Positions 1 through 64,000 of a stretch of 64,000 nucleotides of DNA are shown here, one piece after another. A model generated the notes under the pieces. That model was not told the origin of the DNA. It was given only the letters and a program-made list of their open reading frames with translations, and did no database searches. The stretch's first letter is position 1. The number at the start of each line of letters is the position of its first letter. The DNA lies in sequence record PP695294.1, one strand, 5' to 3'. Made by a program: the position numbers and the translations under genes.

Positions 1-471
1 TGGGCTAAGTGGCTCGTAGGGTTCTTAGACCGCTTTGACAACCACACCCCGAATGAATTCCCTACGGCACCAAATAAACCGGTATGGGTAGAGAATGATT
101 TCACAGCACATATGTGTGCGCTCTGGATAGCAGGCAGCGCTTATGCGGCAATGGCCGGCTGTACAGTGGAAGGGTTGAACCGTATTATGGATATGGGGAT
201 GAAGGAGATGGGTGACAACTTCACCGTCACCGACATTCCAGGAAAAGCCATTAACGGTGCCTGGTCTCCATGGGCAAATCCTACCACGGATAACGGTCAG
301 GCTTTTGGGTTTTATACTGGAGAAGCGATGCGCGCAATCGGGTTGTATCTCCTCTATAAAGAACATGGTGCAGGGCATGATATCTATCACGACTTGGCAA
401 TCCCCGACCACACAACAGCTTCACTTGATATAACGTTTACTATCCCAGACGATCCGCTCGAAACTAATTAA
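1..471 (+). CDS. 3' part of a gene starting before the window; aromatic-rich hypothetical (possibly virion) protein
   Basis: Frame is open from base 1 (WAKWLVGFLDRF...) through the 112..471 ORF to TAA; a hairpin follows. Confidence 0.7.
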   Translation, partial: WAKWLVGFLDRFDNHTPNEFPTAPNKPVWVENDFTAHMCALWIAGSAYAAMAGCTVEGLNRIMDMGMKEMGDNFTVTDIPGKAINGAWSPWANPTTDNGQAFGFYTGEAMRAIGLYLLYKEHGAGHDIYHDLAIPDHTTASLDITFTIPDDPLETN

Positions 472-478
472 GTGTATA

Positions 479-518
479 CCAGCTATCCTTCGGGGTGGCT
501 GGTACGCTTTATTTTATT
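479..518 (+). terminator. Intrinsic terminator
   Basis: CCAGCTATCC-TTCG-GGGTGGCTGG stem (G-U pairs) plus T-rich tail after the stop at 471. Confidence 0.65.
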
Positions 519-519
519 T

Positions 520-541
520 CAGATAGATGTTATCTCAGTGA
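520..541 (+). promoter_or_regulatory. Putative phage promoter motif (CAGATAGATGTTAT-N4-GTGA)
   Basis: One of five similar intergenic copies (520, 4288, 52224, 55993, 57813), each heading a + strand small-gene cluster. Confidence 0.6.
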
Positions 542-598
542 ACCTCTGAAATTTACGTTTCAATCAGAGCTTATGTCATGTATTAAGGAGCACTTAAA

Positions 599-931
599 AT
601 GTCTAAAGTCTATCACATTGCGGTATTGCGTCAGGCAACTGACCTTGAAGGCGACGGTGAACTTCGAATGCAGGAAGCCATTCTGAGCACTGTTAAAGAA
701 CTTAACCAAGCAAACAATTTCGATGCACGCTTCGAAGCGCTGCCTGTAAGCCGTGGTGCTTTCTACGGCAGTCAAATACTGGCAACCCAGTATGCGATGG
801 CTTTAAGTGAATTGCGCAATAACCCTAGCCCAGAGACCGCAGCGAAGATGAACAAGCTGTCGCTATGGATGAATAACCTGGATGTCCCCGCAGCATCCAC
901 TGTAAGTGGTTTGGGGGTGGTCAATGAGTAG
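599..931 (+). CDS. Hypothetical protein (probable paralogue of 924..1259)
   Basis: 110-aa ORF with AAGGAG RBS. Confidence 0.8.
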   Translation: MSKVYHIAVLRQATDLEGDGELRMQEAILSTVKELNQANNFDARFEALPVSRGAFYGSQILATQYAMALSELRNNPSPETAAKMNKLSLWMNNLDVPAASTVSGLGVVNE

Positions 932-1259
932 AGTAATCGGTGTTGCCAGACCAATGCGTCTCAATAGGACACCAATGATAAATCGTGATATCGGTGAAGC
1001 TGTAAAACAGTTGTCGAATATCGACGGTTACACCTTTAAAGTGATAACACTGTACGACTACCCAGAAGGTAAAGTTCCGCAAGAGGCGCTGGATAAATTC
1101 GTTAATGTATTAGACGATTGCCTTAAGAGTCCAACGGACGTAAATCTTATCAAACTAAACACCATGTCCCTTGAACTGTACCGGCTGCGTAAAATGGGCA
1201 TTCATGCTCGCATCGGTAAAGGTGACCAAACGTTAGCCGAATACTGGGCTAAACAGTAA
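924..1259 (+). CDS. Hypothetical protein
   Basis: ATG at 924 overlaps the upstream stop; 111 aa. Confidence 0.8.
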   Translation: MSRVIGVARPMRLNRTPMINRDIGEAVKQLSNIDGYTFKVITLYDYPEGKVPQEALDKFVNVLDDCLKSPTDVNLIKLNTMSLELYRLRKMGIHARIGKGDQTLAEYWAKQ

Positions 1260-1286
1260 GCTATTTTAAATCCTAAGGAGCATTAA

Positions 1287-1805
1287 GTGAATATTATCAT
1301 GAACCTGTATACCAAACGGGAACGTAACGTTTTAGAATCTGGCGTTGCCCCGGAAGTATTGGCTGCGGGGGATATTAGTATCGACCCATTGAAAGTGAAA
1401 GTCGCGGAACTGTTCCCTCGTGATGAATGGGACATCTGGTATTTCCGTTGTTCGTCGGTATTAAATGCAATCAAGCAACTGTCTGATTATCAGCCTGGTC
1501 CGTATATCGGTACCTGGCACTGGTACGTTCCACGCACACCAAACTTCCTTTACCTGCACGACGATGATAAACGTACTCATATTCGCACTGTAGCGACGCC
1601 TGCGCGTTTGGAGCGTTATCTGGAGCTAATCCACGACCGGCCTCGTAACGAGCTGCAGAGCATCGTAGAGGTGCTCAGACAGGTACCTTTAGACGGTATA
1701 CTGGAACTGGACATGAAAATCGCCGATCGTCCGAGACATTACTGGGAATTTTCCTGGGTAGACGCGAAGTACGAAAACCATAACGTTATCTATCTGAAGC
1801 GTTAA
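1287..1805 (+). CDS. Hypothetical protein
   Basis: 172-aa ORF with AAGGAG RBS before GTG. Confidence 0.8.
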   Translation: MNIIMNLYTKRERNVLESGVAPEVLAAGDISIDPLKVKVAELFPRDEWDIWYFRCSSVLNAIKQLSDYQPGPYIGTWHWYVPRTPNFLYLHDDDKRTHIRTVATPARLERYLELIHDRPRNELQSIVEVLRQVPLDGILELDMKIADRPRHYWEFSWVDAKYENHNVIYLKR

Positions 1806-1815
1806 GGGGGACAGG

Positions 1816-2136
1816 ATGTTGAACTGGTTACTGGCGCTGATTAACAAGCGACAAAAACAACTGTACGAAGAAAACCGAGAATTAGCTGCCGCTAACCGTC
1901 GTGTACAGGCCGATAACTTGCAGTTAAGACACGACCTCGCGGAACTGGGCGTTAATGCGAGTAGGCTCTGCACGCACATAAGTCGCTGTCACGACATTAT
2001 CGAACGTATTGGGCACTACCATCTTACGTCCCCTGCGCGGCGTGCCTATGACGCGGCCGTTCAGGGATTAAAAGATACCAGGAGTGCGTACGACGAGATG
2101 TTAGAAGAATTTAGTAAACGTGAGGATAAAGACTAA
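1816..2136 (+). CDS. Hypothetical coiled-coil protein
   Basis: 106-aa ORF with heptad-like segment QLYEENRELAAANRRVQADNLQLRHDLAEL. Confidence 0.8.
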   Translation: MLNWLLALINKRQKQLYEENRELAAANRRVQADNLQLRHDLAELGVNASRLCTHISRCHDIIERIGHYHLTSPARRAYDAAVQGLKDTRSAYDEMLEEFSKREDKD

Positions 2137-2519
2137 TGGAAACACCACCGAACACCGATTTAGCACTGGCTATCGAGCACATGAAAAATCATCAGCTGAC
2201 GTTACTGAACGCAGACATAGATGGACAACGTCAAGGGTACGCGCTCGTTGCAAAAGCAGCGTTAGAACTTAACAAAATCCTGCTCGCTAAACTCTACGGC
2301 CTGGAGAATAGCGTGCTTCACGCAACGCATCTGGGTGAGGCCAGCGAGCTGGTTACAGACGTGCGCCTATATGCATCGCGCGAAATGGAGCGCTTAGTCA
2401 ACGAGTGGAACGTTCAGTGTAACGGCGAGCGTGCTGATAACGATCCACGTAAAGTTGCACTGACGCCAGGCGTGTATATCAAGGACGGTAGCATCAACGA
2501 ATATACCGGATTTAACTGA
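2136..2519 (+). CDS. Hypothetical protein
   Basis: TAATG stop/start coupling; 127 aa. Confidence 0.8.
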   Translation: METPPNTDLALAIEHMKNHQLTLLNADIDGQRQGYALVAKAALELNKILLAKLYGLENSVLHATHLGEASELVTDVRLYASREMERLVNEWNVQCNGERADNDPRKVALTPGVYIKDGSINEYTGFN

Positions 2520-2542
2520 TCGGTAGATAAGGGTAATTGATA

Positions 2543-2968
2543 ATGTTAACCATAGACGTAGCTATCTCTATCGAGCTTCAACGCATCGGTGTAGGTACAC
2601 TAAAACTTCGTTATCGTGATTTACCGCATTACAACAAGATGTTTGATGTTGGGGTGATAAAGTTTTATAACCGATACGGGCCAAGAGAACTATGTCTATG
2701 GTTTGTCGAGTTAGCGATAGCCTACGGCGAGTTTTATCATCCTAATACACCGCATGTCAGACACGTGTCAAGAGGGCACCTGGAAACCTCCAGAGAGTTC
2801 TATCAGCGATTGTATAGCGTGATGGAGGAGTCCGCACTCATCGACTATGACGTGCCACCTGAACTGTTATTAATCGACCATGAAGGAGAAGCCGGTGTCT
2901 ATTTCATTACAGGGATTGACCATTCACGAGATTCAGAAATATTTACTCGAGGGCGGGAAACTGACTGA
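2543..2968 (+). CDS. Hypothetical protein
   Basis: ORF in operon-like run; ATG at 2543 chosen over TTG at 2537. Confidence 0.7.
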   Translation: MLTIDVAISIELQRIGVGTLKLRYRDLPHYNKMFDVGVIKFYNRYGPRELCLWFVELAIAYGEFYHPNTPHVRHVSRGHLETSREFYQRLYSVMEESALIDYDVPPELLLIDHEGEAGVYFITGIDHSRDSEIFTRGRETD

Positions 2969-3200
2969 CGACTATCAAACCGCAGATATGTTGCTGCAGT
3001 CATTTGTGCCGCTACGCGCTGAGTATTACGAAATCGCGTTTCTGGGCGATGAGTATTGTGTCCGTACACAAAGTCGCGAGTACGAAGCAGTTCGCGTACC
3101 ACGAACACTCGGCGGGGTGATGATACTTATCGCTAATATCGAAGCACTCAATGCGAAATGTGCGTTATACATCGCACAAGGAGGTCGCAATGGATTTTAA
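2880..3200 (+). CDS. Hypothetical protein (start uncertain)
   Basis: 106-aa ORF overlapping the previous gene; fills the gap to 3190. Confidence 0.6.
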   Translation: MKEKPVSISLQGLTIHEIQKYLLEGGKLTDDYQTADMLLQSFVPLRAEYYEIAFLGDEYCVRTQSREYEAVRVPRTLGGVMILIANIEALNAKCALYIAQGGRNGF

Positions 3201-3348
3201 GTGGGAACCGTTAACGTTAGCAGAAATTCGTAACAGAATCGACAGGGCTATTGCAAGGAGAAAACATGTTCGGCCTGTTTCAGGAGAAAAAACAGTTGCG
3301 CCGCCAATTAGAAATACTGGAATTGGAACTCAGCCTATCAAAGACTGA
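3190..3348 (+). CDS. Small hypothetical protein
   Basis: AAGGAGG RBS before ATG 3190; 52 aa. Confidence 0.55.
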   Translation: MDFKWEPLTLAEIRNRIDRAIARRKHVRPVSGEKTVAPPIRNTGIGTQPIKD

Positions 3349-3667
3349 GTTAGAAATTTCGAAAGAAGCGTGGAAAAGAAATCTTGATGAATCTTTCGAA
3401 GAACGCCGTAAGCTTACACGACTACTTTCTGAGGAACAGTCTAAGAACCGGAAACTCGAAGATGAGCTACGGGATGCCCGACGAGATGCGGATCTGCGTG
3501 ACAAGATGTTAGGACGGAACCTGGGTGCCCTAATCTATTTCATAGAGCAACGTTGGGAACCAAGAACGCTCCTTAAGTTGCTCTATGAAAAACTCTCCTA
3601 CGTAGGTAAACGTTCTGCGGCCATCGAGTATTTCCGTAGTCACGGTTTCGAGGTAAAAGATGAGTAA
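3266..3667 (+). CDS. Hypothetical coiled-coil protein
   Basis: AAGGAG RBS before ATG 3266; long charged heptad region. Confidence 0.8.
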   Translation: MFGLFQEKKQLRRQLEILELELSLSKTELEISKEAWKRNLDESFEERRKLTRLLSEEQSKNRKLEDELRDARRDADLRDKMLGRNLGALIYFIEQRWEPRTLLKLLYEKLSYVGKRSAAIEYFRSHGFEVKDE

Positions 3668-3745
3668 ATTAGAGGTTGGCAGGCTGTTCGTTAATCCTTA
3701 AAAAACAACAGTTTCAAATTAGTTACGACCATAAGGAGTATTCAA

Positions 3746-4186
3746 ATGTTAAAACCACGCAAACAGAAAAGATTACAGTTTGTCAAAATAGTGCATCCGG
3801 AGTCCCGACGTGTTACAGGTGGACGTCTCTACGTGGGTAAACATCGTAGTCGACTCATCACCTGGTCGGCAATGGCCAACGTAGCCACTCAACTCCAGGC
3901 AATGGTTGAAGACCGTTGTCAGTTAAAAGGGGACTTCTTTCAAGAGAAGAAACCCTACCGTGATATCTTCCGTACACTGAAAGCGTGCTGGGTACTCAGT
4001 TGGGTGCCTGGCCGCGAACAACTTTATTTTCTGCGTAAGTTCCCACGCCCTATGCCGAAAGAAAACATTAGCGTTTTCTTAGACAAACTAAAACGTTTTA
4101 ATGGCATCGGCATTAACGCTAATAAAGAGCAAGTTTCTGCTACAGTAGCAGCCCGGAAACTCTTACGCGATTACGTGGCCGATTGA
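3746..4186 (+). CDS. Basic hypothetical protein
   Basis: 146-aa ORF with AAGGAG RBS, followed by a terminator. Confidence 0.8.
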   Translation: MLKPRKQKRLQFVKIVHPESRRVTGGRLYVGKHRSRLITWSAMANVATQLQAMVEDRCQLKGDFFQEKKPYRDIFRTLKACWVLSWVPGREQLYFLRKFPRPMPKENISVFLDKLKRFNGIGINANKEQVSATVAARKLLRDYVAD

Positions 4187-4226
4187 CTTGAGAGGCACTT
4201 ATCCCAAAAGCGGTCAAAAAAGCAGC

Positions 4227-4263
4227 ACCCTACTCCTTCGGGAGTAGGGTTTCTTCTTTTTTT
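4227..4263 (+). terminator. Intrinsic terminator
   Basis: ACCCTACTCC-TTCG-GGAGTAGGGT plus T tract. Confidence 0.85.
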
Positions 4264-4287
4264 GTCTAGTGTGATTACAATTATTTT

Positions 4288-4327
4288 CAGATATATATTA
4301 CTTAGGTGAGAGTTAACAATTAACTCT
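4288..4327 (+). promoter_or_regulatory. Putative early (virion RNAP) promoter with TATATTAC core and downstream hairpin
   Basis: CAGATATATATTACTTAGGTGAG, near-identical to 55993; TATATTAC is the described phiKZ early promoter core; AGAGTTAA-caa-TTAACTCT stem follows. Confidence 0.7.
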
Positions 4328-4361
4328 TATCTAATCGACCATTATCTTAAGGAGTTTTAAC

Positions 4362-4808
4362 ATGTACATTCTGAATAACGAACTTACTAAATACGCTAGC
4401 AAAAACCCGATTATGATTTCTTTCCTAATCGTGATGGCGGCCAACAAACAAGACCCTAGCGAATTCACTACTGAGGACTTCGAAGAGATTATCGCCAACG
4501 CCAAAGAAGCCACGTTCCAGACTACGGAACCCACACGTGACGAGTTCCCTCTAGGTGAAGCCGGTGACGTAATGTTTAACGACATGGTTGCTTCGTACTA
4601 CATCAATAGACGTGGTATGGAAATCGAATACGATGAACTTCCTACTAGCAGCTTTGCTGAAATGATTCGTGATTATCGTCGTCAAGTTGTCTCTGACGAT
4701 ATCGTAAAGAAATACATGGCACAAATCAGCCCATTCAGTCTTGAATTCGAAAACCGTGCAATCGCCTTAGCGACGCATCGCCTGCGTTTAGAAAAAGAAG
4801 TACACTAA
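4362..4808 (+). CDS. Hypothetical protein (early-type)
   Basis: 148 aa with AAGGAG RBS; first gene after the promoter. Confidence 0.85.
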   Translation: MYILNNELTKYASKNPIMISFLIVMAANKQDPSEFTTEDFEEIIANAKEATFQTTEPTRDEFPLGEAGDVMFNDMVASYYINRRGMEIEYDELPTSSFAEMIRDYRRQVVSDDIVKKYMAQISPFSLEFENRAIALATHRLRLEKEVH

Positions 4809-4869
4809 CAATAACCCGGCGGGCAAAGTCCCGCCAATCAACCTGCAATCTACAAAAAAGGAATATCCC

Positions 4870-5088
4870 ATGCGCAACCTCTTCTCCAAATCTGAAATCA
4901 AACCTGTTGTTGAAACCACCGCCAAACGTAAGCCTGACATGATTGACCTGCTTCTGAAAATGTCTGCAGCAGAAGCCAAAGCTTTCATGAAAACAATGAA
5001 AGACGGCGATAAAATGATTGACAACGTTGAAGTAACCTACGGTGTTAAAGACCGCCCAAAGAATAACGGCCTTGTGTGGGTCTGTTAA
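4870..5088 (+). CDS. Small hypothetical protein
   Basis: 72 aa with AAGGA RBS. Confidence 0.75.
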   Translation: MRNLFSKSEIKPVVETTAKRKPDMIDLLLKMSAAEAKAFMKTMKDGDKMIDNVEVTYGVKDRPKNNGLVWVC

Positions 5089-5109
5089 TCGACGATTGAG
5101 GATAAAGTC

Positions 5110-5541
5110 GTGAACGTAATCAAAAAGCTGAACGGCGATACTTTCCATGCTCTGATGCCGAAGGGTGCACGTATTCGGATAAACAACAAAAACAAACCCT
5201 ATAAGACGGACTACACGTTCGACACCACTGACCACGCATTCGGTATCTGCGACGAAGGGACGAACGATGTCAAATGGATTATCGTGGTATACGAAACGTC
5301 TAGTGGGTATAAGTTCTGGGATGCCTATGAACTGCAGAAGGGCTATTGGTGGTATGTCAGTTGGGAAGCTTTCAATGACAAGGTATCTTATTCGTGGAAC
5401 GACTTCCCGCACTTTTGCTGGGATAGTTGGTTTCAAGAGTGCGGGGATAAGATTTCTGATCTTGTCCAGGAACTCTACAAACACTACAAAGAACACAATG
5501 GAAACTTCGTCTATCCTGAATGGGAACTGCCGAAGTCGTGA
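5110..5541 (+). CDS. Trp/Tyr-rich hypothetical protein
   Basis: 143 aa with GAGG RBS, followed by a terminator. Confidence 0.8.
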   Translation: MNVIKKLNGDTFHALMPKGARIRINNKNKPYKTDYTFDTTDHAFGICDEGTNDVKWIIVVYETSSGYKFWDAYELQKGYWWYVSWEAFNDKVSYSWNDFPHFCWDSWFQECGDKISDLVQELYKHYKEHNGNFVYPEWELPKS

Positions 5542-5545
5542 AGAA

Positions 5546-5575
5546 AAGGGAGCTTCGGCTCCCCTTCTTTTTTGT
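5546..5575 (+). terminator. Intrinsic terminator
   Basis: GGGAGC-TTCG-GCTCCC plus long T tract. Confidence 0.85.
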
Positions 5576-5694
5576 TTCCTTTTCTTTTTTTGTTTGCTCT
5601 TGTTCGGATTCTGGTACGCACTACGCTTTTAATATGCTGGCAGGGGGTCTAAAAATCTTACGACCTCAATAATCCCTTAACTCGAGTTAACGCG

Positions 5695-6492
5695 ATGTCT
5701 TTTACTTCAAAACAGAATCTGCTAAAACTCATCAACGAAGAGAATAAGATAAGCCCACCGCTTACCTTTGACGATGTTGATATCGGACTGCCGGAGGTTG
5801 TGTCAGTAGACGGTCGTGATTCGGAGGTAGTCCTTACCTCAAAAATGCGCGGTGATGAAGGTACGCAAGTGATTGTGGACTACCATCGTCGTCCATTAGA
5901 GGACTACCTTAAAGGCGATGTTGCCTTTGGAGACGAGGACGTGCAAACCACGCACGACTTACTCGCGGCGATTAACGAGCGTTTTAATCTGTCTATCTTA
6001 CCTGAGGATATCGAAGATAACCCCATTGATGGACAGACGCACACAGTCGTTGCTGTTGAAACTTCCCACGAGTGGCGAAGTCAAGCGGTCATCGAGCTGA
6101 AACCTGCTACACCTCTGGCAGAAGTAGTAACCAATACAGAGTTGAGCGGTCTTCTGTACCCGGATCACCAGGACATCCAGTTGGGTCAGGCGTATATCTA
6201 TTCGCGTGACATCGATTGTAGCCACATCTCTCGTTTCCTGAGCCTCTTAGCGGTCGGTATCGAGGTAGATGACACGGCGTTGGCAATCGAACTCAACAAA
6301 TGTGTTCCTGAGATTTGGGTAGCTGAAGATACCCCATCCCCGTATAACCTGCGTGGTGCCACTGTCGTATTCGACGGCGTACCTGCAGACTTGCCGGGAG
6401 CAAATACGGCGTTCGCGAAAGTCGTGTCAGTGCAACTGACCGATAAATGTACGAACTTCCAGGGCAGCCTCAACCTACACTTTAACAACTAG
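5695..6492 (+). CDS. Virion structural protein, paralogue family member 1
   Basis: Shared family motifs LLxLINxxN...YxR, LNxxYGLxLxxxDI and C-terminal GxLxLH[FY]N. Confidence 0.8.
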   Translation: MSFTSKQNLLKLINEENKISPPLTFDDVDIGLPEVVSVDGRDSEVVLTSKMRGDEGTQVIVDYHRRPLEDYLKGDVAFGDEDVQTTHDLLAAINERFNLSILPEDIEDNPIDGQTHTVVAVETSHEWRSQAVIELKPATPLAEVVTNTELSGLLYPDHQDIQLGQAYIYSRDIDCSHISRFLSLLAVGIEVDDTALAIELNKCVPEIWVAEDTPSPYNLRGATVVFDGVPADLPGANTAFAKVVSVQLTDKCTNFQGSLNLHFNN

Positions 6493-6502
6493 GAGGGTAT
6501 AG

Positions 6503-7345
6503 GTGTCTATTTACGATAAGCCCTCGAAAGAGATGTTGTTAGATGCTATTAACCGACAGAACGGATTAACGGCCAATCCACTCACATGGGAGCAGGTTGC
6601 AACTGGCTTCCCTGAGTCTGTCCAAACGCCTGGCGCTGACCGGAATACGCGTGTGCTCTTATACGGGTTGAACGGCAAGGGCTACAAAGGCAACGTTACG
6701 CTCGAATACGACCGTATCGAAATGGAAATTCTGTTCAGGAACGTAATACCGGTAGTCGTTGCCGACCCGGTAAATAAACTCTCTGAGTTGTTGCCGTTTC
6801 TGAATGCGAAATACGGCTTGTCTTTAGTTGCCGACGATATCGTTGACCAGTCAGTAAAAGATTTGGGAGAAAGCTGGTTAATCGATGTGACTATTAAGCC
6901 TGGTTGCTTGGCCTGGCAAGGTGGTTTCCGTTTACGCTTTGCGAAGTTCTTCCCGAACTTGGCGGACGTGGTGACGGATGTTGACCTCAGCGCAATTATC
7001 GCGCCGTTCGTGGTTGCTAGTAAACCACAGGCTGAGTATGTGGCGTATGGTTACGATTGGACTGAACTGCAAAAACAGTTCACTACCGATTGGGCTTACA
7101 ACCGCGCAATCACCGCGGCGGATGTTGAATTGCTTAACGAAGTGGTGCCATTAAAGTTTGCATATGTGACGGGGGCGACTGCGCAACCTGAACAAATTGC
7201 GCTTCAAGGTGCACGATATATGGGGATAACTTCAGTCACACCGAACGATAGTTACAACCCCGATTATCAGCGTGTGGCGATTATCAAGCTAGCTGCGGAC
7301 AGCAACTACGCCGGTAATCTCATCCTTCACTATCTCCCGATATAA
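6503..7345 (+). CDS. Virion structural protein, paralogue member 2
   Basis: LLDAINRQN, RNT, GYKGNVTLEYDR, LNAKYGLSL, GNLILHY. Confidence 0.8.
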   Translation: MSIYDKPSKEMLLDAINRQNGLTANPLTWEQVATGFPESVQTPGADRNTRVLLYGLNGKGYKGNVTLEYDRIEMEILFRNVIPVVVADPVNKLSELLPFLNAKYGLSLVADDIVDQSVKDLGESWLIDVTIKPGCLAWQGGFRLRFAKFFPNLADVVTDVDLSAIIAPFVVASKPQAEYVAYGYDWTELQKQFTTDWAYNRAITAADVELLNEVVPLKFAYVTGATAQPEQIALQGARYMGITSVTPNDSYNPDYQRVAIIKLAADSNYAGNLILHYLPI

Positions 7346-7355
7346 GGATTTTGAC

Positions 7356-8201
7356 ATGCCACTTTTAGCCACTGCTGAAAAGATTATTATCGCGGAGGTT
7401 AACGTCGAAAACAATCTCGATTTAAAAGTCGAAGATGTGGTTTTCGGTGTCCCTGCGATACCGACGTCTGACGAAGACCTGGCAAAAGCCAATGGTCATA
7501 ACGCGATGGTGCGCATTCAGGCTTTGGCCACCGCTAATGCTATCGGTGCCACTACCGTGTATTACGATCGTGTTGACTTCGCAGACATGTTTACCGACCC
7601 AGACGGGATTCAACCTCTACGTGTTCCTGCACGTCTCGACGCTGTTTACCAGATGCATGACGTGGTCGGGTTAATTAACCAGTATTACGGTCTCAGCCTT
7701 AAACCCGCAGATGTGGTGAATACCGAAATCGACAGGAAGACATGGCGTGTGGATCTGATTGCCACGCCCACTTCTTTAGGTTGGATAGGGCAACAACAGG
7801 TACAGCTGTTACCAGGCGATGCCTTGCTTCCTGCAAACTTCGAACCGTTAACAGTGACACCTTACGAGTATCCGTATTTTAACATCAAGGTCGGTCAAGG
7901 TGCAGTTTATTCGTATCCCTGGCGCTTTGATAATTTCGCGGAGGAATTTCAACGACTAGGTGCTGCGATAACCGCAGAACGTCTGGCGCAGATTCTCAAA
8001 ACGGTCACCGGTGATAACTGGACAACGTACCGTAACCCAATCGACTTTAACCTTCGTGAAGCTGTCGTCGTCTATAACGGGCGTAACAAAGCGGAATTAC
8101 CAACCAACCCAGCAGTCGACAACGTGCTGATTGTGGAGCTGTCGTTGTACTGTCTGAATTTTGGCGGGCGTTTGTATTTGCACTACAACGACCCTGATTA
8201 A
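7356..8201 (+). CDS. Virion structural protein, paralogue member 3
   Basis: YYDRVDF, INQYYGLSL, DFNLREAVVVYNG, GRLYLHYN. Confidence 0.8.
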   Translation: MPLLATAEKIIIAEVNVENNLDLKVEDVVFGVPAIPTSDEDLAKANGHNAMVRIQALATANAIGATTVYYDRVDFADMFTDPDGIQPLRVPARLDAVYQMHDVVGLINQYYGLSLKPADVVNTEIDRKTWRVDLIATPTSLGWIGQQQVQLLPGDALLPANFEPLTVTPYEYPYFNIKVGQGAVYSYPWRFDNFAEEFQRLGAAITAERLAQILKTVTGDNWTTYRNPIDFNLREAVVVYNGRNKAELPTNPAVDNVLIVELSLYCLNFGGRLYLHYNDPD

Positions 8202-8222
8202 TCCTGAGTAAAGGAAGTAAGA

Positions 8223-9134
8223 ATGAAACCTTTAAACAAAACGTCCGATCAGCTGGTTCTGGATTTTATTAATGAGAAAAACCCAGACGCAGAACTGGAA
8301 CTTTCTAAAATAACGCTCGGCACACCGACCCCTATTGTCGACGAAGGTGCCGATCGCAATACCAGCATGACCCTGACTGCGAAAAAGAACTCCGGGTACA
8401 TCGGTACTCAGGACGTGACTTATAATCGCCTGGAAGGCAGTGCGCTGTTCCGTAATGTAACAGCATACCTCGACGTTAAACTGCCGAAAACCACCACCGA
8501 CCTGCTGACGACCCTGAACACCCAATACGGATTGAAGCTGACCGAAGACGATATCGTTCCGGCGGCTATTCCGGAAAATACCAACCCACCGCTGACTAAC
8601 CCGAACGATCCGGACCCAGCACCGGTTGACCATGTCATTACCTTCAAAGAAGACTGCTATGCTTATCTGGGCAGCATCCCGGTTAAAATCGGTGCTAAGC
8701 CTCAGGTTGGTGAACGTCTGAGTCTGGTGGTAACACAAACCAAACTCGACGGCCTGGTTTACCCAGATGGTCCAAGCGATGCGAAAGGTCAGGGTTACAT
8801 CTACTCTTACGGTGTAGACTGCACAGCAATCGCAGCATTCCTGAAAGTGCAGGCGAAAGGCGTTATCGCTGCCGACTCTGCATTCCCGGTTGAGCTGAAT
8901 AAAGTTGTGCCGGAACTGTGGGTTGCATCTGATGAGCCTGCGGATTATAACCTGAAAGGTGCTAACGTGTTGTACGTTGGTTCTACTGCTGACGACGGCA
9001 CTGCTTCAGGCGACGATCCTAAGAAACCGGTTGAAGGTGCAAACACTGCTTACAACCAGGTTCTGCTGCTGCAGCTGGATGACACTCTGTGCACCAACTT
9101 CCAGGGCGTCATGTACCTGCACTTTAATGCCTAA
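8223..9134 (+). CDS. Virion structural protein, paralogue member 4
   Basis: LVLDFINEKNP, RNT, GYIG..YNRL, YNLKGANV, GVMYLHFN; closest to member 1. Confidence 0.8.
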   Translation: MKPLNKTSDQLVLDFINEKNPDAELELSKITLGTPTPIVDEGADRNTSMTLTAKKNSGYIGTQDVTYNRLEGSALFRNVTAYLDVKLPKTTTDLLTTLNTQYGLKLTEDDIVPAAIPENTNPPLTNPNDPDPAPVDHVITFKEDCYAYLGSIPVKIGAKPQVGERLSLVVTQTKLDGLVYPDGPSDAKGQGYIYSYGVDCTAIAAFLKVQAKGVIAADSAFPVELNKVVPELWVASDEPADYNLKGANVLYVGSTADDGTASGDDPKKPVEGANTAYNQVLLLQLDDTLCTNFQGVMYLHFNA

Positions 9135-9146
9135 TTAGGCCTCGCT

Positions 9147-9187
9147 GGGAGGAGGAAATCCTCCTCCTGGCTACTCCTTTCTTTTTT
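9147..9187 (+). terminator. Probable intrinsic terminator/attenuator
   Basis: GGAGGAGG-AAAT-CCTCCTCC stem with a T tract shortly after. Confidence 0.6.
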
Positions 9188-9203
9188 GGCCGAGGAGGCT
9201 ATT

Positions 9204-10043
9204 ATGGCTTTATATAGTCTGTCTCAGCGACAATATCTGTACGATGCGATTAATGCCGAAAACCCGGATGCTGTTCTACCGATGGGTTTAGACAATGCTA
9301 TCATCGGTACGCCGAAAGCAATCACACCGACAGCAAGCGGTGCCAATACTGAGATTATCATTCGTGGTCGTCAAGGTCGTGGCTATATCGGTCCTCAGAC
9401 GTTCCGTTATAAGCGCTTGTCGCTGAACGACTTATTTAAGAACATGACACCTCAGGTAACTGCACCGAATGCCTACGGTTGGTTGAACGTGGAGTCGAAA
9501 CGTACTGCGTTTGCGCAGAACCTGAACGGTCGTTATGGGTTAAACCTGGTCGCAGATGATATCCCGGAACAATACGTTTATCTGAACGTAAACAACACGA
9601 TGCGTATTAATGCTAGCTGCATTCAATACACCGGCAGTATCACCTTTATGTCTATCCGGGGTAAGAATAACCTCGAAGACTTGGTGGTAAACGACATCTT
9701 GTCGGCTTTGAACCACCCTGCAGCAGCAAGCACTGGTAAGAAATACATGGGCTTCTTGACGTACGGGGAAGACTTTACTGATGAAGTGCAGGTTATGGCC
9801 TCGTTTAAGAACGGGCGAATGGATGTAGGAAGTAACTTTGATTTGGGTTACACGTCCAATCTGATGGCCACATTGGTCGCACGTGGGGTACCGTCGTTTG
9901 ATCCGACGAACTGCACAATTACCCGCTACAAAACGAGTGAGTTGGCGACCGCCAATAAAGCGTACGATAACGTATTGCTGATTACCGGCATTCAGAACGA
10001 CCCGAAAGTAATCGGCGAGTGTATGTTGCACTACAACAACTAG
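9204..10043 (+). CDS. Virion structural protein, paralogue member 5
   Basis: GGAGG RBS before ATG 9204; LYDAINAENP, GYIG..YKRL, LNGRYGLNL, MLHYN. Confidence 0.8.
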   Translation: MALYSLSQRQYLYDAINAENPDAVLPMGLDNAIIGTPKAITPTASGANTEIIIRGRQGRGYIGPQTFRYKRLSLNDLFKNMTPQVTAPNAYGWLNVESKRTAFAQNLNGRYGLNLVADDIPEQYVYLNVNNTMRINASCIQYTGSITFMSIRGKNNLEDLVVNDILSALNHPAAASTGKKYMGFLTYGEDFTDEVQVMASFKNGRMDVGSNFDLGYTSNLMATLVARGVPSFDPTNCTITRYKTSELATANKAYDNVLLITGIQNDPKVIGECMLHYNN

Positions 10044-10053
10044 GAATTAGCGA

Positions 10054-10941
10054 ATGGCTATTTATCAACCTTCTAAAGACGTCCTGTTGGCAGCAGTGAA
10101 CGCACAGAACTCGCTTGCTGTTAAGATGACTGACATCATCTGGTCCTCGCCAAAGGACATCCGTGGTACGGAGAAGGAAACGCTGACTAACCGTAACACG
10201 CAAATTAAAATTACGGCAGATGGGGTAACGGGCTCTACCTGGTCGGGTAAGAAAAATGTCTTCTACAACCGCATGAAAGTCGAAGACTTGTTAGTGTTGA
10301 TTGGTGACACGTTGGCGATCGGCCCATCCAACGAAACCTTGTATGCGGCCATTCCTGGGCTGAACCAACGCTACGGTTTTGTTCTGGAAGAAGCTGACCT
10401 GCAGGACGCAGATATCGAGTGGAACGGTGATAAGACCGAAGGAACTGTGCGTGTTGTTGCACATCCTGAGTCTATCGGTTGGGTTGGACAGGCGACATTT
10501 AAAGTCGTGAAAGGCGATGAGTCGTTAGTCTCTGCAGTCACCACTAACGTCCTGACCGGTCTGAAATACCCGAACGGTCAGATGGGTTCCGAAACCGTTA
10601 CTGCGGTCATTGCAGAGGTTTATTCCTACCCGTACAACTTCACCAAATACCGTGATGAGTTGCTGGCATACACGCCAGGTATTCTGTCCGGACAGCCGTT
10701 GACGGATATGGTTAACCTGCTGAAAGATATCACGGGTACTGCATGGGTAGCGACCACCTCCGCTTCCTACGGTTTGGCGGGCGCGGAGGTTATCAGCGTT
10801 GGTCTGAATGACCCTGTTGCAATGCCGACAAACGCGAAGTACAAGTATGCGCTGGTGTTGAAACTGCCTGTTACCTGTACCACCATCGTCGGAACGTTGT
10901 ATCTCCAGTTCAACGATCTGGACGATCCAAGCGAGGTATAA
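10054..10941 (+). CDS. Virion structural protein, paralogue member 6
   Basis: LLAAVNAQN, RNT, YNRM, LNQRYGFVL, GTLYLQFN. Confidence 0.8.
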   Translation: MAIYQPSKDVLLAAVNAQNSLAVKMTDIIWSSPKDIRGTEKETLTNRNTQIKITADGVTGSTWSGKKNVFYNRMKVEDLLVLIGDTLAIGPSNETLYAAIPGLNQRYGFVLEEADLQDADIEWNGDKTEGTVRVVAHPESIGWVGQATFKVVKGDESLVSAVTTNVLTGLKYPNGQMGSETVTAVIAEVYSYPYNFTKYRDELLAYTPGILSGQPLTDMVNLLKDITGTAWVATTSASYGLAGAEVISVGLNDPVAMPTNAKYKYALVLKLPVTCTTIVGTLYLQFNDLDDPSEV

Positions 10942-10944
10942 TTG

Positions 10945-11772
10945 ATGATCAACTATGCTAAGCCGTCAAACGAGTTGGTCTTTGACCTCATTAACCGGGA
11001 TAACCCAAACCTACCTATTAAAGCGTCGCCGGCAAACTGCTACGTGGAGAAAGTGACACAGGTTCCCGTTAATGCAGCTTCCAACAACCGCAATACGTCG
11101 GCACGCTTGCGCGGTATTCAGGGTTCCGGATTTCGAGACGCAATCACCGTTTACTACGACCGTGTGAACTTAGCGCGGTTATTGCCGTGGGGTCCTTCTG
11201 TCCAGGCGCAGTTCGTCACGTTTGACGCGCCCAACCTCCACTCAGCCTTTTCGGTGCTCTTGGATACTTACGGAGTAAACTTCTCCGCAATCGATATCCA
11301 AAACTACTCACTGTTTGGTGCCAATACCCCAAATTACACCAATACACAGACCATTGCAGCGCTATCGACATCTCCGGCTTATATCGGTTCTGCGACGTTG
11401 CGTTATAACCGTGGTTTACCGGTACTAGACACTTCGGTGAAATCGGATGTCTTGAATGCGATTCAAGAGCCTATCTCGCCGTCTCTCGGTAAGAAGTGTA
11501 TTGATTTGTTGACGTACGGTATTGACTTTACCGCGTATAAAAACCTACTGACAGTAGATGCTTCTGGCCTACCGCAGTGGGCTGGATTGCGTAAGGTGTT
11601 GGATGACCTGGGCATCCCGAACTACGCGGGGCCACTGAACAGCAACACCGTTCAGGATGTGCCGACTTCCACCGCTCAGTTCGCTAACAAATCGTACGAC
11701 CGCGTGGTTATCCAAACGGGCATCGATGAGGAAGGCGTGAAAGGCGTGGCGTACTACCACTATAACAGCTAA
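10945..11772 (+). CDS. Virion structural protein, paralogue member 7
   Basis: LVFDLINRDNP, RNT, YYDRVNL, AYYHYN. Confidence 0.8.
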   Translation: MINYAKPSNELVFDLINRDNPNLPIKASPANCYVEKVTQVPVNAASNNRNTSARLRGIQGSGFRDAITVYYDRVNLARLLPWGPSVQAQFVTFDAPNLHSAFSVLLDTYGVNFSAIDIQNYSLFGANTPNYTNTQTIAALSTSPAYIGSATLRYNRGLPVLDTSVKSDVLNAIQEPISPSLGKKCIDLLTYGIDFTAYKNLLTVDASGLPQWAGLRKVLDDLGIPNYAGPLNSNTVQDVPTSTAQFANKSYDRVVIQTGIDEEGVKGVAYYHYNS

Positions 11773-11777
11773 GTGTA

Positions 11778-11802
11778 GGGGCTCTTCGGAGCCCCATCTT
11801 TT
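11778..11802 (+). terminator. Intrinsic terminator
   Basis: GGGGCTC-TTCG-GAGCCCC-ATCTTTT. Confidence 0.8.
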
Positions 11803-11819
11803 GGCGATGCGGAGTCCCT

Positions 11820-13232
11820 ATGCTATTTTACTCGAAGGAGTCGGCACTGCTTGTATACGACCAAGTCAATCGGGATAACCCTGATTTAGTTGTTAAGCTG
11901 ACGCCGGCTATCGCTGCTTTAACCAGTGGCCCAACCTCAGTTACGTTAAACCAACGTAACACCAAAGCTGTTTTCACCGGGTATCCAGGGACAGGTGTAC
12001 AAGGTAATGTTACCGTGTACTACGACCGGATTAACCTGGCCACTTTATTTAATTTTGTGCCGACTGTGGCTATCAAAGACACAGTCTTAACGGTACGCGA
12101 CGCGCTACCTGCAATAAACAACGCATTGGGGCTTACATTGGTTGCGTCAGACCTGCAGTCGCCTGATGCAAGTCTACCTAAACCGAGCGCTTCGCCGCAG
12201 ACGTTGAAATTAAATATCTCAGGTAATTGCCCTGCGTTTACAGGCAGCTTAACGATACGTTATACCGTCCCGAGCGGTGCAATTTACCCCGATTCTGGAC
12301 CTGGCCCTAAAACGTTGCTGCAAGGTAACACTATTGCGGGTTATTTCGGAACAACCACAACTGCAGAGTTGTTTACACACTCTCAACTTCTTAATGCCAC
12401 TATATCGGCCGGTGCGTTACCACCGGTACATTCTGGTGCCGAAGGTTGGTACAAGTTCTTTTACCAGGGTAGGGTTATTTACTTCCCGATTAGTCCTGTC
12501 GCTAGCTCCATCTCCTGGAATACGTTATATACAAACGGACTCGTTTACGGAACAGACGATAATGGTAAATACCCTGCGGCGACGCCCGTTAACCAGGGAC
12601 GCATCATTAGCTTTACAGGCGCAGACAACAAAAGGTTTTACTTCCGTGTTCGTCTACCTAGTGCCGGGAAAGACCCATACGTCAGCGGCACCCCAACTGC
12701 CGCTGAGTTAGCAGGTAGTGAGTTTGAGATGTTCAACTTTCTGTATAATGGAACGTGGGACAAACCGATTAACAGTTACTGGTCGCTGTTCTGTTTATTG
12801 AAAGATACACTGAACACCAACGTCGCCAATCATCGCATGGCGACGTTGTCTGGAGCAAGTTGGACAAACTTAGAAAAATCATCGAGTGCGGGCAACTACT
12901 ACTGGTTCCCGGTGCTGGAGTTGGTGGATAAGTCCACAGTTACCTTGGGTTTAGAAGATATCCATGGTGCGGTAGATTACAGTCTCCAACCGTGCAGTGT
13001 GTCCGCAGAAAACACATTTAGCCTCAAGCCGTTAGTGCTCGGTAATCCGGATACTACCGATTTCGAACCGGTAGTTGTTACTTCAGAAAACAGTTTCGCA
13101 CTGCATCCGCCTGCTTTAATGCTGCCGAAGACAGTCGACTTCCAACCTATTGCGGCCACCGCTGAAATGTATACGCCGCCCGACAAGACATCGTTAACGT
13201 CTCTTAACGGTGAACTGGACGGCTTTAAGTAG
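11820..13232 (+). CDS. Virion/fibre protein, cassette 1 gene A
   Basis: Family N-domain, YPDSGPGPKxLxxG..GYFG domain, Pro-spaced repeats, C-terminal NGELDGFK. Confidence 0.8.
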   Translation: MLFYSKESALLVYDQVNRDNPDLVVKLTPAIAALTSGPTSVTLNQRNTKAVFTGYPGTGVQGNVTVYYDRINLATLFNFVPTVAIKDTVLTVRDALPAINNALGLTLVASDLQSPDASLPKPSASPQTLKLNISGNCPAFTGSLTIRYTVPSGAIYPDSGPGPKTLLQGNTIAGYFGTTTTAELFTHSQLLNATISAGALPPVHSGAEGWYKFFYQGRVIYFPISPVASSISWNTLYTNGLVYGTDDNGKYPAATPVNQGRIISFTGADNKRFYFRVRLPSAGKDPYVSGTPTAAELAGSEFEMFNFLYNGTWDKPINSYWSLFCLLKDTLNTNVANHRMATLSGASWTNLEKSSSAGNYYWFPVLELVDKSTVTLGLEDIHGAVDYSLQPCSVSAENTFSLKPLVLGNPDTTDFEPVVVTSENSFALHPPALMLPKTVDFQPIAATAEMYTPPDKTSLTSLNGELDGFK

Positions 13233-13243
13233 AGGTATCTTCC

Positions 13244-14242
13244 ATGTCTTTTACTTTGCGTTGGAAAAATCCAAACGTAATCTCTACGGTAGTAAAAATC
13301 TACCGTGATGTTAAAGATATCACACCAAGCGCTTTGCCTGAACCGATTGCAACGCTCTCAAATGGCGAGACAGAATGGCGTGATGCCACCGCCAAACCAG
13401 GCGCAATCTATTATTACCTTCTAACGGTAACCGCCAACGGTAAAACAGTAGCGTCGTCTAGCCAGAAATATACCATTGAAATGAAGCGGGGAATCGGTCC
13501 AATGACTATTCTAAACGGTGACGACCGTTTAGGGTTTATGGGTGCGGTTCCTTACGACGAACAATGGCTTCCGTCGCAAATGCCACCTGCATTTTTGGCG
13601 ATGTTCCCTAACCTACTAACCGATCGTGTGGCGTTGTATAAATTTACCCGAAACGGGAAGATCTATTACATGCTATCTAATACGTCGCAGTTCCCGAATA
13701 CGCCTGTGGACTGGGCTTCCCTCTATCAAGCCGGTTTAGTCTATGGTACAGGCGATGCTGGCCCAGAGAACGGCCATGGAACGCTACCGGCCACTCCACA
13801 AGACGCTAAGATAGTCCACAAAGGGGATACGTACATTATGCGTCTTCCTCGCGGCCTGACGACGTCTAGCGAGCCTCCTGCGTATCCTTTCGTAGCTGAC
13901 TATAATGGGAAAACCCATGATGAAATCGCTTCTCTAACCAACCCGTGTGAGTATAACGATTTACTTTACACGATGGTTAACGAGGTGCCGAAGAAACAGC
14001 GTTGGGCTAACTGGGCAACAATCGGTTATACTTATCTGGGGCAAGGTACTTTGGGAACCTTGGCACAGTATTTCGGCGGTGGTGTTCTCTGTATGGAACA
14101 CGATACCGCGGAAGACCGTGTGCTCCATCGTGGTATTTTTAACAATGCCGGTGGAACACCCGTATCCACGATTCAGCGTATAAACTATTTATCACCCACC
14201 ACGAAAGGGCGCTACTACCCTATCTTTGAACTGGTCGAGTAA
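13244..14242 (+). CDS. Virion protein with Fn3/Ig-like N-domain, cassette 1 gene B
   Basis: MSFTLRWKN..VKIYR..ALPEPIATLSNGETEW..YYYLLTVT, shared with 16698 and 20054. Confidence 0.8.
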   Translation: MSFTLRWKNPNVISTVVKIYRDVKDITPSALPEPIATLSNGETEWRDATAKPGAIYYYLLTVTANGKTVASSSQKYTIEMKRGIGPMTILNGDDRLGFMGAVPYDEQWLPSQMPPAFLAMFPNLLTDRVALYKFTRNGKIYYMLSNTSQFPNTPVDWASLYQAGLVYGTGDAGPENGHGTLPATPQDAKIVHKGDTYIMRLPRGLTTSSEPPAYPFVADYNGKTHDEIASLTNPCEYNDLLYTMVNEVPKKQRWANWATIGYTYLGQGTLGTLAQYFGGGVLCMEHDTAEDRVLHRGIFNNAGGTPVSTIQRINYLSPTTKGRYYPIFELVE

Positions 14243-14251
14243 GGGGCAGTC

Positions 14252-15175
14252 ATGACTATACGGTTAAGCTGGCCGTCCCAAGCCAGCAAAGGTCTTACCG
14301 CGATTGAAATCTACCGCAAGGAAGGATGGAACGCAACAATCGACGTTTACAACCCAGGTACACCTCACGCCACCTTATCCGGTAGCGCGGTAGAGTTCGT
14401 AGATAATATCGATACCCTGACGAAGAATACAACTTATCGTTACTGGGTAGCTGCTGTGAAAGATAGTGAACGACTTATCGGCAATCCGATTACGCAAGGG
14501 TTCTATCCGGACACTGGACCGGGGCCACAAACTATTTTGCGTGGCGATTGGGCGTCAGGCTATTTCGGTACGGTATCTAATACCGAGTTCTTTAATACTG
14601 CCGAGTTAAAACTCATGTTAACCGCGCAGCAGGGAAACATGTTTACTTACGACCCTCAGGAATGGCACAAGTTTATTTTCCGTGGGCGAATTGTCTTCTT
14701 CCCAGCGACGATGCATTCGAAAAGCAACTCGGTACAAATGGCGTATCAGTACGGCATGATGTACGGGACCGATGATGTCGGAAGTATTGTTCCGCAGGGA
14801 GCCACGGCGACTAAACAAGATTGTAAGGTCACGAAGGATGGTCGTACGTACCGTATCCGATTACCTTACGCAGTCCCGTACGACGCGGCACTCTCAGGAC
14901 AGGATTACAACAACGGTGAATGGCGAAACACAATGGGCCGTTTGTATCCTGTCGGTGCACAGTACGCAGCCCTCGGTCTTGGTGCGATTGACTCACTTGA
15001 AAGACAAGGCGCGACTGCGCAGCCGAATGAGTCAGGTGCCGCTGTATTAGCTCCTTTGTGGAGCAACAACATATTCGCTTATGCGTATGGCACCGTGCCT
15101 ATGGGGATTAGTAACACCGCAGGTGTCGGGAACTCGGCCACGATATTCTTTGCTTTTGAATTAGTCTTACCGTAA
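14252..15175 (+). CDS. Virion protein with Fn3/Ig-like N-domain, cassette 1 gene C
   Basis: IEIYR..PGTP.ATL.G..YRYWVAAVK..GPGPQ..GDW..GYFG..ELVLP, shared with 17690 and 21056. Confidence 0.8.
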   Translation: MTIRLSWPSQASKGLTAIEIYRKEGWNATIDVYNPGTPHATLSGSAVEFVDNIDTLTKNTTYRYWVAAVKDSERLIGNPITQGFYPDTGPGPQTILRGDWASGYFGTVSNTEFFNTAELKLMLTAQQGNMFTYDPQEWHKFIFRGRIVFFPATMHSKSNSVQMAYQYGMMYGTDDVGSIVPQGATATKQDCKVTKDGRTYRIRLPYAVPYDAALSGQDYNNGEWRNTMGRLYPVGAQYAALGLGAIDSLERQGATAQPNESGAAVLAPLWSNNIFAYAYGTVPMGISNTAGVGNSATIFFAFELVLP

Positions 15176-15188
15176 TGGAGTAAATACC

Positions 15189-16685
15189 ATGGGGTTGTAT
15201 ACAGAACCTTCAATGGAACTGCTCTGCCAACAAATTGTGCGTGACAATCCCGGTTTAGCAGGAAAAATCACCCCTGACTCCATTGGGGTCAGGGGTGTTC
15301 CTGTTGTGAAAAACGTTAACGGACGAAACACTCAGATTACGTTGGTAGGAAAACCCGGTAAAGGATTTGCTGGGGAAATAACGGTATATTACGACCGGTT
15401 GAATCTGGCCAGTCTATTTAAGTCTGGCCCGAATATGGTGAGTATTCCACGTAGCGCACAAACCCATGCGGAAGCGTTACCGGCGTTCAATGAATTGAAC
15501 GGGTTGAACTTAACCGCGAGTGACATCACCAGTCCAAACGTTGCATTAATGAAATACGCTACGCCGGAAACTGTAACTCTGACGGCGCACGCTAACTCCT
15601 TGTGTTATACCGGGTCATGCAAGATGACCTATGTTTACGAACCGATTGCGATGTATCCGAAGTCGGGTCCTGGGCCAAAAGGATTAATGGCCGGTAATGA
15701 GTTATACGGATTCTTTGGGCTGGTAAGCGCGGAAGAGTTATTCACATCTGATGAAATGGTGTATGCCCTCTATAACGGCACCACCTGGCCTAACCGCTAC
15801 GCTATCAAGTGGCTCAAATTCTTTCTGAATGGGGCGGTAGTGTTTGTTCCGACCCGTGCGATTTGCAACGTTACCTGGGCAGACCTGTACAACAAGGGTG
15901 CAATATTTGATTCCGGAGACGCAGGACCTCGCCCGAAGTCGACTTACACACCTGTCGATGTTGAACAGTTGAAATACATGGTAAAACGGGATGATGAAGG
16001 AACGCATTATTTCAGAATGTCTATCCCGTATTACACCGAGAACGCCGCCGCGCCTGATTGGAGTAAACCGCCGTCAATCACCTCTATCCTGTCACTGACC
16101 AGCAAATTGGGGTCGGTGAACGTATATGGGGAATGGGGAACTCTTAGCACGACTGATGCTAACTTCCTGGATTACGTGTGGTTACGACACCAGTTCGGTG
16201 CCGACCAAGCGTATTACCAGTCTATCAGTGGGAGCTATCGTTCAAACACCTACATCTACACCTCTTCTGGCTTTTGGCCAATCCTGGAGATGTTTGATGT
16301 TGCCAATGAACCTGTGCCGTTGATTGACGAAGGTGCAGAGCTAACATGGGCACCGTCCGTGGTTACTCTGACGGACATCGACCAAAATGAATCGCTTCGT
16401 GTGGTGCCTATTACGGAAACCTCCGCTGCAGCGAATCCACGTCCGTTAGTTTTCAACACCGACAACACCGAAACTGCCACCCCTGCCTGGGTGCGGGAAG
16501 CGTCATCAGACTCACCACGTCCTCTGCTTGCCACGACGGACAATGATGAACGTGCATATTCCGTCGCGGTAACAGGCATGGCTAGCGTTAAGATTAGACC
16601 GATTATTCTCACGACTGACCAAATCGCCCAACCTTCAAAAATTACTCTGGGCGATACTAACGGTGAGTTGGATGGATTCCAATAA
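15189..16685 (+). CDS. Virion/fibre protein, cassette 2 gene A
   Basis: MGLY..ELLCQQIVRDNP, YPKSGPGPK, PRPL repeats, C-terminal NGELDGFQ. Confidence 0.8.
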   Translation: MGLYTEPSMELLCQQIVRDNPGLAGKITPDSIGVRGVPVVKNVNGRNTQITLVGKPGKGFAGEITVYYDRLNLASLFKSGPNMVSIPRSAQTHAEALPAFNELNGLNLTASDITSPNVALMKYATPETVTLTAHANSLCYTGSCKMTYVYEPIAMYPKSGPGPKGLMAGNELYGFFGLVSAEELFTSDEMVYALYNGTTWPNRYAIKWLKFFLNGAVVFVPTRAICNVTWADLYNKGAIFDSGDAGPRPKSTYTPVDVEQLKYMVKRDDEGTHYFRMSIPYYTENAAAPDWSKPPSITSILSLTSKLGSVNVYGEWGTLSTTDANFLDYVWLRHQFGADQAYYQSISGSYRSNTYIYTSSGFWPILEMFDVANEPVPLIDEGAELTWAPSVVTLTDIDQNESLRVVPITETSAAANPRPLVFNTDNTETATPAWVREASSDSPRPLLATTDNDERAYSVAVTGMASVKIRPIILTTDQIAQPSKITLGDTNGELDGFQ

Positions 16686-16697
16686 GAGGTAACGACA

Positions 16698-17687
16698 ATG
16701 GCTTTTACAATTCGTTGGACGAACAATAACCCTGGGGCTTCGACCGTGAAGCTGTACCGCGACACCAAACCTCTGGTGCGTACGGCATTACCTGAACCCC
16801 TGGCAACGTTCACTAACGGGGAAACTGAGTATACTGACCGAACAGCGATACTGGGGACAACGTATTACTACATGACCACTGTGACAGTGGGAAGCCGAAC
16901 ACTGTTCAGTCCGCAGAAATCAATTCTGATTCAGAACCGTCGCGGTATCGGCATCGTGACTCCACAGTACGGTGATGACCGCTTTGCGTATTACGGGTAT
17001 GTGGCGTACGGTGAATTGCCTAGCGCGGCTGATTATCCGCCAGGGTTTGTGGCCATTTCTGGATATGACCCAACTGTTAAGCCGGGCTTGATTAAGTTCC
17101 AGCTAGACGGTAAAATTCTGTATCTGTTTAGTGGTCTTCGTGTGAACGGCAACACGCTGTATAGCCGTGATGCGATTTATAACGCGGGTTTGCTGTACGG
17201 TGTGGCGGGACCTGGTCCGGAAGGCGGTCATGGCGATTTACCTGACGTTGACCAGGCTGGGGAGTTTACGTGGTTGGGTGACCGCTATCGGATGCGCCTG
17301 CTGCGCGGTTTAACACTCGACAGTGAAAGCCCGGTCATGACACTCGATGCACAGTGGGACGGTAAACTCCATGACGCGTCACCGTATACTGCCGATAGCG
17401 AATACAACCGACTCATCTATGGGATAAGTAGCTGGTTCCCAGAAAAGAAAAAAGTGATGTCCCTGATAAAGTGGTCGAACTCCAGCATATTCGGAAATGG
17501 ATCGCTGGTGGCAGGCCGTGGGGCGCATTGTCAGGAGTTTGACCCAGAACGTAAGTTGGGGCTGACGCGCGGATTGGCGGCGGCGGATTCCACTGATACC
17601 GTGGATAACCTCCAGCGTATACAACATGTCCCTGGTGCGACCGTGGGCGGTATTTGGATTCCAGTAATCGAGCTTATCGAGGATTAA
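16698..17687 (+). CDS. Cassette 2 gene B (Fn3/Ig-like N-domain)
   Basis: MAFTIRW..ALPEPLATFTNGETEY..NRRGIG..GDRYRMRLLRGLT. Confidence 0.8.
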   Translation: MAFTIRWTNNNPGASTVKLYRDTKPLVRTALPEPLATFTNGETEYTDRTAILGTTYYYMTTVTVGSRTLFSPQKSILIQNRRGIGIVTPQYGDDRFAYYGYVAYGELPSAADYPPGFVAISGYDPTVKPGLIKFQLDGKILYLFSGLRVNGNTLYSRDAIYNAGLLYGVAGPGPEGGHGDLPDVDQAGEFTWLGDRYRMRLLRGLTLDSESPVMTLDAQWDGKLHDASPYTADSEYNRLIYGISSWFPEKKKVMSLIKWSNSSIFGNGSLVAGRGAHCQEFDPERKLGLTRGLAAADSTDTVDNLQRIQHVPGATVGGIWIPVIELIED

Positions 17688-17689
17688 TC

Positions 17690-18589
17690 ATGCCTATTAC
17701 ATTACACTTTGCACAACGGAAGCCACAGGCGCTCGATAACATCGAAATCTATCGCAAGACGCCGGGCAACGCCACAATTGATGTTAATGCACCGGGAACG
17801 CCTCTGGCAACCCTTCCGGGTGACGCTACATCGTACGAAGACAACGCTGTGGAAAACAACACCACTTACCGTTATTGGATAGCTGCGGTTAAAGACGGTG
17901 AGCGTGTCTTCAACACCCCTACCGCCCAAGGGTTCTTTTTAGACACCGGGCCTGGCCCCCAGAAACTGTTATACGGCGACTGGCACGCTGGATACTTTGG
18001 AACAGTAACGCCAGCAGAGTTATTCACTAACACGGAACTGAACGGCCTCGTGGTGAATATGTTCAGTTCCGCCGTTGGTGCCTGGCATAAATTCATTTAC
18101 AAAAACCGTATTCTGTTTATGTCCGATAACTCGATAATAAACGCTAGCCCGCAGTTCATTTATAACCAGGGGATGATGTACGGCCAGGATGGCAATGGAT
18201 ATGTACCGGGCTGGGCTACTGCACGTAACCAACGCCGCACGGTGGCGAAGAACGGTTACGAATACGTGGTGCGCTTGCCGTATTTGTTCGACTACAAATT
18301 CTGGACGTCTTACGTTGGAAGCGGTAACACTGAGTTGTATCTCGACGGTGAGTGGTTTAACACCTTCGCGCGCCTGTACAACTACAGTGGGCAGTTTCCG
18401 CGCTTTGACGACCTTCCAGTCGGTCCAATCGATTCGGTTACTGCCCAACAATCTGCATTCTTTGCGGCTATGAATAACACGTCCAGTCAGTGGTACAACC
18501 GTCCACCTTACCCTGAGTCGCCGGCATGGAGTAACTACGGTACCACTACAATACGCTCCATTGCGGTACTTGAACTCGTTCTGCCTTAA
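17690..18589 (+). CDS. Cassette 2 gene C (Fn3/Ig-like N-domain)
   Basis: GAGG RBS before ATG 17690; GPGPQKLLYGDWHAGYFG; ends ELVLP. Confidence 0.8.
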   Translation: MPITLHFAQRKPQALDNIEIYRKTPGNATIDVNAPGTPLATLPGDATSYEDNAVENNTTYRYWIAAVKDGERVFNTPTAQGFFLDTGPGPQKLLYGDWHAGYFGTVTPAELFTNTELNGLVVNMFSSAVGAWHKFIYKNRILFMSDNSIINASPQFIYNQGMMYGQDGNGYVPGWATARNQRRTVAKNGYEYVVRLPYLFDYKFWTSYVGSGNTELYLDGEWFNTFARLYNYSGQFPRFDDLPVGPIDSVTAQQSAFFAAMNNTSSQWYNRPPYPESPAWSNYGTTTIRSIAVLELVLP

Positions 18590-18600
18590 CAGGAGACTTC

Positions 18601-20043
18601 ATGGGATTGTATAGCGCACCCGAACTGGAATTGCTCTGCCAACAAGTCGTAAGGGATAACCCTGAACTCGCAGGAAGAATCAGCGCTGATTCGATTGGGG
18701 TGAGGGGTATTCCTGCCGAGACCACTAAGAATGGTCGTAACACGGTAATTACGTTGGTAGGTAAACCCGGTAAAGGTTTCTCTGGGGAGTGCACGGTTTA
18801 TTACGACCGTTTAACATTATCAGATCTATTTAAAATAGCTCCGCGCGTCTACGTACCACAAACGGCCAAGACCGTGCGGGATCTTCTCCCAGCTCTACGC
18901 GATTTATACGGTGTTTGGTTATCTGATAGCAGTGTACAGTCGGTAGACGCGCCTATCAAATCGCTGGCAACGCCAACACGTATTAATTTAACCGCGTATA
19001 ATAGCGTATGCTATCGCGGCTATATCCCGGTCGATTATTTGAATGAAGCCGTGGGCTACTATCCAGATTCTGGGCCAGGCAATAAATATTTGTTGGCAGG
19101 GGACAGCACAAACGGATACTTCGGCCACGTTTCTCAGCAAGAGTTATTTACCTTTGCTGAACTAAACAACCTAATTCGTCCTGATGTTGCCCCAACGAAA
19201 ATGACTTTCGAATGGTTGAAATTTTTCAAGGATGGTAAGATTGTTTATCTACCGACTACCGGAACGTTAACAGCAACCTGGACGGCCCTTTATCAAGCGG
19301 GTGCCATTTTCGGTACAGGTGACACTGGTCCGTATCCAGACGGTATCGAACCTGTTGACCAGGCTTTGATTGTCACGAAAACTGAGAATAACAAGACGCA
19401 TTATTACCGCGTCTCCGTTCCGGTTAGCCCTGATTTATCAAAGGCCACACCGTTGTGGCTTATTTCACAACTCGGTGACGGTTCTACGGGCGGCGACTGG
19501 GCAAATGACACCACGTTAACCAGAACCACCGTCTTCTTCACGCAACAACTGTTAACCGGGGGTAACCCTGTTAAAGTACAACGTTGCAATATGCGCGGTG
19601 GCTCAGTTGAATGGGTAACCCTTACAGATACCACTTACTGGTGGCCTGTTTTAGAGGAAATCAATAAGGACGACATCGTCTTACCTTTAGCTGATGTGGA
19701 AGGGGATGTTGTGTGGCGCGTTAGGGTTATTCCTAATGTACCATCACCACAACCTGATAGCATTCGCCCTCTTGCAGTCGAGGTTGCGACAACAGATGCG
19801 CCGAGACCTCTAGCAACAACTGCGGAACAGGTGGAAGAACCTATCAGCCCGATTGTGGTGGGTGAACCAAACGTCGATACTGCGCTGCCGTTATCGACAG
19901 TGTCGAACAGCGTAGGTACAGTTAGGCCGATGGTTGTACTTGAACCACACGTCGACGCACCGCGTCCACTACCGCCTACTCAGGCAGAACCTCCACTTAA
20001 AACAGATTTAGCAACCGCGAACGGTGAGTTGAACGGCTTCTAA
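18601..20043 (+). CDS. Virion/fibre protein, cassette 3 gene A
   Basis: MGLYS..ELLCQQVVRDNP, YPDSGPGNK, PRPL repeats, C-terminal NGELNGF. Confidence 0.8.
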   Translation: MGLYSAPELELLCQQVVRDNPELAGRISADSIGVRGIPAETTKNGRNTVITLVGKPGKGFSGECTVYYDRLTLSDLFKIAPRVYVPQTAKTVRDLLPALRDLYGVWLSDSSVQSVDAPIKSLATPTRINLTAYNSVCYRGYIPVDYLNEAVGYYPDSGPGNKYLLAGDSTNGYFGHVSQQELFTFAELNNLIRPDVAPTKMTFEWLKFFKDGKIVYLPTTGTLTATWTALYQAGAIFGTGDTGPYPDGIEPVDQALIVTKTENNKTHYYRVSVPVSPDLSKATPLWLISQLGDGSTGGDWANDTTLTRTTVFFTQQLLTGGNPVKVQRCNMRGGSVEWVTLTDTTYWWPVLEEINKDDIVLPLADVEGDVVWRVRVIPNVPSPQPDSIRPLAVEVATTDAPRPLATTAEQVEEPISPIVVGEPNVDTALPLSTVSNSVGTVRPMVVLEPHVDAPRPLPPTQAEPPLKTDLATANGELNGF

Positions 20044-20053
20044 GGAGTAACAG

Positions 20054-21052
20054 ATGGCATTCACACTACGCTGGAAAAATGAAAATCCGGCAGGTTCAAT
20101 TGTTAACATTTATCGGGGCACGGCTAAAATAAATACAGCCGCATTACCAGCCCCTATTGCAACTTTAAGTAATGGCGAAACGGAATGGACGGACGAAACC
20201 GTTATTCTTAACACCCGTTACTGGTATCTTTTAACAGTAACTGTTAACGGCCGTACCGTAGGTAGTCCACAAAAATCCATTGTCATTAAAAACCGTCGTG
20301 GTGTGGGTGGCGTCGACCAGATTAACTATTCCGATACTGACGACTTGGCGTTTCTGGGGCAGTTGCCGTTCGAAGAACAGATGACCTATGACGCGTTGCC
20401 TGCAGGCTTTCGTGCATTAACAGGGATATCGGGCACGGGCACGCTAATCATGAACAAGTTTTATCGACATGGTAAAGTTTACTACATGATGAACAGCGGC
20501 GGACGATTTAACTCTACACTTTACTCGTGGAATGACATTTATAACGCGGGGCTTGTGTACGGTGTTGATGGATTTGGTCCTGATAACGGACGTGGGGATT
20601 TGGCAGGTGTTGACCAGAGTGGGTTGTTTGAATGGCAAGGCGACACCTATCGGATGCGATTGCTGCGCGGTTTAACCGACGGGGACGAACCGACAGTAAT
20701 GACATTGGATGAATCGTTGCGAAACGCAGACCATGATGACTTGGAATATGGTCGCTGCGAATATAACGATTTTGTTTATCCGTTCGGAGATTGTATCCCT
20801 AACAAACAAATGCTCCCTAACTGGACTAATATTAGTCCAGCGTCCATTTATGGGAGCGGTAGCGCTTACCAAGGCAAAGGTTTCTTGTGCCAAGAACGTG
20901 ATCCTGAATCGGGATTAGTTCTGGTTCGCGGGTCTGCGCCTATCGATTCAAGCATAACCAATACGTCGAAACGTAACCTCTCCCAAGTTACGTTAATTGA
21001 CAGTGCTGAGAAGGTCGGTTTGTACGCATTCGTTATCGAGTTAGTGGAGTAA
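20054..21052 (+). CDS. Cassette 3 gene B (Fn3/Ig-like N-domain)
   Basis: MAFTLRWKN..ALPAPIATLSNGETEW..GDTYRMRLLRGLT. Confidence 0.8.
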   Translation: MAFTLRWKNENPAGSIVNIYRGTAKINTAALPAPIATLSNGETEWTDETVILNTRYWYLLTVTVNGRTVGSPQKSIVIKNRRGVGGVDQINYSDTDDLAFLGQLPFEEQMTYDALPAGFRALTGISGTGTLIMNKFYRHGKVYYMMNSGGRFNSTLYSWNDIYNAGLVYGVDGFGPDNGRGDLAGVDQSGLFEWQGDTYRMRLLRGLTDGDEPTVMTLDESLRNADHDDLEYGRCEYNDFVYPFGDCIPNKQMLPNWTNISPASIYGSGSAYQGKGFLCQERDPESGLVLVRGSAPIDSSITNTSKRNLSQVTLIDSAEKVGLYAFVIELVE

Positions 21053-21055
21053 AAC

Positions 21056-21958
21056 ATGTCGATTATCTTAAACTGGAAACAACAGCCAGGTCAGACTTTA
21101 GATTCCATTGAAATCTATCGTTACGACAACCCCAGACAAAGTGTTAACCCAGTAGCACCGGGGGAACCTATTGTAACACTACCAGGTAACACAACGACGT
21201 ACGAGGACACGACCACCGAGGCGTATAAAACGTATCAATATCGCATCGTGGCGGTAAAGGGCACTGAAAAGGTTATGGGGCTGCCGATTGTACAGGGCGA
21301 CTTTCCAATGACAGGGCCCGGCCCACAGGAACTTATTCGTGGCGATTGGCATCGTGGCTACTTTGGCACACTGACAAACGAAGAATTTATTCTTAACCAT
21401 GCCGAGCTGAATGGTTTAATTGGCTTTAATGCCTGGAACCAAGCTCCAACATTGTTCCATAAATTCGTTTTCAAAGGACGCATTCTGTTCATTCCTGACA
21501 CGGTGACCCGTTTAGGGACGACGTGGAACGAACAATACCAGCAAGGTCTGGCCTGGGGAACAGATGACTACGGTTTCCCGCCACGGGGCGTCACTACCAC
21601 TAACCAGCGTCGGACATTTAATAAAGACGGTTACGAGTATGTGGTACGTTTGCCTCGACTCGGAGACTACAGTTATGGGCACAGCACCTACCTAAGCAGC
21701 GGTGGTTATTTTCAAGATGGCGAGTGGCACAACACGTTCGCAAGCTTGTTCCGCTACGCGGGCGTCGTAAGACGTTTTGGCGACTTACCGGCGCGCTCCG
21801 GCGGTAGTCCAACCGATTCAAGCGCAACATTGTTTGCCAACGGTTATGACAACGCCACCCCCTGGTACTATCGCAGCAACTCACCAGACACACCATCGTA
21901 CACCTCTTCGACCAATAGCGCGTCGGTAGTCCACGTTATCGAACTGGTTCTTAGCTAA
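21056..21958 (+). CDS. Cassette 3 gene C (Fn3/Ig-like N-domain)
   Basis: IEIYR..GPGPQELIRGDWHRGYFG..GYEYVVRLP; ends ELVLS. Confidence 0.8.
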   Translation: MSIILNWKQQPGQTLDSIEIYRYDNPRQSVNPVAPGEPIVTLPGNTTTYEDTTTEAYKTYQYRIVAVKGTEKVMGLPIVQGDFPMTGPGPQELIRGDWHRGYFGTLTNEEFILNHAELNGLIGFNAWNQAPTLFHKFVFKGRILFIPDTVTRLGTTWNEQYQQGLAWGTDDYGFPPRGVTTTNQRRTFNKDGYEYVVRLPRLGDYSYGHSTYLSSGGYFQDGEWHNTFASLFRYAGVVRRFGDLPARSGGSPTDSSATLFANGYDNATPWYYRSNSPDTPSYTSSTNSASVVHVIELVLS

Positions 21959-21969
21959 CAGGAGCTAAT

Positions 21970-22062
21970 ATGGGGTTTTACTCATCCACTGCACTTGAGC
22001 TGTTGTGTCGGCTCATTCAGCGGGATAATCCCCAACACGCAGGTCGAATCAGCTGGAGTTAA
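21970..22062 (+). pseudogene. Relic 5' end of a fourth cassette gene A
   Basis: GGAG RBS, then MGFYSSTALELLCRLIQRDNPQHAGRIS, homologous to MGLYSAPELELLCQQVVRDNPELAGRIS, then a frameshift and stop. Confidence 0.8.
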
Positions 22063-22091
22063 AGGGATAGCGTACTTCACCATAACAGCTA

Positions 22092-22125
22092 AAAATAGGC
22101 CCTGAAGGGCCTATTTTCTTTTTTT
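22092..22125 (+). terminator. Intrinsic terminator
   Basis: AAAATAGGCCC-TGAA-GGGCCTATTTT plus T tract. Confidence 0.85.
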
Positions 22126-22136
22126 AGGACGTTGCA

Positions 22137-23456
22137 ATGATCAACTATAACAAACCTGTCATGCAGCTGGTTTGGGATCAGATTAATCGTGATAACCCGC
22201 AGCTCAAGAAACCACTCAACGCAACCAACGTGGCGTTATTACAAGGTCCTTTAACCAATGCCTTGCGCGATGGCCGCAACAGCCGTATAGTGGTAAACGG
22301 ATTACAGGGTGGCGGTTACAGCGGTAAGATGGACATCTACTACGACCGCTTAAACCTTTCGCAGTATTTTAAAGGCGTCAGCGTACCGGTTAAAGTACCT
22401 TATCGGGCGACGTCCTACCGCGACATCATCGACCGGATTTCCGCAGCTTGTGGGCTGGTGCTTACTGCTGACGATTTAACGTATCCTGACAGCCAGTTTG
22501 CAATGATCACTGTGGCAACGGGCGATCGGACGGTGGCGATTAAATCGGATAACCCCGCATTCACGGGTCACATTCCTATTAGCTTTATTCGTGAAGAGCC
22601 CAGCTTTGCCGACTTGTACCACACCACCGAAACCGGAGCTTGGGAACCCATGGATGTTTACAGCACGGTCTATCGACTCGACTGGAGCATGTACACCCAA
22701 CAGATAATCAATATCCCGATGGGTACCCCGCTGCGACTAAACAGTAACTCGTACATGACCCAGTTCATCGCGGCGCTGTCGGCATGGTCGGGCATCCCGT
22801 TCACTATCGGTAATGCTGCTACTGATAACCCGTATGACCTCTATGGGTATGTCGCTACACGCAATAACAACCCAGGCTTAGACCCTGATATGCGTGGGGA
22901 GTACAATTACTGCGTGAAGTTGACGCCACCTGAGGATATGGGTAATCTCCGCCGTCCGTTCTTCTTGCACTTTGGTCCGAAAAATAACGTGGCCTATTTG
23001 GCGCAGGAAGAGGACGTCGAACGTTATGCGCGTTACATGAGTTTCCGGGAAACCAGCCCAAATTCGATGAGCGTCACGTTGTATCAAAACGAGTACGTGT
23101 TGACTCGGGCAGAATCGCCTGAAACTGCGGATGATTTAACGGGTTCCCCGTATGGCACTCGATACTGTACCGGGAGTATTCGACGGCTGATGCAACACGC
23201 GTTTCCGACCGAAGAAATGTTCCAAGAAAGTATTGCTAACCGGCGTCGGGTACTGTACCACACTGCTTACACCACCACGACATCAGCTATTACTTACCAG
23301 GGACTATACCGTAACGGATACCAATCCAAACAAATGACGAGCATTTACTCGAATTACTGTAACTATTTCATCTATTACGACCCAAGCAAAGGCGGCTATA
23401 TGGTCTACAGTCCATATAGCAAAACCGCCCCGGTCCCTTGGTATCCACCGCTATAG
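22137..23456 (+). CDS. Virion/fibre protein (family N-domain, divergent C-terminus)
   Basis: LVWDQINRDNP, RNS, GYSG..YYDRLNL; C-terminal YYD..PYSKTAPVPW shared with the next gene. Confidence 0.8.
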   Translation: MINYNKPVMQLVWDQINRDNPQLKKPLNATNVALLQGPLTNALRDGRNSRIVVNGLQGGGYSGKMDIYYDRLNLSQYFKGVSVPVKVPYRATSYRDIIDRISAACGLVLTADDLTYPDSQFAMITVATGDRTVAIKSDNPAFTGHIPISFIREEPSFADLYHTTETGAWEPMDVYSTVYRLDWSMYTQQIINIPMGTPLRLNSNSYMTQFIAALSAWSGIPFTIGNAATDNPYDLYGYVATRNNNPGLDPDMRGEYNYCVKLTPPEDMGNLRRPFFLHFGPKNNVAYLAQEEDVERYARYMSFRETSPNSMSVTLYQNEYVLTRAESPETADDLTGSPYGTRYCTGSIRRLMQHAFPTEEMFQESIANRRRVLYHTAYTTTTSAITYQGLYRNGYQSKQMTSIYSNYCNYFIYYDPSKGGYMVYSPYSKTAPVPWYPPL

Positions 23457-23470
23457 ACTAAGGTGTCACC

Positions 23471-25648
23471 ATGTCCTACACTCCCGATTTAGTGGCGACC
23501 GTGATTCGGTCGCTCAACCGTAAAAACGCGGTCGCCAAAGCAGTAGACCCCGCTAACGTACGCCTGGTGTCCGTGGCGCATCGTGACGAAAAAACCCTAG
23601 ACGTCACACTGACAGGGGGTCCGGGGTATTCAAATTACGGTCAAATTACGGCCCAAGTCACGAAGCAAAATATTGCTGATTATTTCGCTAAGGTTAAGTT
23701 GGATGCCATTCCCACTTGTGCATCCATTCACGAACTGTTGCCGCATTTAGACACTTTACTGGGGATTACCTTTTTAACCGACGACTTTGAAGACCTGCCT
23801 ATCACTTGGACAAACAATGCTGCGCGCATCACGTTCCAGGCGAAACAGACAAGTCTTGTCTGGTACGGCAGCCAAACGCTAGATGTGATAAACGGTGACG
23901 TGGATATCAACACCGTCTACACTGTTACCAACATCATTCTCACGCTAAAGGCTGCGAATAAACAGCAGTGGATTAACTTCTACTCTAATGCAACCAAACG
24001 GATCGTGGATCTTGATAAAGTCGATGTCAGCGCCCCGATGTCCCCGGAGGATATAGGCCAAACCTCTGCGTATAACAGCGTCGTGGCTTTGACCGCTAGA
24101 CCGGGGAGCGGGATGTTTGGAACGAAGTATGTGTTCTTTTCACGTAACAAACTCGAGACATATGCAGGCAAAACCACATACGTCCCGGATGATTTCACCG
24201 GTAGCCTGCACGATGCTCTGGCCATCGAGACACTCGGCATTCGGAGTGTTTTTGATGTAAACGAAATTGCTCCTGTAGAGAACTTGGCAGGCGAGTGGCC
24301 GAGACAAGTGCAATTGGCACCCGTAGAGGGTTCGTACAAAGTCATGGGCAGTGCCACGTTGAATGTAGCACGCTATCAAGATAACGAGCAAACCCTTAAC
24401 CTGAACTACACAACTACGTCGCAACTTTCGGACAGCTACTGGGCCACAACGTTGACCAACCATGCGGCGTGCGGGCGTTTGTTTGTTAACGTGACCGTAG
24501 ATGCGGGGGCTTTCGTTTATCGCGACAGCAACCTGAAACCGACGTTCGTTATCGACGAATTGCCGCAAATTGGCGAGGTGGTTTGGAACTTCGTTAACCG
24601 GGGAACCATTCTTGGTCGTGGTGGTTCGGGTGTGGTCTACTCTATGCCTGCGAACACATCAGCAGACGGAGCTGACGCAATCCACATTACCGATGCCTTC
24701 CGCGGCAAAGTCACCATCGAAAACTACGGCACCATCGCCGGAGGTGGGGGCGGGGGCGACTACTATGCGTTTAGCACCACCAAGATCGGTGGAGCTGGTG
24801 GTGCGCCTCTCGGGCCAGGCGCGGCGGTACCCAGCGGCACCAATAACCGTAACGGCTTAGCTGGGTCCCGTGACAAAGGCGGTGCTACCCAGTTAGTCGT
24901 CGCACAATTTACCGGCTACCAGAGTCGCTACTATGGCGGTCCTGGTGGCGATTGGGGCCAGCCGGGACGATATACAGCGTTCGAGCAATGGAACACCCCG
25001 GCTACCGGCTCGCCGGTCTATGTCTACGGTCGTGAAGACGGGATGTCATGGACTCGCCCTGGGATGGCAGGCGAAGCCGTCGGTGGGAATAAAAGTATCG
25101 TCAACTGGGTATCCGTCGGAACGGTGAAACCGAATGTCACCGACGAGTACCAAGAGTTCCTCGACTACCTCGCAGATTTAGATGCCAACCGATTGGCCAG
25201 TGCGGATGGGATAGATAAAGTCACCGACCCAACCAAACCTGTAGTTGTGGAGTTCTTAGGTACGATTATTTCAGGTACGCTGTTCAAAAAGCAAAACATA
25301 CCCGGCGGTTTGGTGGGAACACCATACGGCGATGCTGTAGCCAACTTACCAGCCACCACATTGTTTGGTATCATGGCACACAGTGTATCGGAGTTTGATA
25401 TTGTGCACGACACTTGGCGTTACAACCGTGCGGTAATGTTCACCCTAAAACCCGCGCCTACCGGGGCGATTGGCCTCGCTGTGGAACGCAACCGGGTGAA
25501 ATCGGCTACCAGTAGTACACCGGTGGAGAGGTTCTATGTCGATCGCTTCGTGTATTACGATGCGTATCTCGGTAAAATGATGGAATGTAATCCGTATACC
25601 AAATCTGCCCCTAAACCGTGGGTGCGGCCAACGATACCGTTATCGTAA
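23471..25648 (+). CDS. Putative receptor-binding fibre protein with T-even gp38-like glycine-rich adhesin domain
   Basis: Two tandem family-like N-domains, then NRGTILGRGGSG..NYGTIAGGGGGG..GGAGGAPLGPG..GGPGGDWGQPG..GMAGEAV. Confidence 0.7.
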   Translation: MSYTPDLVATVIRSLNRKNAVAKAVDPANVRLVSVAHRDEKTLDVTLTGGPGYSNYGQITAQVTKQNIADYFAKVKLDAIPTCASIHELLPHLDTLLGITFLTDDFEDLPITWTNNAARITFQAKQTSLVWYGSQTLDVINGDVDINTVYTVTNIILTLKAANKQQWINFYSNATKRIVDLDKVDVSAPMSPEDIGQTSAYNSVVALTARPGSGMFGTKYVFFSRNKLETYAGKTTYVPDDFTGSLHDALAIETLGIRSVFDVNEIAPVENLAGEWPRQVQLAPVEGSYKVMGSATLNVARYQDNEQTLNLNYTTTSQLSDSYWATTLTNHAACGRLFVNVTVDAGAFVYRDSNLKPTFVIDELPQIGEVVWNFVNRGTILGRGGSGVVYSMPANTSADGADAIHITDAFRGKVTIENYGTIAGGGGGGDYYAFSTTKIGGAGGAPLGPGAAVPSGTNNRNGLAGSRDKGGATQLVVAQFTGYQSRYYGGPGGDWGQPGRYTAFEQWNTPATGSPVYVYGREDGMSWTRPGMAGEAVGGNKSIVNWVSVGTVKPNVTDEYQEFLDYLADLDANRLASADGIDKVTDPTKPVVVEFLGTIISGTLFKKQNIPGGLVGTPYGDAVANLPATTLFGIMAHSVSEFDIVHDTWRYNRAVMFTLKPAPTGAIGLAVERNRVKSATSSTPVERFYVDRFVYYDAYLGKMMECNPYTKSAPKPWVRPTIPLS

Positions 25649-25694
25649 TTTAACGAGGAACTTGACGGGTTTAAAGCCTGAAGATAACCCATGC

Positions 25695-25727
25695 CCTCTT
25701 CCCCCACGGGGAAGAGGCTTTCTTTTT
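25695..25727 (+). terminator. Intrinsic terminator
   Basis: CCTCTTCCCC-CAC-GGGGAAGAGG plus T tract. Confidence 0.85.
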
Positions 25728-25754
25728 ATGACCCTATCAACTCAGGAGGTTATC

Positions 25755-26345
25755 GTGGTCGATCGTTGGAGTAAAGAGGGCATTATTCGTGCCAAAGTAA
25801 ACATCGAAGCCGGTTACGTTAATAACCCGAAAGATTTGGGCAAAGCAACGAACCGCGGTGTCACCGAACTCACTGCGCGCGAATATGGCTATAAAGGGGA
25901 TATGCGTGACCTGAGCTTAGAAATCGCGTTAGACATTTACAACAAGCTCTGGTGGCAGCGGATGCGTTTAGACCAGATTATGAAAATGAATGTCCTGCTA
26001 GCTGACCGAATGTTTGATTTCGGCATTAACGCAGGACGCGGTAACTGTATCAAGTCCCTGCAACGTATTCTGAACGTATTAAACCGTCAGGGTAAACTAT
26101 ACGATGATATCGATGCCGATGGTGGTATCGGGCCACGTACGTTAACAGCGTTAGAAGGCTTCATCAAAGCCCGTGGGGAAGAGGGCCTGAATCGACTGAT
26201 GTTCGCTTTAACCTGTCATCAGGTTGCGTACTACACGGAAATCAGTGAAGGGCGTGAGGATAACGAAGAGTTTACTTACGGCTGGTATGGCCGCGTCTAT
26301 CAGGAAATGCCAGACTACGTGGCTAAGTTGGGGATGTGCAAATGA
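25755..26345 (+). CDS. Glycoside hydrolase family 108 N-acetylmuramidase with peptidoglycan-binding C-domain (endolysin-like)
   Basis: EAGYVNNPKDLGKATNRGVT and MFDFGINAG motifs; DGGIGPRTL and F..GW..R tail; AGGAGG RBS before GTG 25755. Confidence 0.88.
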   Translation: MVDRWSKEGIIRAKVNIEAGYVNNPKDLGKATNRGVTELTAREYGYKGDMRDLSLEIALDIYNKLWWQRMRLDQIMKMNVLLADRMFDFGINAGRGNCIKSLQRILNVLNRQGKLYDDIDADGGIGPRTLTALEGFIKARGEEGLNRLMFALTCHQVAYYTEISEGREDNEEFTYGWYGRVYQEMPDYVAKLGMCK

Positions 26346-26443
26346 AACAGAATTGGTTTGCTGCCTTAATGAAAGCTATCTGGCGCGCCCTTGTTTTTGC
26401 CGCAAGGAGAAAACGTAATGACCCACCGTCCAACTCCGCCTAA
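26342..26443 (+). CDS. 33-aa amphipathic/basic micro-protein
   Basis: ATGA overlap with the lysin stop; MKQNWFAALMKAIWRALVFAARRKR... Confidence 0.45.
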   Translation: MKQNWFAALMKAIWRALVFAARRKRNDPPSNSA

Positions 26444-26570
26444 GTTCCCCGAAGTACAAACCGTTCCGGAAACGTATTACGATTCTGGGTTCTTCAAACT
26501 ATTACGCGCGATCTTCTGTCGGAGGGTAAAGCCATGCAATACGACAACGACGACTGGCCGAAAGGCTTAA
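26418..26570 (+). CDS. 50-aa micro-protein
   Basis: AAGGAG RBS; MTHRPTPPKFPEVQTVPETYYDSGFFKLLRAIFCRR... Confidence 0.5.
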   Translation: MTHRPTPPKFPEVQTVPETYYDSGFFKLLRAIFCRRVKPCNTTTTTGRKA

Positions 26571-26626
26571 TGCCCATTTTACTGGGATTAATGGTCCTCA
26601 CGATGCTCGTGCGTTATATGACGTGA
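26534..26626 (+). CDS. 30-aa single-TM micro-protein
   Basis: GGAGG RBS; MQYDNDDWPKGLMPILLGLMVLTMLVRYMT. Confidence 0.55.
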   Translation: MQYDNDDWPKGLMPILLGLMVLTMLVRYMT

Positions 26627-26633
26627 GGTCAGT

Positions 26634-27275
26634 ATGGAAGCACTTAAGTATACGTTGTTAGAGAAGCCGTGGTTTATCCTCACGGATGATTTCCATTTCG
26701 AGTTTACGTTGCGCAGCCTCTATCGTGAACAGACCGGAATGGATGCGATGGTAGCATTAGCAGGTGTGCATCCGGATACCCCGTTATGGGTAACGGTACC
26801 GAGAGGATTTGTGACGGACCTGGCAAGCATTCCAGAAGCGTTACGTCCTATCCTGCATCCGGATGGGCCTTGGGCCGCTGCCGCTTGTGTGCATGATTTG
26901 TTTTACCAGAAACGTTCATCGGTAGGCTTTTACCCTGACACTGTCGAAGGTAATCTATCTCGTGCATGTGACAAAACATTCGCTGACCTGATGTTCTTAC
27001 GTATCATGGAGGCATTAGGCGTTGATACCTTTATTCGTAAGTCCTTCTACCATGCCGTTCACGAGTTTGGTTGGCCGTCCTATGTAGACGATAACTCTAA
27101 GGTGGTTTATAGCCGGCCGGTAGAAAAGACGTTGTCCTATAATCGCAACTACCTGTTCTTTAGAACGTCGCGTACGTTAGCGATTCCTGAACACGAACGT
27201 GTTGACATTACTAATGGGCAACCGGTAAACGTGCAGTATTTGAATATCAAACGTGCGTTCCTGACTACCCCTTAA
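26634..27275 (+). CDS. DUF1353 domain protein
   Basis: VPRGFVTDLASIP and W..AA.VHD.FY signature. Confidence 0.85.
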   Translation: MEALKYTLLEKPWFILTDDFHFEFTLRSLYREQTGMDAMVALAGVHPDTPLWVTVPRGFVTDLASIPEALRPILHPDGPWAAAACVHDLFYQKRSSVGFYPDTVEGNLSRACDKTFADLMFLRIMEALGVDTFIRKSFYHAVHEFGWPSYVDDNSKVVYSRPVEKTLSYNRNYLFFRTSRTLAIPEHERVDITNGQPVNVQYLNIKRAFLTTP

Positions 27276-27284
27276 GGAGAGAAA

Positions 27285-27800
27285 ATGTTTCATCCGAATC
27301 CTGCCAACTTCGCGTTAAAAGAGTTGATGCCGCAGGAGTACATCGCGAAATACGGTGAAGGTGCTATTCGTTTCCTTAATCCGTTACTGCTAATCTCGCT
27401 CCAACAGATTCGTAATCGTTTTGGGCGGATGGTGATTTTAACCAGTTCCCAGCAACAGCGTAGTCTGCGTACCCTGCAGTTCTTTATTAATCAAGAGAAA
27501 CCAAAGGGTGGAGATTGGCAAACTCGTGCAAACAAACTGTACGCCGAATCAGGCAGTATGCATAAATTCGGTAATGCGTTTGATGCAACAATGCTTGATA
27601 CTCCGTTGCAGAAAGTACACGACTATATTGCCGCGAACCCTAACGAGTTTCCGTTTATTCACTTTATCGAGTGCGATATTACCTGGCTGCATGTTGACGT
27701 ACGCAACCAGCCTGATATCACCTTCTGGTCACCGACACGTGGTACCGTTAAAGTGGTTAAGCAACAACTCATCGATTGGAGCAAGCTGGTTAAAATCTAA
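27285..27800 (+). CDS. Peptidase M15 family Zn peptidase (peptidoglycan hydrolase)
   Basis: SMHKFGNAFD (H-x6-D) and WLHVDVR zinc-ligand motifs. Confidence 0.8.
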   Translation: MFHPNPANFALKELMPQEYIAKYGEGAIRFLNPLLLISLQQIRNRFGRMVILTSSQQQRSLRTLQFFINQEKPKGGDWQTRANKLYAESGSMHKFGNAFDATMLDTPLQKVHDYIAANPNEFPFIHFIECDITWLHVDVRNQPDITFWSPTRGTVKVVKQQLIDWSKLVKI

Positions 27801-27891
27801 GCCACTTTAATCAAAAGTAATTCATTTATCATTTGATACGTTTAATGCGCTTAGAGAGCGTTACAGAGCGTTTTAGAGGGTAAATAAAGCC

Positions 27892-27922
27892 CTTACCCAC
27901 TCCCCTTACGGGAGTGGGTAAG
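27892..27922. terminator. Hairpin between convergent genes (probably bidirectional terminator)
   Basis: 13-bp perfect stem CTTACCCACTCCC/GGGAGTGGGTAAG, A-rich before and T-rich after. Confidence 0.75.
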
Positions 27923-27924
27923 CA

Positions 27925-28416
27925 TTATTTATTTTCTTCTAACGGAACAATCGTAATCGGAGTAGGAACTTCACCGATAAACCCGCTGCTGCAGCGAAAG
28001 AATGTCATCCCTTTACCTTCGCCGGTATACGGGTTCACATCCGAAAAAGAGTAAGTGGGGCTATCGTTTACGGTTTTATTAATACGGTAATAACGCTCAC
28101 CTGTGGTGGTGTTAACATTCCCGTCGATTTTGCCAATTGTATCTTTAAACATCATCGGTGACTCTAGTTTGCCACCGTCCCACGTTGCTACCCAGTTTGC
28201 ACCCACATCCATTACTGTTACTGACCGCGGCATCATCTGTAGATTGTCCAGAACCGGACGGTAGTCTATAAACTTCTCCTGCGTCCCTGTGCATGTATAA
28301 ATCACCAAGTCGTGATTCTTTACTGGTGTGGCGCTAAATTGTCCTATGTTGCTTGGCGACTGAACACAACCGGCCAACAGGTTTATAATCGCGAATACGA
28401 TAAATAGACGTTTCAT
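27925..28416 (-). CDS. Lipoprotein of unknown function
   Basis: Signal peptide II MKRLFIVFAIINLLAG-C with LAGC lipobox. Confidence 0.8.
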   Translation of the reverse strand: MKRLFIVFAIINLLAGCVQSPSNIGQFSATPVKNHDLVIYTCTGTQEKFIDYRPVLDNLQMMPRSVTVMDVGANWVATWDGGKLESPMMFKDTIGKIDGNVNTTTGERYYRINKTVNDSPTYSFSDVNPYTGEGKGMTFFRCSSGFIGEVPTPITIVPLEENK

Positions 28417-28539
28417 AGAGTACCTTTCAGTGGTAAAAAATTTCTCGTTTAACAGCCAACTTTACTGTCATATTAAGCCCACTATGTTGTTTTTAGAACG
28501 ATTTAGTATGCACCACAAACCTACTATAAGGAAACAACC

Positions 28540-29067
28540 ATGGCAGTCATCTCTGCAAAAGACCAACTCGTTGCGCTGTTTAATGCTGCAAACAGCGGAC
28601 TGTCTAGTCCGTTAACTTCTGCTGACGTTACATTCGGCGCTGTTGCTGACTATTCACCAGCAGATTCTGGAGACACCCGCAACTCCAAACTCACCATCAC
28701 TGCCACCGCGGAATCCGCTAACTTTACTGGCGAGAAAGAGCTGCATTATACCCGCCTCGATTCATCGAACATCATCGGTGCGAAAGCAGTTACCGCTGAC
28801 CAGGCAGAATGGGATACCGATGAAGAAGTGCTTGCTTTTGTCAACGCAGATCTAATTGCCGCCGGTAAAACGGAAGATGCGTTTGCATTGTCTGAACTCA
28901 CCATTTCACGCGAGGACGGCGACAGTGGTGAGAAAATCATCACTGTTATGGTGAAAGAAGGCCACATTAAATACCAGCCTGCCAGCCTTGCAGTTTATAC
29001 TGTAACGCAGCCAATCGTTAAAACTGACCTGAGCACCACCAACGGTGAACTGGACGGATTCGTTTAA
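28540..29067 (+). CDS. Single-domain virion protein of the paralogue family
   Basis: LVALFNAAN, RNSKLTIT, FTGEKELHYTRL; ends NGELDGFV; TATG upstream at about 28506. Confidence 0.8.
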   Translation: MAVISAKDQLVALFNAANSGLSSPLTSADVTFGAVADYSPADSGDTRNSKLTITATAESANFTGEKELHYTRLDSSNIIGAKAVTADQAEWDTDEEVLAFVNADLIAAGKTEDAFALSELTISREDGDSGEKIITVMVKEGHIKYQPASLAVYTVTQPIVKTDLSTTNGELDGFV

Positions 29068-29091
29068 CAAAACAACTTAGTAGTTTCTAAG

Positions 29092-29146
29092 AAATAAATA
29101 AAAGGTACCTACCTCCCCGAAGGGAGGTAGGGCCTTTATTTTCTTT
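29092..29146. terminator. Bidirectional intrinsic terminator
   Basis: CCTACCTCCC-CGAA-GGGAGGTAGG flanked by A and T tracts, between convergent genes. Confidence 0.85.
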
Positions 29147-29148
29147 GC

Positions 29149-29820
29149 TTACATGCCGAGTGACTCGGACAATGTTTTTAATCCAGTGTAATCGCGCTTT
29201 TCAGCCAACTCACGGATTTGGCGTTTGTTATCTGCCATTGCTGAGTGCAACACTTGGTCACGTGCAACAATAGCGGCCAACAACGCTTTACATTGGTCTA
29301 CTGTAAACGGACTGTGCTTAGTATTCAGCGTATCGAGCCAGTATTCTGGTGCGGTATCCGCCTGAATATATTGACCGAGGATGGTACGCGACGATTCATC
29401 GGCTTGAAAGTGACTACCTTCAAACTCGATATAACCATGGCGCTCATCTTCGTAGCGGTGGTCGAGTTCCAACAGCATCTTCTGCACGTCTTCGTAAATG
29501 TAACGTGCGGTAGATTTCAGATTCCCGCGAATTTCGTCGAGGTCAATCTCCAGCACATTAGCAATAAACTCTTTCGTGCGTTTCAATGTGAAGTTAGCTT
29601 CAATCTCCGACATCTCATACAGCTTCATGCGTGCCAGGGCTTCTTTATCAGACATCCCTTCGATGAGATGGTAATGGAGTAATGCACAAAATCCGGTACG
29701 ACCCTGATCCTGCGCACCGATTCGTTCCATGAAATTACCGTGACGATCAATCGGCAAATCACGCTGGAAATAACGGGCGCGGATCTCTTCGTTCGTTAAG
29801 CTTTTGTCAGTAACAGACAT
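29149..29820 (-). CDS. DUF4376-like tail-fibre-associated protein
   Basis: C-terminal IEFEGSHFQADESSR..YWLDTLN..FTVDQCKALLAAI resembles DUF4376. Confidence 0.65.
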   Translation of the reverse strand: MSVTDKSLTNEEIRARYFQRDLPIDRHGNFMERIGAQDQGRTGFCALLHYHLIEGMSDKEALARMKLYEMSEIEANFTLKRTKEFIANVLEIDLDEIRGNLKSTARYIYEDVQKMLLELDHRYEDERHGYIEFEGSHFQADESSRTILGQYIQADTAPEYWLDTLNTKHSPFTVDQCKALLAAIVARDQVLHSAMADNKRQIRELAEKRDYTGLKTLSESLGM

Positions 29821-30362
29821 TCGTCCTCCTCAATCAGGCCAAGTTCTAACAACAAACCGAAGTCCAGCATCTGGAAGTCCTGATCGAGGTTACCGGCCCA
29901 CAACAGAGAAATGTTGTGTTGCTCTTCTTCTTCCAACTGCGGGAGCAGGTGTTCTTCGAAGATTTGACGCTCTGTGTAATAAGCGTCAACCGGGTTATTG
30001 GAGCGTAAGTTACGAATACGCATCCGCGGGAATGACAAGCCCAATGCCACTAAACTTTCAGGACTGGCTTCATCAATAGAGTGACGTAGCAGTTCGATTT
30101 TGTGGCGTGGGTATGCAAGCAGTCGCTTCTCAAAGCCAGGGTTGCGCTTTTCGATTTCCGCGACAGACTCGTGTCCTTTCTCAACGCAGTAGACCGGGAT
30201 CATCACATTCAGCCCGTATTTAATCAACAGGCTTTGGATTTCATCAGTGAAGTCTTCCCCTGCCACAATTGCGTGCACATTGTACAGCTTGCTTTTGCGC
30301 AGGAAGCGATCGACCAAGTGCAGTTTACGCTTCGTAAAATTGTGAATCAGTATTGACTTCAT
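29796..30362 (-). CDS. Hypothetical protein of the radical SAM module
   Basis: GGAG RBS before ATG 30362; overlaps both neighbours. Confidence 0.75.
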   Translation of the reverse strand: MKSILIHNFTKRKLHLVDRFLRKSKLYNVHAIVAGEDFTDEIQSLLIKYGLNVMIPVYCVEKGHESVAEIEKRNPGFEKRLLAYPRHKIELLRHSIDEASPESLVALGLSFPRMRIRNLRSNNPVDAYYTERQIFEEHLLPQLEEEEQHNISLLWAGNLDQDFQMLDFGLLLELGLIEEDECLLLTKA

Positions 30363-31653
30363 TCTGGGCTCCGTTTTGTAATTTTTCTGCTTCGGCACGT
30401 TGGCGTACACAACGTGAACAATAGCACATGGATTTATCATGCAAATCTGATGCGCGAGTCGTACCAGTTTTCTGATACCAATATTCCGCCGCCATCAGCT
30501 TCGCAGTAGTCCAACCACACTGACGACGCTCGGCGTGATACGCTTTACGGTCTTCCAGTGTACCTTCACCGTTTTCGTACGATGCTGCTGCGCAGCTACC
30601 GCAGCTGTGTTTCATCGGACACCCTAAACAGGTTTCTGGGTAGTTGGTGTACTGCGTTTGAATCTCTTCTAACAGCTTACCGCCGTCCAGGCTCACAAAC
30701 TCACGACCGACCAGTTCCGCTACAGCAGAGCGGGAAGTTACCGTGGACATGAAACGGTTACAACCGTAAATCTTGCGATCAAAGCCGAGACAGGTCATGT
30801 GCGTCAACGTACCGCAGTACGGTTTCAGGCGTTCTGGGTCGAGACGAACAGAGTCGTCGTGTAAGAGTTTGTCACGCCAATCCGGGTCCCAAGTTGCCAT
30901 AAAGTTCAGGCCATCCGGGATGATGTGTGTAATCGTGTTACGCGGGTTGGTGTGCAGACCCTTCTCAATCCAGTAGTCCATCACGTCCATCATCTGGTTC
31001 GCGATATCCAACGCCATATGGCGCGGCAGGATATCTTCGTACGTTACATTACCAGAAATGGTACCACCGCCGGACATGTCAATTAACGATTTCATGCTGG
31101 CGGCATAGTGCGGCAATGTATCGATCGTAAACGTCGCTTTTACGCCCAGTTCAGCGATGCCAACACTCTTCAGATAATTGTAACCGCGTACCGCAGCTTC
31201 GTACGACCCTTCACGCGTCGTGGTAAAGATACGATATTTGTCATGGACTTCAGGTAAACCATCGATGGAGACCCCAATAGACAGTTTGTCTTTCCAGCGC
31301 TCGATAATTTCTTTGTTCAGCGGACGGTCCAGAAGCGTACCGTTCGTGGAGATACTGAACATATACGGGCGATTGTGTTCTGCGCATAACTTCTCTGCGG
31401 TTTCAAAGGCCGCCAAAAGAAGTTTAGGCTGCATGAACGGCTCACCACCGATGATATCGATGATGACTTCAACGTTCGGGATATCTTTATCACGCTCGAA
31501 ACAAGCGTGGATAAAATCAATCACGTCTGCTACTTTGTTGTTACGCGGATATTTACGCTCGTAGCAGTATTCGCAGTCCAGGTTACATGACAAGTTAGTC
31601 ACAACCTGATATGTGCGTGGTGTGTACTGGATTTGCTGTTCGCTATTACTCAT
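30325..31653 (-). CDS. Radical SAM/SPASM-domain peptide maturase
   Basis: CNLDCEYC, GGEPF, STNG, SIDG; auxiliary C..DRKIYGC..CLGC-x5-C-x2-C..C plus CYCSRC. Confidence 0.92.
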   Translation of the reverse strand: MSNSEQQIQYTPRTYQVVTNLSCNLDCEYCYERKYPRNNKVADVIDFIHACFERDKDIPNVEVIIDIIGGEPFMQPKLLLAAFETAEKLCAEHNRPYMFSISTNGTLLDRPLNKEIIERWKDKLSIGVSIDGLPEVHDKYRIFTTTREGSYEAAVRGYNYLKSVGIAELGVKATFTIDTLPHYAASMKSLIDMSGGGTISGNVTYEDILPRHMALDIANQMMDVMDYWIEKGLHTNPRNTITHIIPDGLNFMATWDPDWRDKLLHDDSVRLDPERLKPYCGTLTHMTCLGFDRKIYGCNRFMSTVTSRSAVAELVGREFVSLDGGKLLEEIQTQYTNYPETCLGCPMKHSCGSCAAASYENGEGTLEDRKAYHAERRQCGWTTAKLMAAEYWYQKTGTTRASDLHDKSMCYCSRCVRQRAEAEKLQNGAQNEVNTDSQFYEA

Positions 31654-32560
31654 TGTTCGCCGCCCGTTTACGCTTAGCAGAAATTACACGGTTGATGTAG
31701 TTATACGCATCAACGCCGATAGAACGCGCCAGGCGATTACAGCCGACTTCCAATATCTCTGGGGCGTTCTGAATTTGCTCCTGCGTACCGTCGGCGTTAA
31801 GCCACAGCACTTCACTGCACGTGTTGCACTCGGTATCGAACATTTTACTGATCGCAAGCCCACATTCAGAATCGTTCTGCATGTTAAGGCGTTCGATATT
31901 GTCGAGTATTTTCCAATACCCGTACATGAAGTTCATGACGTGGTCTGGCGATAACGGTTTCGGCATCATCGCATCAAACAACAACGACACACCACCTGGA
32001 CGGTAATGATAGATTGCTCGGTGCAGCTCGATGAAATCTTCGTACCAGCGTTTATCGCCTAACTGGTCACGCGTCATCACACCCCAGGTGTAATAATTGT
32101 CCAGCTCGTACAGCACTTCCAGCGCTTCGTGATTACCACCGTTTACAAAGTTCATAAACGGACGTTCCGACTTCTTGTAGCCGTCAATGGACACAAAGAT
32201 AAGGTCGAACTGTTTCAGCAACGGCAGATGTGATTTACGCATCTTTAAACCGTTGGTGTACATGTGATGACGGAGGTTCGGATGAGACTCCTTCAACTCG
32301 TTCACGAAGTCTTCAATCTTACGCTGCGCTAACAGCGGCTCACCGCCCGTCCAATGAATCTCACCGATATCCGGATTCTTCTCTAAAATCGAGAGAATCT
32401 CTTCACGTTGAAACTCACGAGAAGTATCTTCTCTATCCATGTAATAAGCCCCTCCACAGAAGCTACAGTCTAAGTTACACTTAGAAGTTGCGACAACCGA
32501 CAGAATTGACGGTTTGTCGTACAGTTCAGACGAGATCCTGGATTCTACTTGATCTGTCAT
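31646..32560 (-). CDS. Second radical SAM enzyme (short, Twitch-like C-terminus)
   Basis: CNLDCSFC, GGEPLL, YTNG, SIDG; C-terminal CNTC..ADG..GC; GGAG RBS before ATG 32560. Confidence 0.88.
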   Translation of the reverse strand: MTDQVESRISSELYDKPSILSVVATSKCNLDCSFCGGAYYMDREDTSREFQREEILSILEKNPDIGEIHWTGGEPLLAQRKIEDFVNELKESHPNLRHHMYTNGLKMRKSHLPLLKQFDLIFVSIDGYKKSERPFMNFVNGGNHEALEVLYELDNYYTWGVMTRDQLGDKRWYEDFIELHRAIYHYRPGGVSLLFDAMMPKPLSPDHVMNFMYGYWKILDNIERLNMQNDSECGLAISKMFDTECNTCSEVLWLNADGTQEQIQNAPEILEVGCNRLARSIGVDAYNYINRVISAKRKRAANNE

Positions 32561-32582
32561 TGCAGGTTGCTCCAGTATATTT

Positions 32583-33470
32583 TTAAATATAATCAATGGC
32601 GAATAAAGGATCTTCGTCTACGTTAGCGCCAGGCACCAGTAACATCGGGTCGTGATAGGCAGCTAAAATTTTGTTCAGGTCGGCGTGTCTTTCGTTCAGA
32701 CGTTTCAAATCGGCCAACGTTACCGAACGACCACGAATCTCAGAAACAGCTTCTGCTTCTTCTTTCGTTAAATCCACCTTCGTTAAGAGGAAACTTACCA
32801 GCTTACTCAAATCCGCTTCTGTCGCCGGGTAATCCCCATATCGAGTTTGAACCAGGTGTTGCATCCACGGCTTACGAATACGTTTGGTGATTTCAAAATC
32901 GTCAGTCAGCGCATACCAGACAGAACGCTTTTTATCCCACACGAACTTATAGCTATACGCCATCATGTCCGCTAAACGGGTGATGCCGAGTTCTTTATAC
33001 CCCTCGATATCGATGTATGGTTCGGTGTCGAAATACGTTTCCGTATCGGCAGGTACCAGTACAAAGTAGTAAGGGAACGAGCCCAGATAGTCCGGACTCC
33101 ACCAACGGCGCGCCATCGGTTTTGCTTCAAGTTCGTCAAACGGTGTAAACATCAGTTCTAAATCGACGCTGTTGTTCAAAATCCCTTCACTGAAGAAATA
33201 CTTACCGTCGACTAACACGCCACGAGAGTTACCATCGCCGTTAAAGATAACGATGGCCTCTGCAACCATATCACGGATCTTAAACGTATTTTCTACGGTG
33301 TAGTTCTTCTTGTCGGTCAAGAAGCGACCACGAACCTTTGGCCACTCACCAGGAATCTGTGCAATCAGTCTGACTTTGTCAGCGAGATGTGCACGCACCG
33401 AATCTGGGGAAGATAGATGCAGCGGGTGGTTGAATGTGGTTTTATACGCAAGATGCAAATCGTTTTTCAT
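32583..33470 (-). CDS. Hypothetical protein of the radical SAM module
   Basis: 295 aa with GGAG RBS, between the Cys-rich peptides and the radical SAM genes. Confidence 0.8.
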   Translation of the reverse strand: MKNDLHLAYKTTFNHPLHLSSPDSVRAHLADKVRLIAQIPGEWPKVRGRFLTDKKNYTVENTFKIRDMVAEAIVIFNGDGNSRGVLVDGKYFFSEGILNNSVDLELMFTPFDELEAKPMARRWWSPDYLGSFPYYFVLVPADTETYFDTEPYIDIEGYKELGITRLADMMAYSYKFVWDKKRSVWYALTDDFEITKRIRKPWMQHLVQTRYGDYPATEADLSKLVSFLLTKVDLTKEEAEAVSEIRGRSVTLADLKRLNERHADLNKILAAYHDPMLLVPGANVDEDPLFAIDYI

Positions 33471-33492
33471 TTAATACTCCGAACGTTTTCTG

Positions 33493-33699
33493 TTATCGAT
33501 TCCCCGCTCCACGGCTACAGCTTCCGCTGCAGGACCAGCTACACCCACCATTACAGTTATAGTGAGAAAGCGGTAAGCCAGCCAGGTTATTTGTGGTCGA
33601 CACGGTGCCCTGGTTAGCGATATAGTTGTTTGCCTGTGCGGTTGTAATGTAACCTTCTGCCGTAACGAGACGGTTTCGAATAGTCTTGAGACTGATCAC
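33493..33699 (-). CDS. Cys-rich precursor-like peptide 3 (4 Cys)
   Basis: GGAGG RBS; leader like peptides 1 and 2; core NCNGGCSWSCSGSCS. Confidence 0.8.
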   Translation of the reverse strand: MISLKTIRNRLVTAEGYITTAQANNYIANQGTVSTTNNLAGLPLSHYNCNGGCSWSCSGSCSRGAGNR

Positions 33700-33714
33700 A
33701 TAAGCCTCCGTCAG

Positions 33715-34119
33715 TTAGGAGTTAGGACCTGAACAACCACCAGAGCACGCACCTGAGCAGTTTGCGGAGCAGGATTTACCACAACCCCCAGAACAGCTGC
33801 CTGTGCACGTGCCGCTACAACCACCAGAGCACGAAGAGCTACAGCCCGTGCAGCTGCTGCTACAGCCTGATACACAGTTTGCCGAACAAGTCGACCCACA
33901 ACCACCTGTCGCAGACCCTGTGCAGCCGCCAGAGCAACTTGAGCAGCTAAAAGAACACGTACCACCACAGTCGTAGTGCGAACGACCTTGACCTGCGAAC
34001 AAGTCAGCGTTATTCGTAGCTTTATTGCGAATGTAGTTTTGCACATTCGTGGTATTCTTTAGAGCGTTTGCATCGATCGTGTTTAATCGGTTATTCAGTT
34101 CTTTTAATCCAATTGCCAT
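33715..34119 (-). CDS. CxxxC-repeat Cys/Ser/Gly precursor-like peptide 2 (20 Cys)
   Basis: About 50-aa leader, then DCGGTCSFSC and a run of CxxxC repeats. Confidence 0.9.
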   Translation of the reverse strand: MAIGLKELNNRLNTIDANALKNTTNVQNYIRNKATNNADLFAGQGRSHYDCGGTCSFSCSSCSGGCTGSATGGCGSTCSANCVSGCSSSCTGCSSSCSGGCSGTCTGSCSGGCGKSCSANCSGACSGGCSGPNS

Positions 34120-34129
34120 TTAATCCCCC

Positions 34130-34522
34130 TTAGCGACCTGAACAGCCGCCGGAGCAGGCCCCGGAACAACTGGAAGAACATGAGCCACCGCAACCACCTG
34201 TGCAGTTACCGGTACAGCTACTACTGCAACCACCAGAACAACCAGAGCAACCAGAACAGTTACCGCCACACGTCGAAGAACAGCTACCGATACAAGAAGC
34301 AGAACAGCTTCCTGAACAGCTCGAACAGCCATGCGAGCAACCGTTAGAGCACGTCCAAGAACACGTCCCGCCGCAATCTAGCTGTGTTTTCGTCCAACCC
34401 CCAAATCGGTCTGCCGCGTTATGGGCTTTAGAGGCCACTTGCGCGTCGATACGGGGGCCTGTCGCCATGTTAGCTTCGACTATCTGGACGCGGTTTCTGA
34501 CGTCTTTAATAGATATCGCCAT
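34130..34522 (-). CDS. CxxxC-repeat Cys/Ser/Gly precursor-like peptide 1 (21 Cys)
   Basis: AAGGA RBS; about 49-aa leader, then DCGGTCSWTC and CxxxC repeats. Confidence 0.9.
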   Translation of the reverse strand: MAISIKDVRNRVQIVEANMATGPRIDAQVASKAHNAADRFGGWTKTQLDCGGTCSWTCSNGCSHGCSSCSGSCSASCIGSCSSTCGGNCSGCSGCSGGCSSSCTGNCTGGCGGSCSSSCSGACSGGCSGR

Positions 34523-34543
34523 TACGCTTCCTTAAAAAGTAGA

Positions 34544-34580
34544 ACGAGCGGACTATGTCCATAAACATAGTCCGGCTCGT
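34544..34580 (-). terminator. 15-bp bulged hairpin: terminator, attenuator or processing site ahead of the Cys-rich genes
   Basis: ACGAGCGGACTATGT/ACATAGTCC(G)GCTCGT; on the minus strand followed by TCTACTTTTT. Confidence 0.55.
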
Positions 34581-34587
34581 AAACAAG

Positions 34588-35790
34588 TTACTTAGTACCC
34601 GCTTCAGCTTGAACATCGTCGCGCGAGGTGAGGTTGTTGTTAACGTGAACAGCAGCCTGCACAACACCGCCATACTGTTTATGGAGGTAATTCGGGTGTG
34701 GGTTATCCGCAGCCGCATGGTTCGCCAGATTCTGGTTTGCCTGCGAAATTGCGTTGGTGTTGTTTACAACCTGAGTTTTAAGACTGTTGATTTGTCCTTG
34801 CAGGTTATCAATTTGCTGTTGGAAGTCTTTGCCCTGATTCTCAAGATCCGTGACACGCTGATTTGTTTCATTCAGCGCAGACTGAAGATCGTTAACCTTC
34901 TTCTGTAATTGCAACACCAGAGAATTAAGGTTAGCTAATGCTAACGACATTTTCTGGTAATTTTGAGCAACTACATTAAGCTGGTCGTTCCACGCGGCTA
35001 ACGAAGCCACAACTGCATCGATGCGTTGCCCCAACGCCGTGTCTGCTGCTCTTAAGTCGCCGATATCTTTGATAGTGGCGTCAATGGCAGTCTGTACACT
35101 TTGAATCAGGGCACGAATCTCCGTCTCCGTCAGGCCATTAACCTGATGAATGTCGAGATTGTGTACGTTACCTTCGGCGTTGATGTGTGTATTTAAGGCG
35201 TCGAGGAAGTCGTTTCTCAGACCGTCCAGAATACCTTTAATTTCTTCCAGCTGTACTGCAGAGCCGGAGTTAATCGCATCTTTAATCCCCGCGAGTACGG
35301 TAATGATATACTCAAAACCGTAGATATCGCCAAGGTCTTTATACGTCGGGGCGGACGGGAACGTATCGGGTACGTTTCGAAGATCCTTGAAGTCCACCAC
35401 ACGGTCTTCAATTTTCAGCGACGCAATCGCTTGTCGGATGCCTTCGACGTTCGCGGACTGAAAACCACCAACGACTTGCGCAGAGACTTCGATATCAGTA
35501 GGAATGGCCGAGTTAGTTACCACCACACCCATGACCACTTCGCGGTTCTTGGTCATTTTCTGATATGCAGTATGTGCAAAAATCAGTTCGTAGTCTGTGC
35601 CGCGTTTGTACGGGTAGACACCTGGTTTATTCGCAGCTGCCAAGCGGAAGGTATCCGCGTAGAAAGCTCCGTCAGGAAAAGCAAAAGCCCGGTTAACTTT
35701 ACCAGAACCTAACGTAATACGCCGTGTAACGGCGTTCGACGTTAATGTCCCGGTAAGGTCGAGCGGGTACTGATGAATGATTTCGGCCAT
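34588..35790 (-). CDS. phiKZ gp131-like tail-fibre protein with long coiled coil
   Basis: YPLDLTG..FY..GTDY N-domain; heptads; C-terminal H...NPHPNY motif; AGGAG RBS before ATG 35790. Confidence 0.75.
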   Translation of the reverse strand: MAEIIHQYPLDLTGTLTSNAVTRRITLGSGKVNRAFAFPDGAFYADTFRLAAANKPGVYPYKRGTDYELIFAHTAYQKMTKNREVVMGVVVTNSAIPTDIEVSAQVVGGFQSANVEGIRQAIASLKIEDRVVDFKDLRNVPDTFPSAPTYKDLGDIYGFEYIITVLAGIKDAINSGSAVQLEEIKGILDGLRNDFLDALNTHINAEGNVHNLDIHQVNGLTETEIRALIQSVQTAIDATIKDIGDLRAADTALGQRIDAVVASLAAWNDQLNVVAQNYQKMSLALANLNSLVLQLQKKVNDLQSALNETNQRVTDLENQGKDFQQQIDNLQGQINSLKTQVVNNTNAISQANQNLANHAAADNPHPNYLHKQYGGVVQAAVHVNNNLTSRDDVQAEAGTK

Positions 35791-35837
35791 TGCCAAACTC
35801 CTTTGATTGGGGCTTCCTTGCCCCATAGCGCTATCTG

Positions 35838-38800
35838 TTAGGTACGGAACATAAGATTGACCTGGATAATATCAGGCTGTTGACGTCCTCTCTCGTTCAC
35901 CCAATCGTGCGCAATCGTTAACGTAAGATCATCGCCATCCCACGCCACGATCGGTGGTGGGAATAAACCCTGAGCGCCCGTGGTAACAACCGGGATTGCA
36001 CCTGTCACATTCGTAAACGTGTAGCTACGACTGTTCAGAACAACTGGTGTGCCGTTGGTCTCTCCCGGCTGTGGTAAGATTTGAATCTTACTATCCGAAA
36101 GATCGGTGGCGATTGGTAGACCCCCAGCGTCCGTGAAAAGCCAAGAGCAAATATGCTGGTTAGCTGTTTCGAGCGCTGAAGAACTTACCGCCGCGACAAA
36201 TGTAAAGGTGCACGGCACGCCTGCTGGCAGAGAGTGCTGTTTGTGGTGCACGGTATGTGGTGACGGCAATAACACTTCTGGATTTTCGTCAATGTTAACA
36301 TCCGTACCTTCCGCCTCGACGTTGTAGAAAAAGCCATCCACCGCCTCCCATGGGGCAACGTGGACATTAAAGGTCGTTTCTACTCCCGGTGTACCTGGGA
36401 CGATGAATTTACTTTGCACCACCACCATCAAGTTCGTTGAGGTCGGAGAGAAAGCGGGCGTTGGAATACCTACCCACTCCATTCCCAACGATGTCGCTTC
36501 ACTGTTCTCGTCGGCCGTTACCGTCGCAATTGTTGTAGGATGTTTCCAAAACGCCCCCGACTTGTTTGCCTGAGTAAACGCCGGCAAAGTTTTCAAGCCT
36601 TCGAAACGTTTGGACACCATCGCTTTACCGCGACGCTGTGCGTCAGATACGGTATAAAGCAACTGACTATCCAGATAGCCTTTCGTAGCATCGACTGACA
36701 AAGGACCCATCGCTTCTTTACGCAATGGTGCCAGTCTGCCCGTTGCTGCATCCCTTCCCACTTCCACATCATGCTTATTCTCAACCGCCGCGTGTTCCAA
36801 CAGCTGTTTTACCGCCCCCAATCGCTTAGCATGGTCGACGTTAGTCTCGACGACTCGCGACGAGCCCGTTTTAACATACCCGATGTAGAGTTCCGTTTCA
36901 GTGTCTGGATGTTGAACCACGTCCATTACGTACTTCGGTGTACCATTTTCTACCTTAGCGTGCAGGTAGAATGTCCGGTTCTGATGGTTTGTTGGAAACG
37001 CTGCGCTGAGGTCAATATACCACGTAGGCAGCTTATAAGTGCTCGAGCCGAAACGCAGGTTAACTTCCTCAGTCACATATACCAGCCAACCTTCGGCTGT
37101 TTCCACACCGGCGATAACAACAGTCTCAGTCGCCCCACCGAAACTCGGACGTGCAACAAAATCACTCGACGACATTGCGATACCACCACAATAGACGTAG
37201 TCGAGAGATGAGTTGTGTAGCATCACCTGATCACGATGAGCCAGATAAGCTGGACTGACTGGAGTGTGTGTCGGTGCCATACGTCCAACGCCGTGTGGTG
37301 CAGAAGAACGCGTCCAGGTACCATTAGACAGCGTAAGACCGACACCGTAGTTAAGCGCACCCAAGTCGCCAATTTGGCGCAAGGTTAACGTGTGTGGAAG
37401 ATACAACCCGAACTGCGTACCATCTACCGACACCATGGTAGGTTGTCCCGGCCGGCGTGTTTTTCCTCCCGTTATCTCTCCCAACGTAGCATAGTTCAAG
37501 CCGTAGTCGAGGTTGTTATAGAAGTCAAACAGTGCCAATATCGCTGCGGGGAATGTTACCTGCCCGTTGCTGATTGTTGGTTTCAGTGTAAAGTAGTAGA
37601 TATCTAACAAGTTAACATTGTTCACAGTACGTGTACATGCCACTTGTGCTAATGTGAGCGGTGTGGCCGTTCCGATGCCGATGAACCAAACGGAAAACAA
37701 TGCCTTTCCTGCGTTATTTGCAGCAAGGATAAATTCCGAAGCATAACCATTCGCAGCGCCTGCCGGTGCTCCGTCGATGATCATCTGCTTCATCTTATCC
37801 CATTCAGCTTGTGACAGCGTCAATCGATCGGCGTGAATCGTGAAAGTGCCGGAAACGTTGTGGTAAGGGAATGTTTCTGGTCCTGTGCAATACCAGCCGT
37901 TTAACTCTGTACCAGGCGACGCCGGTGTAACAATGTGGCACATCTGCGACAGATTCTCATACGTGATAGAATCTACTACACGACGATTGTTAGTTGGGCC
38001 ATACCCCGCCTTACCTGAGTAAGTGGTGTTCGGATCAAACTCAACTTCAATTGCCAAGCGGGAACGCGGCTGTGACAACCAGATAAGTCTGGAATTCGCT
38101 CCCAGAGTCAGCGGATACGCCATGCCCAACTCGTAGATAGAACCACGACCTTGGTTTAACATTACCGCACTAAAACTTCTGGCAGTAAAGTTGTAGTCAC
38201 ACGACAGGTACTCGTACCAACTCACACCGTCATCTAACGTTGTAATCGTGACATAAGGCATTAGGTCGCGATCGCCCGCATGTCCTTGCGAAACGATATA
38301 CTTGTCTTGCGATGTTGCAAAGGTTCGGTTATTAGCTTGACCTTCGCCCCACTTCCGGCTCGGAATCCCAATCTCAGCGCCGCCGTTATAACGGACCGTG
38401 GTAAGATCGGCCACGATAGGGAATCGATCGGCACCTTCCAGCGTTACCGTCATTGAACTGCAATCAACAACAAAGCTTGACACCCATTGTTTAAAGTTAA
38501 TAGTTTGCCCTGTAGTAGAAGCAAACCAGACTGTTGGCGTTAAACCAACACGAAAGTTCAGCCCATCCACAGCAATCGCGTGATTACATTCCGGACCATG
38601 GACGAAATTTCGCGCACTATTCCACTTCGCCGATGCGTCTGCGTAGATCTGTGTTACTGGCGCTACCAACACATCTGTATCAGAACGTTTCTGACCCTGA
38701 CGCAAGTAGATATTATCTCCCGACGTTAACATCCCACCTGTTAACACATCCGCCACAAACGTGTTGCTACCACCCAGATTAAGTTCGTTGAGTGCGATGC

Positions 38801-41021
38801 TACGCATACTCACGAAATAGTCACCGGAGGTAAGGACAGTACGGAGCAGATAAACCCGATCGTTGCAAACGATCAAATCGTTTGTTGATGGATCGGCAAC
38901 CCATGGTGCGGTTGTAATCACACCGGCCGCGTTACCATTTCGGTAATCGCCCAAGTAAACTTTAACAACACGATGATGTTTTGCATGGTCAATGGTGCCG
39001 TCAAAGATGACCAGATAATACGCATAGTCACTGCCTAAGCAGATCATTGCATCTGTACCGGTAATCAGAATAGCAACCAGATTCACCCCAGGATACGCCG
39101 ACATTCCAGCGGGGTGATAACGTACGGACGTCTGCTGCATATTTTCCAGCGTATTGCTTGGCGACACATCAGCATAGGCGTAGTAGATAGCCCAGTCACC
39201 TGGCGGGTTCCCGTTGGAACCATTGCGCAACGAGTAAACCTTACCAGCCTCGTAACGCGCCAGTCCTTTTTGCCAGGTTTGGTTTTTGGTGTACCCTTCG
39301 TAGTTCCCCTGGACAGGTATAGGCAAGAAGTTATTGTTGCCGTACGATGATCCGCCAACGGTCCATGCTGGCAACAACGTAGCAATCTTGTCGTTCAGTG
39401 TACCGATCTTCTGTTCGAGCAAGAAACCCTGGCGGGCAGTAACCATCTTATCTGTTGTGGTGTCAATAGCATCCCACAGTTTAGCCAAACCTGTAACAGA
39501 CGTGGATGCGTACGGCACGTCATCGAGATCAGCAATGGTGTGGGTGTGTGTTGAGAGTGCCTTGCCTGATAGCACGGTGCGCAACGCATTAGTAACCGGT
39601 TTCTCCAGCGGCCCGGTATTGTTCATCTTCTCAATACCGAAATCCGACGCGGTTAAGGTTAAATGCATTTGACCGTTTTCGTCTAACACAAACCCTTTAC
39701 CATTGACCGTATACGTGTCGTCCACATATCCGTCGAGTTTGTTCTTCAAGTCAGTAACAGCTTTTTGGGAAATCGCTGTGGACGCCGCAGCGGACGCCGA
39801 AAGGTTAGTAATCGCAAACAAACCCTGCACAGTTGTGGTTGCTGCAGGCAGCTCCGCATTCATGTAAACTTTGTTTGTTTCTTTACCAGAGCCGTAAATC
39901 TTCAACGTGTCGCTGGACTTGAAGTAGGCGTTTGCTGGAAGTATCTTCACCGAGGTCAAGTACATCTTAACCATATCCGGTGTAACGAGATACACGCTGT
40001 TATACACAGGTGCAAGCACACCTGCATCATAAGCGCCCCACTTGTCACCCGCTTTACCCGAGTGAACCCAAAGCGTGTTCAGACCAGCACTGAACTCCGT
40101 AGCGATACCCGGTTCGTTGTTATCCTGGTCAGCTTTTAATACCAGCGGTTTTGTCGAGGTGATAATGAACTTATCACCTTTCATGCTGATAACGTGACCA
40201 GACGTTGTTTGGAACGTAATCGCGTCGTTATTCAGAACACGCATACGGCCCAGTAAATCACCCAGGGTATTATCCAGAAGCATGTCAACGTGTTTCTGTT
40301 GGGTGCCACTGGTAGACATTAACGTCACTAGCTCTGCCAGGGTACGTCCGAATGCCTTAGTCGCATCTACAGCTTTGCCGAGTACCGGGAGAGCGCCAAT
40401 GTCACCGCAGGTGTAACCATGTGCATTTTTAATCAGGTGGTGTTGATACATTTCGTCATCAAACACCTGCTTACCGTTCTGATAAATCAAATCGGTAACT
40501 TCGGCAAATGCCTCATCCAGTTCGTGGGCGCGCTCTAAAATACCCAGACGGATATCTTCCAACGCCTTTACGATTTCATCGCGAAGAATCGCTTCTTCGA
40601 GATCTTTTGGCGGGTCGATTGGCGAGATAATCGGCGGATATTTCATCAGCTCAGACCAATCGCAGTTGCGCGGGTCTTTCATATCCGTCTTAACCAGATA
40701 CTTGCCGATTTCAGAAGCAGGGATGCGATACTGTCGACCAACCGACAACAACTCGTATTCTACCTCTGTGGCGTTCAGCAGCATTATGCTGCCGTATATT
40801 GCATCGTTCTCAGCCTCGGCTAATTCCTGGAAGTAATGTCCTAAGAAATAATCAAGACCTTCTATTAACTTGCGTTTGGTTCCGGTTGTTTTATCGGTAA
40901 CGGTTAACGTTAACCCGATGCGATAGAACGGTGCTTCGACGGGAATGACCGTCGAATAACGGTTCGGGTAAGTAGCGGTACTGAGGGTACCGTTAAACTG
41001 CGCCGCATCTTCTCTCGGCAT
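35838..41021 (-). CDS. Large gp131-like tail-fibre/virion protein (1727 aa)
   Basis: APFY..L.EGLDY N-domain; fibre motifs ATTTVQG, HTHTIADL; AGGAG RBS before ATG 41021. Confidence 0.8.
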   Translation of the reverse strand: MPREDAAQFNGTLSTATYPNRYSTVIPVEAPFYRIGLTLTVTDKTTGTKRKLIEGLDYFLGHYFQELAEAENDAIYGSIMLLNATEVEYELLSVGRQYRIPASEIGKYLVKTDMKDPRNCDWSELMKYPPIISPIDPPKDLEEAILRDEIVKALEDIRLGILERAHELDEAFAEVTDLIYQNGKQVFDDEMYQHHLIKNAHGYTCGDIGALPVLGKAVDATKAFGRTLAELVTLMSTSGTQQKHVDMLLDNTLGDLLGRMRVLNNDAITFQTTSGHVISMKGDKFIITSTKPLVLKADQDNNEPGIATEFSAGLNTLWVHSGKAGDKWGAYDAGVLAPVYNSVYLVTPDMVKMYLTSVKILPANAYFKSSDTLKIYGSGKETNKVYMNAELPAATTTVQGLFAITNLSASAAASTAISQKAVTDLKNKLDGYVDDTYTVNGKGFVLDENGQMHLTLTASDFGIEKMNNTGPLEKPVTNALRTVLSGKALSTHTHTIADLDDVPYASTSVTGLAKLWDAIDTTTDKMVTARQGFLLEQKIGTLNDKIATLLPAWTVGGSSYGNNNFLPIPVQGNYEGYTKNQTWQKGLARYEAGKVYSLRNGSNGNPPGDWAIYYAYADVSPSNTLENMQQTSVRYHPAGMSAYPGVNLVAILITGTDAMICLGSDYAYYLVIFDGTIDHAKHHRVVKVYLGDYRNGNAAGVITTAPWVADPSTNDLIVCNDRVYLLRTVLTSGDYFVSMRSIALNELNLGGSNTFVADVLTGGMLTSGDNIYLRQGQKRSDTDVLVAPVTQIYADASAKWNSARNFVHGPECNHAIAVDGLNFRVGLTPTVWFASTTGQTINFKQWVSSFVVDCSSMTVTLEGADRFPIVADLTTVRYNGGAEIGIPSRKWGEGQANNRTFATSQDKYIVSQGHAGDRDLMPYVTITTLDDGVSWYEYLSCDYNFTARSFSAVMLNQGRGSIYELGMAYPLTLGANSRLIWLSQPRSRLAIEVEFDPNTTYSGKAGYGPTNNRRVVDSITYENLSQMCHIVTPASPGTELNGWYCTGPETFPYHNVSGTFTIHADRLTLSQAEWDKMKQMIIDGAPAGAANGYASEFILAANNAGKALFSVWFIGIGTATPLTLAQVACTRTVNNVNLLDIYYFTLKPTISNGQVTFPAAILALFDFYNNLDYGLNYATLGEITGGKTRRPGQPTMVSVDGTQFGLYLPHTLTLRQIGDLGALNYGVGLTLSNGTWTRSSAPHGVGRMAPTHTPVSPAYLAHRDQVMLHNSSLDYVYCGGIAMSSSDFVARPSFGGATETVVIAGVETAEGWLVYVTEEVNLRFGSSTYKLPTWYIDLSAAFPTNHQNRTFYLHAKVENGTPKYVMDVVQHPDTETELYIGYVKTGSSRVVETNVDHAKRLGAVKQLLEHAAVENKHDVEVGRDAATGRLAPLRKEAMGPLSVDATKGYLDSQLLYTVSDAQRRGKAMVSKRFEGLKTLPAFTQANKSGAFWKHPTTIATVTADENSEATSLGMEWVGIPTPAFSPTSTNLMVVVQSKFIVPGTPGVETTFNVHVAPWEAVDGFFYNVEAEGTDVNIDENPEVLLPSPHTVHHKQHSLPAGVPCTFTFVAAVSSSALETANQHICSWLFTDAGGLPIATDLSDSKIQILPQPGETNGTPVVLNSRSYTFTNVTGAIPVVTTGAQGLFPPPIVAWDGDDLTLTIAHDWVNERGRQQPDIIQVNLMFRT

Positions 41022-41040
41022 TGCAAACACTCCTAATCTG

Positions 41041-41081
41041 TAATAAAACGGAGACCGCCCTCCCAATAACGGAAGGGCGGT
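41041..41081 (-). terminator. Probable intrinsic terminator
   Basis: Minus strand ACCGCCCTTCC-loop-GGGAGGGCGGT followed by CTCCGTTTTATT. Confidence 0.55.
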
Positions 41082-41116
41082 TTACCTACGGACTACCCGC
41101 CCGTAGGCAGTCCGTC

Positions 41117-44100
41117 CTAAGAGGCCCACTCACCCGAGTTGTTGCCTTCGTTTCTACGTTCAGTATCCAACGTTTGTAAAATCCAATCCCATGTCCTGGT
41201 GGGGATGTGGAATGGATTACGCTTCTCAATGAGAATCGTCTCGCCACCAGTGCGAAGTTCCACCGGTGTCGTTTCAGTAATCACGAACATCGGATTACCG
41301 CTACTGCCCACAACATTAATAGTGAACTTCGCTTGCAGCGGCGGCACAGAACCTTCCGGAGGCACGAACACGATGTGAATTGGCTGCATCGGTTTCGTGC
41401 GGGCAAGAGTCCCAGATATCTGAACAGCTGTTGTCGATGCACTGAAAGGTATAACATTACCCGGAATTTTCTCACTACCCACGATGATATATCCAGGGTA
41501 GTTAGAGAGCATTGTCCCATTTACCGACACAAAACGCTCAGTTTGAGTCGGGCGATAAGCCCGCATAAAGCCGTACTTCCATTCACCACCGTTAGACGTA
41601 TAGTCTGCAGAAGCCGACTCAAGTAGCGGAGCACCACGTTTCTGCAGCCCTTTGTAAAACGGTGCGGGGAGTTTACCGTTCGGTGCAAGTTCCGGATAAC
41701 CCTCACTTGCAGCAGACATCGTGATGTATTCCGTAACCGGGTTATCGACGTTATCTCCAAAGTTCGCGAACGCGACGGTTGATATCGACATCTCCTCATG
41801 CCCAGAAGACTGGCTGTCTGGAGAACGCTCAATATACGACTCAAATAGTGAGCGTAGATAATGGAAACGATTTAAATCTACTTCTGTTGTGGAGGGGTCC
41901 ATCAAACCGTGGTTGATTGTGACGCCTTCACCAGTTTCGATGCCAGTAACACTAATCGATAAAGCGCCACCTTTAAAATAATCAATCGCGTCAAACGGAA
42001 CGTCGTATTCTATCTCACGAACAGTTGCCGAAGCCTGGCCACCTATCTTACTAATCGTCGATATTCGCAGTATCTGCGTATCAACAATATAGCGATAACG
42101 AATAAGCCAGCGCGAACCAATGGCTGCGAACTCGCTAGCGATTGAAACCGGGAGATAGTCTAAACAGTCAGGCGACTGAACATCCACGCTCTTGATTACA
42201 CGAGGAGCATCAACCAGCGTATTAGTAACGCTGGATTGTGTGCTGGCAATTCTTCCGGTTGGTTTATCGTACGGCGCGGCAATAAAGCCACAATTTAAAC
42301 TGGTCTTGGAGTTACTCCACCGCAGGACTCTGGTTTTACCTTTCTCATCAGCAGAAGGGGCCATGAAGTTTAATGAAACTTCGACGTCCGAGGTTTTTGG
42401 GACTTCAGGATAATCAGTGTCGATTACCACCGAACCCTCGAATGTCGCCATTCCGTTTTCTTTCGGGTTGCTTGGTGTAAACCAGCAATACGGGGACGCG
42501 TTTTCAGTGGAAACAACCGCCGCAAGAAGAATCCTGAGCGAGGTGGCACTTACGAATTTGTAATCAAATAACCCACGATCTAAACGAACGAGGTTATCCC
42601 CAGAAACAGACGGGTTAGTTGGATACGCATACAGCCATTGTTTAGGTAATGGATCAACCTTATTCAACGGCAGCATTTTCGGGTTATCCGTCAACGACCA
42701 GTCGGTGTTACTCACCCCGTGTGCTAGACGTGTTTCGAAGTGCCGTTTAAGTTCGGACGCCATGCCAAAATCAAACGTCGTTTCAAACTCGTAAGTCGTG
42801 CCTGCAACCAATCCCGCGTCAGGGACATCAATGTGGCCGATATACCCACGTTCCAGGTTAATACCTTCCGTGTCCACAATAGGTTCGGCGCGCGAATATA
42901 ACGCATCGGTTATCATGTTTACGTAAAGGTAATGCCTTAAACCGTTCGGAGTCTTAACAAACTCCTGAAGGCGAGCAACCTTGGTGTTTTTATCAGAGGC
43001 CCCAACCGCAAAGTCACCGTCGTAAATTGTGAAACGAATTGCGGCTGCTTTAGCGCTATCGTTACACTCGGCACGGAATGCTAAGCAGTGTTGCTTCCAC
43101 CCCTCCTTGACCTTCGCCTCCAGATACCCCGCTTCTGTAATACCCGCACCGATAATTTCACCGTCCAGATAAACAGAAACAGCACCACCGCCACGAACCC
43201 AAATCCGCAGCTTACCAGAGTCGCAACGAACCCACGTTTTCGCCAAGAGGTTAACGACCGACAAATCACCCATTCCGGTTGTCGTTAAACCAATCTGCGC
43301 ACCGTAGTTCGTTTCCGGGACGGCAACCTCAAACCCACTAAAATCAATACCGGCACCGGTATTGATTACCGCGTTCTGCCACGTTCTTTCCATACGGTTA
43401 TCTGGAGAGAACCACTGGAACATCGGCGTGGTTTGCAGGTCTATCGAACCAGATACCGTCCCCTCTTTACGTGCACCATTTAACAGATAGAAATAATTCA
43501 AATCCGTTACGGCGAGTGTGGTACGTGTAGATCCCACAGTCCAAGTCTTGCCGCGCACAGCGGCAAAATCGGTCACGGAGTCCTCTTTCGCGTTTGCTAG
43601 CGCAGCTGCAACTACGTCTAAACGTTTTGACAAATCGTTCAGAACGTTTGGGGTAACGCCGCGATTATCCGACAAGCCATTTAGGTTGGTAGAATATCGA
43701 GCGATACCGGGCACTGTTTGAGAAGCCGTTGGGATCTGTAAATCGGCGAAGTTGTGATGGTGGCCTTTATCACTAAGACCAGTAACTGCTTCTGCCAACG
43801 AATCGGAAAGTGGTTTATCGACGTCAGCTGTGTTATCAGCCAAGTCCAGACCCAAATCCTTTTTCGTTAGCGTTCGGCTACCAGTGTCCATCGGCTGGTT
43901 ATTCAGCAGTGTTGTCTTCCTGACGTACGAAGACAGATCACCCTCGTACGGTAAGAGCGAAGCTGGGGTGGCTGCTTGTCCTTTGACTACATCGCTCGGC
44001 TTATCAGTTAGCGTCACAACGCCGGGTTCAGAGGTCGTCGCGGGTTTGGCTGTGACCTTCCCGGTGACGGGATCGGCTTTTGACCCTTTACCCGTGAAAG

Positions 44101-45247
44101 TAATGCCGTTCACCCCGCTAATGTACAGTTTGTTGTCATCCGGGTCAACGGTACCACCGCCGGTACCAGGGTCTTGTTGATAGCCCATGAGAGCAGTTGT
44201 GGTCAGTAACGTCGTACCATTAAGCGTCAGCTTATCCATCCCCAAGGCACTGCCAGTCGACTCAATACGTAATGTATTGATGCCTGCTTTCCACTCCATA
44301 AACCGGACGGTTCCAGTAGTGTCGGCATACCCACACGCCAACACAACAGAGCCATTAGATTTAAGAGTGAATGCCTCAGCAGAGAACACAATTTCGGATT
44401 CACCAGCAGGAGAACGGAACAGGGCACGAGTACCGGATATCGTCGCATTAAACACCCCTTTGGATTCTTTCGATACCCATTTAGAAATGTACTTGTCGAT
44501 ATCCGATTGTTGCAGACCCAGTGCACGGACCTCGCTGGTTAACTGACGCAACGTCTTTCCATACGCCAGGAAAGTATCTGGCGTTTTCAGGTTGACAGGA
44601 TGCGCACCGGCCTGCGCCGCGGTAGTCCCATGAGGGTTAGTCGACGCAATGTGTCCGGGGTAGTTAAATGCGGCGATTTCAGTTCCTAAGCCCAAAACCG
44701 CATCTTTCAGCTCAGTAAGCTTTTCACGAATCTGCTCGTTGGCCGCCCCGGCATCTAACTCCACATCATGCACTGCAGAGGCAACATACTTTTTATTCAG
44801 CATGTCTGACCAAGCTACCGCTGCAGGGGTGGCTGGGTACAGGGAGGGTCGATTACCTAAAAGCAGCCAATCTGCAGCCGTTGGATTGTTGAGTGCCTTA
44901 ATTAGCTCATCCAACATCTCAATCAAACCACTGTAAAACGTACCCCCAAGCATCTGGCCTTCAAAGACCACCGCACCACGCAGTTTAGGGTTAATAAGAT
45001 GCACCCCGCAAAATACCGGGGTCGTCACCGAGTCGTCCAACGGTGTTAAAGCATACTCCAGCTCATAGTCCGTCCCGCGGGTAAGCGGTATGGACGAGCC
45101 GGCGAGCCTTACCACCAATCCTTCGAAAAACGGGCGATGATCTAGCATCACCACCCGATCGTTAGGATTGTCGGAGTCGATGATACGTTCCTCGATGAAG
45201 TGACACTCAGGATTTACACCCCGAGGATCGTAAGGATACGTTTTCAT
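41117..45247 (-). CDS. Large gp131-like tail-fibre/virion protein (1376 aa)
   Basis: YPYDPRGVNP..RPFF..LTRGTDY N-domain; HIASTNPH, ATTSEPGVVTL, NTAD.DKPLS, HHHNF fibre motifs. Confidence 0.8.
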   Translation of the reverse strand: MKTYPYDPRGVNPECHFIEERIIDSDNPNDRVVMLDHRPFFEGLVVRLAGSSIPLTRGTDYELEYALTPLDDSVTTPVFCGVHLINPKLRGAVVFEGQMLGGTFYSGLIEMLDELIKALNNPTAADWLLLGNRPSLYPATPAAVAWSDMLNKKYVASAVHDVELDAGAANEQIREKLTELKDAVLGLGTEIAAFNYPGHIASTNPHGTTAAQAGAHPVNLKTPDTFLAYGKTLRQLTSEVRALGLQQSDIDKYISKWVSKESKGVFNATISGTRALFRSPAGESEIVFSAEAFTLKSNGSVVLACGYADTTGTVRFMEWKAGINTLRIESTGSALGMDKLTLNGTTLLTTTALMGYQQDPGTGGGTVDPDDNKLYISGVNGITFTGKGSKADPVTGKVTAKPATTSEPGVVTLTDKPSDVVKGQAATPASLLPYEGDLSSYVRKTTLLNNQPMDTGSRTLTKKDLGLDLADNTADVDKPLSDSLAEAVTGLSDKGHHHNFADLQIPTASQTVPGIARYSTNLNGLSDNRGVTPNVLNDLSKRLDVVAAALANAKEDSVTDFAAVRGKTWTVGSTRTTLAVTDLNYFYLLNGARKEGTVSGSIDLQTTPMFQWFSPDNRMERTWQNAVINTGAGIDFSGFEVAVPETNYGAQIGLTTTGMGDLSVVNLLAKTWVRCDSGKLRIWVRGGGAVSVYLDGEIIGAGITEAGYLEAKVKEGWKQHCLAFRAECNDSAKAAAIRFTIYDGDFAVGASDKNTKVARLQEFVKTPNGLRHYLYVNMITDALYSRAEPIVDTEGINLERGYIGHIDVPDAGLVAGTTYEFETTFDFGMASELKRHFETRLAHGVSNTDWSLTDNPKMLPLNKVDPLPKQWLYAYPTNPSVSGDNLVRLDRGLFDYKFVSATSLRILLAAVVSTENASPYCWFTPSNPKENGMATFEGSVVIDTDYPEVPKTSDVEVSLNFMAPSADEKGKTRVLRWSNSKTSLNCGFIAAPYDKPTGRIASTQSSVTNTLVDAPRVIKSVDVQSPDCLDYLPVSIASEFAAIGSRWLIRYRYIVDTQILRISTISKIGGQASATVREIEYDVPFDAIDYFKGGALSISVTGIETGEGVTINHGLMDPSTTEVDLNRFHYLRSLFESYIERSPDSQSSGHEEMSISTVAFANFGDNVDNPVTEYITMSAASEGYPELAPNGKLPAPFYKGLQKRGAPLLESASADYTSNGGEWKYGFMRAYRPTQTERFVSVNGTMLSNYPGYIIVGSEKIPGNVIPFSASTTAVQISGTLARTKPMQPIHIVFVPPEGSVPPLQAKFTINVVGSSGNPMFVITETTPVELRTGGETILIEKRNPFHIPTRTWDWILQTLDTERRNEGNNSGEWAS

Positions 45248-45259
45248 TCAAAAATCTCC

Positions 45260-48200
45260 TTAATCACGAATAATAAGTGTTCGAGCTGACGTGTTTTTCG
45301 GATTGAACGTCATCATCTTGGATGGGTGCGCCGCCGGTGGAATTTTACCTGTATCCACTGGTCGGAACGAACTGTATGAATAGTTGCACATCGCGCTGTT
45401 CATCTCATTAATCGTTGAACCTGCATCCACCACGCCAGTAAAGAATCTTGCGCGGTTTAAGCCGGAATAGTTAATCGCATAGTCAAGGAACGTGGCGTAA
45501 TAACGATTCTTCATCGGCATCGAATTCAGGTTAGCGTAAGTCAAACGCGCTTCTGTGTCGGAACTAAACAAACCACCCACGCCGTGATAAATCGGCGTAC
45601 TCGGATCGGTAATCAGTTTCGTCAAGTCGATATAGTCAGGACGGAGACGAGTAGACAAATCCTCAGTCCACGACTCGCCGGTCGACTGCAAGGTGTATTT
45701 CAGCGTCTTTGTTGTCGCGGTTAGCGTCAGCTCAAAGTTAATCGTTTTGGAATCGATGTTAATCGTTCCCACGAACGAAATACCGTCCGCTGTTCGTGTG
45801 TGGCTGAAACGCACCGATGGATTAAGTGCCGTCCAGTCATGGCCGGAACCAGTAACGCCGTTCAAGCCAATAACAACCTGCGCAGCACGTCCGTAGTTAA
45901 CCGCGATTCCCGCATACGTGCTCACGCCGCCTGGAGTGGTAATACGCCCTGCGGTGCGTGCGACGAGTACAGAAATACGGTGCATGAACGTGGCCGAGTG
46001 ATGGCAACACCCAATTACCGTTTCTAGCACACTGTCCGCTGTTGCGGTTAAAGGTGTCCACGTTGCGGTAATGCCGTTATTCTGGAACATCGGGAATGTG
46101 TTGTGGACAAAACGATAGTCGGTTACAGATAAACTGGTTGTTTTAAACGTCCATTTATCAGCAGCCGGATCGTAGTCCGCTTTCAACATAGGCGTATAGC
46201 TGCTAGCCTGCGCGTAACGCCAATCGGCATCTATACGTTTTGTACCTGGTGCACCCGTGGACCACACAGGCCCGCCCGTACCGTAAGTAAATCCGAAATC
46301 AGCTTGCGTCATGCCCCGACGAATATGGGCGTTATCATCCTCGATATGCTCGCCTAATTCACGGAACTCACCTAAACGCGTCACGTTGCGGATTTCTACA
46401 AAAACCACACCGGTTTCACTGGTGACGATGGAACCTATTTTGGTCATCGTCTCAGTTTCTGCCGTGTTTGGATTTTCGTAGATAATGTACTTGCCATCAT
46501 CGCCCGCCGCGTCAACATACACGCCAAACTCAGCATCTTCGTGCGTCGCTGGGAATAGCTCCGCCAAGTTAAATGTGGAGAGAGGTACTTTGTACTCGCG
46601 ACCAACGAAATAATCGTTCGCTTTAATAGTAACCATCCAGTCGGTGTAAGTGATGCCGTTTTCAATGATATCCGTGCCGGGTAAACCGTAACGAATAATG
46701 TTGATTGAAGCACCAGAGTCGACTGTCTTCGCAACCTTCTCTATCTCTGTGATGGCGTCCGCCTGTCGGATGACCTCACCGCCGTCTAATGCCAGCGTGG
46801 CATCGTCAACCGCGGTGCCGAACTGTACTAAACCGAACTCCGTCGTTGCTGCACGCTTAATCCCGAACGCAGCAGAAGTGTGTGTGTGACCGACGACTGC
46901 ATACTTGTCCAGCTCAGCTTGTTGGAGCGGGGAAATCGGCAATTGTACATCTGGGATGTTCTGTACGTTCGATAAGCCGAAGTTAGTTTTATCGATGTAA
47001 ATAGAACTCGTCAGTGGCATGTCGTTGATGTACGATTTAACGGCAACCAACTTGCCCGTAAACTGCTGATCCAATTTCTTGATGAGTGCCGGCGTTGCGG
47101 CCAAGTCCTCACGATCACCGAATTCAGTAGCCAACAAACGGACAGCCATCAGGCCAAGGTCGTCGGACTCCGGTGGAACAAAAGTACAAATGAACGGAAC
47201 AGACTGAATACCGTTACCGTTAATGGTTACAGTAGCTGTGGATGTTCCGTAAAACAGTCCATCACCACCTGATTCGTTACCCGGCAGGTACGGCCCGACC
47301 GTAGTAGGGTCCAACAGTTTCTTACCGTTGAACTCCAATCCACGGGAATCCGGATAAAGGATGAGCTGGTTAGCCCCACTTTGCCATGTAATCGGGTTGT
47401 TCCCGGCGTTAACGGTTTGCGAATCGCGTCCAATAAAACGGATAACCCTCGGGTCAACCGTGAATTGTGCACCCACGCCTTCAGACTCATCGGTACCCAC
47501 TGCTGACGTTATTGAAGTCAGGCCAGGCTTCATGCCGAACGTGCCGTTGATAGACTGTGCAGCCGTCGGTAAGCGTAAAAGCTTATTCGCCAGCGTTGAC
47601 AGTTTCGGCAACAGATTGTTAACGTAATCTGTCAGCTGCGGTTGCGTTTTTCCGTATACCAGTGTCGCGTCCGAAGCAATACCGTTATTCTCCAAAGCAC
47701 GGATTGCGCCCCACGAATCGCGATGCGGGTTATCCTTGCGCGGCACGTGTGTGTGTGCCGGTGCATCACGGTACAGTTTATCGACAATCTGGTGATATTT
47801 TACCAGCAGCTGGTACACGTCATTGTTAACGTCAGGTGCCGGTGCGCCTGGTAATGAACGAATCTGGACGTAATCGTTCTCACCTGCCCACCAGTTTAGG
47901 TTGACGTCCGATTTAAACTTCAACCATTTTGCGACATCAGTTTTCTGATACCCTGGTGCAAATTCGCTCGGCGGGTTGTCAACGTTAAAGCTGTAGTTAA
48001 CGGTTTGCTTGCTTGTTTTAACGGTAATGTCGTAAACGCCGTTACCTTCGCGTCTGACCACGCTAAGCTCAATATCACCCGCCAACTCGGTATCGGTCAG
48101 GCCAGTCGTCAACGTATAGCTGTAATTAGACGAACCAGAACCAATCGCCGTCGTTAAGGTAAGATAAATCGCGCGTTGCTTCAACTGAAGACGCAGGATA

Positions 48201-48973
48201 CTTGTCCCACCGTTAGCGTAACAGAGCATCCAATCGATCAACTCGCCTGGACTCAACGTTGTTTCCGGTGGAATGCTCGGTAAACGGTATTTTGCCGCTA
48301 ACGAATACGCACCGAACGTCGTGTTCTGGTAAGATAACGAATAACGACGACGCGACGCGTTATACGTGTAGCCGCCAGTACCGTCGTACGTCGCATACTG
48401 CTCGGATGTGATAAGCGTGACACCGGCGCGATATTGAAGGTCTAACGTGTTACGAGCAATCGGGTCAACGCGACTGATCGCTTCACCGAGCTTAGCACCA
48501 ACCGCAACAATGGCTTCCATCAACTCGGATTCGCCACGCCAGTTTTCCCAGTCGAACTTAATATCGACCGGTGGGAAATATAAATCCCCAATGACGTTAT
48601 CCCATTGGCAGTCCACGGGATAGCGATCTTTATTCGCTTCTCGTTCTGCGGCGATCATTTCTGCAGTGGCTTCACCGATGCCAATTGCGTGGTAATCGAG
48701 TGTAAAGCCACTCTGATATTTCGGGTTGGTAATCCACACGCCGCCGTGACAAACATGGCCAGTGCGTGCCATGCCCGTAACGTACGCATGGGTGATGACG
48801 TAATCATCACCTAATGTTAATTTCTTGCCGCCACTCTTGACCACCAGGGATGTGGTATAAAAGGGGGCGTGTGCGGGGAACAGCATCCGGTACTTAGTAC
48901 CGATCGGCGTTGCCGCTTCACCGGTCTGCATATTCCCCGGTTCTTGATAGTGCGGGTCAGGGACGACAGCCAT
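45260..48973 (-). CDS. Large gp131-like tail-fibre/virion protein (1237 aa)
   Basis: HAPFY..LTLGDDY N-domain; NPH, LSNVQN.PD..LP.S, HTHT fibre motifs. Confidence 0.8.
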   Translation of the reverse strand: MAVVPDPHYQEPGNMQTGEAATPIGTKYRMLFPAHAPFYTTSLVVKSGGKKLTLGDDYVITHAYVTGMARTGHVCHGGVWITNPKYQSGFTLDYHAIGIGEATAEMIAAEREANKDRYPVDCQWDNVIGDLYFPPVDIKFDWENWRGESELMEAIVAVGAKLGEAISRVDPIARNTLDLQYRAGVTLITSEQYATYDGTGGYTYNASRRRYSLSYQNTTFGAYSLAAKYRLPSIPPETTLSPGELIDWMLCYANGGTSILRLQLKQRAIYLTLTTAIGSGSSNYSYTLTTGLTDTELAGDIELSVVRREGNGVYDITVKTSKQTVNYSFNVDNPPSEFAPGYQKTDVAKWLKFKSDVNLNWWAGENDYVQIRSLPGAPAPDVNNDVYQLLVKYHQIVDKLYRDAPAHTHVPRKDNPHRDSWGAIRALENNGIASDATLVYGKTQPQLTDYVNNLLPKLSTLANKLLRLPTAAQSINGTFGMKPGLTSITSAVGTDESEGVGAQFTVDPRVIRFIGRDSQTVNAGNNPITWQSGANQLILYPDSRGLEFNGKKLLDPTTVGPYLPGNESGGDGLFYGTSTATVTINGNGIQSVPFICTFVPPESDDLGLMAVRLLATEFGDREDLAATPALIKKLDQQFTGKLVAVKSYINDMPLTSSIYIDKTNFGLSNVQNIPDVQLPISPLQQAELDKYAVVGHTHTSAAFGIKRAATTEFGLVQFGTAVDDATLALDGGEVIRQADAITEIEKVAKTVDSGASINIIRYGLPGTDIIENGITYTDWMVTIKANDYFVGREYKVPLSTFNLAELFPATHEDAEFGVYVDAAGDDGKYIIYENPNTAETETMTKIGSIVTSETGVVFVEIRNVTRLGEFRELGEHIEDDNAHIRRGMTQADFGFTYGTGGPVWSTGAPGTKRIDADWRYAQASSYTPMLKADYDPAADKWTFKTTSLSVTDYRFVHNTFPMFQNNGITATWTPLTATADSVLETVIGCCHHSATFMHRISVLVARTAGRITTPGGVSTYAGIAVNYGRAAQVVIGLNGVTGSGHDWTALNPSVRFSHTRTADGISFVGTINIDSKTINFELTLTATTKTLKYTLQSTGESWTEDLSTRLRPDYIDLTKLITDPSTPIYHGVGGLFSSDTEARLTYANLNSMPMKNRYYATFLDYAINYSGLNRARFFTGVVDAGSTINEMNSAMCNYSYSSFRPVDTGKIPPAAHPSKMMTFNPKNTSARTLIIRD

Positions 48974-49004
48974 TTTACACTCCTTTTCTCTGAGGGCGTC
49001 GAGT

Positions 49005-49015
49005 TCATACTATGA
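49005..49015. promoter_or_regulatory. Back-to-back TATG (late-type) promoter elements between divergent virion genes
   Basis: TCATA-C-TATGA gives TATG on both strands; TATG is the phiKZ late promoter core. Confidence 0.45.
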
Positions 49016-49040
49016 CCCGAATCCTTAGAGGAAACAGCCA

Positions 49041-50303
49041 GTGACTACTGCTTATCAAGTGCGGGCCGACAGCGCTTTTGGCTTCTCTCGAGACACCCGA
49101 ACTTGGGGAACCATCGATGTCACGCAGCCCTTAAATACCCTTTGTGCTAACTACCACTTTTTCGAAGTAGGACTAGAAGCACTAGGTGCTGAATATACCT
49201 TCTATAGCCAGTATCACCTGGCTGATTTACAAAACCGTACGGACACGTTGCAAGATTGGTTAAACACCAAGTCAGGAATCGCGATTCCAACGCTTGGGAA
49301 GGGCCTACCGAAGCTCGAATTCGTTGAGGCACATTACCAGTCTATTAATGCAGATGTGCCCGTGGAAACGCACCTGTGCCCTCCTGGGTACCACTACACC
49401 CAGGACTTCAATCCTGATGATGCACACGACGTTGTTGTAGTCTGCGACGATGAGTGGAAAGAGAAATACCGTACTGGGGTACTGTACAACATCAACGGTC
49501 AATGGGTACCGCATCAATCTGACCCAGTGGGTGTTCGCTTAACCGGCGCTGGTAACATCGTGCGGAGAGCCAACACACCCGACATCGGCTGTCTAGTGAT
49601 GGCGAATATTGGTAAAGTGAAGACTTACCCCATATCTGGTTTAACGATGAACAAACTCGATACTACGCGAGATTACTATTCTTCGTTAATGTTGACCTTA
49701 CCCGATTCCATTACAGGGAAAACCGTTGGGTTCGTCATCGGGGGTATTCTGCATTGGTTGCCACCGCAGGGCTATTTCAGCGACCGTGCGATTATGCTGA
49801 GTCTGCCAAACCTTAGCGTGGCGAAGATTGTATTGGAAACCCGTCGCTATTACGATTGGGACGCCATCGGTGTAGGTGATTTAAGTACGCCTACGTCCGT
49901 TCAACGTATTCGTAACTCAGAAACGTTAAAAGCGTTGCTGACGCACGAATCCTCGTTTATCTTTACGATAGACAACCCGTATCTCGAAAAAGAGATTCAC
50001 GGAATAAGCCACAACGCTATCTGGGGTCGGTTCTATTTAAAAGACCCGACTGACCCAGATGGGAAGAAGACGCTAGGTCCTATCTTTAACCGTATTGGTA
50101 AATGTGTAGGGTACTGGCCGACCTGGGAAGAAGGGGAGTGGGTCTTTAATACCGCATTCTTCGACCGGGAAAACTTTTTGTTGGGGAACGCGCGTTGGTA
50201 TAACCAGAATTTGGTAAACGACGCGCAGGCAATCGTCGGGCCTTTCGGGGCTTGGGGTAAGCCGTTTGTTGAAATGCATCGCTACAAAGCAAGAAAAAAA
50301 TAA
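49041..50303 (+). CDS. Virion structural protein (putative)
   Basis: 420 aa with GAGG RBS before GTG; divergent from the fibre operon. Confidence 0.7.
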   Translation: MTTAYQVRADSAFGFSRDTRTWGTIDVTQPLNTLCANYHFFEVGLEALGAEYTFYSQYHLADLQNRTDTLQDWLNTKSGIAIPTLGKGLPKLEFVEAHYQSINADVPVETHLCPPGYHYTQDFNPDDAHDVVVVCDDEWKEKYRTGVLYNINGQWVPHQSDPVGVRLTGAGNIVRRANTPDIGCLVMANIGKVKTYPISGLTMNKLDTTRDYYSSLMLTLPDSITGKTVGFVIGGILHWLPPQGYFSDRAIMLSLPNLSVAKIVLETRRYYDWDAIGVGDLSTPTSVQRIRNSETLKALLTHESSFIFTIDNPYLEKEIHGISHNAIWGRFYLKDPTDPDGKKTLGPIFNRIGKCVGYWPTWEEGEWVFNTAFFDRENFLLGNARWYNQNLVNDAQAIVGPFGAWGKPFVEMHRYKARKK

Positions 50304-50310
50304 AAGGTAA

Positions 50311-50350
50311 ACCCTACTCCCAATGGGAGTAGGGTACCTATATCTTTTTT
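50311..50350. terminator. Bidirectional intrinsic terminator
   Basis: ACCCTACTCCC-AAT-GGGAGTAGGGT between convergent genes, flanked by A/T tracts. Confidence 0.8.
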
Positions 50351-50363
50351 GCCTGCAGGCCGA

Positions 50364-50573
50364 TTACGCGTTTACGTAATAGATGGCGTTGCCGAACATT
50401 TTGTTGTTGCCGCCACAAGCGGTAACTTTAAATGCTACGCCGCCTTCAGCTTCGGCTTTCTTAGCCAGCGCTTCGGTAACTTCGGTAACGGTGCTCAGTC
50501 CAGAAACCTGAACGGTGCCTGCTTCTACCAGACCAGAAACGTCGCTGCCTGCGGTGATTTCACGAATGCTCAT
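50364..50573 (-). CDS. YdgH/BhsA/McbA-like (DUF1471) protein lacking a signal peptide
   Basis: GTVQVSG..EALAKKAEAEGGVAFKVTACGGNNKMFGNAIYY pattern; GGAG RBS. Confidence 0.7.
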   Translation of the reverse strand: MSIREITAGSDVSGLVEAGTVQVSGLSTVTEVTEALAKKAEAEGGVAFKVTACGGNNKMFGNAIYYVNA

Positions 50574-50781
50574 TTACTTATCTCCATTAACAAATGATAG
50601 CAGAAGAACCCTATGTTCAACTACTTGTACTTCGAGGCATATTAACTGCCCCGTCTCGTAAATTAGTTGACAATAAACCGGCTTTTGTGCGAAAAAAGTG
50701 GCTAACCGTGTACAAGCGATTTGGGTTATCGTTACAGTTAGGAGGTTTATTGCCACAATATACAGCTCACACGTAATTAAA

Positions 50782-51714
50782 TTAGTGCGGTGTACTGGTG
50801 TCGTTGCCCGGACCATGGCCAGTATGCAAGTGAAGACTAAAGGTGATGCCGCCGATAACCGATTCGGTAACTGTGAATGTACCCTTACCTTCACCCTTGC
50901 CATTATAGAGGAAATCCTTACCTACTTCCAGGTTACCGGTAAATAGATTCGTTGGGCATGTGGTCTTCCAGTCTTCAGTCGTCCATGCCATGTTTTTCGA
51001 CGCTGTAGAGTTGCGAGTTTCGCACTTCTCGTTAATCGTCTTTGTCTCGAGATTAATAGAACGTTTAGCATAAATGAAAGCGTCCTCTTTATTGATATTA
51101 ATCTTCGACCGGCAGGCGTTTTCAAACCCTAAGTCATCCTCTGGAGAGTTGAGGTAGAACTTACGCCCTTCGTCATCTACTAACTGGAAAAACCCATCAC
51201 GGGTATTCAGCTGGAGCAAATACGCATTTTTCTCACCGTTAGTCATACTGGTACGTAAAGTAACGTGACCATCCATCGGGGAGATATTCAGTACGTAGGC
51301 GTTAGAGAGGTCATCGGCCATCTGGTTTACTGGGTCAGCAGACCAGGCGTATACCCCATCTTCCAGTCGCTTAACGTTACTGTTGTTTAAATCTTCCCAG
51401 AAGTACATATCGGTTTCACCGATACGCCAGATTCTTACGTAGTCTTCTTTTTTCACATCCGGAGGGTTAACCCGGTTGCTGTTGGACTTCATCCATTTTG
51501 CAGTGATGGCATTACCTTGCTTTACAGTAAGGTTGTCAGTACCACTTAAACTGTTGTGTTGCTTCTCTACAGGTGTCTCTGTTGCATCGACAGCTGTAGG
51601 ATTAATAAAGTTAACTTCGATAGGGATGACTTTAACTCGAGTGGCACCACGAGGTTTATCTTCCGCGACGATACCTATCGAGAAGATGTGCAACCCTGAC
51701 TTAGATTTATTCAT
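50782..51714 (-). CDS. Baseplate central spike (gpV/gp5-like) protein
   Basis: N-terminal IGIVAED OB-like start, beta-rich body, C-terminal HLH (HxH) metal-binding apex. Confidence 0.75.
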   Translation of the reverse strand: MNKSKSGLHIFSIGIVAEDKPRGATRVKVIPIEVNFINPTAVDATETPVEKQHNSLSGTDNLTVKQGNAITAKWMKSNSNRVNPPDVKKEDYVRIWRIGETDMYFWEDLNNSNVKRLEDGVYAWSADPVNQMADDLSNAYVLNISPMDGHVTLRTSMTNGEKNAYLLQLNTRDGFFQLVDDEGRKFYLNSPEDDLGFENACRSKININKEDAFIYAKRSINLETKTINEKCETRNSTASKNMAWTTEDWKTTCPTNLFTGNLEVGKDFLYNGKGEGKGTFTVTESVIGGITFSLHLHTGHGPGNDTSTPH

Positions 51715-51898
51715 ACCACCCTCCTCTCATACTACACTTTTTTACGTTTCGATCTCATCGTTTGACAATCGAGGAGAGTACGGGGGTAAGGGGGTTTATG
51801 TATTGGATGCGAACATAAACGGAGGTATCCGTAGGATACCGACATCCTTTTGTTTTGTAGTTGACCTTGACTTTTAACCTAACGAGGAGTGCAGTACC

Positions 51899-52216
51899 AT
51901 GTCTTTATTTCAAACCATTAAAAGTGCATTAGAGCGTAATGATGCAGACAGTGCCTTTACTGCGTTACAGAAAGCCAGTAACGGGAAGCTAGACAGCGTC
52001 TTTGCTAACAATCAAAGAATGCGCTTTTACAAAGTCGGGGAAGTAGACCAATTCTACGACGAACTGTTTACGGGGGTAGTGCAAAGCGCGGTATACGTCA
52101 TGCCGACTGAACAACTAAGTCGGTTTGAAAAAGGGATGCGTTACCAGCGGTTAAGTAACGACTACGCATTACTGAATCTGGCTATCGATGACTGCATCGT
52201 ACTGGTCGTATACTAA
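51899..52216 (+). CDS. Hypothetical protein
   Basis: 105 aa with GAGGAG RBS. Confidence 0.8.
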   Translation: MSLFQTIKSALERNDADSAFTALQKASNGKLDSVFANNQRMRFYKVGEVDQFYDELFTGVVQSAVYVMPTEQLSRFEKGMRYQRLSNDYALLNLAIDDCIVLVVY

Positions 52217-52223
52217 GTTTTTA

Positions 52224-52246
52224 CAGATAGATGTCATCTTAGTGAG
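52224..52246 (+). promoter_or_regulatory. Putative phage promoter motif
   Basis: CAGATAGATGTCATCTTAGTGAG, matches 520 and 57813. Confidence 0.6.
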
Positions 52247-52337
52247 CATTGTGTATAAACCCACAGTCGCTTAAACACCAACTGTTCTTTAGTAACAGTT
52301 TTTGGTCACTTTAGTGTACTTTAAAAGGAAATACCAA

Positions 52338-53576
52338 ATGTATAACGAATACAAACACGTTTACCAGACACCGAAAGAAGCATTCTTTAATGCAGTAATT
52401 ACTAACTCAATTGTACTGTTGGGGATACCGTTCAGTATTCGGAGTCTGGCTTACAGCGATGTAACATGGCAGGATTGTGCGTACCTGCCACAAAAGCTCT
52501 CAACCGTTGTCGAAAAGCGGCTGCTTGACAAAGGGGAAGTAAAGTGCCGTTTAGGCCACCACGTCTCTGACTTAGCGCCGTGGGTTGAGTTAACCATGAC
52601 ATTCGAAGGGGATTCGCGGGTAGCTTACCTATCGGGTAATCAAAACATCGGACGCGCCATTGCTGAGGGTAACACAATGTGGGTGCACTACATTCTTACT
52701 CTGCTGACCGGTAAACCGGTGTTCGAGTTAACACCTGACATGCCGGCACTAAGCGATAGCAACTGGTGGACTGGCGGAGAGCTGAATACAGGGTTTAATG
52801 AGAAATTACAAAACTTTAATTCAGAGCGACTCGATGTTGATGCGGAGGTGTTGGTGCAGCAGTTCCCCGAATTCACTGCGTACCAAATTACTACCGTATG
52901 GAATAGAGCGGTAAGCAAGCGCAGATTCTACACGAAAAACGCACCGCGTGAAGCAGCCAAACCTGTGGAAATTGACGAAGACACCAAAGAAGCACTGCGT
53001 GATCTAGTCACCATAGCCAATGATGGCAATACGATGTTCTGGACATCTGATGAAAACGCTAACCATTATTTCGGTGAGATGTTAGACGCCGATGTTTGGT
53101 CAGTAATGCCGATAGCAGAGCCCGGAAACCTTAAAGATTACCATAAGGTCGAAAAAGGCGATGTGGTTAATGAGAAGGTCGTCACCCTTCTTAACGTTTT
53201 CCGCGAAGTTATCCAATCGGAAATACTGTTAAGCATCTATAAGCGTAAGACCCCGGCCAGTGAAAATGACACGGCCTGGGTGTTTGACTGTCGACCGACA
53301 AATACAATATCGCCTGCGTTCTGGATACAGGTGTCAGGAACGCTGCAGCGTGTGAACAGTTCCGTTGTTTCTCGCCTGCCAGATTCTGAAATGCGCTCCG
53401 TTGCCGAACCTGCTTATTTGATGTCGGCGAAGGCGGTACGGGATGCGTGGGGTACCAGCGAACTGAAACAGTGGCATTACGACGCTATCATCAAATGGGG
53501 TGTTAACAATGGCTGGAAAGAAGTGACTAAGTACGGCCGTCAACTGTTGTTTGTCGCTGATTTGCGTTTACTGTAA
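52338..53576 (+). CDS. Hypothetical protein
   Basis: 412 aa from ATG 52338 with AAGGA RBS. Confidence 0.8.
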   Translation: MYNEYKHVYQTPKEAFFNAVITNSIVLLGIPFSIRSLAYSDVTWQDCAYLPQKLSTVVEKRLLDKGEVKCRLGHHVSDLAPWVELTMTFEGDSRVAYLSGNQNIGRAIAEGNTMWVHYILTLLTGKPVFELTPDMPALSDSNWWTGGELNTGFNEKLQNFNSERLDVDAEVLVQQFPEFTAYQITTVWNRAVSKRRFYTKNAPREAAKPVEIDEDTKEALRDLVTIANDGNTMFWTSDENANHYFGEMLDADVWSVMPIAEPGNLKDYHKVEKGDVVNEKVVTLLNVFREVIQSEILLSIYKRKTPASENDTAWVFDCRPTNTISPAFWIQVSGTLQRVNSSVVSRLPDSEMRSVAEPAYLMSAKAVRDAWGTSELKQWHYDAIIKWGVNNGWKEVTKYGRQLLFVADLRLL

Positions 53577-53586
53577 TCTCGTCATC

Positions 53587-53615
53587 GGGGGTCTTGTACC
53601 CCCTTCTTATTTTTT
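53587..53615 (+). terminator. Intrinsic terminator
   Basis: GGGGGT-CTTGT-ACCCCC plus T tract. Confidence 0.65.
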
Positions 53616-53636
53616 AACCGTAAAGAGTATTTAACC

Positions 53637-54218
53637 ATGCCACAACCAATTATTGAACAACATGAAATGAACTACGAAGAACTGACCCGCCGCTATCGCG
53701 TGAAAGCCCCACGGGTAGTAGAAGGTTGCGAGAAATACAAAGAAGCAGACTTCGTGGTATTCCAACGCGAAGGTGTTCCGATGATGGTGTTCGTAAAACA
53801 CGTCACCACCGATAACGACGCCCGTCTAGTGATGTTGTATAACGTGATGGCTACCGTACTAGATACCGATATTGGACTGCTACGTCGTTATAAATCATCC
53901 TACGAACAGAAAGCAAAGGTGGTTGCTTTTGACTTACCACGCACGGTACTAGTAGATGGTTCCCGTCCGGCTATTCTTCGTTTTACGAAAAGCGAAGGCG
54001 ACAGTAACCCAGCGCATATTGTTCAGCCACTAACGCTGTCGCAAGATACGTTACAGCAGAACGGCGGGATGGATTGGCTAAACGTCATGTTACCGGGCCT
54101 AGCTGAAGGTCAGGAACTGCATCTGGTTTGCTACACCCCATCCGTCGAGCACACCTATGCGCGTTACCTTACCGAAGAACACGGTTTCCGTAACCACCGC
54201 GGTATTTACATTGCGTAA
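53637..54218 (+). CDS. Hypothetical protein
   Basis: 193-aa ORF. Confidence 0.8.
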   Translation: MPQPIIEQHEMNYEELTRRYRVKAPRVVEGCEKYKEADFVVFQREGVPMMVFVKHVTTDNDARLVMLYNVMATVLDTDIGLLRRYKSSYEQKAKVVAFDLPRTVLVDGSRPAILRFTKSEGDSNPAHIVQPLTLSQDTLQQNGGMDWLNVMLPGLAEGQELHLVCYTPSVEHTYARYLTEEHGFRNHRGIYIA

Positions 54219-54227
54219 GGTGAGTGT

Positions 54228-54791
54228 ATGTTCCGTTTACTAGAAATTCGAAACGATATCTGGCAAGAGCACATCCGCAACGATCCGGAGTGGGAAGGAG
54301 TTGAAAGTGATTTACCGGATAACCCCGACCAGCTGCTGGTGTTCCTTTATAGCGATAAGGCCAAACAGATCAAGGGGATATTTGAACGTAAAACGACAAG
54401 CTTGTCGACCTTACTGAGCTGCATTTGCTGCGGCGTCAGTGAGCTTGATCCCAATCTATTCACCAACTATCTTGCGCGTAAAGTCCGTACACCGCTACTG
54501 GAGGTTACACTCCCGCCAGATATTCGTATCAGTAAAACCGTACCGACAGTTTTGCGTTTACAGGACGTGTCTGGTAGTAGCGACGACGGGGAAACAACGA
54601 TTACTCTTTCCTCGTCAGAGAGTGAACTCGCAACCGAATCGTTTCTTAGCGAAGTCGAGGCCGGATTAAAGCAGGACGTAATCGTCTATAATCTCGGCGG
54701 TGTGCCCATTGAGCCCATTTTACACTTCTTTGAAAGCCAAACCTGCCATCTCGTAGAAAGCTTAACATACCACTTTAAAGGAGCTTTATGA
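54228..54791 (+). CDS. Hypothetical protein
   Basis: 187-aa ORF coupled to its neighbours. Confidence 0.8.
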   Translation: MFRLLEIRNDIWQEHIRNDPEWEGVESDLPDNPDQLLVFLYSDKAKQIKGIFERKTTSLSTLLSCICCGVSELDPNLFTNYLARKVRTPLLEVTLPPDIRISKTVPTVLRLQDVSGSSDDGETTITLSSSESELATESFLSEVEAGLKQDVIVYNLGGVPIEPILHFFESQTCHLVESLTYHFKGAL

Positions 54792-55318
54792 TGAAACTCG
54801 AAGGCTACGTTGTTACTGATAAACCTTTTGCTGAAGCCAACCTGTCGCGTTCACAGGTTGTTTATAAAGACATCGATGTGCCTGCCGAAATCGTTAAAGC
54901 GAATCCCAGCTGGCTAATCAACCACGTTTCTTTGGAAATCACCAATCCGTTTATCAACGATCCAACCGACCCATTTGTCGACATGGGTAATTTCCGCGAT
55001 ATTCTTTCCCCGCATCAATACCAGACAGTGGCACAGAAGAAAGGGAAGCTGCTCACTGAAACGAATGAGTGGGAGCGTATCCAAGAGCGTCATCCTGAAA
55101 AGGGTTTGATGGAAATTTATCACCAACACCCTAAAGAGTTTGACAAATTACCTCTGTGGGCATCGGTGGCGTATAACTGCAGTGGGATATATGACCATCT
55201 GTTGCTGAGCGGATACGATGGCGCAATACACGCAGCCGAAGGCCCGCACACGCCGGTAACTGTTTATCACACATTTCACCCAGCGCGCATCACTTTCATC
55301 GAAACGTTGAGTGTGTAG
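54788..55318 (+). CDS. Possible ADP-ribosyltransferase-like (ART-PolyVal-type) domain protein
   Basis: V.LEITNPF ... LLLSGYDGAIH ... VYHTFHPARI pattern. Confidence 0.45.
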   Translation: MMKLEGYVVTDKPFAEANLSRSQVVYKDIDVPAEIVKANPSWLINHVSLEITNPFINDPTDPFVDMGNFRDILSPHQYQTVAQKKGKLLTETNEWERIQERHPEKGLMEIYHQHPKEFDKLPLWASVAYNCSGIYDHLLLSGYDGAIHAAEGPHTPVTVYHTFHPARITFIETLSV

Positions 55319-55323
55319 TTTAT

Positions 55324-55364
55324 CTCCAGTAACCACGAGGGTTACTGGAGTCCTCTTATTTTTT
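55324..55364 (+). terminator. Intrinsic terminator
   Basis: CTCCAGTAACC/GGTTACTGGAG 11-bp stem plus T tract. Confidence 0.75.
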
Positions 55365-55397
55365 ACACTTAACTCAAATTAATTTGAGGTGTGGTAT

Positions 55398-55985
55398 ATG
55401 ACAGAACGTATTTTACGACTGCAAGAGAACAGGTTAGAAGACCTGCACGTAATGCGTAGTCGTGGCTTGTTCCCAGTGGGGCTTGACGTAAGTGGGTTAA
55501 TAACTTCTGCGCAGCACGGGGACAAGGTCATTACAATGCATTCACGTGGGAACGAAGTGGTCTCTGCGATTTTCATCGATAAGGTTATTCCGGACTCGGA
55601 AAGTGGTAAGGTGGCGGGACACATCATTTACGAATACTTTCGCAGCATTCTATACGAGGAAAAGATAAACGTCAAAACTTTTATGGAATACGCTAAGCGA
55701 AATAACTACATCGATGCGCGGCTGATGGTCACGGAAGGCACTCCAACTATAAACGGTAAAGTCCACCATCGTTTACTTGGAGCACAGTTGCCGAGACTAG
55801 GCGAGATACCAACGACGATAGAGCTGCACCAAAAAACAGATTGGCGACACAAAATCGAAGTGCTTCACAAGCTTTACGATTTATCGATCGTTCAAATCAA
55901 ACTGGTGGACTTCACGCCTGCAAATATGCAAATCGCTAAGCGTGCATTGGGTTTTCGTATTCTTAACACAACGTTCACATTGTAA
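55398..55985 (+). CDS. Hypothetical protein
   Basis: GAGG RBS before ATG 55398; 195 aa. Confidence 0.8.
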   Translation: MTERILRLQENRLEDLHVMRSRGLFPVGLDVSGLITSAQHGDKVITMHSRGNEVVSAIFIDKVIPDSESGKVAGHIIYEYFRSILYEEKINVKTFMEYAKRNNYIDARLMVTEGTPTINGKVHHRLLGAQLPRLGEIPTTIELHQKTDWRHKIEVLHKLYDLSIVQIKLVDFTPANMQIAKRALGFRILNTTFTL

Positions 55986-55992
55986 AATATCT

Positions 55993-56032
55993 CAGATATA
56001 TATTACCTAGGTGAGAGTTAAGAGATTAACTC
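55993..56032 (+). promoter_or_regulatory. Putative early promoter with TATATTAC core and downstream hairpin
   Basis: CAGATATATATTACCTAGGTGAGAGTTAA, near-identical to 4288; GAGTTAA-gaga-TTAACTC stem. Confidence 0.7.
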
Positions 56033-56036
56033 AACT

Positions 56037-56065
56037 GGCTACCCTCGGGTAGCCTATTCTTTTTT
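56037..56065 (+). terminator. Intrinsic terminator-like hairpin
   Basis: GGCTACC-CTCG-GGTAGCC-TATTCTTTTTT. Confidence 0.7.
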
Positions 56066-56090
56066 AAACCAATCGACTATAGAGTAAAAC

Positions 56091-56492
56091 ATGACTATCA
56101 AGAAGTTCTTACAAGCAGTAGTAGTTCTGGCCGCATGTGGTATCGCAGCAACTTATGCTTTCGATAAGCCAGACGTGACTGAATACACATCAGCTGATTC
56201 GGATTATGGCATTGCACCGAATGAAAAACCGGAACTGATGCGTGAGGTCGAACAGTTACAAATCTACAGACTGACGGACGGTAAGAACTGCACAGGGCTG
56301 GTTATCGCTGATAAGAAATTGAAAATGTATCAGCGGTTAATCGACATATCGTGCAATCAACCAAAAGTCACCTCGGTCAGTGTATCGCCACTGGAATTAC
56401 CGAATTTGGTTGCTGTGAGCTTTTATCACAACGATGTGCTCGTCGGTCGCATCACCCTCAATCGTGGAGATATCAAAAATGAAATGCAATAA
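56091..56492 (+). CDS. Secreted/periplasmic protein, Cys-pair family member 1
   Basis: N-terminal signal peptide; KNCTG..ISC. Confidence 0.75.
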   Translation: MTIKKFLQAVVVLAACGIAATYAFDKPDVTEYTSADSDYGIAPNEKPELMREVEQLQIYRLTDGKNCTGLVIADKKLKMYQRLIDISCNQPKVTSVSVSPLELPNLVAVSFYHNDVLVGRITLNRGDIKNEMQ

Positions 56493-56970
56493 CGTTAATC
56501 GCCACTTGGCCAAAGTGGTGCTTTTTACTGTGCTGTTGATGTCAGTTGTTGTTGGGCTACGGATTTCTAAGGCACGCGCTGACGAATTCAGCGGGTTCCA
56601 GGGCAGTATTAACGGCAGCATTCCAGCATATACCCGCACCATCAATCTTAATGATAAGCCGTTCTGGTGCAATGCGCGTAAGCTGCTTAAGAAACAGTGT
56701 CGTGTAGTTGACATATCCTTCAACGGTCGTGTCGCTATCGTACACCGTCCTGGCGATAAAGATTGCCCAGGTGGTTGGTGGGGTGCAGTCGACCGTCACA
56801 ATGGTGACGCGTTATGGCTTATCCCTAATCGTGATGAACTATCAGTGGAGAAAATTTGCAGCAAAGATTTCAGGGCCGGTTTTGTACAGCGACCGGATAC
56901 CAAAACTCTGGCCTCCATCGCTATGTACTACGGTATGGAAACCATCAAAACAATCGACTATTCAGAATAA
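56479..56970 (+). CDS. Secreted/membrane-anchored protein, Cys-pair family member 2
   Basis: GGAG RBS before ATG 56479; hydrophobic leader ending ARA; PFWC..C..DCPGGW..IC. Confidence 0.75.
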   Translation: MKCNNVNRHLAKVVLFTVLLMSVVVGLRISKARADEFSGFQGSINGSIPAYTRTINLNDKPFWCNARKLLKKQCRVVDISFNGRVAIVHRPGDKDCPGGWWGAVDRHNGDALWLIPNRDELSVEKICSKDFRAGFVQRPDTKTLASIAMYYGMETIKTIDYSE

Positions 56971-56992
56971 CTCAAAAAATTGAGGTACTATT

Positions 56993-57403
56993 ATGAAACA
57001 TTTTTTATTACCAGTTTTACTTGCTACTCTGGCCATTAGCTTCTTCGCTCGTGCTGGAAGTATTGAGTTACCAAAAGTTGTTAACGATCACGAATACGGC
57101 GGGCCGTTCTGGTGCCAGAACTCTGACGTACAAGGTGGTAGCTGTCAGATCGTTGCGATGTCCGATAACAACCGTTATCTGTTAGTGAAAACGATGGGCG
57201 GTGTCGCATGTGGCGACCCTGAATACGGGGTCATTAACATGGCAACCGGGCAAGCCGAATCCATGAACTATAATGATAACCAAGCCTGCAGTGGTGAAGC
57301 CGTTGCCGAGTTTACTCGCGACCCAGGCGATAATGCCCTGACGGTTATCATGTATGACCCTACGATTAAGAAAAATGTAGGCATCAATAAACTCGACTTT
57401 TAA
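56993..57403 (+). CDS. Secreted/periplasmic protein, Cys-pair family member 3
   Basis: Signal peptide ending ARA; PFWC..C..ACGDPEY..AC. Confidence 0.8.
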   Translation: MKHFLLPVLLATLAISFFARAGSIELPKVVNDHEYGGPFWCQNSDVQGGSCQIVAMSDNNRYLLVKTMGGVACGDPEYGVINMATGQAESMNYNDNQACSGEAVAEFTRDPGDNALTVIMYDPTIKKNVGINKLDF

Positions 57404-57416
57404 GTAAGGAAACAAC

Positions 57417-57800
57417 ATGCGTGGATTTATGGGTATTATCGTGGCGGTGTTCTTTACCGCTTCTGCTTCAGCTACAACTAGCGTAGAAGATTTACTGCCA
57501 GGTACACCGTATCAGTACAACCCGCCTTCGTTCGAAGTCTGTACTGGCGACGATGGTAGATGTGAAGAAGTCAGCCGGCACGACGAGTACATCCTAGTCC
57601 ACGCAAAGGGCGAGGAAACTTGTCCGGCAGGTTACTACTTTCTGTTGAACTCAAAGGCACAAGAGATTGTGCCAGTAGAGACAATAACGTGCGACCCGAC
57701 GCTTCGCGCGTCGCTCGCTTACAATACGAAAACCAAACAACGCCTCCTGGTTATTGAACAGCAAGGGGTGGTGCGTGGTTCAGTAGCGCTCGACCAGTAA
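57417..57800 (+). CDS. Secreted/periplasmic protein, Cys-pair family member 4
   Basis: Signal peptide ending ASA; FEVC..C..TCPAGYY..TC. Confidence 0.8.
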   Translation: MRGFMGIIVAVFFTASASATTSVEDLLPGTPYQYNPPSFEVCTGDDGRCEEVSRHDEYILVHAKGEETCPAGYYFLLNSKAQEIVPVETITCDPTLRASLAYNTKTKQRLLVIEQQGVVRGSVALDQ

Positions 57801-57812
57801 CCGAAAAGTTTT

Positions 57813-57851
57813 CAGACAGATGTTATAACGTGAGATGACGACCCATCTCAC
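57813..57851 (+). promoter_or_regulatory. Putative phage promoter motif with downstream hairpin
   Basis: CAGACAGATGTTATAACGTGAG; GTGAGATG-acgacc-CATCTCAC stem. Confidence 0.55.
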
Positions 57852-57929
57852 TTTGGCCCTGCGGTGATTTCCCCAACACTTAGCCGCAGGGTCCTTTTTA
57901 ATCGACTATTACTCGTAAGGATTAAGCAA

Positions 57930-58430
57930 ATGAACATGAACATTCTCGACGATACCCGTTCTTCTTTCTTTACTCAGATGAACGTCAATCCCGAACGTAC
58001 CCGTGCCATTCTTTCCACTGGCTGGAAGTTAAAGCTGTTAGGCGAGTTAACCCTAAACCGCACCGACTGGCCAGAAGAAGCGACCGTATTGATTAACAGC
58101 ATTCACAGCGAGTGGCTAGATGCTGCGTTGAATGCCCCACAACTACGTCCGTACTATCGGATGCTTCATGCGGGTTATGAAGTATACCGCAAAGGTTGGT
58201 ACGCTGCAGCCACTTATTGCAAAACCCCTGAAGGTCGTGAAGACAACACTGTCGACCACGTATTAGTAAACAATTTCTGGGGCGACCAAATCGAAGTCTT
58301 ACAACTTTCCACCGGTGACCGTATTCCGGCCTGTGAGTTATTCGAAACTAACGCACAAATGTACGAACCATATGCAATGATTCGTGGCCGTAAGGTCCCA
58401 ATCATTTCCCTTATGCATATGGGGCTGTAA
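57930..58430 (+). CDS. Hypothetical protein
   Basis: AAGGA RBS before ATG 57930. Confidence 0.8.
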   Translation: MNMNILDDTRSSFFTQMNVNPERTRAILSTGWKLKLLGELTLNRTDWPEEATVLINSIHSEWLDAALNAPQLRPYYRMLHAGYEVYRKGWYAAATYCKTPEGREDNTVDHVLVNNFWGDQIEVLQLSTGDRIPACELFETNAQMYEPYAMIRGRKVPIISLMHMGL

Positions 58431-58436
58431 ATACGA

Positions 58437-58467
58437 GAGGTAGCCTACGGGCTACCTTCTTTTTTTT
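58437..58467 (+). terminator. Intrinsic terminator
   Basis: AGGTAGCC-TACG-GGCTACCT plus T tract. Confidence 0.85.
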
Positions 58468-58485
58468 GTTGAAGAAGGATTAAAC

Positions 58486-59112
58486 ATGAACGAGATTACC
58501 CTGATTCGTTTCATCGACGACATGGTGACGTGTCAGAAAGCGAATCGTCAGGATACCAAACTGCGTATCAATCTGATGGAAGAAGAGGTAGAAGGGTTTC
58601 TGGAATACCCGCGATTGGTGAAGTGGTTTAAAGAAGCACTGCCGCGTAGCTGGGAACAGCTAGAAGCGTGGTTTGCTCTACCTATTGCGGAACGTAACCC
58701 TAACAATACGATCTTTACCGGAACCACTGCATTAGATTTGGCTGGTTCGGTGGAGCAACCTAAACGTTTAGTTTTCTTCTACGTCAATGGCGATTCAATA
58801 ATGGCTGATACAGTTAACTGGATTTCTGATGAGTTAACTGTAAACACCACTTTGGTCGGTAGCGCTGCTGATGCCTGGGTTGTTGGCCAGCACCAATCGC
58901 AACCGTACGAAGAAATCAAAACCGGTTATTTAATCCCGATATATCTCGACGGCGTGGCACCGGGTCGTAGCGCAGAACTGTTCAAATTCCTGCTTACTGA
59001 AACGTTAAAGGTTGTCGATTCTGATGCCGGACGTGCGTGGTACGAATTAACCAAAGAGCGCACCGATAGTTTTTGGGAATCACTCGGACACCGTAAGTTT
59101 ATTCCGCAATAA
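58486..59112 (+). CDS. Hypothetical protein
   Basis: 208 aa with AAGGA RBS. Confidence 0.8.
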   Translation: MNEITLIRFIDDMVTCQKANRQDTKLRINLMEEEVEGFLEYPRLVKWFKEALPRSWEQLEAWFALPIAERNPNNTIFTGTTALDLAGSVEQPKRLVFFYVNGDSIMADTVNWISDELTVNTTLVGSAADAWVVGQHQSQPYEEIKTGYLIPIYLDGVAPGRSAELFKFLLTETLKVVDSDAGRAWYELTKERTDSFWESLGHRKFIPQ

Positions 59113-59122
59113 CTCTCCTCTC

Positions 59123-59155
59123 TGGAACCCTTCGGGGTTCCATTTCTTCTTTTTT
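59123..59155 (+). terminator. Intrinsic terminator
   Basis: TGGAACCC-TTCG-GGGTTCCA plus T tract. Confidence 0.85.
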
Positions 59156-59208
59156 ACGCATGACCTTTTGGATATGAACGACTAATACTTTCTCATTAGA
59201 AGGCAAAC

Positions 59209-61719
59209 ATGCTCAAGGTCGAACGTATCATTTTGAAAGGATTTACCGGCATGGGGTTACATGAAATCGAAACGTTTGATTTCACCCTTAAGTCAACCGT
59301 TACCATCATCCTCGGTGGCAACGGCTGCGGTAAAACAAGCCTCCTATCTGTTTTTCTCCCCTTAGCTCCAGCAAAATCAGAATTCCGTGAAGGTGGTTCC
59401 TACACTAACTACGCGTTAGTTGGGGACGACCGTCTTAAGTTTGAAGTCCTGCGACGCGGGTCTTCTTTGTCTTGTAGTATTTTCAATATCACTAAAGGTG
59501 TCTCCATCGTAGACTCGGTAAACGCCAAAGTTTACAACTCCATGGTGGAGCAATTAACCGGAATCACCAAAGAAATCAAAGAGTTAATTAATGGTGAGAC
59601 CTTATTAACTGACGCCACTACCGAAGTTCGTCGTAAATGGTTTACGTTAATGTCAGAATCTGATCTGACGTACGTTGTTGGTTGCTATCGACGTTTGCGT
59701 AAACTCGCTTCCAGTTTAAGTGGGGCCATTGAGCACACCGGACGAAAAATCGGCGAAGCAAAAATGCGCGTCGTTGATGATGAAGAAGATCGTGCACGTT
59801 TAGAAGTTCGTTTGAAAGAACTCGATGCTGAGCTTCAGGAACTAAACCGTACCATTGAAGCGAGACCCGGTTTAGATAACGCCGTTTCGGTTGATAGTAT
59901 CCGGAAACGCATTGCTTCGTTGCAACCGGCTGTAAAACTCATTATGGAACGTTATGGTGTTCTGCCTTCTGACGAACTGATTAACGAGTTTCAAAGTCGT
60001 GTAGTTGCCTGGCGTGAGCAAGCTGCCTCTGCTGAAACTGAATGCAACATGTACAATAAAGAGTTGTCACAGCTACTGGATGAGGAGTCGCGTCAAGCGT
60101 ATCTGATGCGCAACCATACCGGTCTAAAACAAACAATCGACAGCTTAAAACAGGAACTGGCAACGTTCCAACAGAACTGGATGTTCCCGGCTCTGTTTGA
60201 AGGTACCCGCATTGATGTGGATAGCATTCAGAACGCGTTAAACGATGCCTGTAACTGGAATTTACCGTTGTCCATGCATCTGGACCAGTTAAAGACAACA
60301 GATCGCCTGGGAGCGTTAGAGAAGCGTTTACAGGGTATGGATTTAACCTCTGCGGGTCTATCTGAAAAGCTGCAACGTTGTGAGAATGTGCTACACGGTT
60401 TATACCACGACCGTCAACACTTCTTAGAAACTGCAGAAGTTGATTGTCCACAGTGTAACCACCGTTTCCGTCCTGGGATTCGTAAGTCGTTACCTGAAAT
60501 TGAAAAGGCCATCAACGATAATGAAGGTTGGAAGAAGCAGCTGAAAGACGAAATGGATAGTCTTTTGCGTGACCGCAAAGAGATTGAAGAGGACGTCCGT
60601 AGCTTACGTACGATTCGCGAAATCGTCATGTCGTATTCCAACCATCCTGTTGTCGGTTTGTTTTTCCGTAAACTGCAGGAGCTGGATATCTTCACCACGG
60701 CGCGGGATCGTTATGGTGCCATTGCACGTGCCTTTACTGAAGAGCTAGATTCGGCCATGATGTATCTGCGTCAATCGGCGAAGCTTGCAACAGCGGAACG
60801 GGAATGGCAAGAGGCTGTTGCCGCAGTAGGTAACGTTGATGGTGCGCTGAGCCAGAAAATTGAACATATCCGTTCACAACTGGACGGGGCTAACCGTCGA
60901 CTGATAGAATACCGCAGACAAGCCAATGAGCTGGAACGCGAAACCACCCAACTGCAACAAACCAAAGAAGCAATCGAACGTTTCCAAAAAGGCTACGAAC
61001 ATCTGGTATCGGAAATGAACATCTCCGTTAACAACGTCGTGGTTCGCGAGTTGTTAAACCGACGCGAAGCGAAGCTCGATGCGTACACTTCCGCTCGTGA
61101 ACGGTTTCGTCAAATGGAAGGGGCTATTGCACGTTTAGCGGAACTGGAAAAAGAGCAAGCTGAGTTGCTCAAAGAACACCACCATGCCAGATTGATTATC
61201 AATGCCGTCTCACCCGAAAAAGGATTATTGCGTCGTTACTTTTATGCTGCGATTACCCGCATCATGGATTTAATGAATCGGTATATCGAAATGGTGTGGG
61301 CATATCCGATGCAGGTTATTCCATGCGATCTAACCGACGGGGATTTGGATTATACTTTCCCGGTGCGATTAAAAGACCATGAAGAACTGGTGCCGGATGT
61401 GAAGAAAGGTTCGAAGGCACAGCGTATTATCTTTAACATGATGTTTCGTTTAACGGCGTATAAAGCGCTTGGTTTACAAAACTATCCTTTGTTATTGGAT
61501 GAACCCTCTGAAGGCATGGATGAAGAACACAAAAATCGACTGGTCAACTTCATTAAATCGTTGGCGTTGTCGGGAGAGTTTTCTCAATTGCTGGTCGTTT
61601 CGCATGAAGCGGAAGTTCATTCTAAACTTAACGAAGCCACCTACTGTGTCGTAGAACCAGAAGGTGTAACGCTTCCACCGGTGTATAACGAAGGGGTAAT
61701 AATCAAATATGCATCATAA
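59209..61719 (+). CDS. sbcC: SbcC/Rad50-like SMC ATPase (recombination/repair nuclease subunit)
   Basis: Walker A GGNGCGKTS, central coiled coil with CPQC zinc hook, Walker B LLLDEP, H-loop VVSH. Confidence 0.92.
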   Translation: MLKVERIILKGFTGMGLHEIETFDFTLKSTVTIILGGNGCGKTSLLSVFLPLAPAKSEFREGGSYTNYALVGDDRLKFEVLRRGSSLSCSIFNITKGVSIVDSVNAKVYNSMVEQLTGITKEIKELINGETLLTDATTEVRRKWFTLMSESDLTYVVGCYRRLRKLASSLSGAIEHTGRKIGEAKMRVVDDEEDRARLEVRLKELDAELQELNRTIEARPGLDNAVSVDSIRKRIASLQPAVKLIMERYGVLPSDELINEFQSRVVAWREQAASAETECNMYNKELSQLLDEESRQAYLMRNHTGLKQTIDSLKQELATFQQNWMFPALFEGTRIDVDSIQNALNDACNWNLPLSMHLDQLKTTDRLGALEKRLQGMDLTSAGLSEKLQRCENVLHGLYHDRQHFLETAEVDCPQCNHRFRPGIRKSLPEIEKAINDNEGWKKQLKDEMDSLLRDRKEIEEDVRSLRTIREIVMSYSNHPVVGLFFRKLQELDIFTTARDRYGAIARAFTEELDSAMMYLRQSAKLATAEREWQEAVAAVGNVDGALSQKIEHIRSQLDGANRRLIEYRRQANELERETTQLQQTKEAIERFQKGYEHLVSEMNISVNNVVVRELLNRREAKLDAYTSARERFRQMEGAIARLAELEKEQAELLKEHHHARLIINAVSPEKGLLRRYFYAAITRIMDLMNRYIEMVWAYPMQVIPCDLTDGDLDYTFPVRLKDHEELVPDVKKGSKAQRIIFNMMFRLTAYKALGLQNYPLLLDEPSEGMDEEHKNRLVNFIKSLALSGEFSQLLVVSHEAEVHSKLNEATYCVVEPEGVTLPPVYNEGVIIKYAS

Positions 61720-61900
61720 AGGTTGGCGCTTATGGGCTTGGTGGGGTTTTCAGTTCCTTCAGTTTGTTGTGATGGTACTGTACCTCTCCTTTTGTGCAGC
61801 CGTGGTGGTTATCGCTGCGGTTGTCTATTTAGCCTCTGCTCTTAAAGAACGCCTTTTTGACACGCGTTGTGAGTGGCGAGATATAGGAGAACGGACATGA
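61709..61900 (+). CDS. Small membrane protein
   Basis: 63 aa with a long hydrophobic stretch; overlaps the sbcC stop. Confidence 0.65.
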   Translation: MHHKGWRLWAWWGFQFLQFVVMVLYLSFCAAVVVIAAVVYLASALKERLFDTRCEWRDIGERT

Positions 61901-62001
61901 TTGAAGGTATCGTATTAACCGGTATTGCACTGTGGTTGATTCGTGGTGCCTGGGGTTGGATTATCCGCACGAAAGGATGGGCATTCCATGGCAAGACGTA
62001 A
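61897..62001 (+). CDS. 34-aa membrane micro-protein
   Basis: AGGAG RBS, ATGA overlap; MIEGIVLTGIALWLIRGAWGW... Confidence 0.55.
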   Translation: MIEGIVLTGIALWLIRGAWGWIIRTKGWAFHGKT

Positions 62002-62191
62002 ACCTGGTCGTTTAAAGTTTTGGGCAGTTGTGGTAATGCACACTGTGGTGCTACTGGGTATTTTCATGTCTCGCGCTACGCCTGCCTTTTGGGGCTTAGT
62101 TGTTTTGGTGTTCTTAGAAGGGGTTTACTTCGGTAATCTGTGGAGCAAGCCCCCGCGTTTAAGGGACCCGGCTTATGACAGTCGTGAATAG
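61988..62191 (+). CDS. 67-aa two-TM membrane protein
   Basis: MARRKPGRLKFWAVVVMHTVVLLGIF..FWGLVVLVFLEGVYF. Confidence 0.6.
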   Translation: MARRKPGRLKFWAVVVMHTVVLLGIFMSRATPAFWGLVVLVFLEGVYFGNLWSKPPRLRDPAYDSRE

Positions 62192-62306
62192 TGTCAACGC
62201 AGCCATGATTGCAACAGGTGCGTATGATGGTGCCACCTGGACAGACCTTGGCATTACGATTATCATCTGTGCAATCGGAGCATTTCTGGCATCATGGTTA
62301 TTTTAG
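62175..62306 (+). CDS. 43-aa membrane micro-protein
   Basis: Overlaps the previous stop; C-terminal TM LGITIIICAIGAFLASWLF. Confidence 0.5.
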   Translation: MTVVNSVNAAMIATGAYDGATWTDLGITIIICAIGAFLASWLF

Positions 62307-62401
62307 TGAAGTGGGTTGGGTGTATCATCTGTAGCCTGGTACTAGGAGCAGGCGCATACGCCCTAGGCGCAATCCTTGCATTGACGCAAGGTTGGTTTTA
62401 A
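62306..62401 (+). CDS. 31-aa membrane micro-protein
   Basis: TAGTG stop/start coupling; MKWVGCIICSLVLGAGAYALGAILALTQGWF. Confidence 0.45.
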   Translation: MKWVGCIICSLVLGAGAYALGAILALTQGWF

Positions 62402-62844
62402 CAGGAGGGTAATTACGAAGTGGGAGAAGTATCATGTGACAGTGAAACAGTCTCTGATCCCGTGGTCGTGGGTTCAGGGGCGGCCGAGCCAACCCGGCGT
62501 ATCGTTCTTTCGAGTGTGGGGATGGCTATAGGGTCTTCAAAGAACCTTCTAGCAGACATCGCGGAAGTCTGCGGGCCGGATGATTTTGCAGTTTCACGCA
62601 CAGTCGGGGAAGACTGGCGTGGTAATCAGAAGCGCCATGAGCGAATGTGGCGACGGAAGGTTACCTCAGCATCGCGACGTTTTCAACGACGTTGCTGATT
62701 AAAGACACGGTTCCGATAGAGAACTGGTCTTTACCTGCAGCGGTATACACCGCTAAGCTTTACCGGTAAACTTAAGAAAACACAAACGCAATTCTTCGTT
62801 ACTCGCTTTCATCGCAGGTGAAAGCTCACTTAGGAATTCAGCTC

Positions 62845-63333
62845 ATGGCCGAAATTGTCATTCTTTCCTCATCTTCAGATTTAACGGAAGCACAAAATAA
62901 ACAGCTGTTGGGGCTGCATTATAAATTTCTGAACCACCAACGTACCATACTCCATATCGAAAAAGGTGAGATTCCGAACCTCACTCTGGAGAAACTGTTG
63001 GCGGGGAACCGTGCTTGCGTTGCTCTGGAAGGGGGCACCCCTGTTGGTTACTGTTTGTATCGCGTAATCGCTGGGGTTCTGAAGATTCGTACGATGTTCG
63101 TGTCCGAAATGGCACGCCGTCGCAAAACGATGACGCAGATTTTTGATGCGCTTGATGTGAATGAACAGTTCACCAGTGCGCATGGGGGAATATACGCTTG
63201 CCAGGAAGCTGGTATTGCGTTCTTTACCGCTCGCGGTTTTGACAAGACCGTCTCTACAGACGGACAATGGCTTGAATTTAAGAAGCAGGTTCCTGCGGAA
63301 GCAGATGAACCTTTAAGGACTGCGGTAGCATAG
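62845..63333 (+). CDS. GNAT family N-acetyltransferase
   Basis: VGYCLY, IRTMFVSEMARRR (motif A-like) and AGIAFFTARGF (motif B). Confidence 0.75.
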   Translation: MAEIVILSSSSDLTEAQNKQLLGLHYKFLNHQRTILHIEKGEIPNLTLEKLLAGNRACVALEGGTPVGYCLYRVIAGVLKIRTMFVSEMARRRKTMTQIFDALDVNEQFTSAHGGIYACQEAGIAFFTARGFDKTVSTDGQWLEFKKQVPAEADEPLRTAVA

Positions 63334-63403
63334 TCCTGTTTTAGCACTCCTTACGATTATGCCTCACTATGAGTGGGGTATTTTTACGCGAGGAGTGCTA
63401 TTT

Positions 63404-63613
63404 ATGTTTCACCGTCCTGGGTTTTCAGCTTTAAACACCGATGTCTGTTGGGCTGAGTACGAGCGGGTGAAGGAGTTCTTACCCGTAAATCCAAAACACA
63501 TCAACGTGGGTACTATCGGGCGTGTTGCGTTCGATGATACTCCGCTGAGTACGTGTATTAAAGCTGCGCTTGGTACGCTGCCAGCGTCTATAGTGTTTGA
63601 GGAATTAAAATGA
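63404..63613 (+). CDS. 69-aa protein with an EF-Tu N-terminus-like segment
   Basis: GAGGAG RBS before ATG 63404; KHINVGTIGRVAFDDTPLSTCI resembles EF-Tu [22 protein letters not shown]. Confidence 0.6.
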   Translation: MFHRPGFSALNTDVCWAEYERVKEFLPVNPKHINVGTIGRVAFDDTPLSTCIKAALGTLPASIVFEELK

Positions 63614-64000
63614 CGGACGTTCGTGTTGACATATATGGGGAAATTCATACCACGGCCGATCGTAATCGTGTTGAATGGGCGATCATCGATAACCATCGGA
63701 AAAAACCATACGATTTTTTACTGTGTGAAGAACTGGGGCCGTATGAACATCACACTGCAAAAGCGCAAGATAAGGCATTAAAGGAGAAGATGTACTCTAT
63801 TGGGCCCATGGGGCTGGAGTTGGCTAAGAAACTCGGCATCCCTGCTATTGGGATCGATGACTGGAGCGACGCAACCTACGCTAAAGATATCAAGGATAAA
63901 AAGGGAATGGCTGTAAACTTTAGCCGTTCTTTTTATATTCGTGAAACTAAAATGGTTGCAAAAATTAAAAAGTATATGGCAAAAGGGCGTTGTGCTGTTA
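63610..64000 (+). CDS. Truncated at window end; possible TIKI/TraB/ChaN/EreA-like fold protein
   Basis: Open to the window end; IYGEIH..LLCEEL..IGID..RETKM pattern. Confidence 0.55.
   Translation, partial: MTDVRVDIYGEIHTTADRNRVEWAIIDNHRKKPYDFLLCEELGPYEHHTAKAQDKALKEKMYSIGPMGLELAKKLGIPAIGIDDWSDATYAKDIKDKKGMAVNFSRSFYIRETKMVAKIKKYMAKGRCAV

What the first reader, a model, noticed from the sequence alone, without database searches (positions are those of the whole stretch)
33493..34522. Three precursors share a leader and an aromatic first ring but have graded cores (21, 20 and 4 Cys)
Seen: all three have M-x-[IS]-x-K-x3-NR[LV] starts and enter the core via [DN]C-x-G-x-C-S-[WF]-[ST]-C. The cores use almost only C, S, G, T, A and N, mostly in a CxxxC register with occasional CxxC. 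In peptide 2 one expected Cys is Ala, yet the register is kept (C-TGS-A-TGG-C). Inference: the conserved leader is an enzyme-recognition sequence. The conserved W/F-x-C could be a separate site, e.g. a three-residue cyclophane as made by triceptide-type SPASM enzymes, which would explain two rSAMs. The 4-Cys peptide may be a cap or regulator. A metallothionein-like metal or Fe-S carrier role is an alternative.
Basis: partly seen in the sequence, partly recalled or inferred. Interest (0 to 1): 0.72.

Follow-up and report, generated by a model that had tools for sequence, protein, structure and literature searches.

The report
Radical-SAM-modified cysteine-repeat phage fibre proteins
Three small, unannotated cysteine-repeat genes in the tail-fibre operon of an SPN3US-type giant Salmonella phage are stand-alone copies of a module that other phages carry at the C-terminal end of tail fibres, always beside radical-SAM enzymes, so phages probably weld part of their fibres chemically rather than make a secreted antibiotic.

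Summary
Three minus-strand genes lie at the stated coordinates: A (130 aa, 21 Cys), B (134 aa, 20 Cys) and C (68 aa, 4 Cys). They share an N-terminal region and a C-x-G-x-C-S-[WF]-x-C entry into a C-[ST]-G-x repeat. All three are real genes under purifying selection, kept in the same order in at least six genera of SPN3US-like jumbo phages. The SPN3US reference records omit them and annotate a wrong-frame ORF (gp166) instead.

The repeats are almost certainly substrates of the two adjacent radical-SAM enzymes.
- gp163 is a SPASM enzyme. Its best family matches are the CXXX-repeat maturase, then PapB; CteB is the closest solved structure.
- The "leader" is not a typical RiPP leader. It is a short helix with a trimerisation-type motif, followed by a motif found in tail fibres (NAxxLxGxxxxxY).
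- In other phages and prophages (lambda-like, P2/Mu-like, T4-like, temperate) the same junction plus CXXX array forms the C-terminus of 200-570-aa tail-fibre proteins. These sit next to the same cassette: small rSAM, gp165-like protein, SPASM rSAM.
- No protease or exporter is present in the operon.

Best reading: a cytoplasmically cross-linked (probably thioether) fibre-type module. The chemistry and presence in the virion are untested. I found no support for a triceptide or metallothionein reading.

The parts
34130..34522 (-). Gene A: 130-aa protein with a 49-aa N-terminal helix/junction region and a 21-Cys C-[ST]-G-x array. Not annotated in the SPN3US records.
   Evidence: ORF, SD, Cys positions; phrog_6085, E 9e-41. 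TIGR04114, 19.6 bits against a cut-off of 20; orthologues and purifying selection. AF2 gives a helix at residues 5-21; the array is not modelled.
33715..34119 (-). Gene B: 134-aa paralogue with 20 Cys, Phe in place of Trp in the first ring, and one Cys position occupied by Ala.
   Evidence: phrog_6085, E 3e-41; the Cys-to-Ala position is shared with Huxley, Asesino and P0002/P0003/P0005.
33493..33699 (-). Gene C: 68-aa paralogue with a GTG start. It has the full N-terminal region but only the first ring plus one more repeat (4 Cys).
   Evidence: phrog_6085, E 3e-24; orthologues have 2-4 Cys and always keep C-x-G-x-C-S-W.
33711..34046 (-). Wrong-frame ORF annotated as gp166 in SPN3US. It overlaps gene B and is probably not a gene.
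   Evidence: annotated at the matching coordinates; selection acts on the A/B/C frames.
32583..33470 (-). gp165-like 295-aa accessory protein of the cassette, with a fold that has no known relative.
   Evidence: phrog_8030; homologues in L022, L025, L026, L027 and L111 cassettes. AF2 pLDDT 91.5; no PDB match (best E 0.59); in BFVD only its own orthologue.
31646..32596 (-). gp164-like small radical-SAM enzyme. CX3CX2C lies at residues 40-47 of the 316-aa ORF, with four C-terminal Cys. The true start is probably the ATG 12 codons in.
   Evidence: Radical_SAM, 1e-15; motifs; homologues in every CSW-type cassette.
30325..31653 (-). gp163-like radical-SAM/SPASM maturase (442 aa). CX3CX2C lies at 23-30 and the SPASM-type Cys at 280-379, including C342-x2-C345-x5-C351-x2-C354.
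   Evidence: TIGR04115 125.6 bits, PapB 113.6 bits; closest solved structure is CteB (5wgg); all these Cys are invariant in 17 homologues.
29796..30440 (-). gp162-like protein (phrog_7988), function unknown. A homologue is present in the L025 cassette only.
29149..29820 (-). gp161-like DUF4376 protein, the last gene of the transcription unit. It has weak tail-protein PHROG matches.
29108..29131 (.). Bidirectional terminator-like hairpin (10 bp, 7 G-C) closing the minus-strand unit after gp161.
34533..34580 (-). Strong hairpin followed by a U-rich tract, 8 nt after the gp167 stop and just upstream of gene A's SD. Possibly an attenuator or terminator.
   Evidence: MFE -25.7 kcal/mol, z -2.5. Sequence.
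34588..35826 (-). gp167: 412-aa coiled-coil virion structural protein directly upstream. It is not listed among the head proteins.
   Evidence: SPN3US virion mass spectrometry, PMC5694885 Suppl. Table 1.

Best explanation
A, B and C are stand-alone, miniaturised versions of a C-terminal tail-fibre module. The module is a short trimerising helix, then the fibre junction motif NAxxLxGxxxxxY-x-C-x-G-x-C-S-W-x-C, then a C-[ST]-G-x cysteine array.

Proposed mechanism:
1. They are made late from the tail-fibre operon.
2. In the reducing cytoplasm they are modified by a dedicated three-protein maturation set. gp163 is a SPASM radical-SAM enzyme of the CteB/PapB/CXXX-maturase lineage. gp164 is a second small radical-SAM enzyme. 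gp165 is an accessory protein with a new fold.
3. gp163 most likely converts the cysteine array into a ladder of thioether (S-C) cross-links.
4. gp164 may act on the invariant C-x-G-x-C-S-W ring.
5. The product stays attached to its N-terminal part (nothing is cleaved or exported). It serves as a covalently stapled rod or knob associated with the fibre/baseplate apparatus, possibly docking on gp167 or gp168-170. This would give covalent stability that disulfides cannot give to a protein folded in the cytoplasm.

Shown: gene reality, conservation, enzyme family, cassette composition, fusion of the module to tail fibres in other phages, and tail-module location.

Inferred: the chemistry, the division of labour between the two enzymes, trimerisation, and presence in the virion.
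For: 1. Location. The window is an SPN3US-type phage. The genes lie between virion proteins gp167-170 (baseplate/fibre candidates; PMC5694885) and a terminator after gp161.

2. Profile search. A profile of the junction finds 77 cluster representatives. In these the first Cys of the junction lies anywhere from residue 37 to 415, and the array always runs to the C-terminus.

3. Direct fusion to a tail fibre. In P0225 (429 aa), residues 1-123 match tail-protein phrog_1640 (3.7e-31) and residues 308-398 match phrog_6085, the family of A/B/C.

4. The junction motif is a fibre repeat. Large hits carry 4-17 copies of the pre-junction motif alone. P0197 (569 aa, seven copies) is a tail fibre (phrog_5668, 3e-29).

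5. Every context examined for the CSW-type module or gp163's closer homologues is a phage tail module:
- Deferribacter prophage: J-like protein ... 302-aa fibre with CXXX end, gp165-like, two rSAMs (L022).
- T4-like 213-kb contig: gp13-like, 568-aa CXXX fibre, two rSAMs (L023).
- L025: three S74-type fibres plus an A/B/C-like trio.
- Temperate phage L026 and lambda-like prophage L027.
- P2/Mu-like L111.

6. Canonical system. A cassette that passes TIGR04115 (389 bits, above the 350 cut-off) sits between a collagen-type tail fibre and the holin of a Firmicute prophage (L010). L038 has a Phage_fiber_rpt protein just upstream.

7. Enzyme. gp163 has CX3CX2C plus the SPASM cysteines. Its best models are the CXXX maturase, then PapB. 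Its closest solved structure is the thioether-forming CteB.

8. No peptidase or transporter is annotated in the operon.

9. Fixed count. A always has 21 Cys although core length varies from 75 to 80 aa. This fits a structural ruler.

10. N-terminal helix. AF2 gives pLDDT about 81. An R-h-x-x-h-E-like motif is present: strict in 8 of 18 orthologous leaders, loose in 18 of 18 (motif as described in PMC6173795).
Against: - No direct evidence that A/B/C are in the virion. The SPN3US proteomics could not see them because they are absent from the annotation. gp161-166 were not detected.
- A/B/C are small (68-134 aa) and have a leader/core look typical of RiPP precursors.
- Distant CXXX systems in Firmicute genomes have 61-94-aa peptides; L041 (the one scanned) has an ABC transporter and an FtsX-type permease beside them, as in classical RiPP clusters (L035, L037, L041, L042).
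- gp163 scores far below the TIGR04115 and PapB cut-offs.
- The cores lack Asp/Glu, the acceptors used by PapB and QhpD, so the cross-link type is a guess.
- AF2 gives no structure for the array.
- The fibre junction motif is absent from gp167-170, so no docking partner is identified.
- One context (L029) has CXXX proteins but no rSAM within 7 kb.
Confidence: 0.55

Rival explanations
1. Classical phage-encoded RiPP. The about 49-aa leader guides the rSAM enzymes and is then removed by a host or unlinked protease. Thioether-rich peptides are released at lysis as an antimicrobial, a signal or an anti-competitor factor.
For: Small precursor-like size with three graded paralogues. SPASM maturase related to ranthipeptide/sactipeptide enzymes. 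Distant CXXX-repeat clusters in Firmicutes have small peptides; L041 (the one scanned) carries an ABC exporter. The Gly-rich L-x-G-G stretch 8-9 residues before the core superficially recalls double-glycine leaders.
Against: No protease or exporter in the operon. The same junction plus core is the C-terminus of 200-570-aa tail-fibre proteins in other phages. The 'GG' stretch is a motif repeated up to 17 times inside large proteins such as the tail fibre P0197, so it is not a cleavage site. The location is always in tail modules. The Cys count in A is fixed at 21.
Confidence: 0.2
2. Modified but non-structural assembly factor. The cross-linked proteins act inside the cell as templates, chaperones or clamps for assembling the giant fibres gp168-170 and gp167, and are not kept in the virion.
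For: The genes sit in the fibre operon next to a DUF4376 protein, with a tail-assembly chaperone nearby. In fibres such as P0197 the C-terminal position after the NAxxLxG repeats is held by a C-terminal domain that matches the ends of tail-fibre PHROGs; I read it by eye as an S74-type intramolecular chaperone, which is removed after folding. There are three small paralogues and three giant paralogues (PMC5694885).
Against: In fused versions the array is the C-terminal end of the fibre itself, and no cleavage motif is evident. Nothing shows removal.
Confidence: 0.13
3. Metal or Fe-S binding protein (metallothionein-like). The cysteine array binds metal or clusters, for example along a fibre axis or as a donor for the rSAM enzymes, and is not itself cross-linked.
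For: 25% Cys across the family's cores. From general knowledge, phage fibres are known to bind metal ions along their axis.
Against: No match to any metallothionein or metal-binding family. The array is constantly linked to SPASM peptide-maturase-type enzymes and a dedicated accessory protein in unrelated phages. The C-[ST]-G-x register with Ser/Thr at +1 (67%) and an invariant Trp is unlike metallothionein C-x-C/C-C patterns.
Confidence: 0.07

Closest known systems
CXXX-repeat radical-SAM target system (NCBIfam TIGR04114 target / TIGR04115 maturase; Pfam PF27846)
   Same: Cys every fourth residue with small residues between, next to a SPASM radical-SAM enzyme. TIGR04115 is gp163's best family match. 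A canonical member (L010) also lies at a prophage tail-fibre/lysis junction.
   Different: gp163 scores 125.6 bits against a cut-off of 350. The phage cassette has a second small rSAM and a gp165-like protein, where L010 has 102-aa and 192-aa partners. The targets have the NAxxLxG...C-x-G-x-C-S-W junction, which P0011-type targets lack. I found no experimental work on the family in the searchable literature.
Ranthipeptide and SCIFF maturases PapB (freyrasin) and CteB
   Same: SPASM radical-SAM enzymes that join Cys sulfur to a carbon of a nearby residue in repeated short motifs. PapB is gp163's second-best family (113.6 bits, aligned over residues 22-357). CteB (5wgg) is the closest solved structure.
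   Different: Both scores are below family cut-offs. From general knowledge PapB uses C-x3-D/E, but the cores here have no Asp or Glu. The substrates are 68-570-aa proteins linked to phage fibres, not about 45-aa exported peptides.
Phage tail fibres with NAxxLxGxxxxxY repeats and a tail-fibre-type C-terminal end domain (e.g. P0197)
   Same: Same pre-junction motif, and the variable module sits at the C-terminal end.
   Different: The C-terminal module here is a cysteine array with dedicated rSAM enzymes, not a self-cleaving chaperone. A/B/C lack the long shaft.
Covalently cross-linked virion proteins such as the HK97 capsid chainmail (general knowledge)
   Same: Covalent bonds that stabilise a virion part assembled in the cytoplasm.
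   Different: HK97 cross-links are autocatalytic isopeptide bonds in the capsid. Here separate radical-SAM enzymes would act on a fibre-type module, and this is unproven.

Membership tests
NCBIfam TIGR04115 (rSAM maturase, CXXX-repeat target family) | Whole-protein score at or above the curated cut-off (350 bits) | tested here: not met
   gp163 scores 125.6 bits; this is its best family, E 3e-36. The L010 prophage enzyme scores 389 bits and passes.
NCBIfam TIGR04115 (rSAM maturase, CXXX-repeat target family) | CX3CX2C radical-SAM motif plus SPASM auxiliary-cluster cysteines | tested here: met
   C23/C27/C30 and C280, C298, C342, C345, C351, C354 and C379 are invariant in 17 homologues.
NCBIfam TIGR04114 / Pfam PF27846 (CXXX-repeat target) | Repeat-model score at or above the cut-off (20 bits) | tested here: not met
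   A 19.6 bits, B 17.1 bits, C no hit. A is borderline. Relatives P0005-P0007, P0011, P0012 and P0015 carry precomputed PF27846 hits.
NCBIfam TIGR04114 / Pfam PF27846 (CXXX-repeat target) | Tandem C-x-x-x units of small residues adjacent to the maturase gene | tested here: met
   across the family 604 spacings of 4 against 101 of 3. The maturase lies 1.8-3.2 kb downstream on the same strand.
PHROG phrog_6085 | Significant match over the profile | tested here: met
   A 9e-41, B 3e-41, C 3e-24. The same family matches the C-terminal ends of fibre-fused proteins.
RiPP (ribosomally synthesised, post-translationally modified peptide) | Precursor with a recognition (leader) part and a modified core, next to the modifying enzyme | tested here: inconclusive
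   The organisation fits. In homologues, however, the 'leader' is replaced by whole tail-fibre proteins.
RiPP (ribosomally synthesised, post-translationally modified peptide) | Leader removal and export (protease and/or transporter in the cluster) | tested here: not met
   No peptidase or transporter domain in the operon's proteins, and none annotated in the flanking SPN3US genes.
RiPP (ribosomally synthesised, post-translationally modified peptide) | Demonstrated post-translational modification of the core | not testable with these tools
   Needs mass spectrometry.
Ranthipeptide (PapB-type) | Enzyme passes NF047865 (340 bits); Cys-x3-Asp/Glu acceptor motifs in the core | tested here: not met
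   113.6 bits. There is no Asp or Glu after the first Cys in A, B or C, and only 1.7% D+E across the family's cores.
Triceptide / three-residue cyclophane enzymes (XyeB, YhhB, GrrM/OscB, FxsB, AmcB) | Enzyme passes one of the family models | tested here: not met
   gp164: YhhB 35.9 bits (cut-off 445), AmcB 29.9 (425), FxsB 28.6 (370), matching the rSAM core only. gp163: YhhB 59 bits, GrrM 54 bits.
Triceptide / three-residue cyclophane enzymes (XyeB, YhhB, GrrM/OscB, FxsB, AmcB) | Aromatic-x-x motif that is actually cross-linked | not testable with these tools
   W/F/Y-[ST]-C is conserved, but that says nothing about chemistry.
Metallothionein-like metal binder | Match to a metallothionein family, or demonstrated metal binding | tested here: not met
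   No Pfam family for A, B or C. Metal binding cannot be tested here.
Phage tail fibre / virion protein | Homology to the module of proven tail-fibre proteins | tested here: met
   The junction plus array is fused to a tail-fibre N-terminal domain in P0225 and lies at the ends of fibre-like proteins in L022 and L023.
Phage tail fibre / virion protein | Detected in purified virions | not tested
   The published SPN3US virion proteome used an annotation that lacks A/B/C.

The most novel reading that the evidence does not exclude
Diverse tailed phages use a dedicated pair of radical-SAM enzymes plus a new-fold accessory protein to weld a ladder of thioether bonds into a cysteine-repeat tip of their tail fibres inside the reducing host cytoplasm. 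That would be a RiPP-type chemistry recruited to build a virion part. In SPN3US-like jumbo phages the tip has become three separate chains (A, B, C) that trimerise through their N-terminal helices, with a fixed 21-cysteine ruler in chain A.
Probability: 0.35. Interest if true: 0.9.

Novelty: new variant of a known kind. Interest (0 to 1): 0.78.

Why it matters
If correct, this would be the first case I know of where radical-SAM peptide-maturase chemistry builds a structural or adsorption part of a virus rather than a secreted natural product.

- It would explain how phages obtain covalent cross-links in proteins folded in a reducing cytoplasm.
- It would give a function to the radical-SAM genes of SPN3US-like phages, which the literature has described as enhancing host metabolism (PMC6614189).
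- It adds three conserved, previously unannotated genes to a model jumbo phage.
- It links the uncharacterised CXXX-repeat rSAM family to phage tail modules.
- It offers tractable substrates (68 aa, one or two rings) for working out the chemistry.

Tried and rejected
- Literature. Searches for SPN3US + radical SAM, "CXXX repeat", TIGR04115, jumbo phage + SPASM + cysteine-rich, and tail fiber + radical SAM + thioether found nothing on this system.
- Pfam gives nothing for A, B, C or gp165. PF27846 is not in the local Pfam copy.
- gp165 fold. The AF2 model is confident, but Foldseek finds no PDB relative, and in BFVD only its own orthologue. No RRE-like or chaperone assignment is possible.
- AF2 of A with a 34-sequence alignment models only the N-terminal helix. 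No multimer prediction was available.
- A profile of the family against PDB sequences gives no relative.
- tblastn of a fibre-fused member (P0192) against cultured phages found no match.
A degenerate DNA pattern was used instead. It returned mostly SPN3US-like contigs plus L111 and L135.
- Double-glycine leader cleavage was rejected because the motif is a repeated fibre motif.
- The fibre junction motif is not in gp167-170.
- Sigma-70 promoter scan: 4 sites against 7.4 expected, so uninformative.
- The genome-contig scan used a generic rSAM pattern. Only about the top dozen loci were true relatives, and these split into exporter-linked small-peptide clusters and prophage-type clusters.
Full report
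**What is there**

The window is 100% identical over the tested 7 kb to Salmonella phage 1252 and 98.4% identical to the model jumbo phage SPN3US. At the stated coordinates there are three consecutive minus-strand ORFs:
- A, 34522..34130, 130 aa, 21 Cys.
- B, 34119..33715, 134 aa, 20 Cys.
- C, 33699..33493, 68 aa, 4 Cys, GTG start.

Each has a Shine-Dalgarno-like sequence. All three share an N-terminal region of 48-50 residues and enter the cysteine array through [DN]-C-x-G-x-C-S-[WF]-[ST]-C. Cys spacing is 4 with a few 3s. B has one Ala where a Cys is expected.

**Are they genes?**

The SPN3US GenBank and RefSeq records do not annotate A, B or C. Instead they carry a 111-aa ORF in another frame over gene B, called gp166. 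Several lines of evidence show that A, B and C are the real genes.
- The same three genes, in the same order, are present in Erwinia phages Huxley, Asesino, Kwan and Phobos and in Cronobacter phage CR5. That is five further genera. They are also in many IMG/VR jumbo-phage contigs.
- Against these orthologues, synonymous sites are saturated (pS 0.72-0.94) while non-synonymous change is limited (pN 0.16-0.42).
- In 18 of 19 (A) and 18 of 20 (B) all-Cys columns both Cys codons are used.
- All three match phrog_6085, with E from 1e-24 to 1e-41.

A and B are the two most Cys-rich of 344 ORFs in the window.

**The neighbourhood**

Downstream on the same strand lie:
- gp165 (295 aa, no family).
- gp164, a small radical-SAM protein with CX3CX2C and four C-terminal Cys.
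- gp163, a 442-aa radical-SAM/SPASM protein.
- gp162.
- gp161 (DUF4376).

A terminator-like hairpin closes the unit at 29108-29131.

Upstream lie gp167, a coiled-coil virion protein, and the giant proteins gp168-170. Published SPN3US mass spectrometry places gp167-173 in the virion and calls gp168-170 baseplate/fibre candidates. gp161-166 were not detected, and A/B/C could not be detected because they were not in the database (PMC5694885).

A strong hairpin with a U-tract separates gp167 from gene A. No protease or transporter is present in the unit.

**The enzymes**

gp163's best NCBIfam match is TIGR04115, the maturase of the "CXXX-repeat target" family (125.6 bits, cut-off 350). The next is PapB (113.6 bits, aligned end to end). 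A and B just miss the repeat model TIGR04114, at 19.6 and 17.1 bits against a cut-off of 20. The closest solved structure is the thioether-forming SCIFF maturase CteB.

gp164 matches only the generic radical-SAM core. Its scores against the cyclophane (triceptide) enzyme models are 29-36 bits against cut-offs of 370-445. So there is no evidence for the triceptide idea.

gp165 gives a confident AF2 model (pLDDT 91.5). It has no structural relative in the PDB, and in BFVD only its own orthologue.

**What the "leader" is**

AF2 models only residues 5-21 of A, as a helix. At the same position all 18 orthologous leaders carry an R-h-x-x-h-E-like motif: strict in 8, loose in 18. This motif is known as a trimerisation motif of short coiled coils (PMC6173795).

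The second half of the leader ends in NAxxLxGxxxxxY just before the first Cys. A 58-position profile of this region, searched against 1.84 billion representative proteins, found 77 hits of two kinds.
- Proteins of 60-559 aa in which the junction is followed by a CXXX array that runs to the C-terminus. The first Cys lies anywhere from residue 37 to 415.
- Large proteins of 371-3100 aa that contain 4-17 copies of the pre-junction motif alone. P0197 is one; its C-terminal part matches the ends of tail-fibre PHROG families (tail-fibre PHROGs, 3e-29).

P0225 joins a tail-protein N-terminal domain (phrog_1640, 3.7e-31) to a phrog_6085 C-terminus. The junction C-x-x-G-C-S-W-T-C is nearly invariant across 34 aligned members.

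**Contexts elsewhere**

Distant homologues of gp163 (33-47% identity) and the fused targets all lie in phage tail modules.
- Deferribacter abyssi prophage: a J-like protein, then three genes downstream a 302-aa fibre-like protein with HxH/YYT repeats ending in the junction and 29 Cys, then a gp165-like protein and two rSAMs (L022).
- A 213-kb T4-like contig: a gp13-like protein, a 568-aa fibre-like protein with the junction and 30 Cys, and two rSAMs (L023).
- L025: three S74-type fibres plus a trio like A/B/C, whose third member keeps only C-x-x-C-S-W.
- Temperate phage L026 and lambda-like prophage L027.
- P2/Mu-like contig L111, where the cassette precedes what by gene order and size look like sheath, tube and tape-measure genes (unscanned).

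In all of these the cassette is: target, gp164-like rSAM, gp165-like protein, gp163-like SPASM rSAM.

A canonical TIGR04115 enzyme (389 bits) sits in a Firmicute prophage between a collagen-type tail fibre and the holin. It has a 226-aa CXXX protein and two small partners, but no gp164/gp165 homologues and no CSW junction (L010). Related loci show a Phage_fiber_rpt protein just upstream, or an M15 peptidase downstream.

By contrast, more distant CXXX clusters in Firmicute genomes have 61-94-aa peptides, and three of the four have a 710-728-aa fused rSAM (L037's is 397 aa); L041 (the one scanned) also has an ABC transporter and an FtsX-type permease. They look like ordinary RiPP clusters. The CXXX chemistry is therefore used in two settings, and the one in this window belongs to the phage-fibre setting.

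**Mechanism proposed**

Across the family the array is C-[ST]-G-[GTS]: Ser/Thr is 67% at +1 and Gly 50% at +2. Only 1.7% of core residues are Asp or Glu, and there are none in A, B or C. So the PapB/QhpD type of Cys-Asp/Glu link is excluded. The acceptor would have to be a Ser, Thr, Gly or Asn carbon.

I propose that gp163 installs a ladder of S-C thioether links along the array. gp164 would then act on the invariant first ring. This part is inference. It rests only on the observation that the CSW junction and gp164/gp165 homologues occur together and are absent together. gp165 would be an adaptor.

The product stays joined to its helix and is associated with the fibre/baseplate, giving covalent stability that disulfides cannot provide in the cytoplasm. 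The exact conservation of 21 Cys in A, while core length varies from 75 to 80 residues, holds even in the distant L025. It fits a structural ruler but is unexplained.

**Rivals**

A released RiPP (0.20), a non-virion assembly factor (0.13) and a metal binder (0.07) are not excluded. The decisive data are mass spectrometry of virions and of co-expressed substrates.

**Novelty**

The CXXX-repeat/rSAM pairing is a known, computationally defined family. I found no experimental study of it, and no mention of these genes in SPN3US-type phages. The only published comment on the rSAM genes calls them metabolic. The four-part cassette, the CSW junction and the link to tail fibres make this a new variant of a known kind. 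If the fibre reading is proven, it could have much larger significance.

Noticed in passing
window 33711-34046 (-): The gene annotated as gp166 in both SPN3US records is a wrong-frame ORF over gene B. The three real genes are missing from those records, and several Erwinia phage records annotate opposite-strand or wrong-frame ORFs here.
   Followed up: yes
window 34533-34580 (-): A 16-bp hairpin plus U-rich tract lies 8 nt after the gp167 stop and immediately before gene A's ribosome-binding site. It may be an attenuator that sets the A/B/C-to-gp167 ratio.
   Followed up: partly
window 32560-32596 (-): The gp164 ORF opens with TTG. An ATG 12 codons downstream is a more likely start. SPN3US annotates a still shorter 264-aa product, which would cut into the region just before the CX3CX2C motif.
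   Followed up: no
window 32583-33470 (-): gp165 folds confidently (pLDDT 91.5) into an alpha/beta domain plus a helical bundle with no relative in PDB or BFVD apart from its orthologue. It appears to be a new fold tied to this cassette.
   Followed up: yes
L129:5600-6650: A 107-kb IMG/VR contig has an extra gp164-like radical-SAM gene inserted between genes A and B, in addition to the usual copy.
   Followed up: partly
L014:8001-10272 and L015: A 177-kb human-gut phage contig with in-frame TAG codons (likely TAG recoding) carries a protein with an N-terminal Cys-rich part, a 102-aa partner and a 430-aa radical-SAM enzyme.
   Followed up: partly
L031:3868-5871, L032:5384-7399, L033:5647-7647: Genomes of Margulisiibacteriota / Termititenax encode proteins of about 660-670 aa with 112-122 cysteines in CXXX-type arrays next to a related radical-SAM enzyme. 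Their context was not examined.
   Followed up: no
window 35838-48973 (-) versus 33493-34522 (-): There are three giant paralogous fibre/baseplate proteins (gp168-170) and three small Cys-repeat paralogues. L025 likewise has three S74-type fibres and three small paralogues. This may be coincidence or a one-to-one pairing.
   Followed up: no
window 6503-21958 (+): A long run of paralogous genes of about 280-500 aa, matching in size the SPN3US head 'paralog family B' proteins listed in the published proteome.
   Followed up: no
P0183 (210 aa), P0187 (187 aa): Metagenomic proteins in which a C-type or truncated A-type product continues into an unrelated C-terminal domain. They may be real fusions or assembly chimeras.
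   Followed up: no
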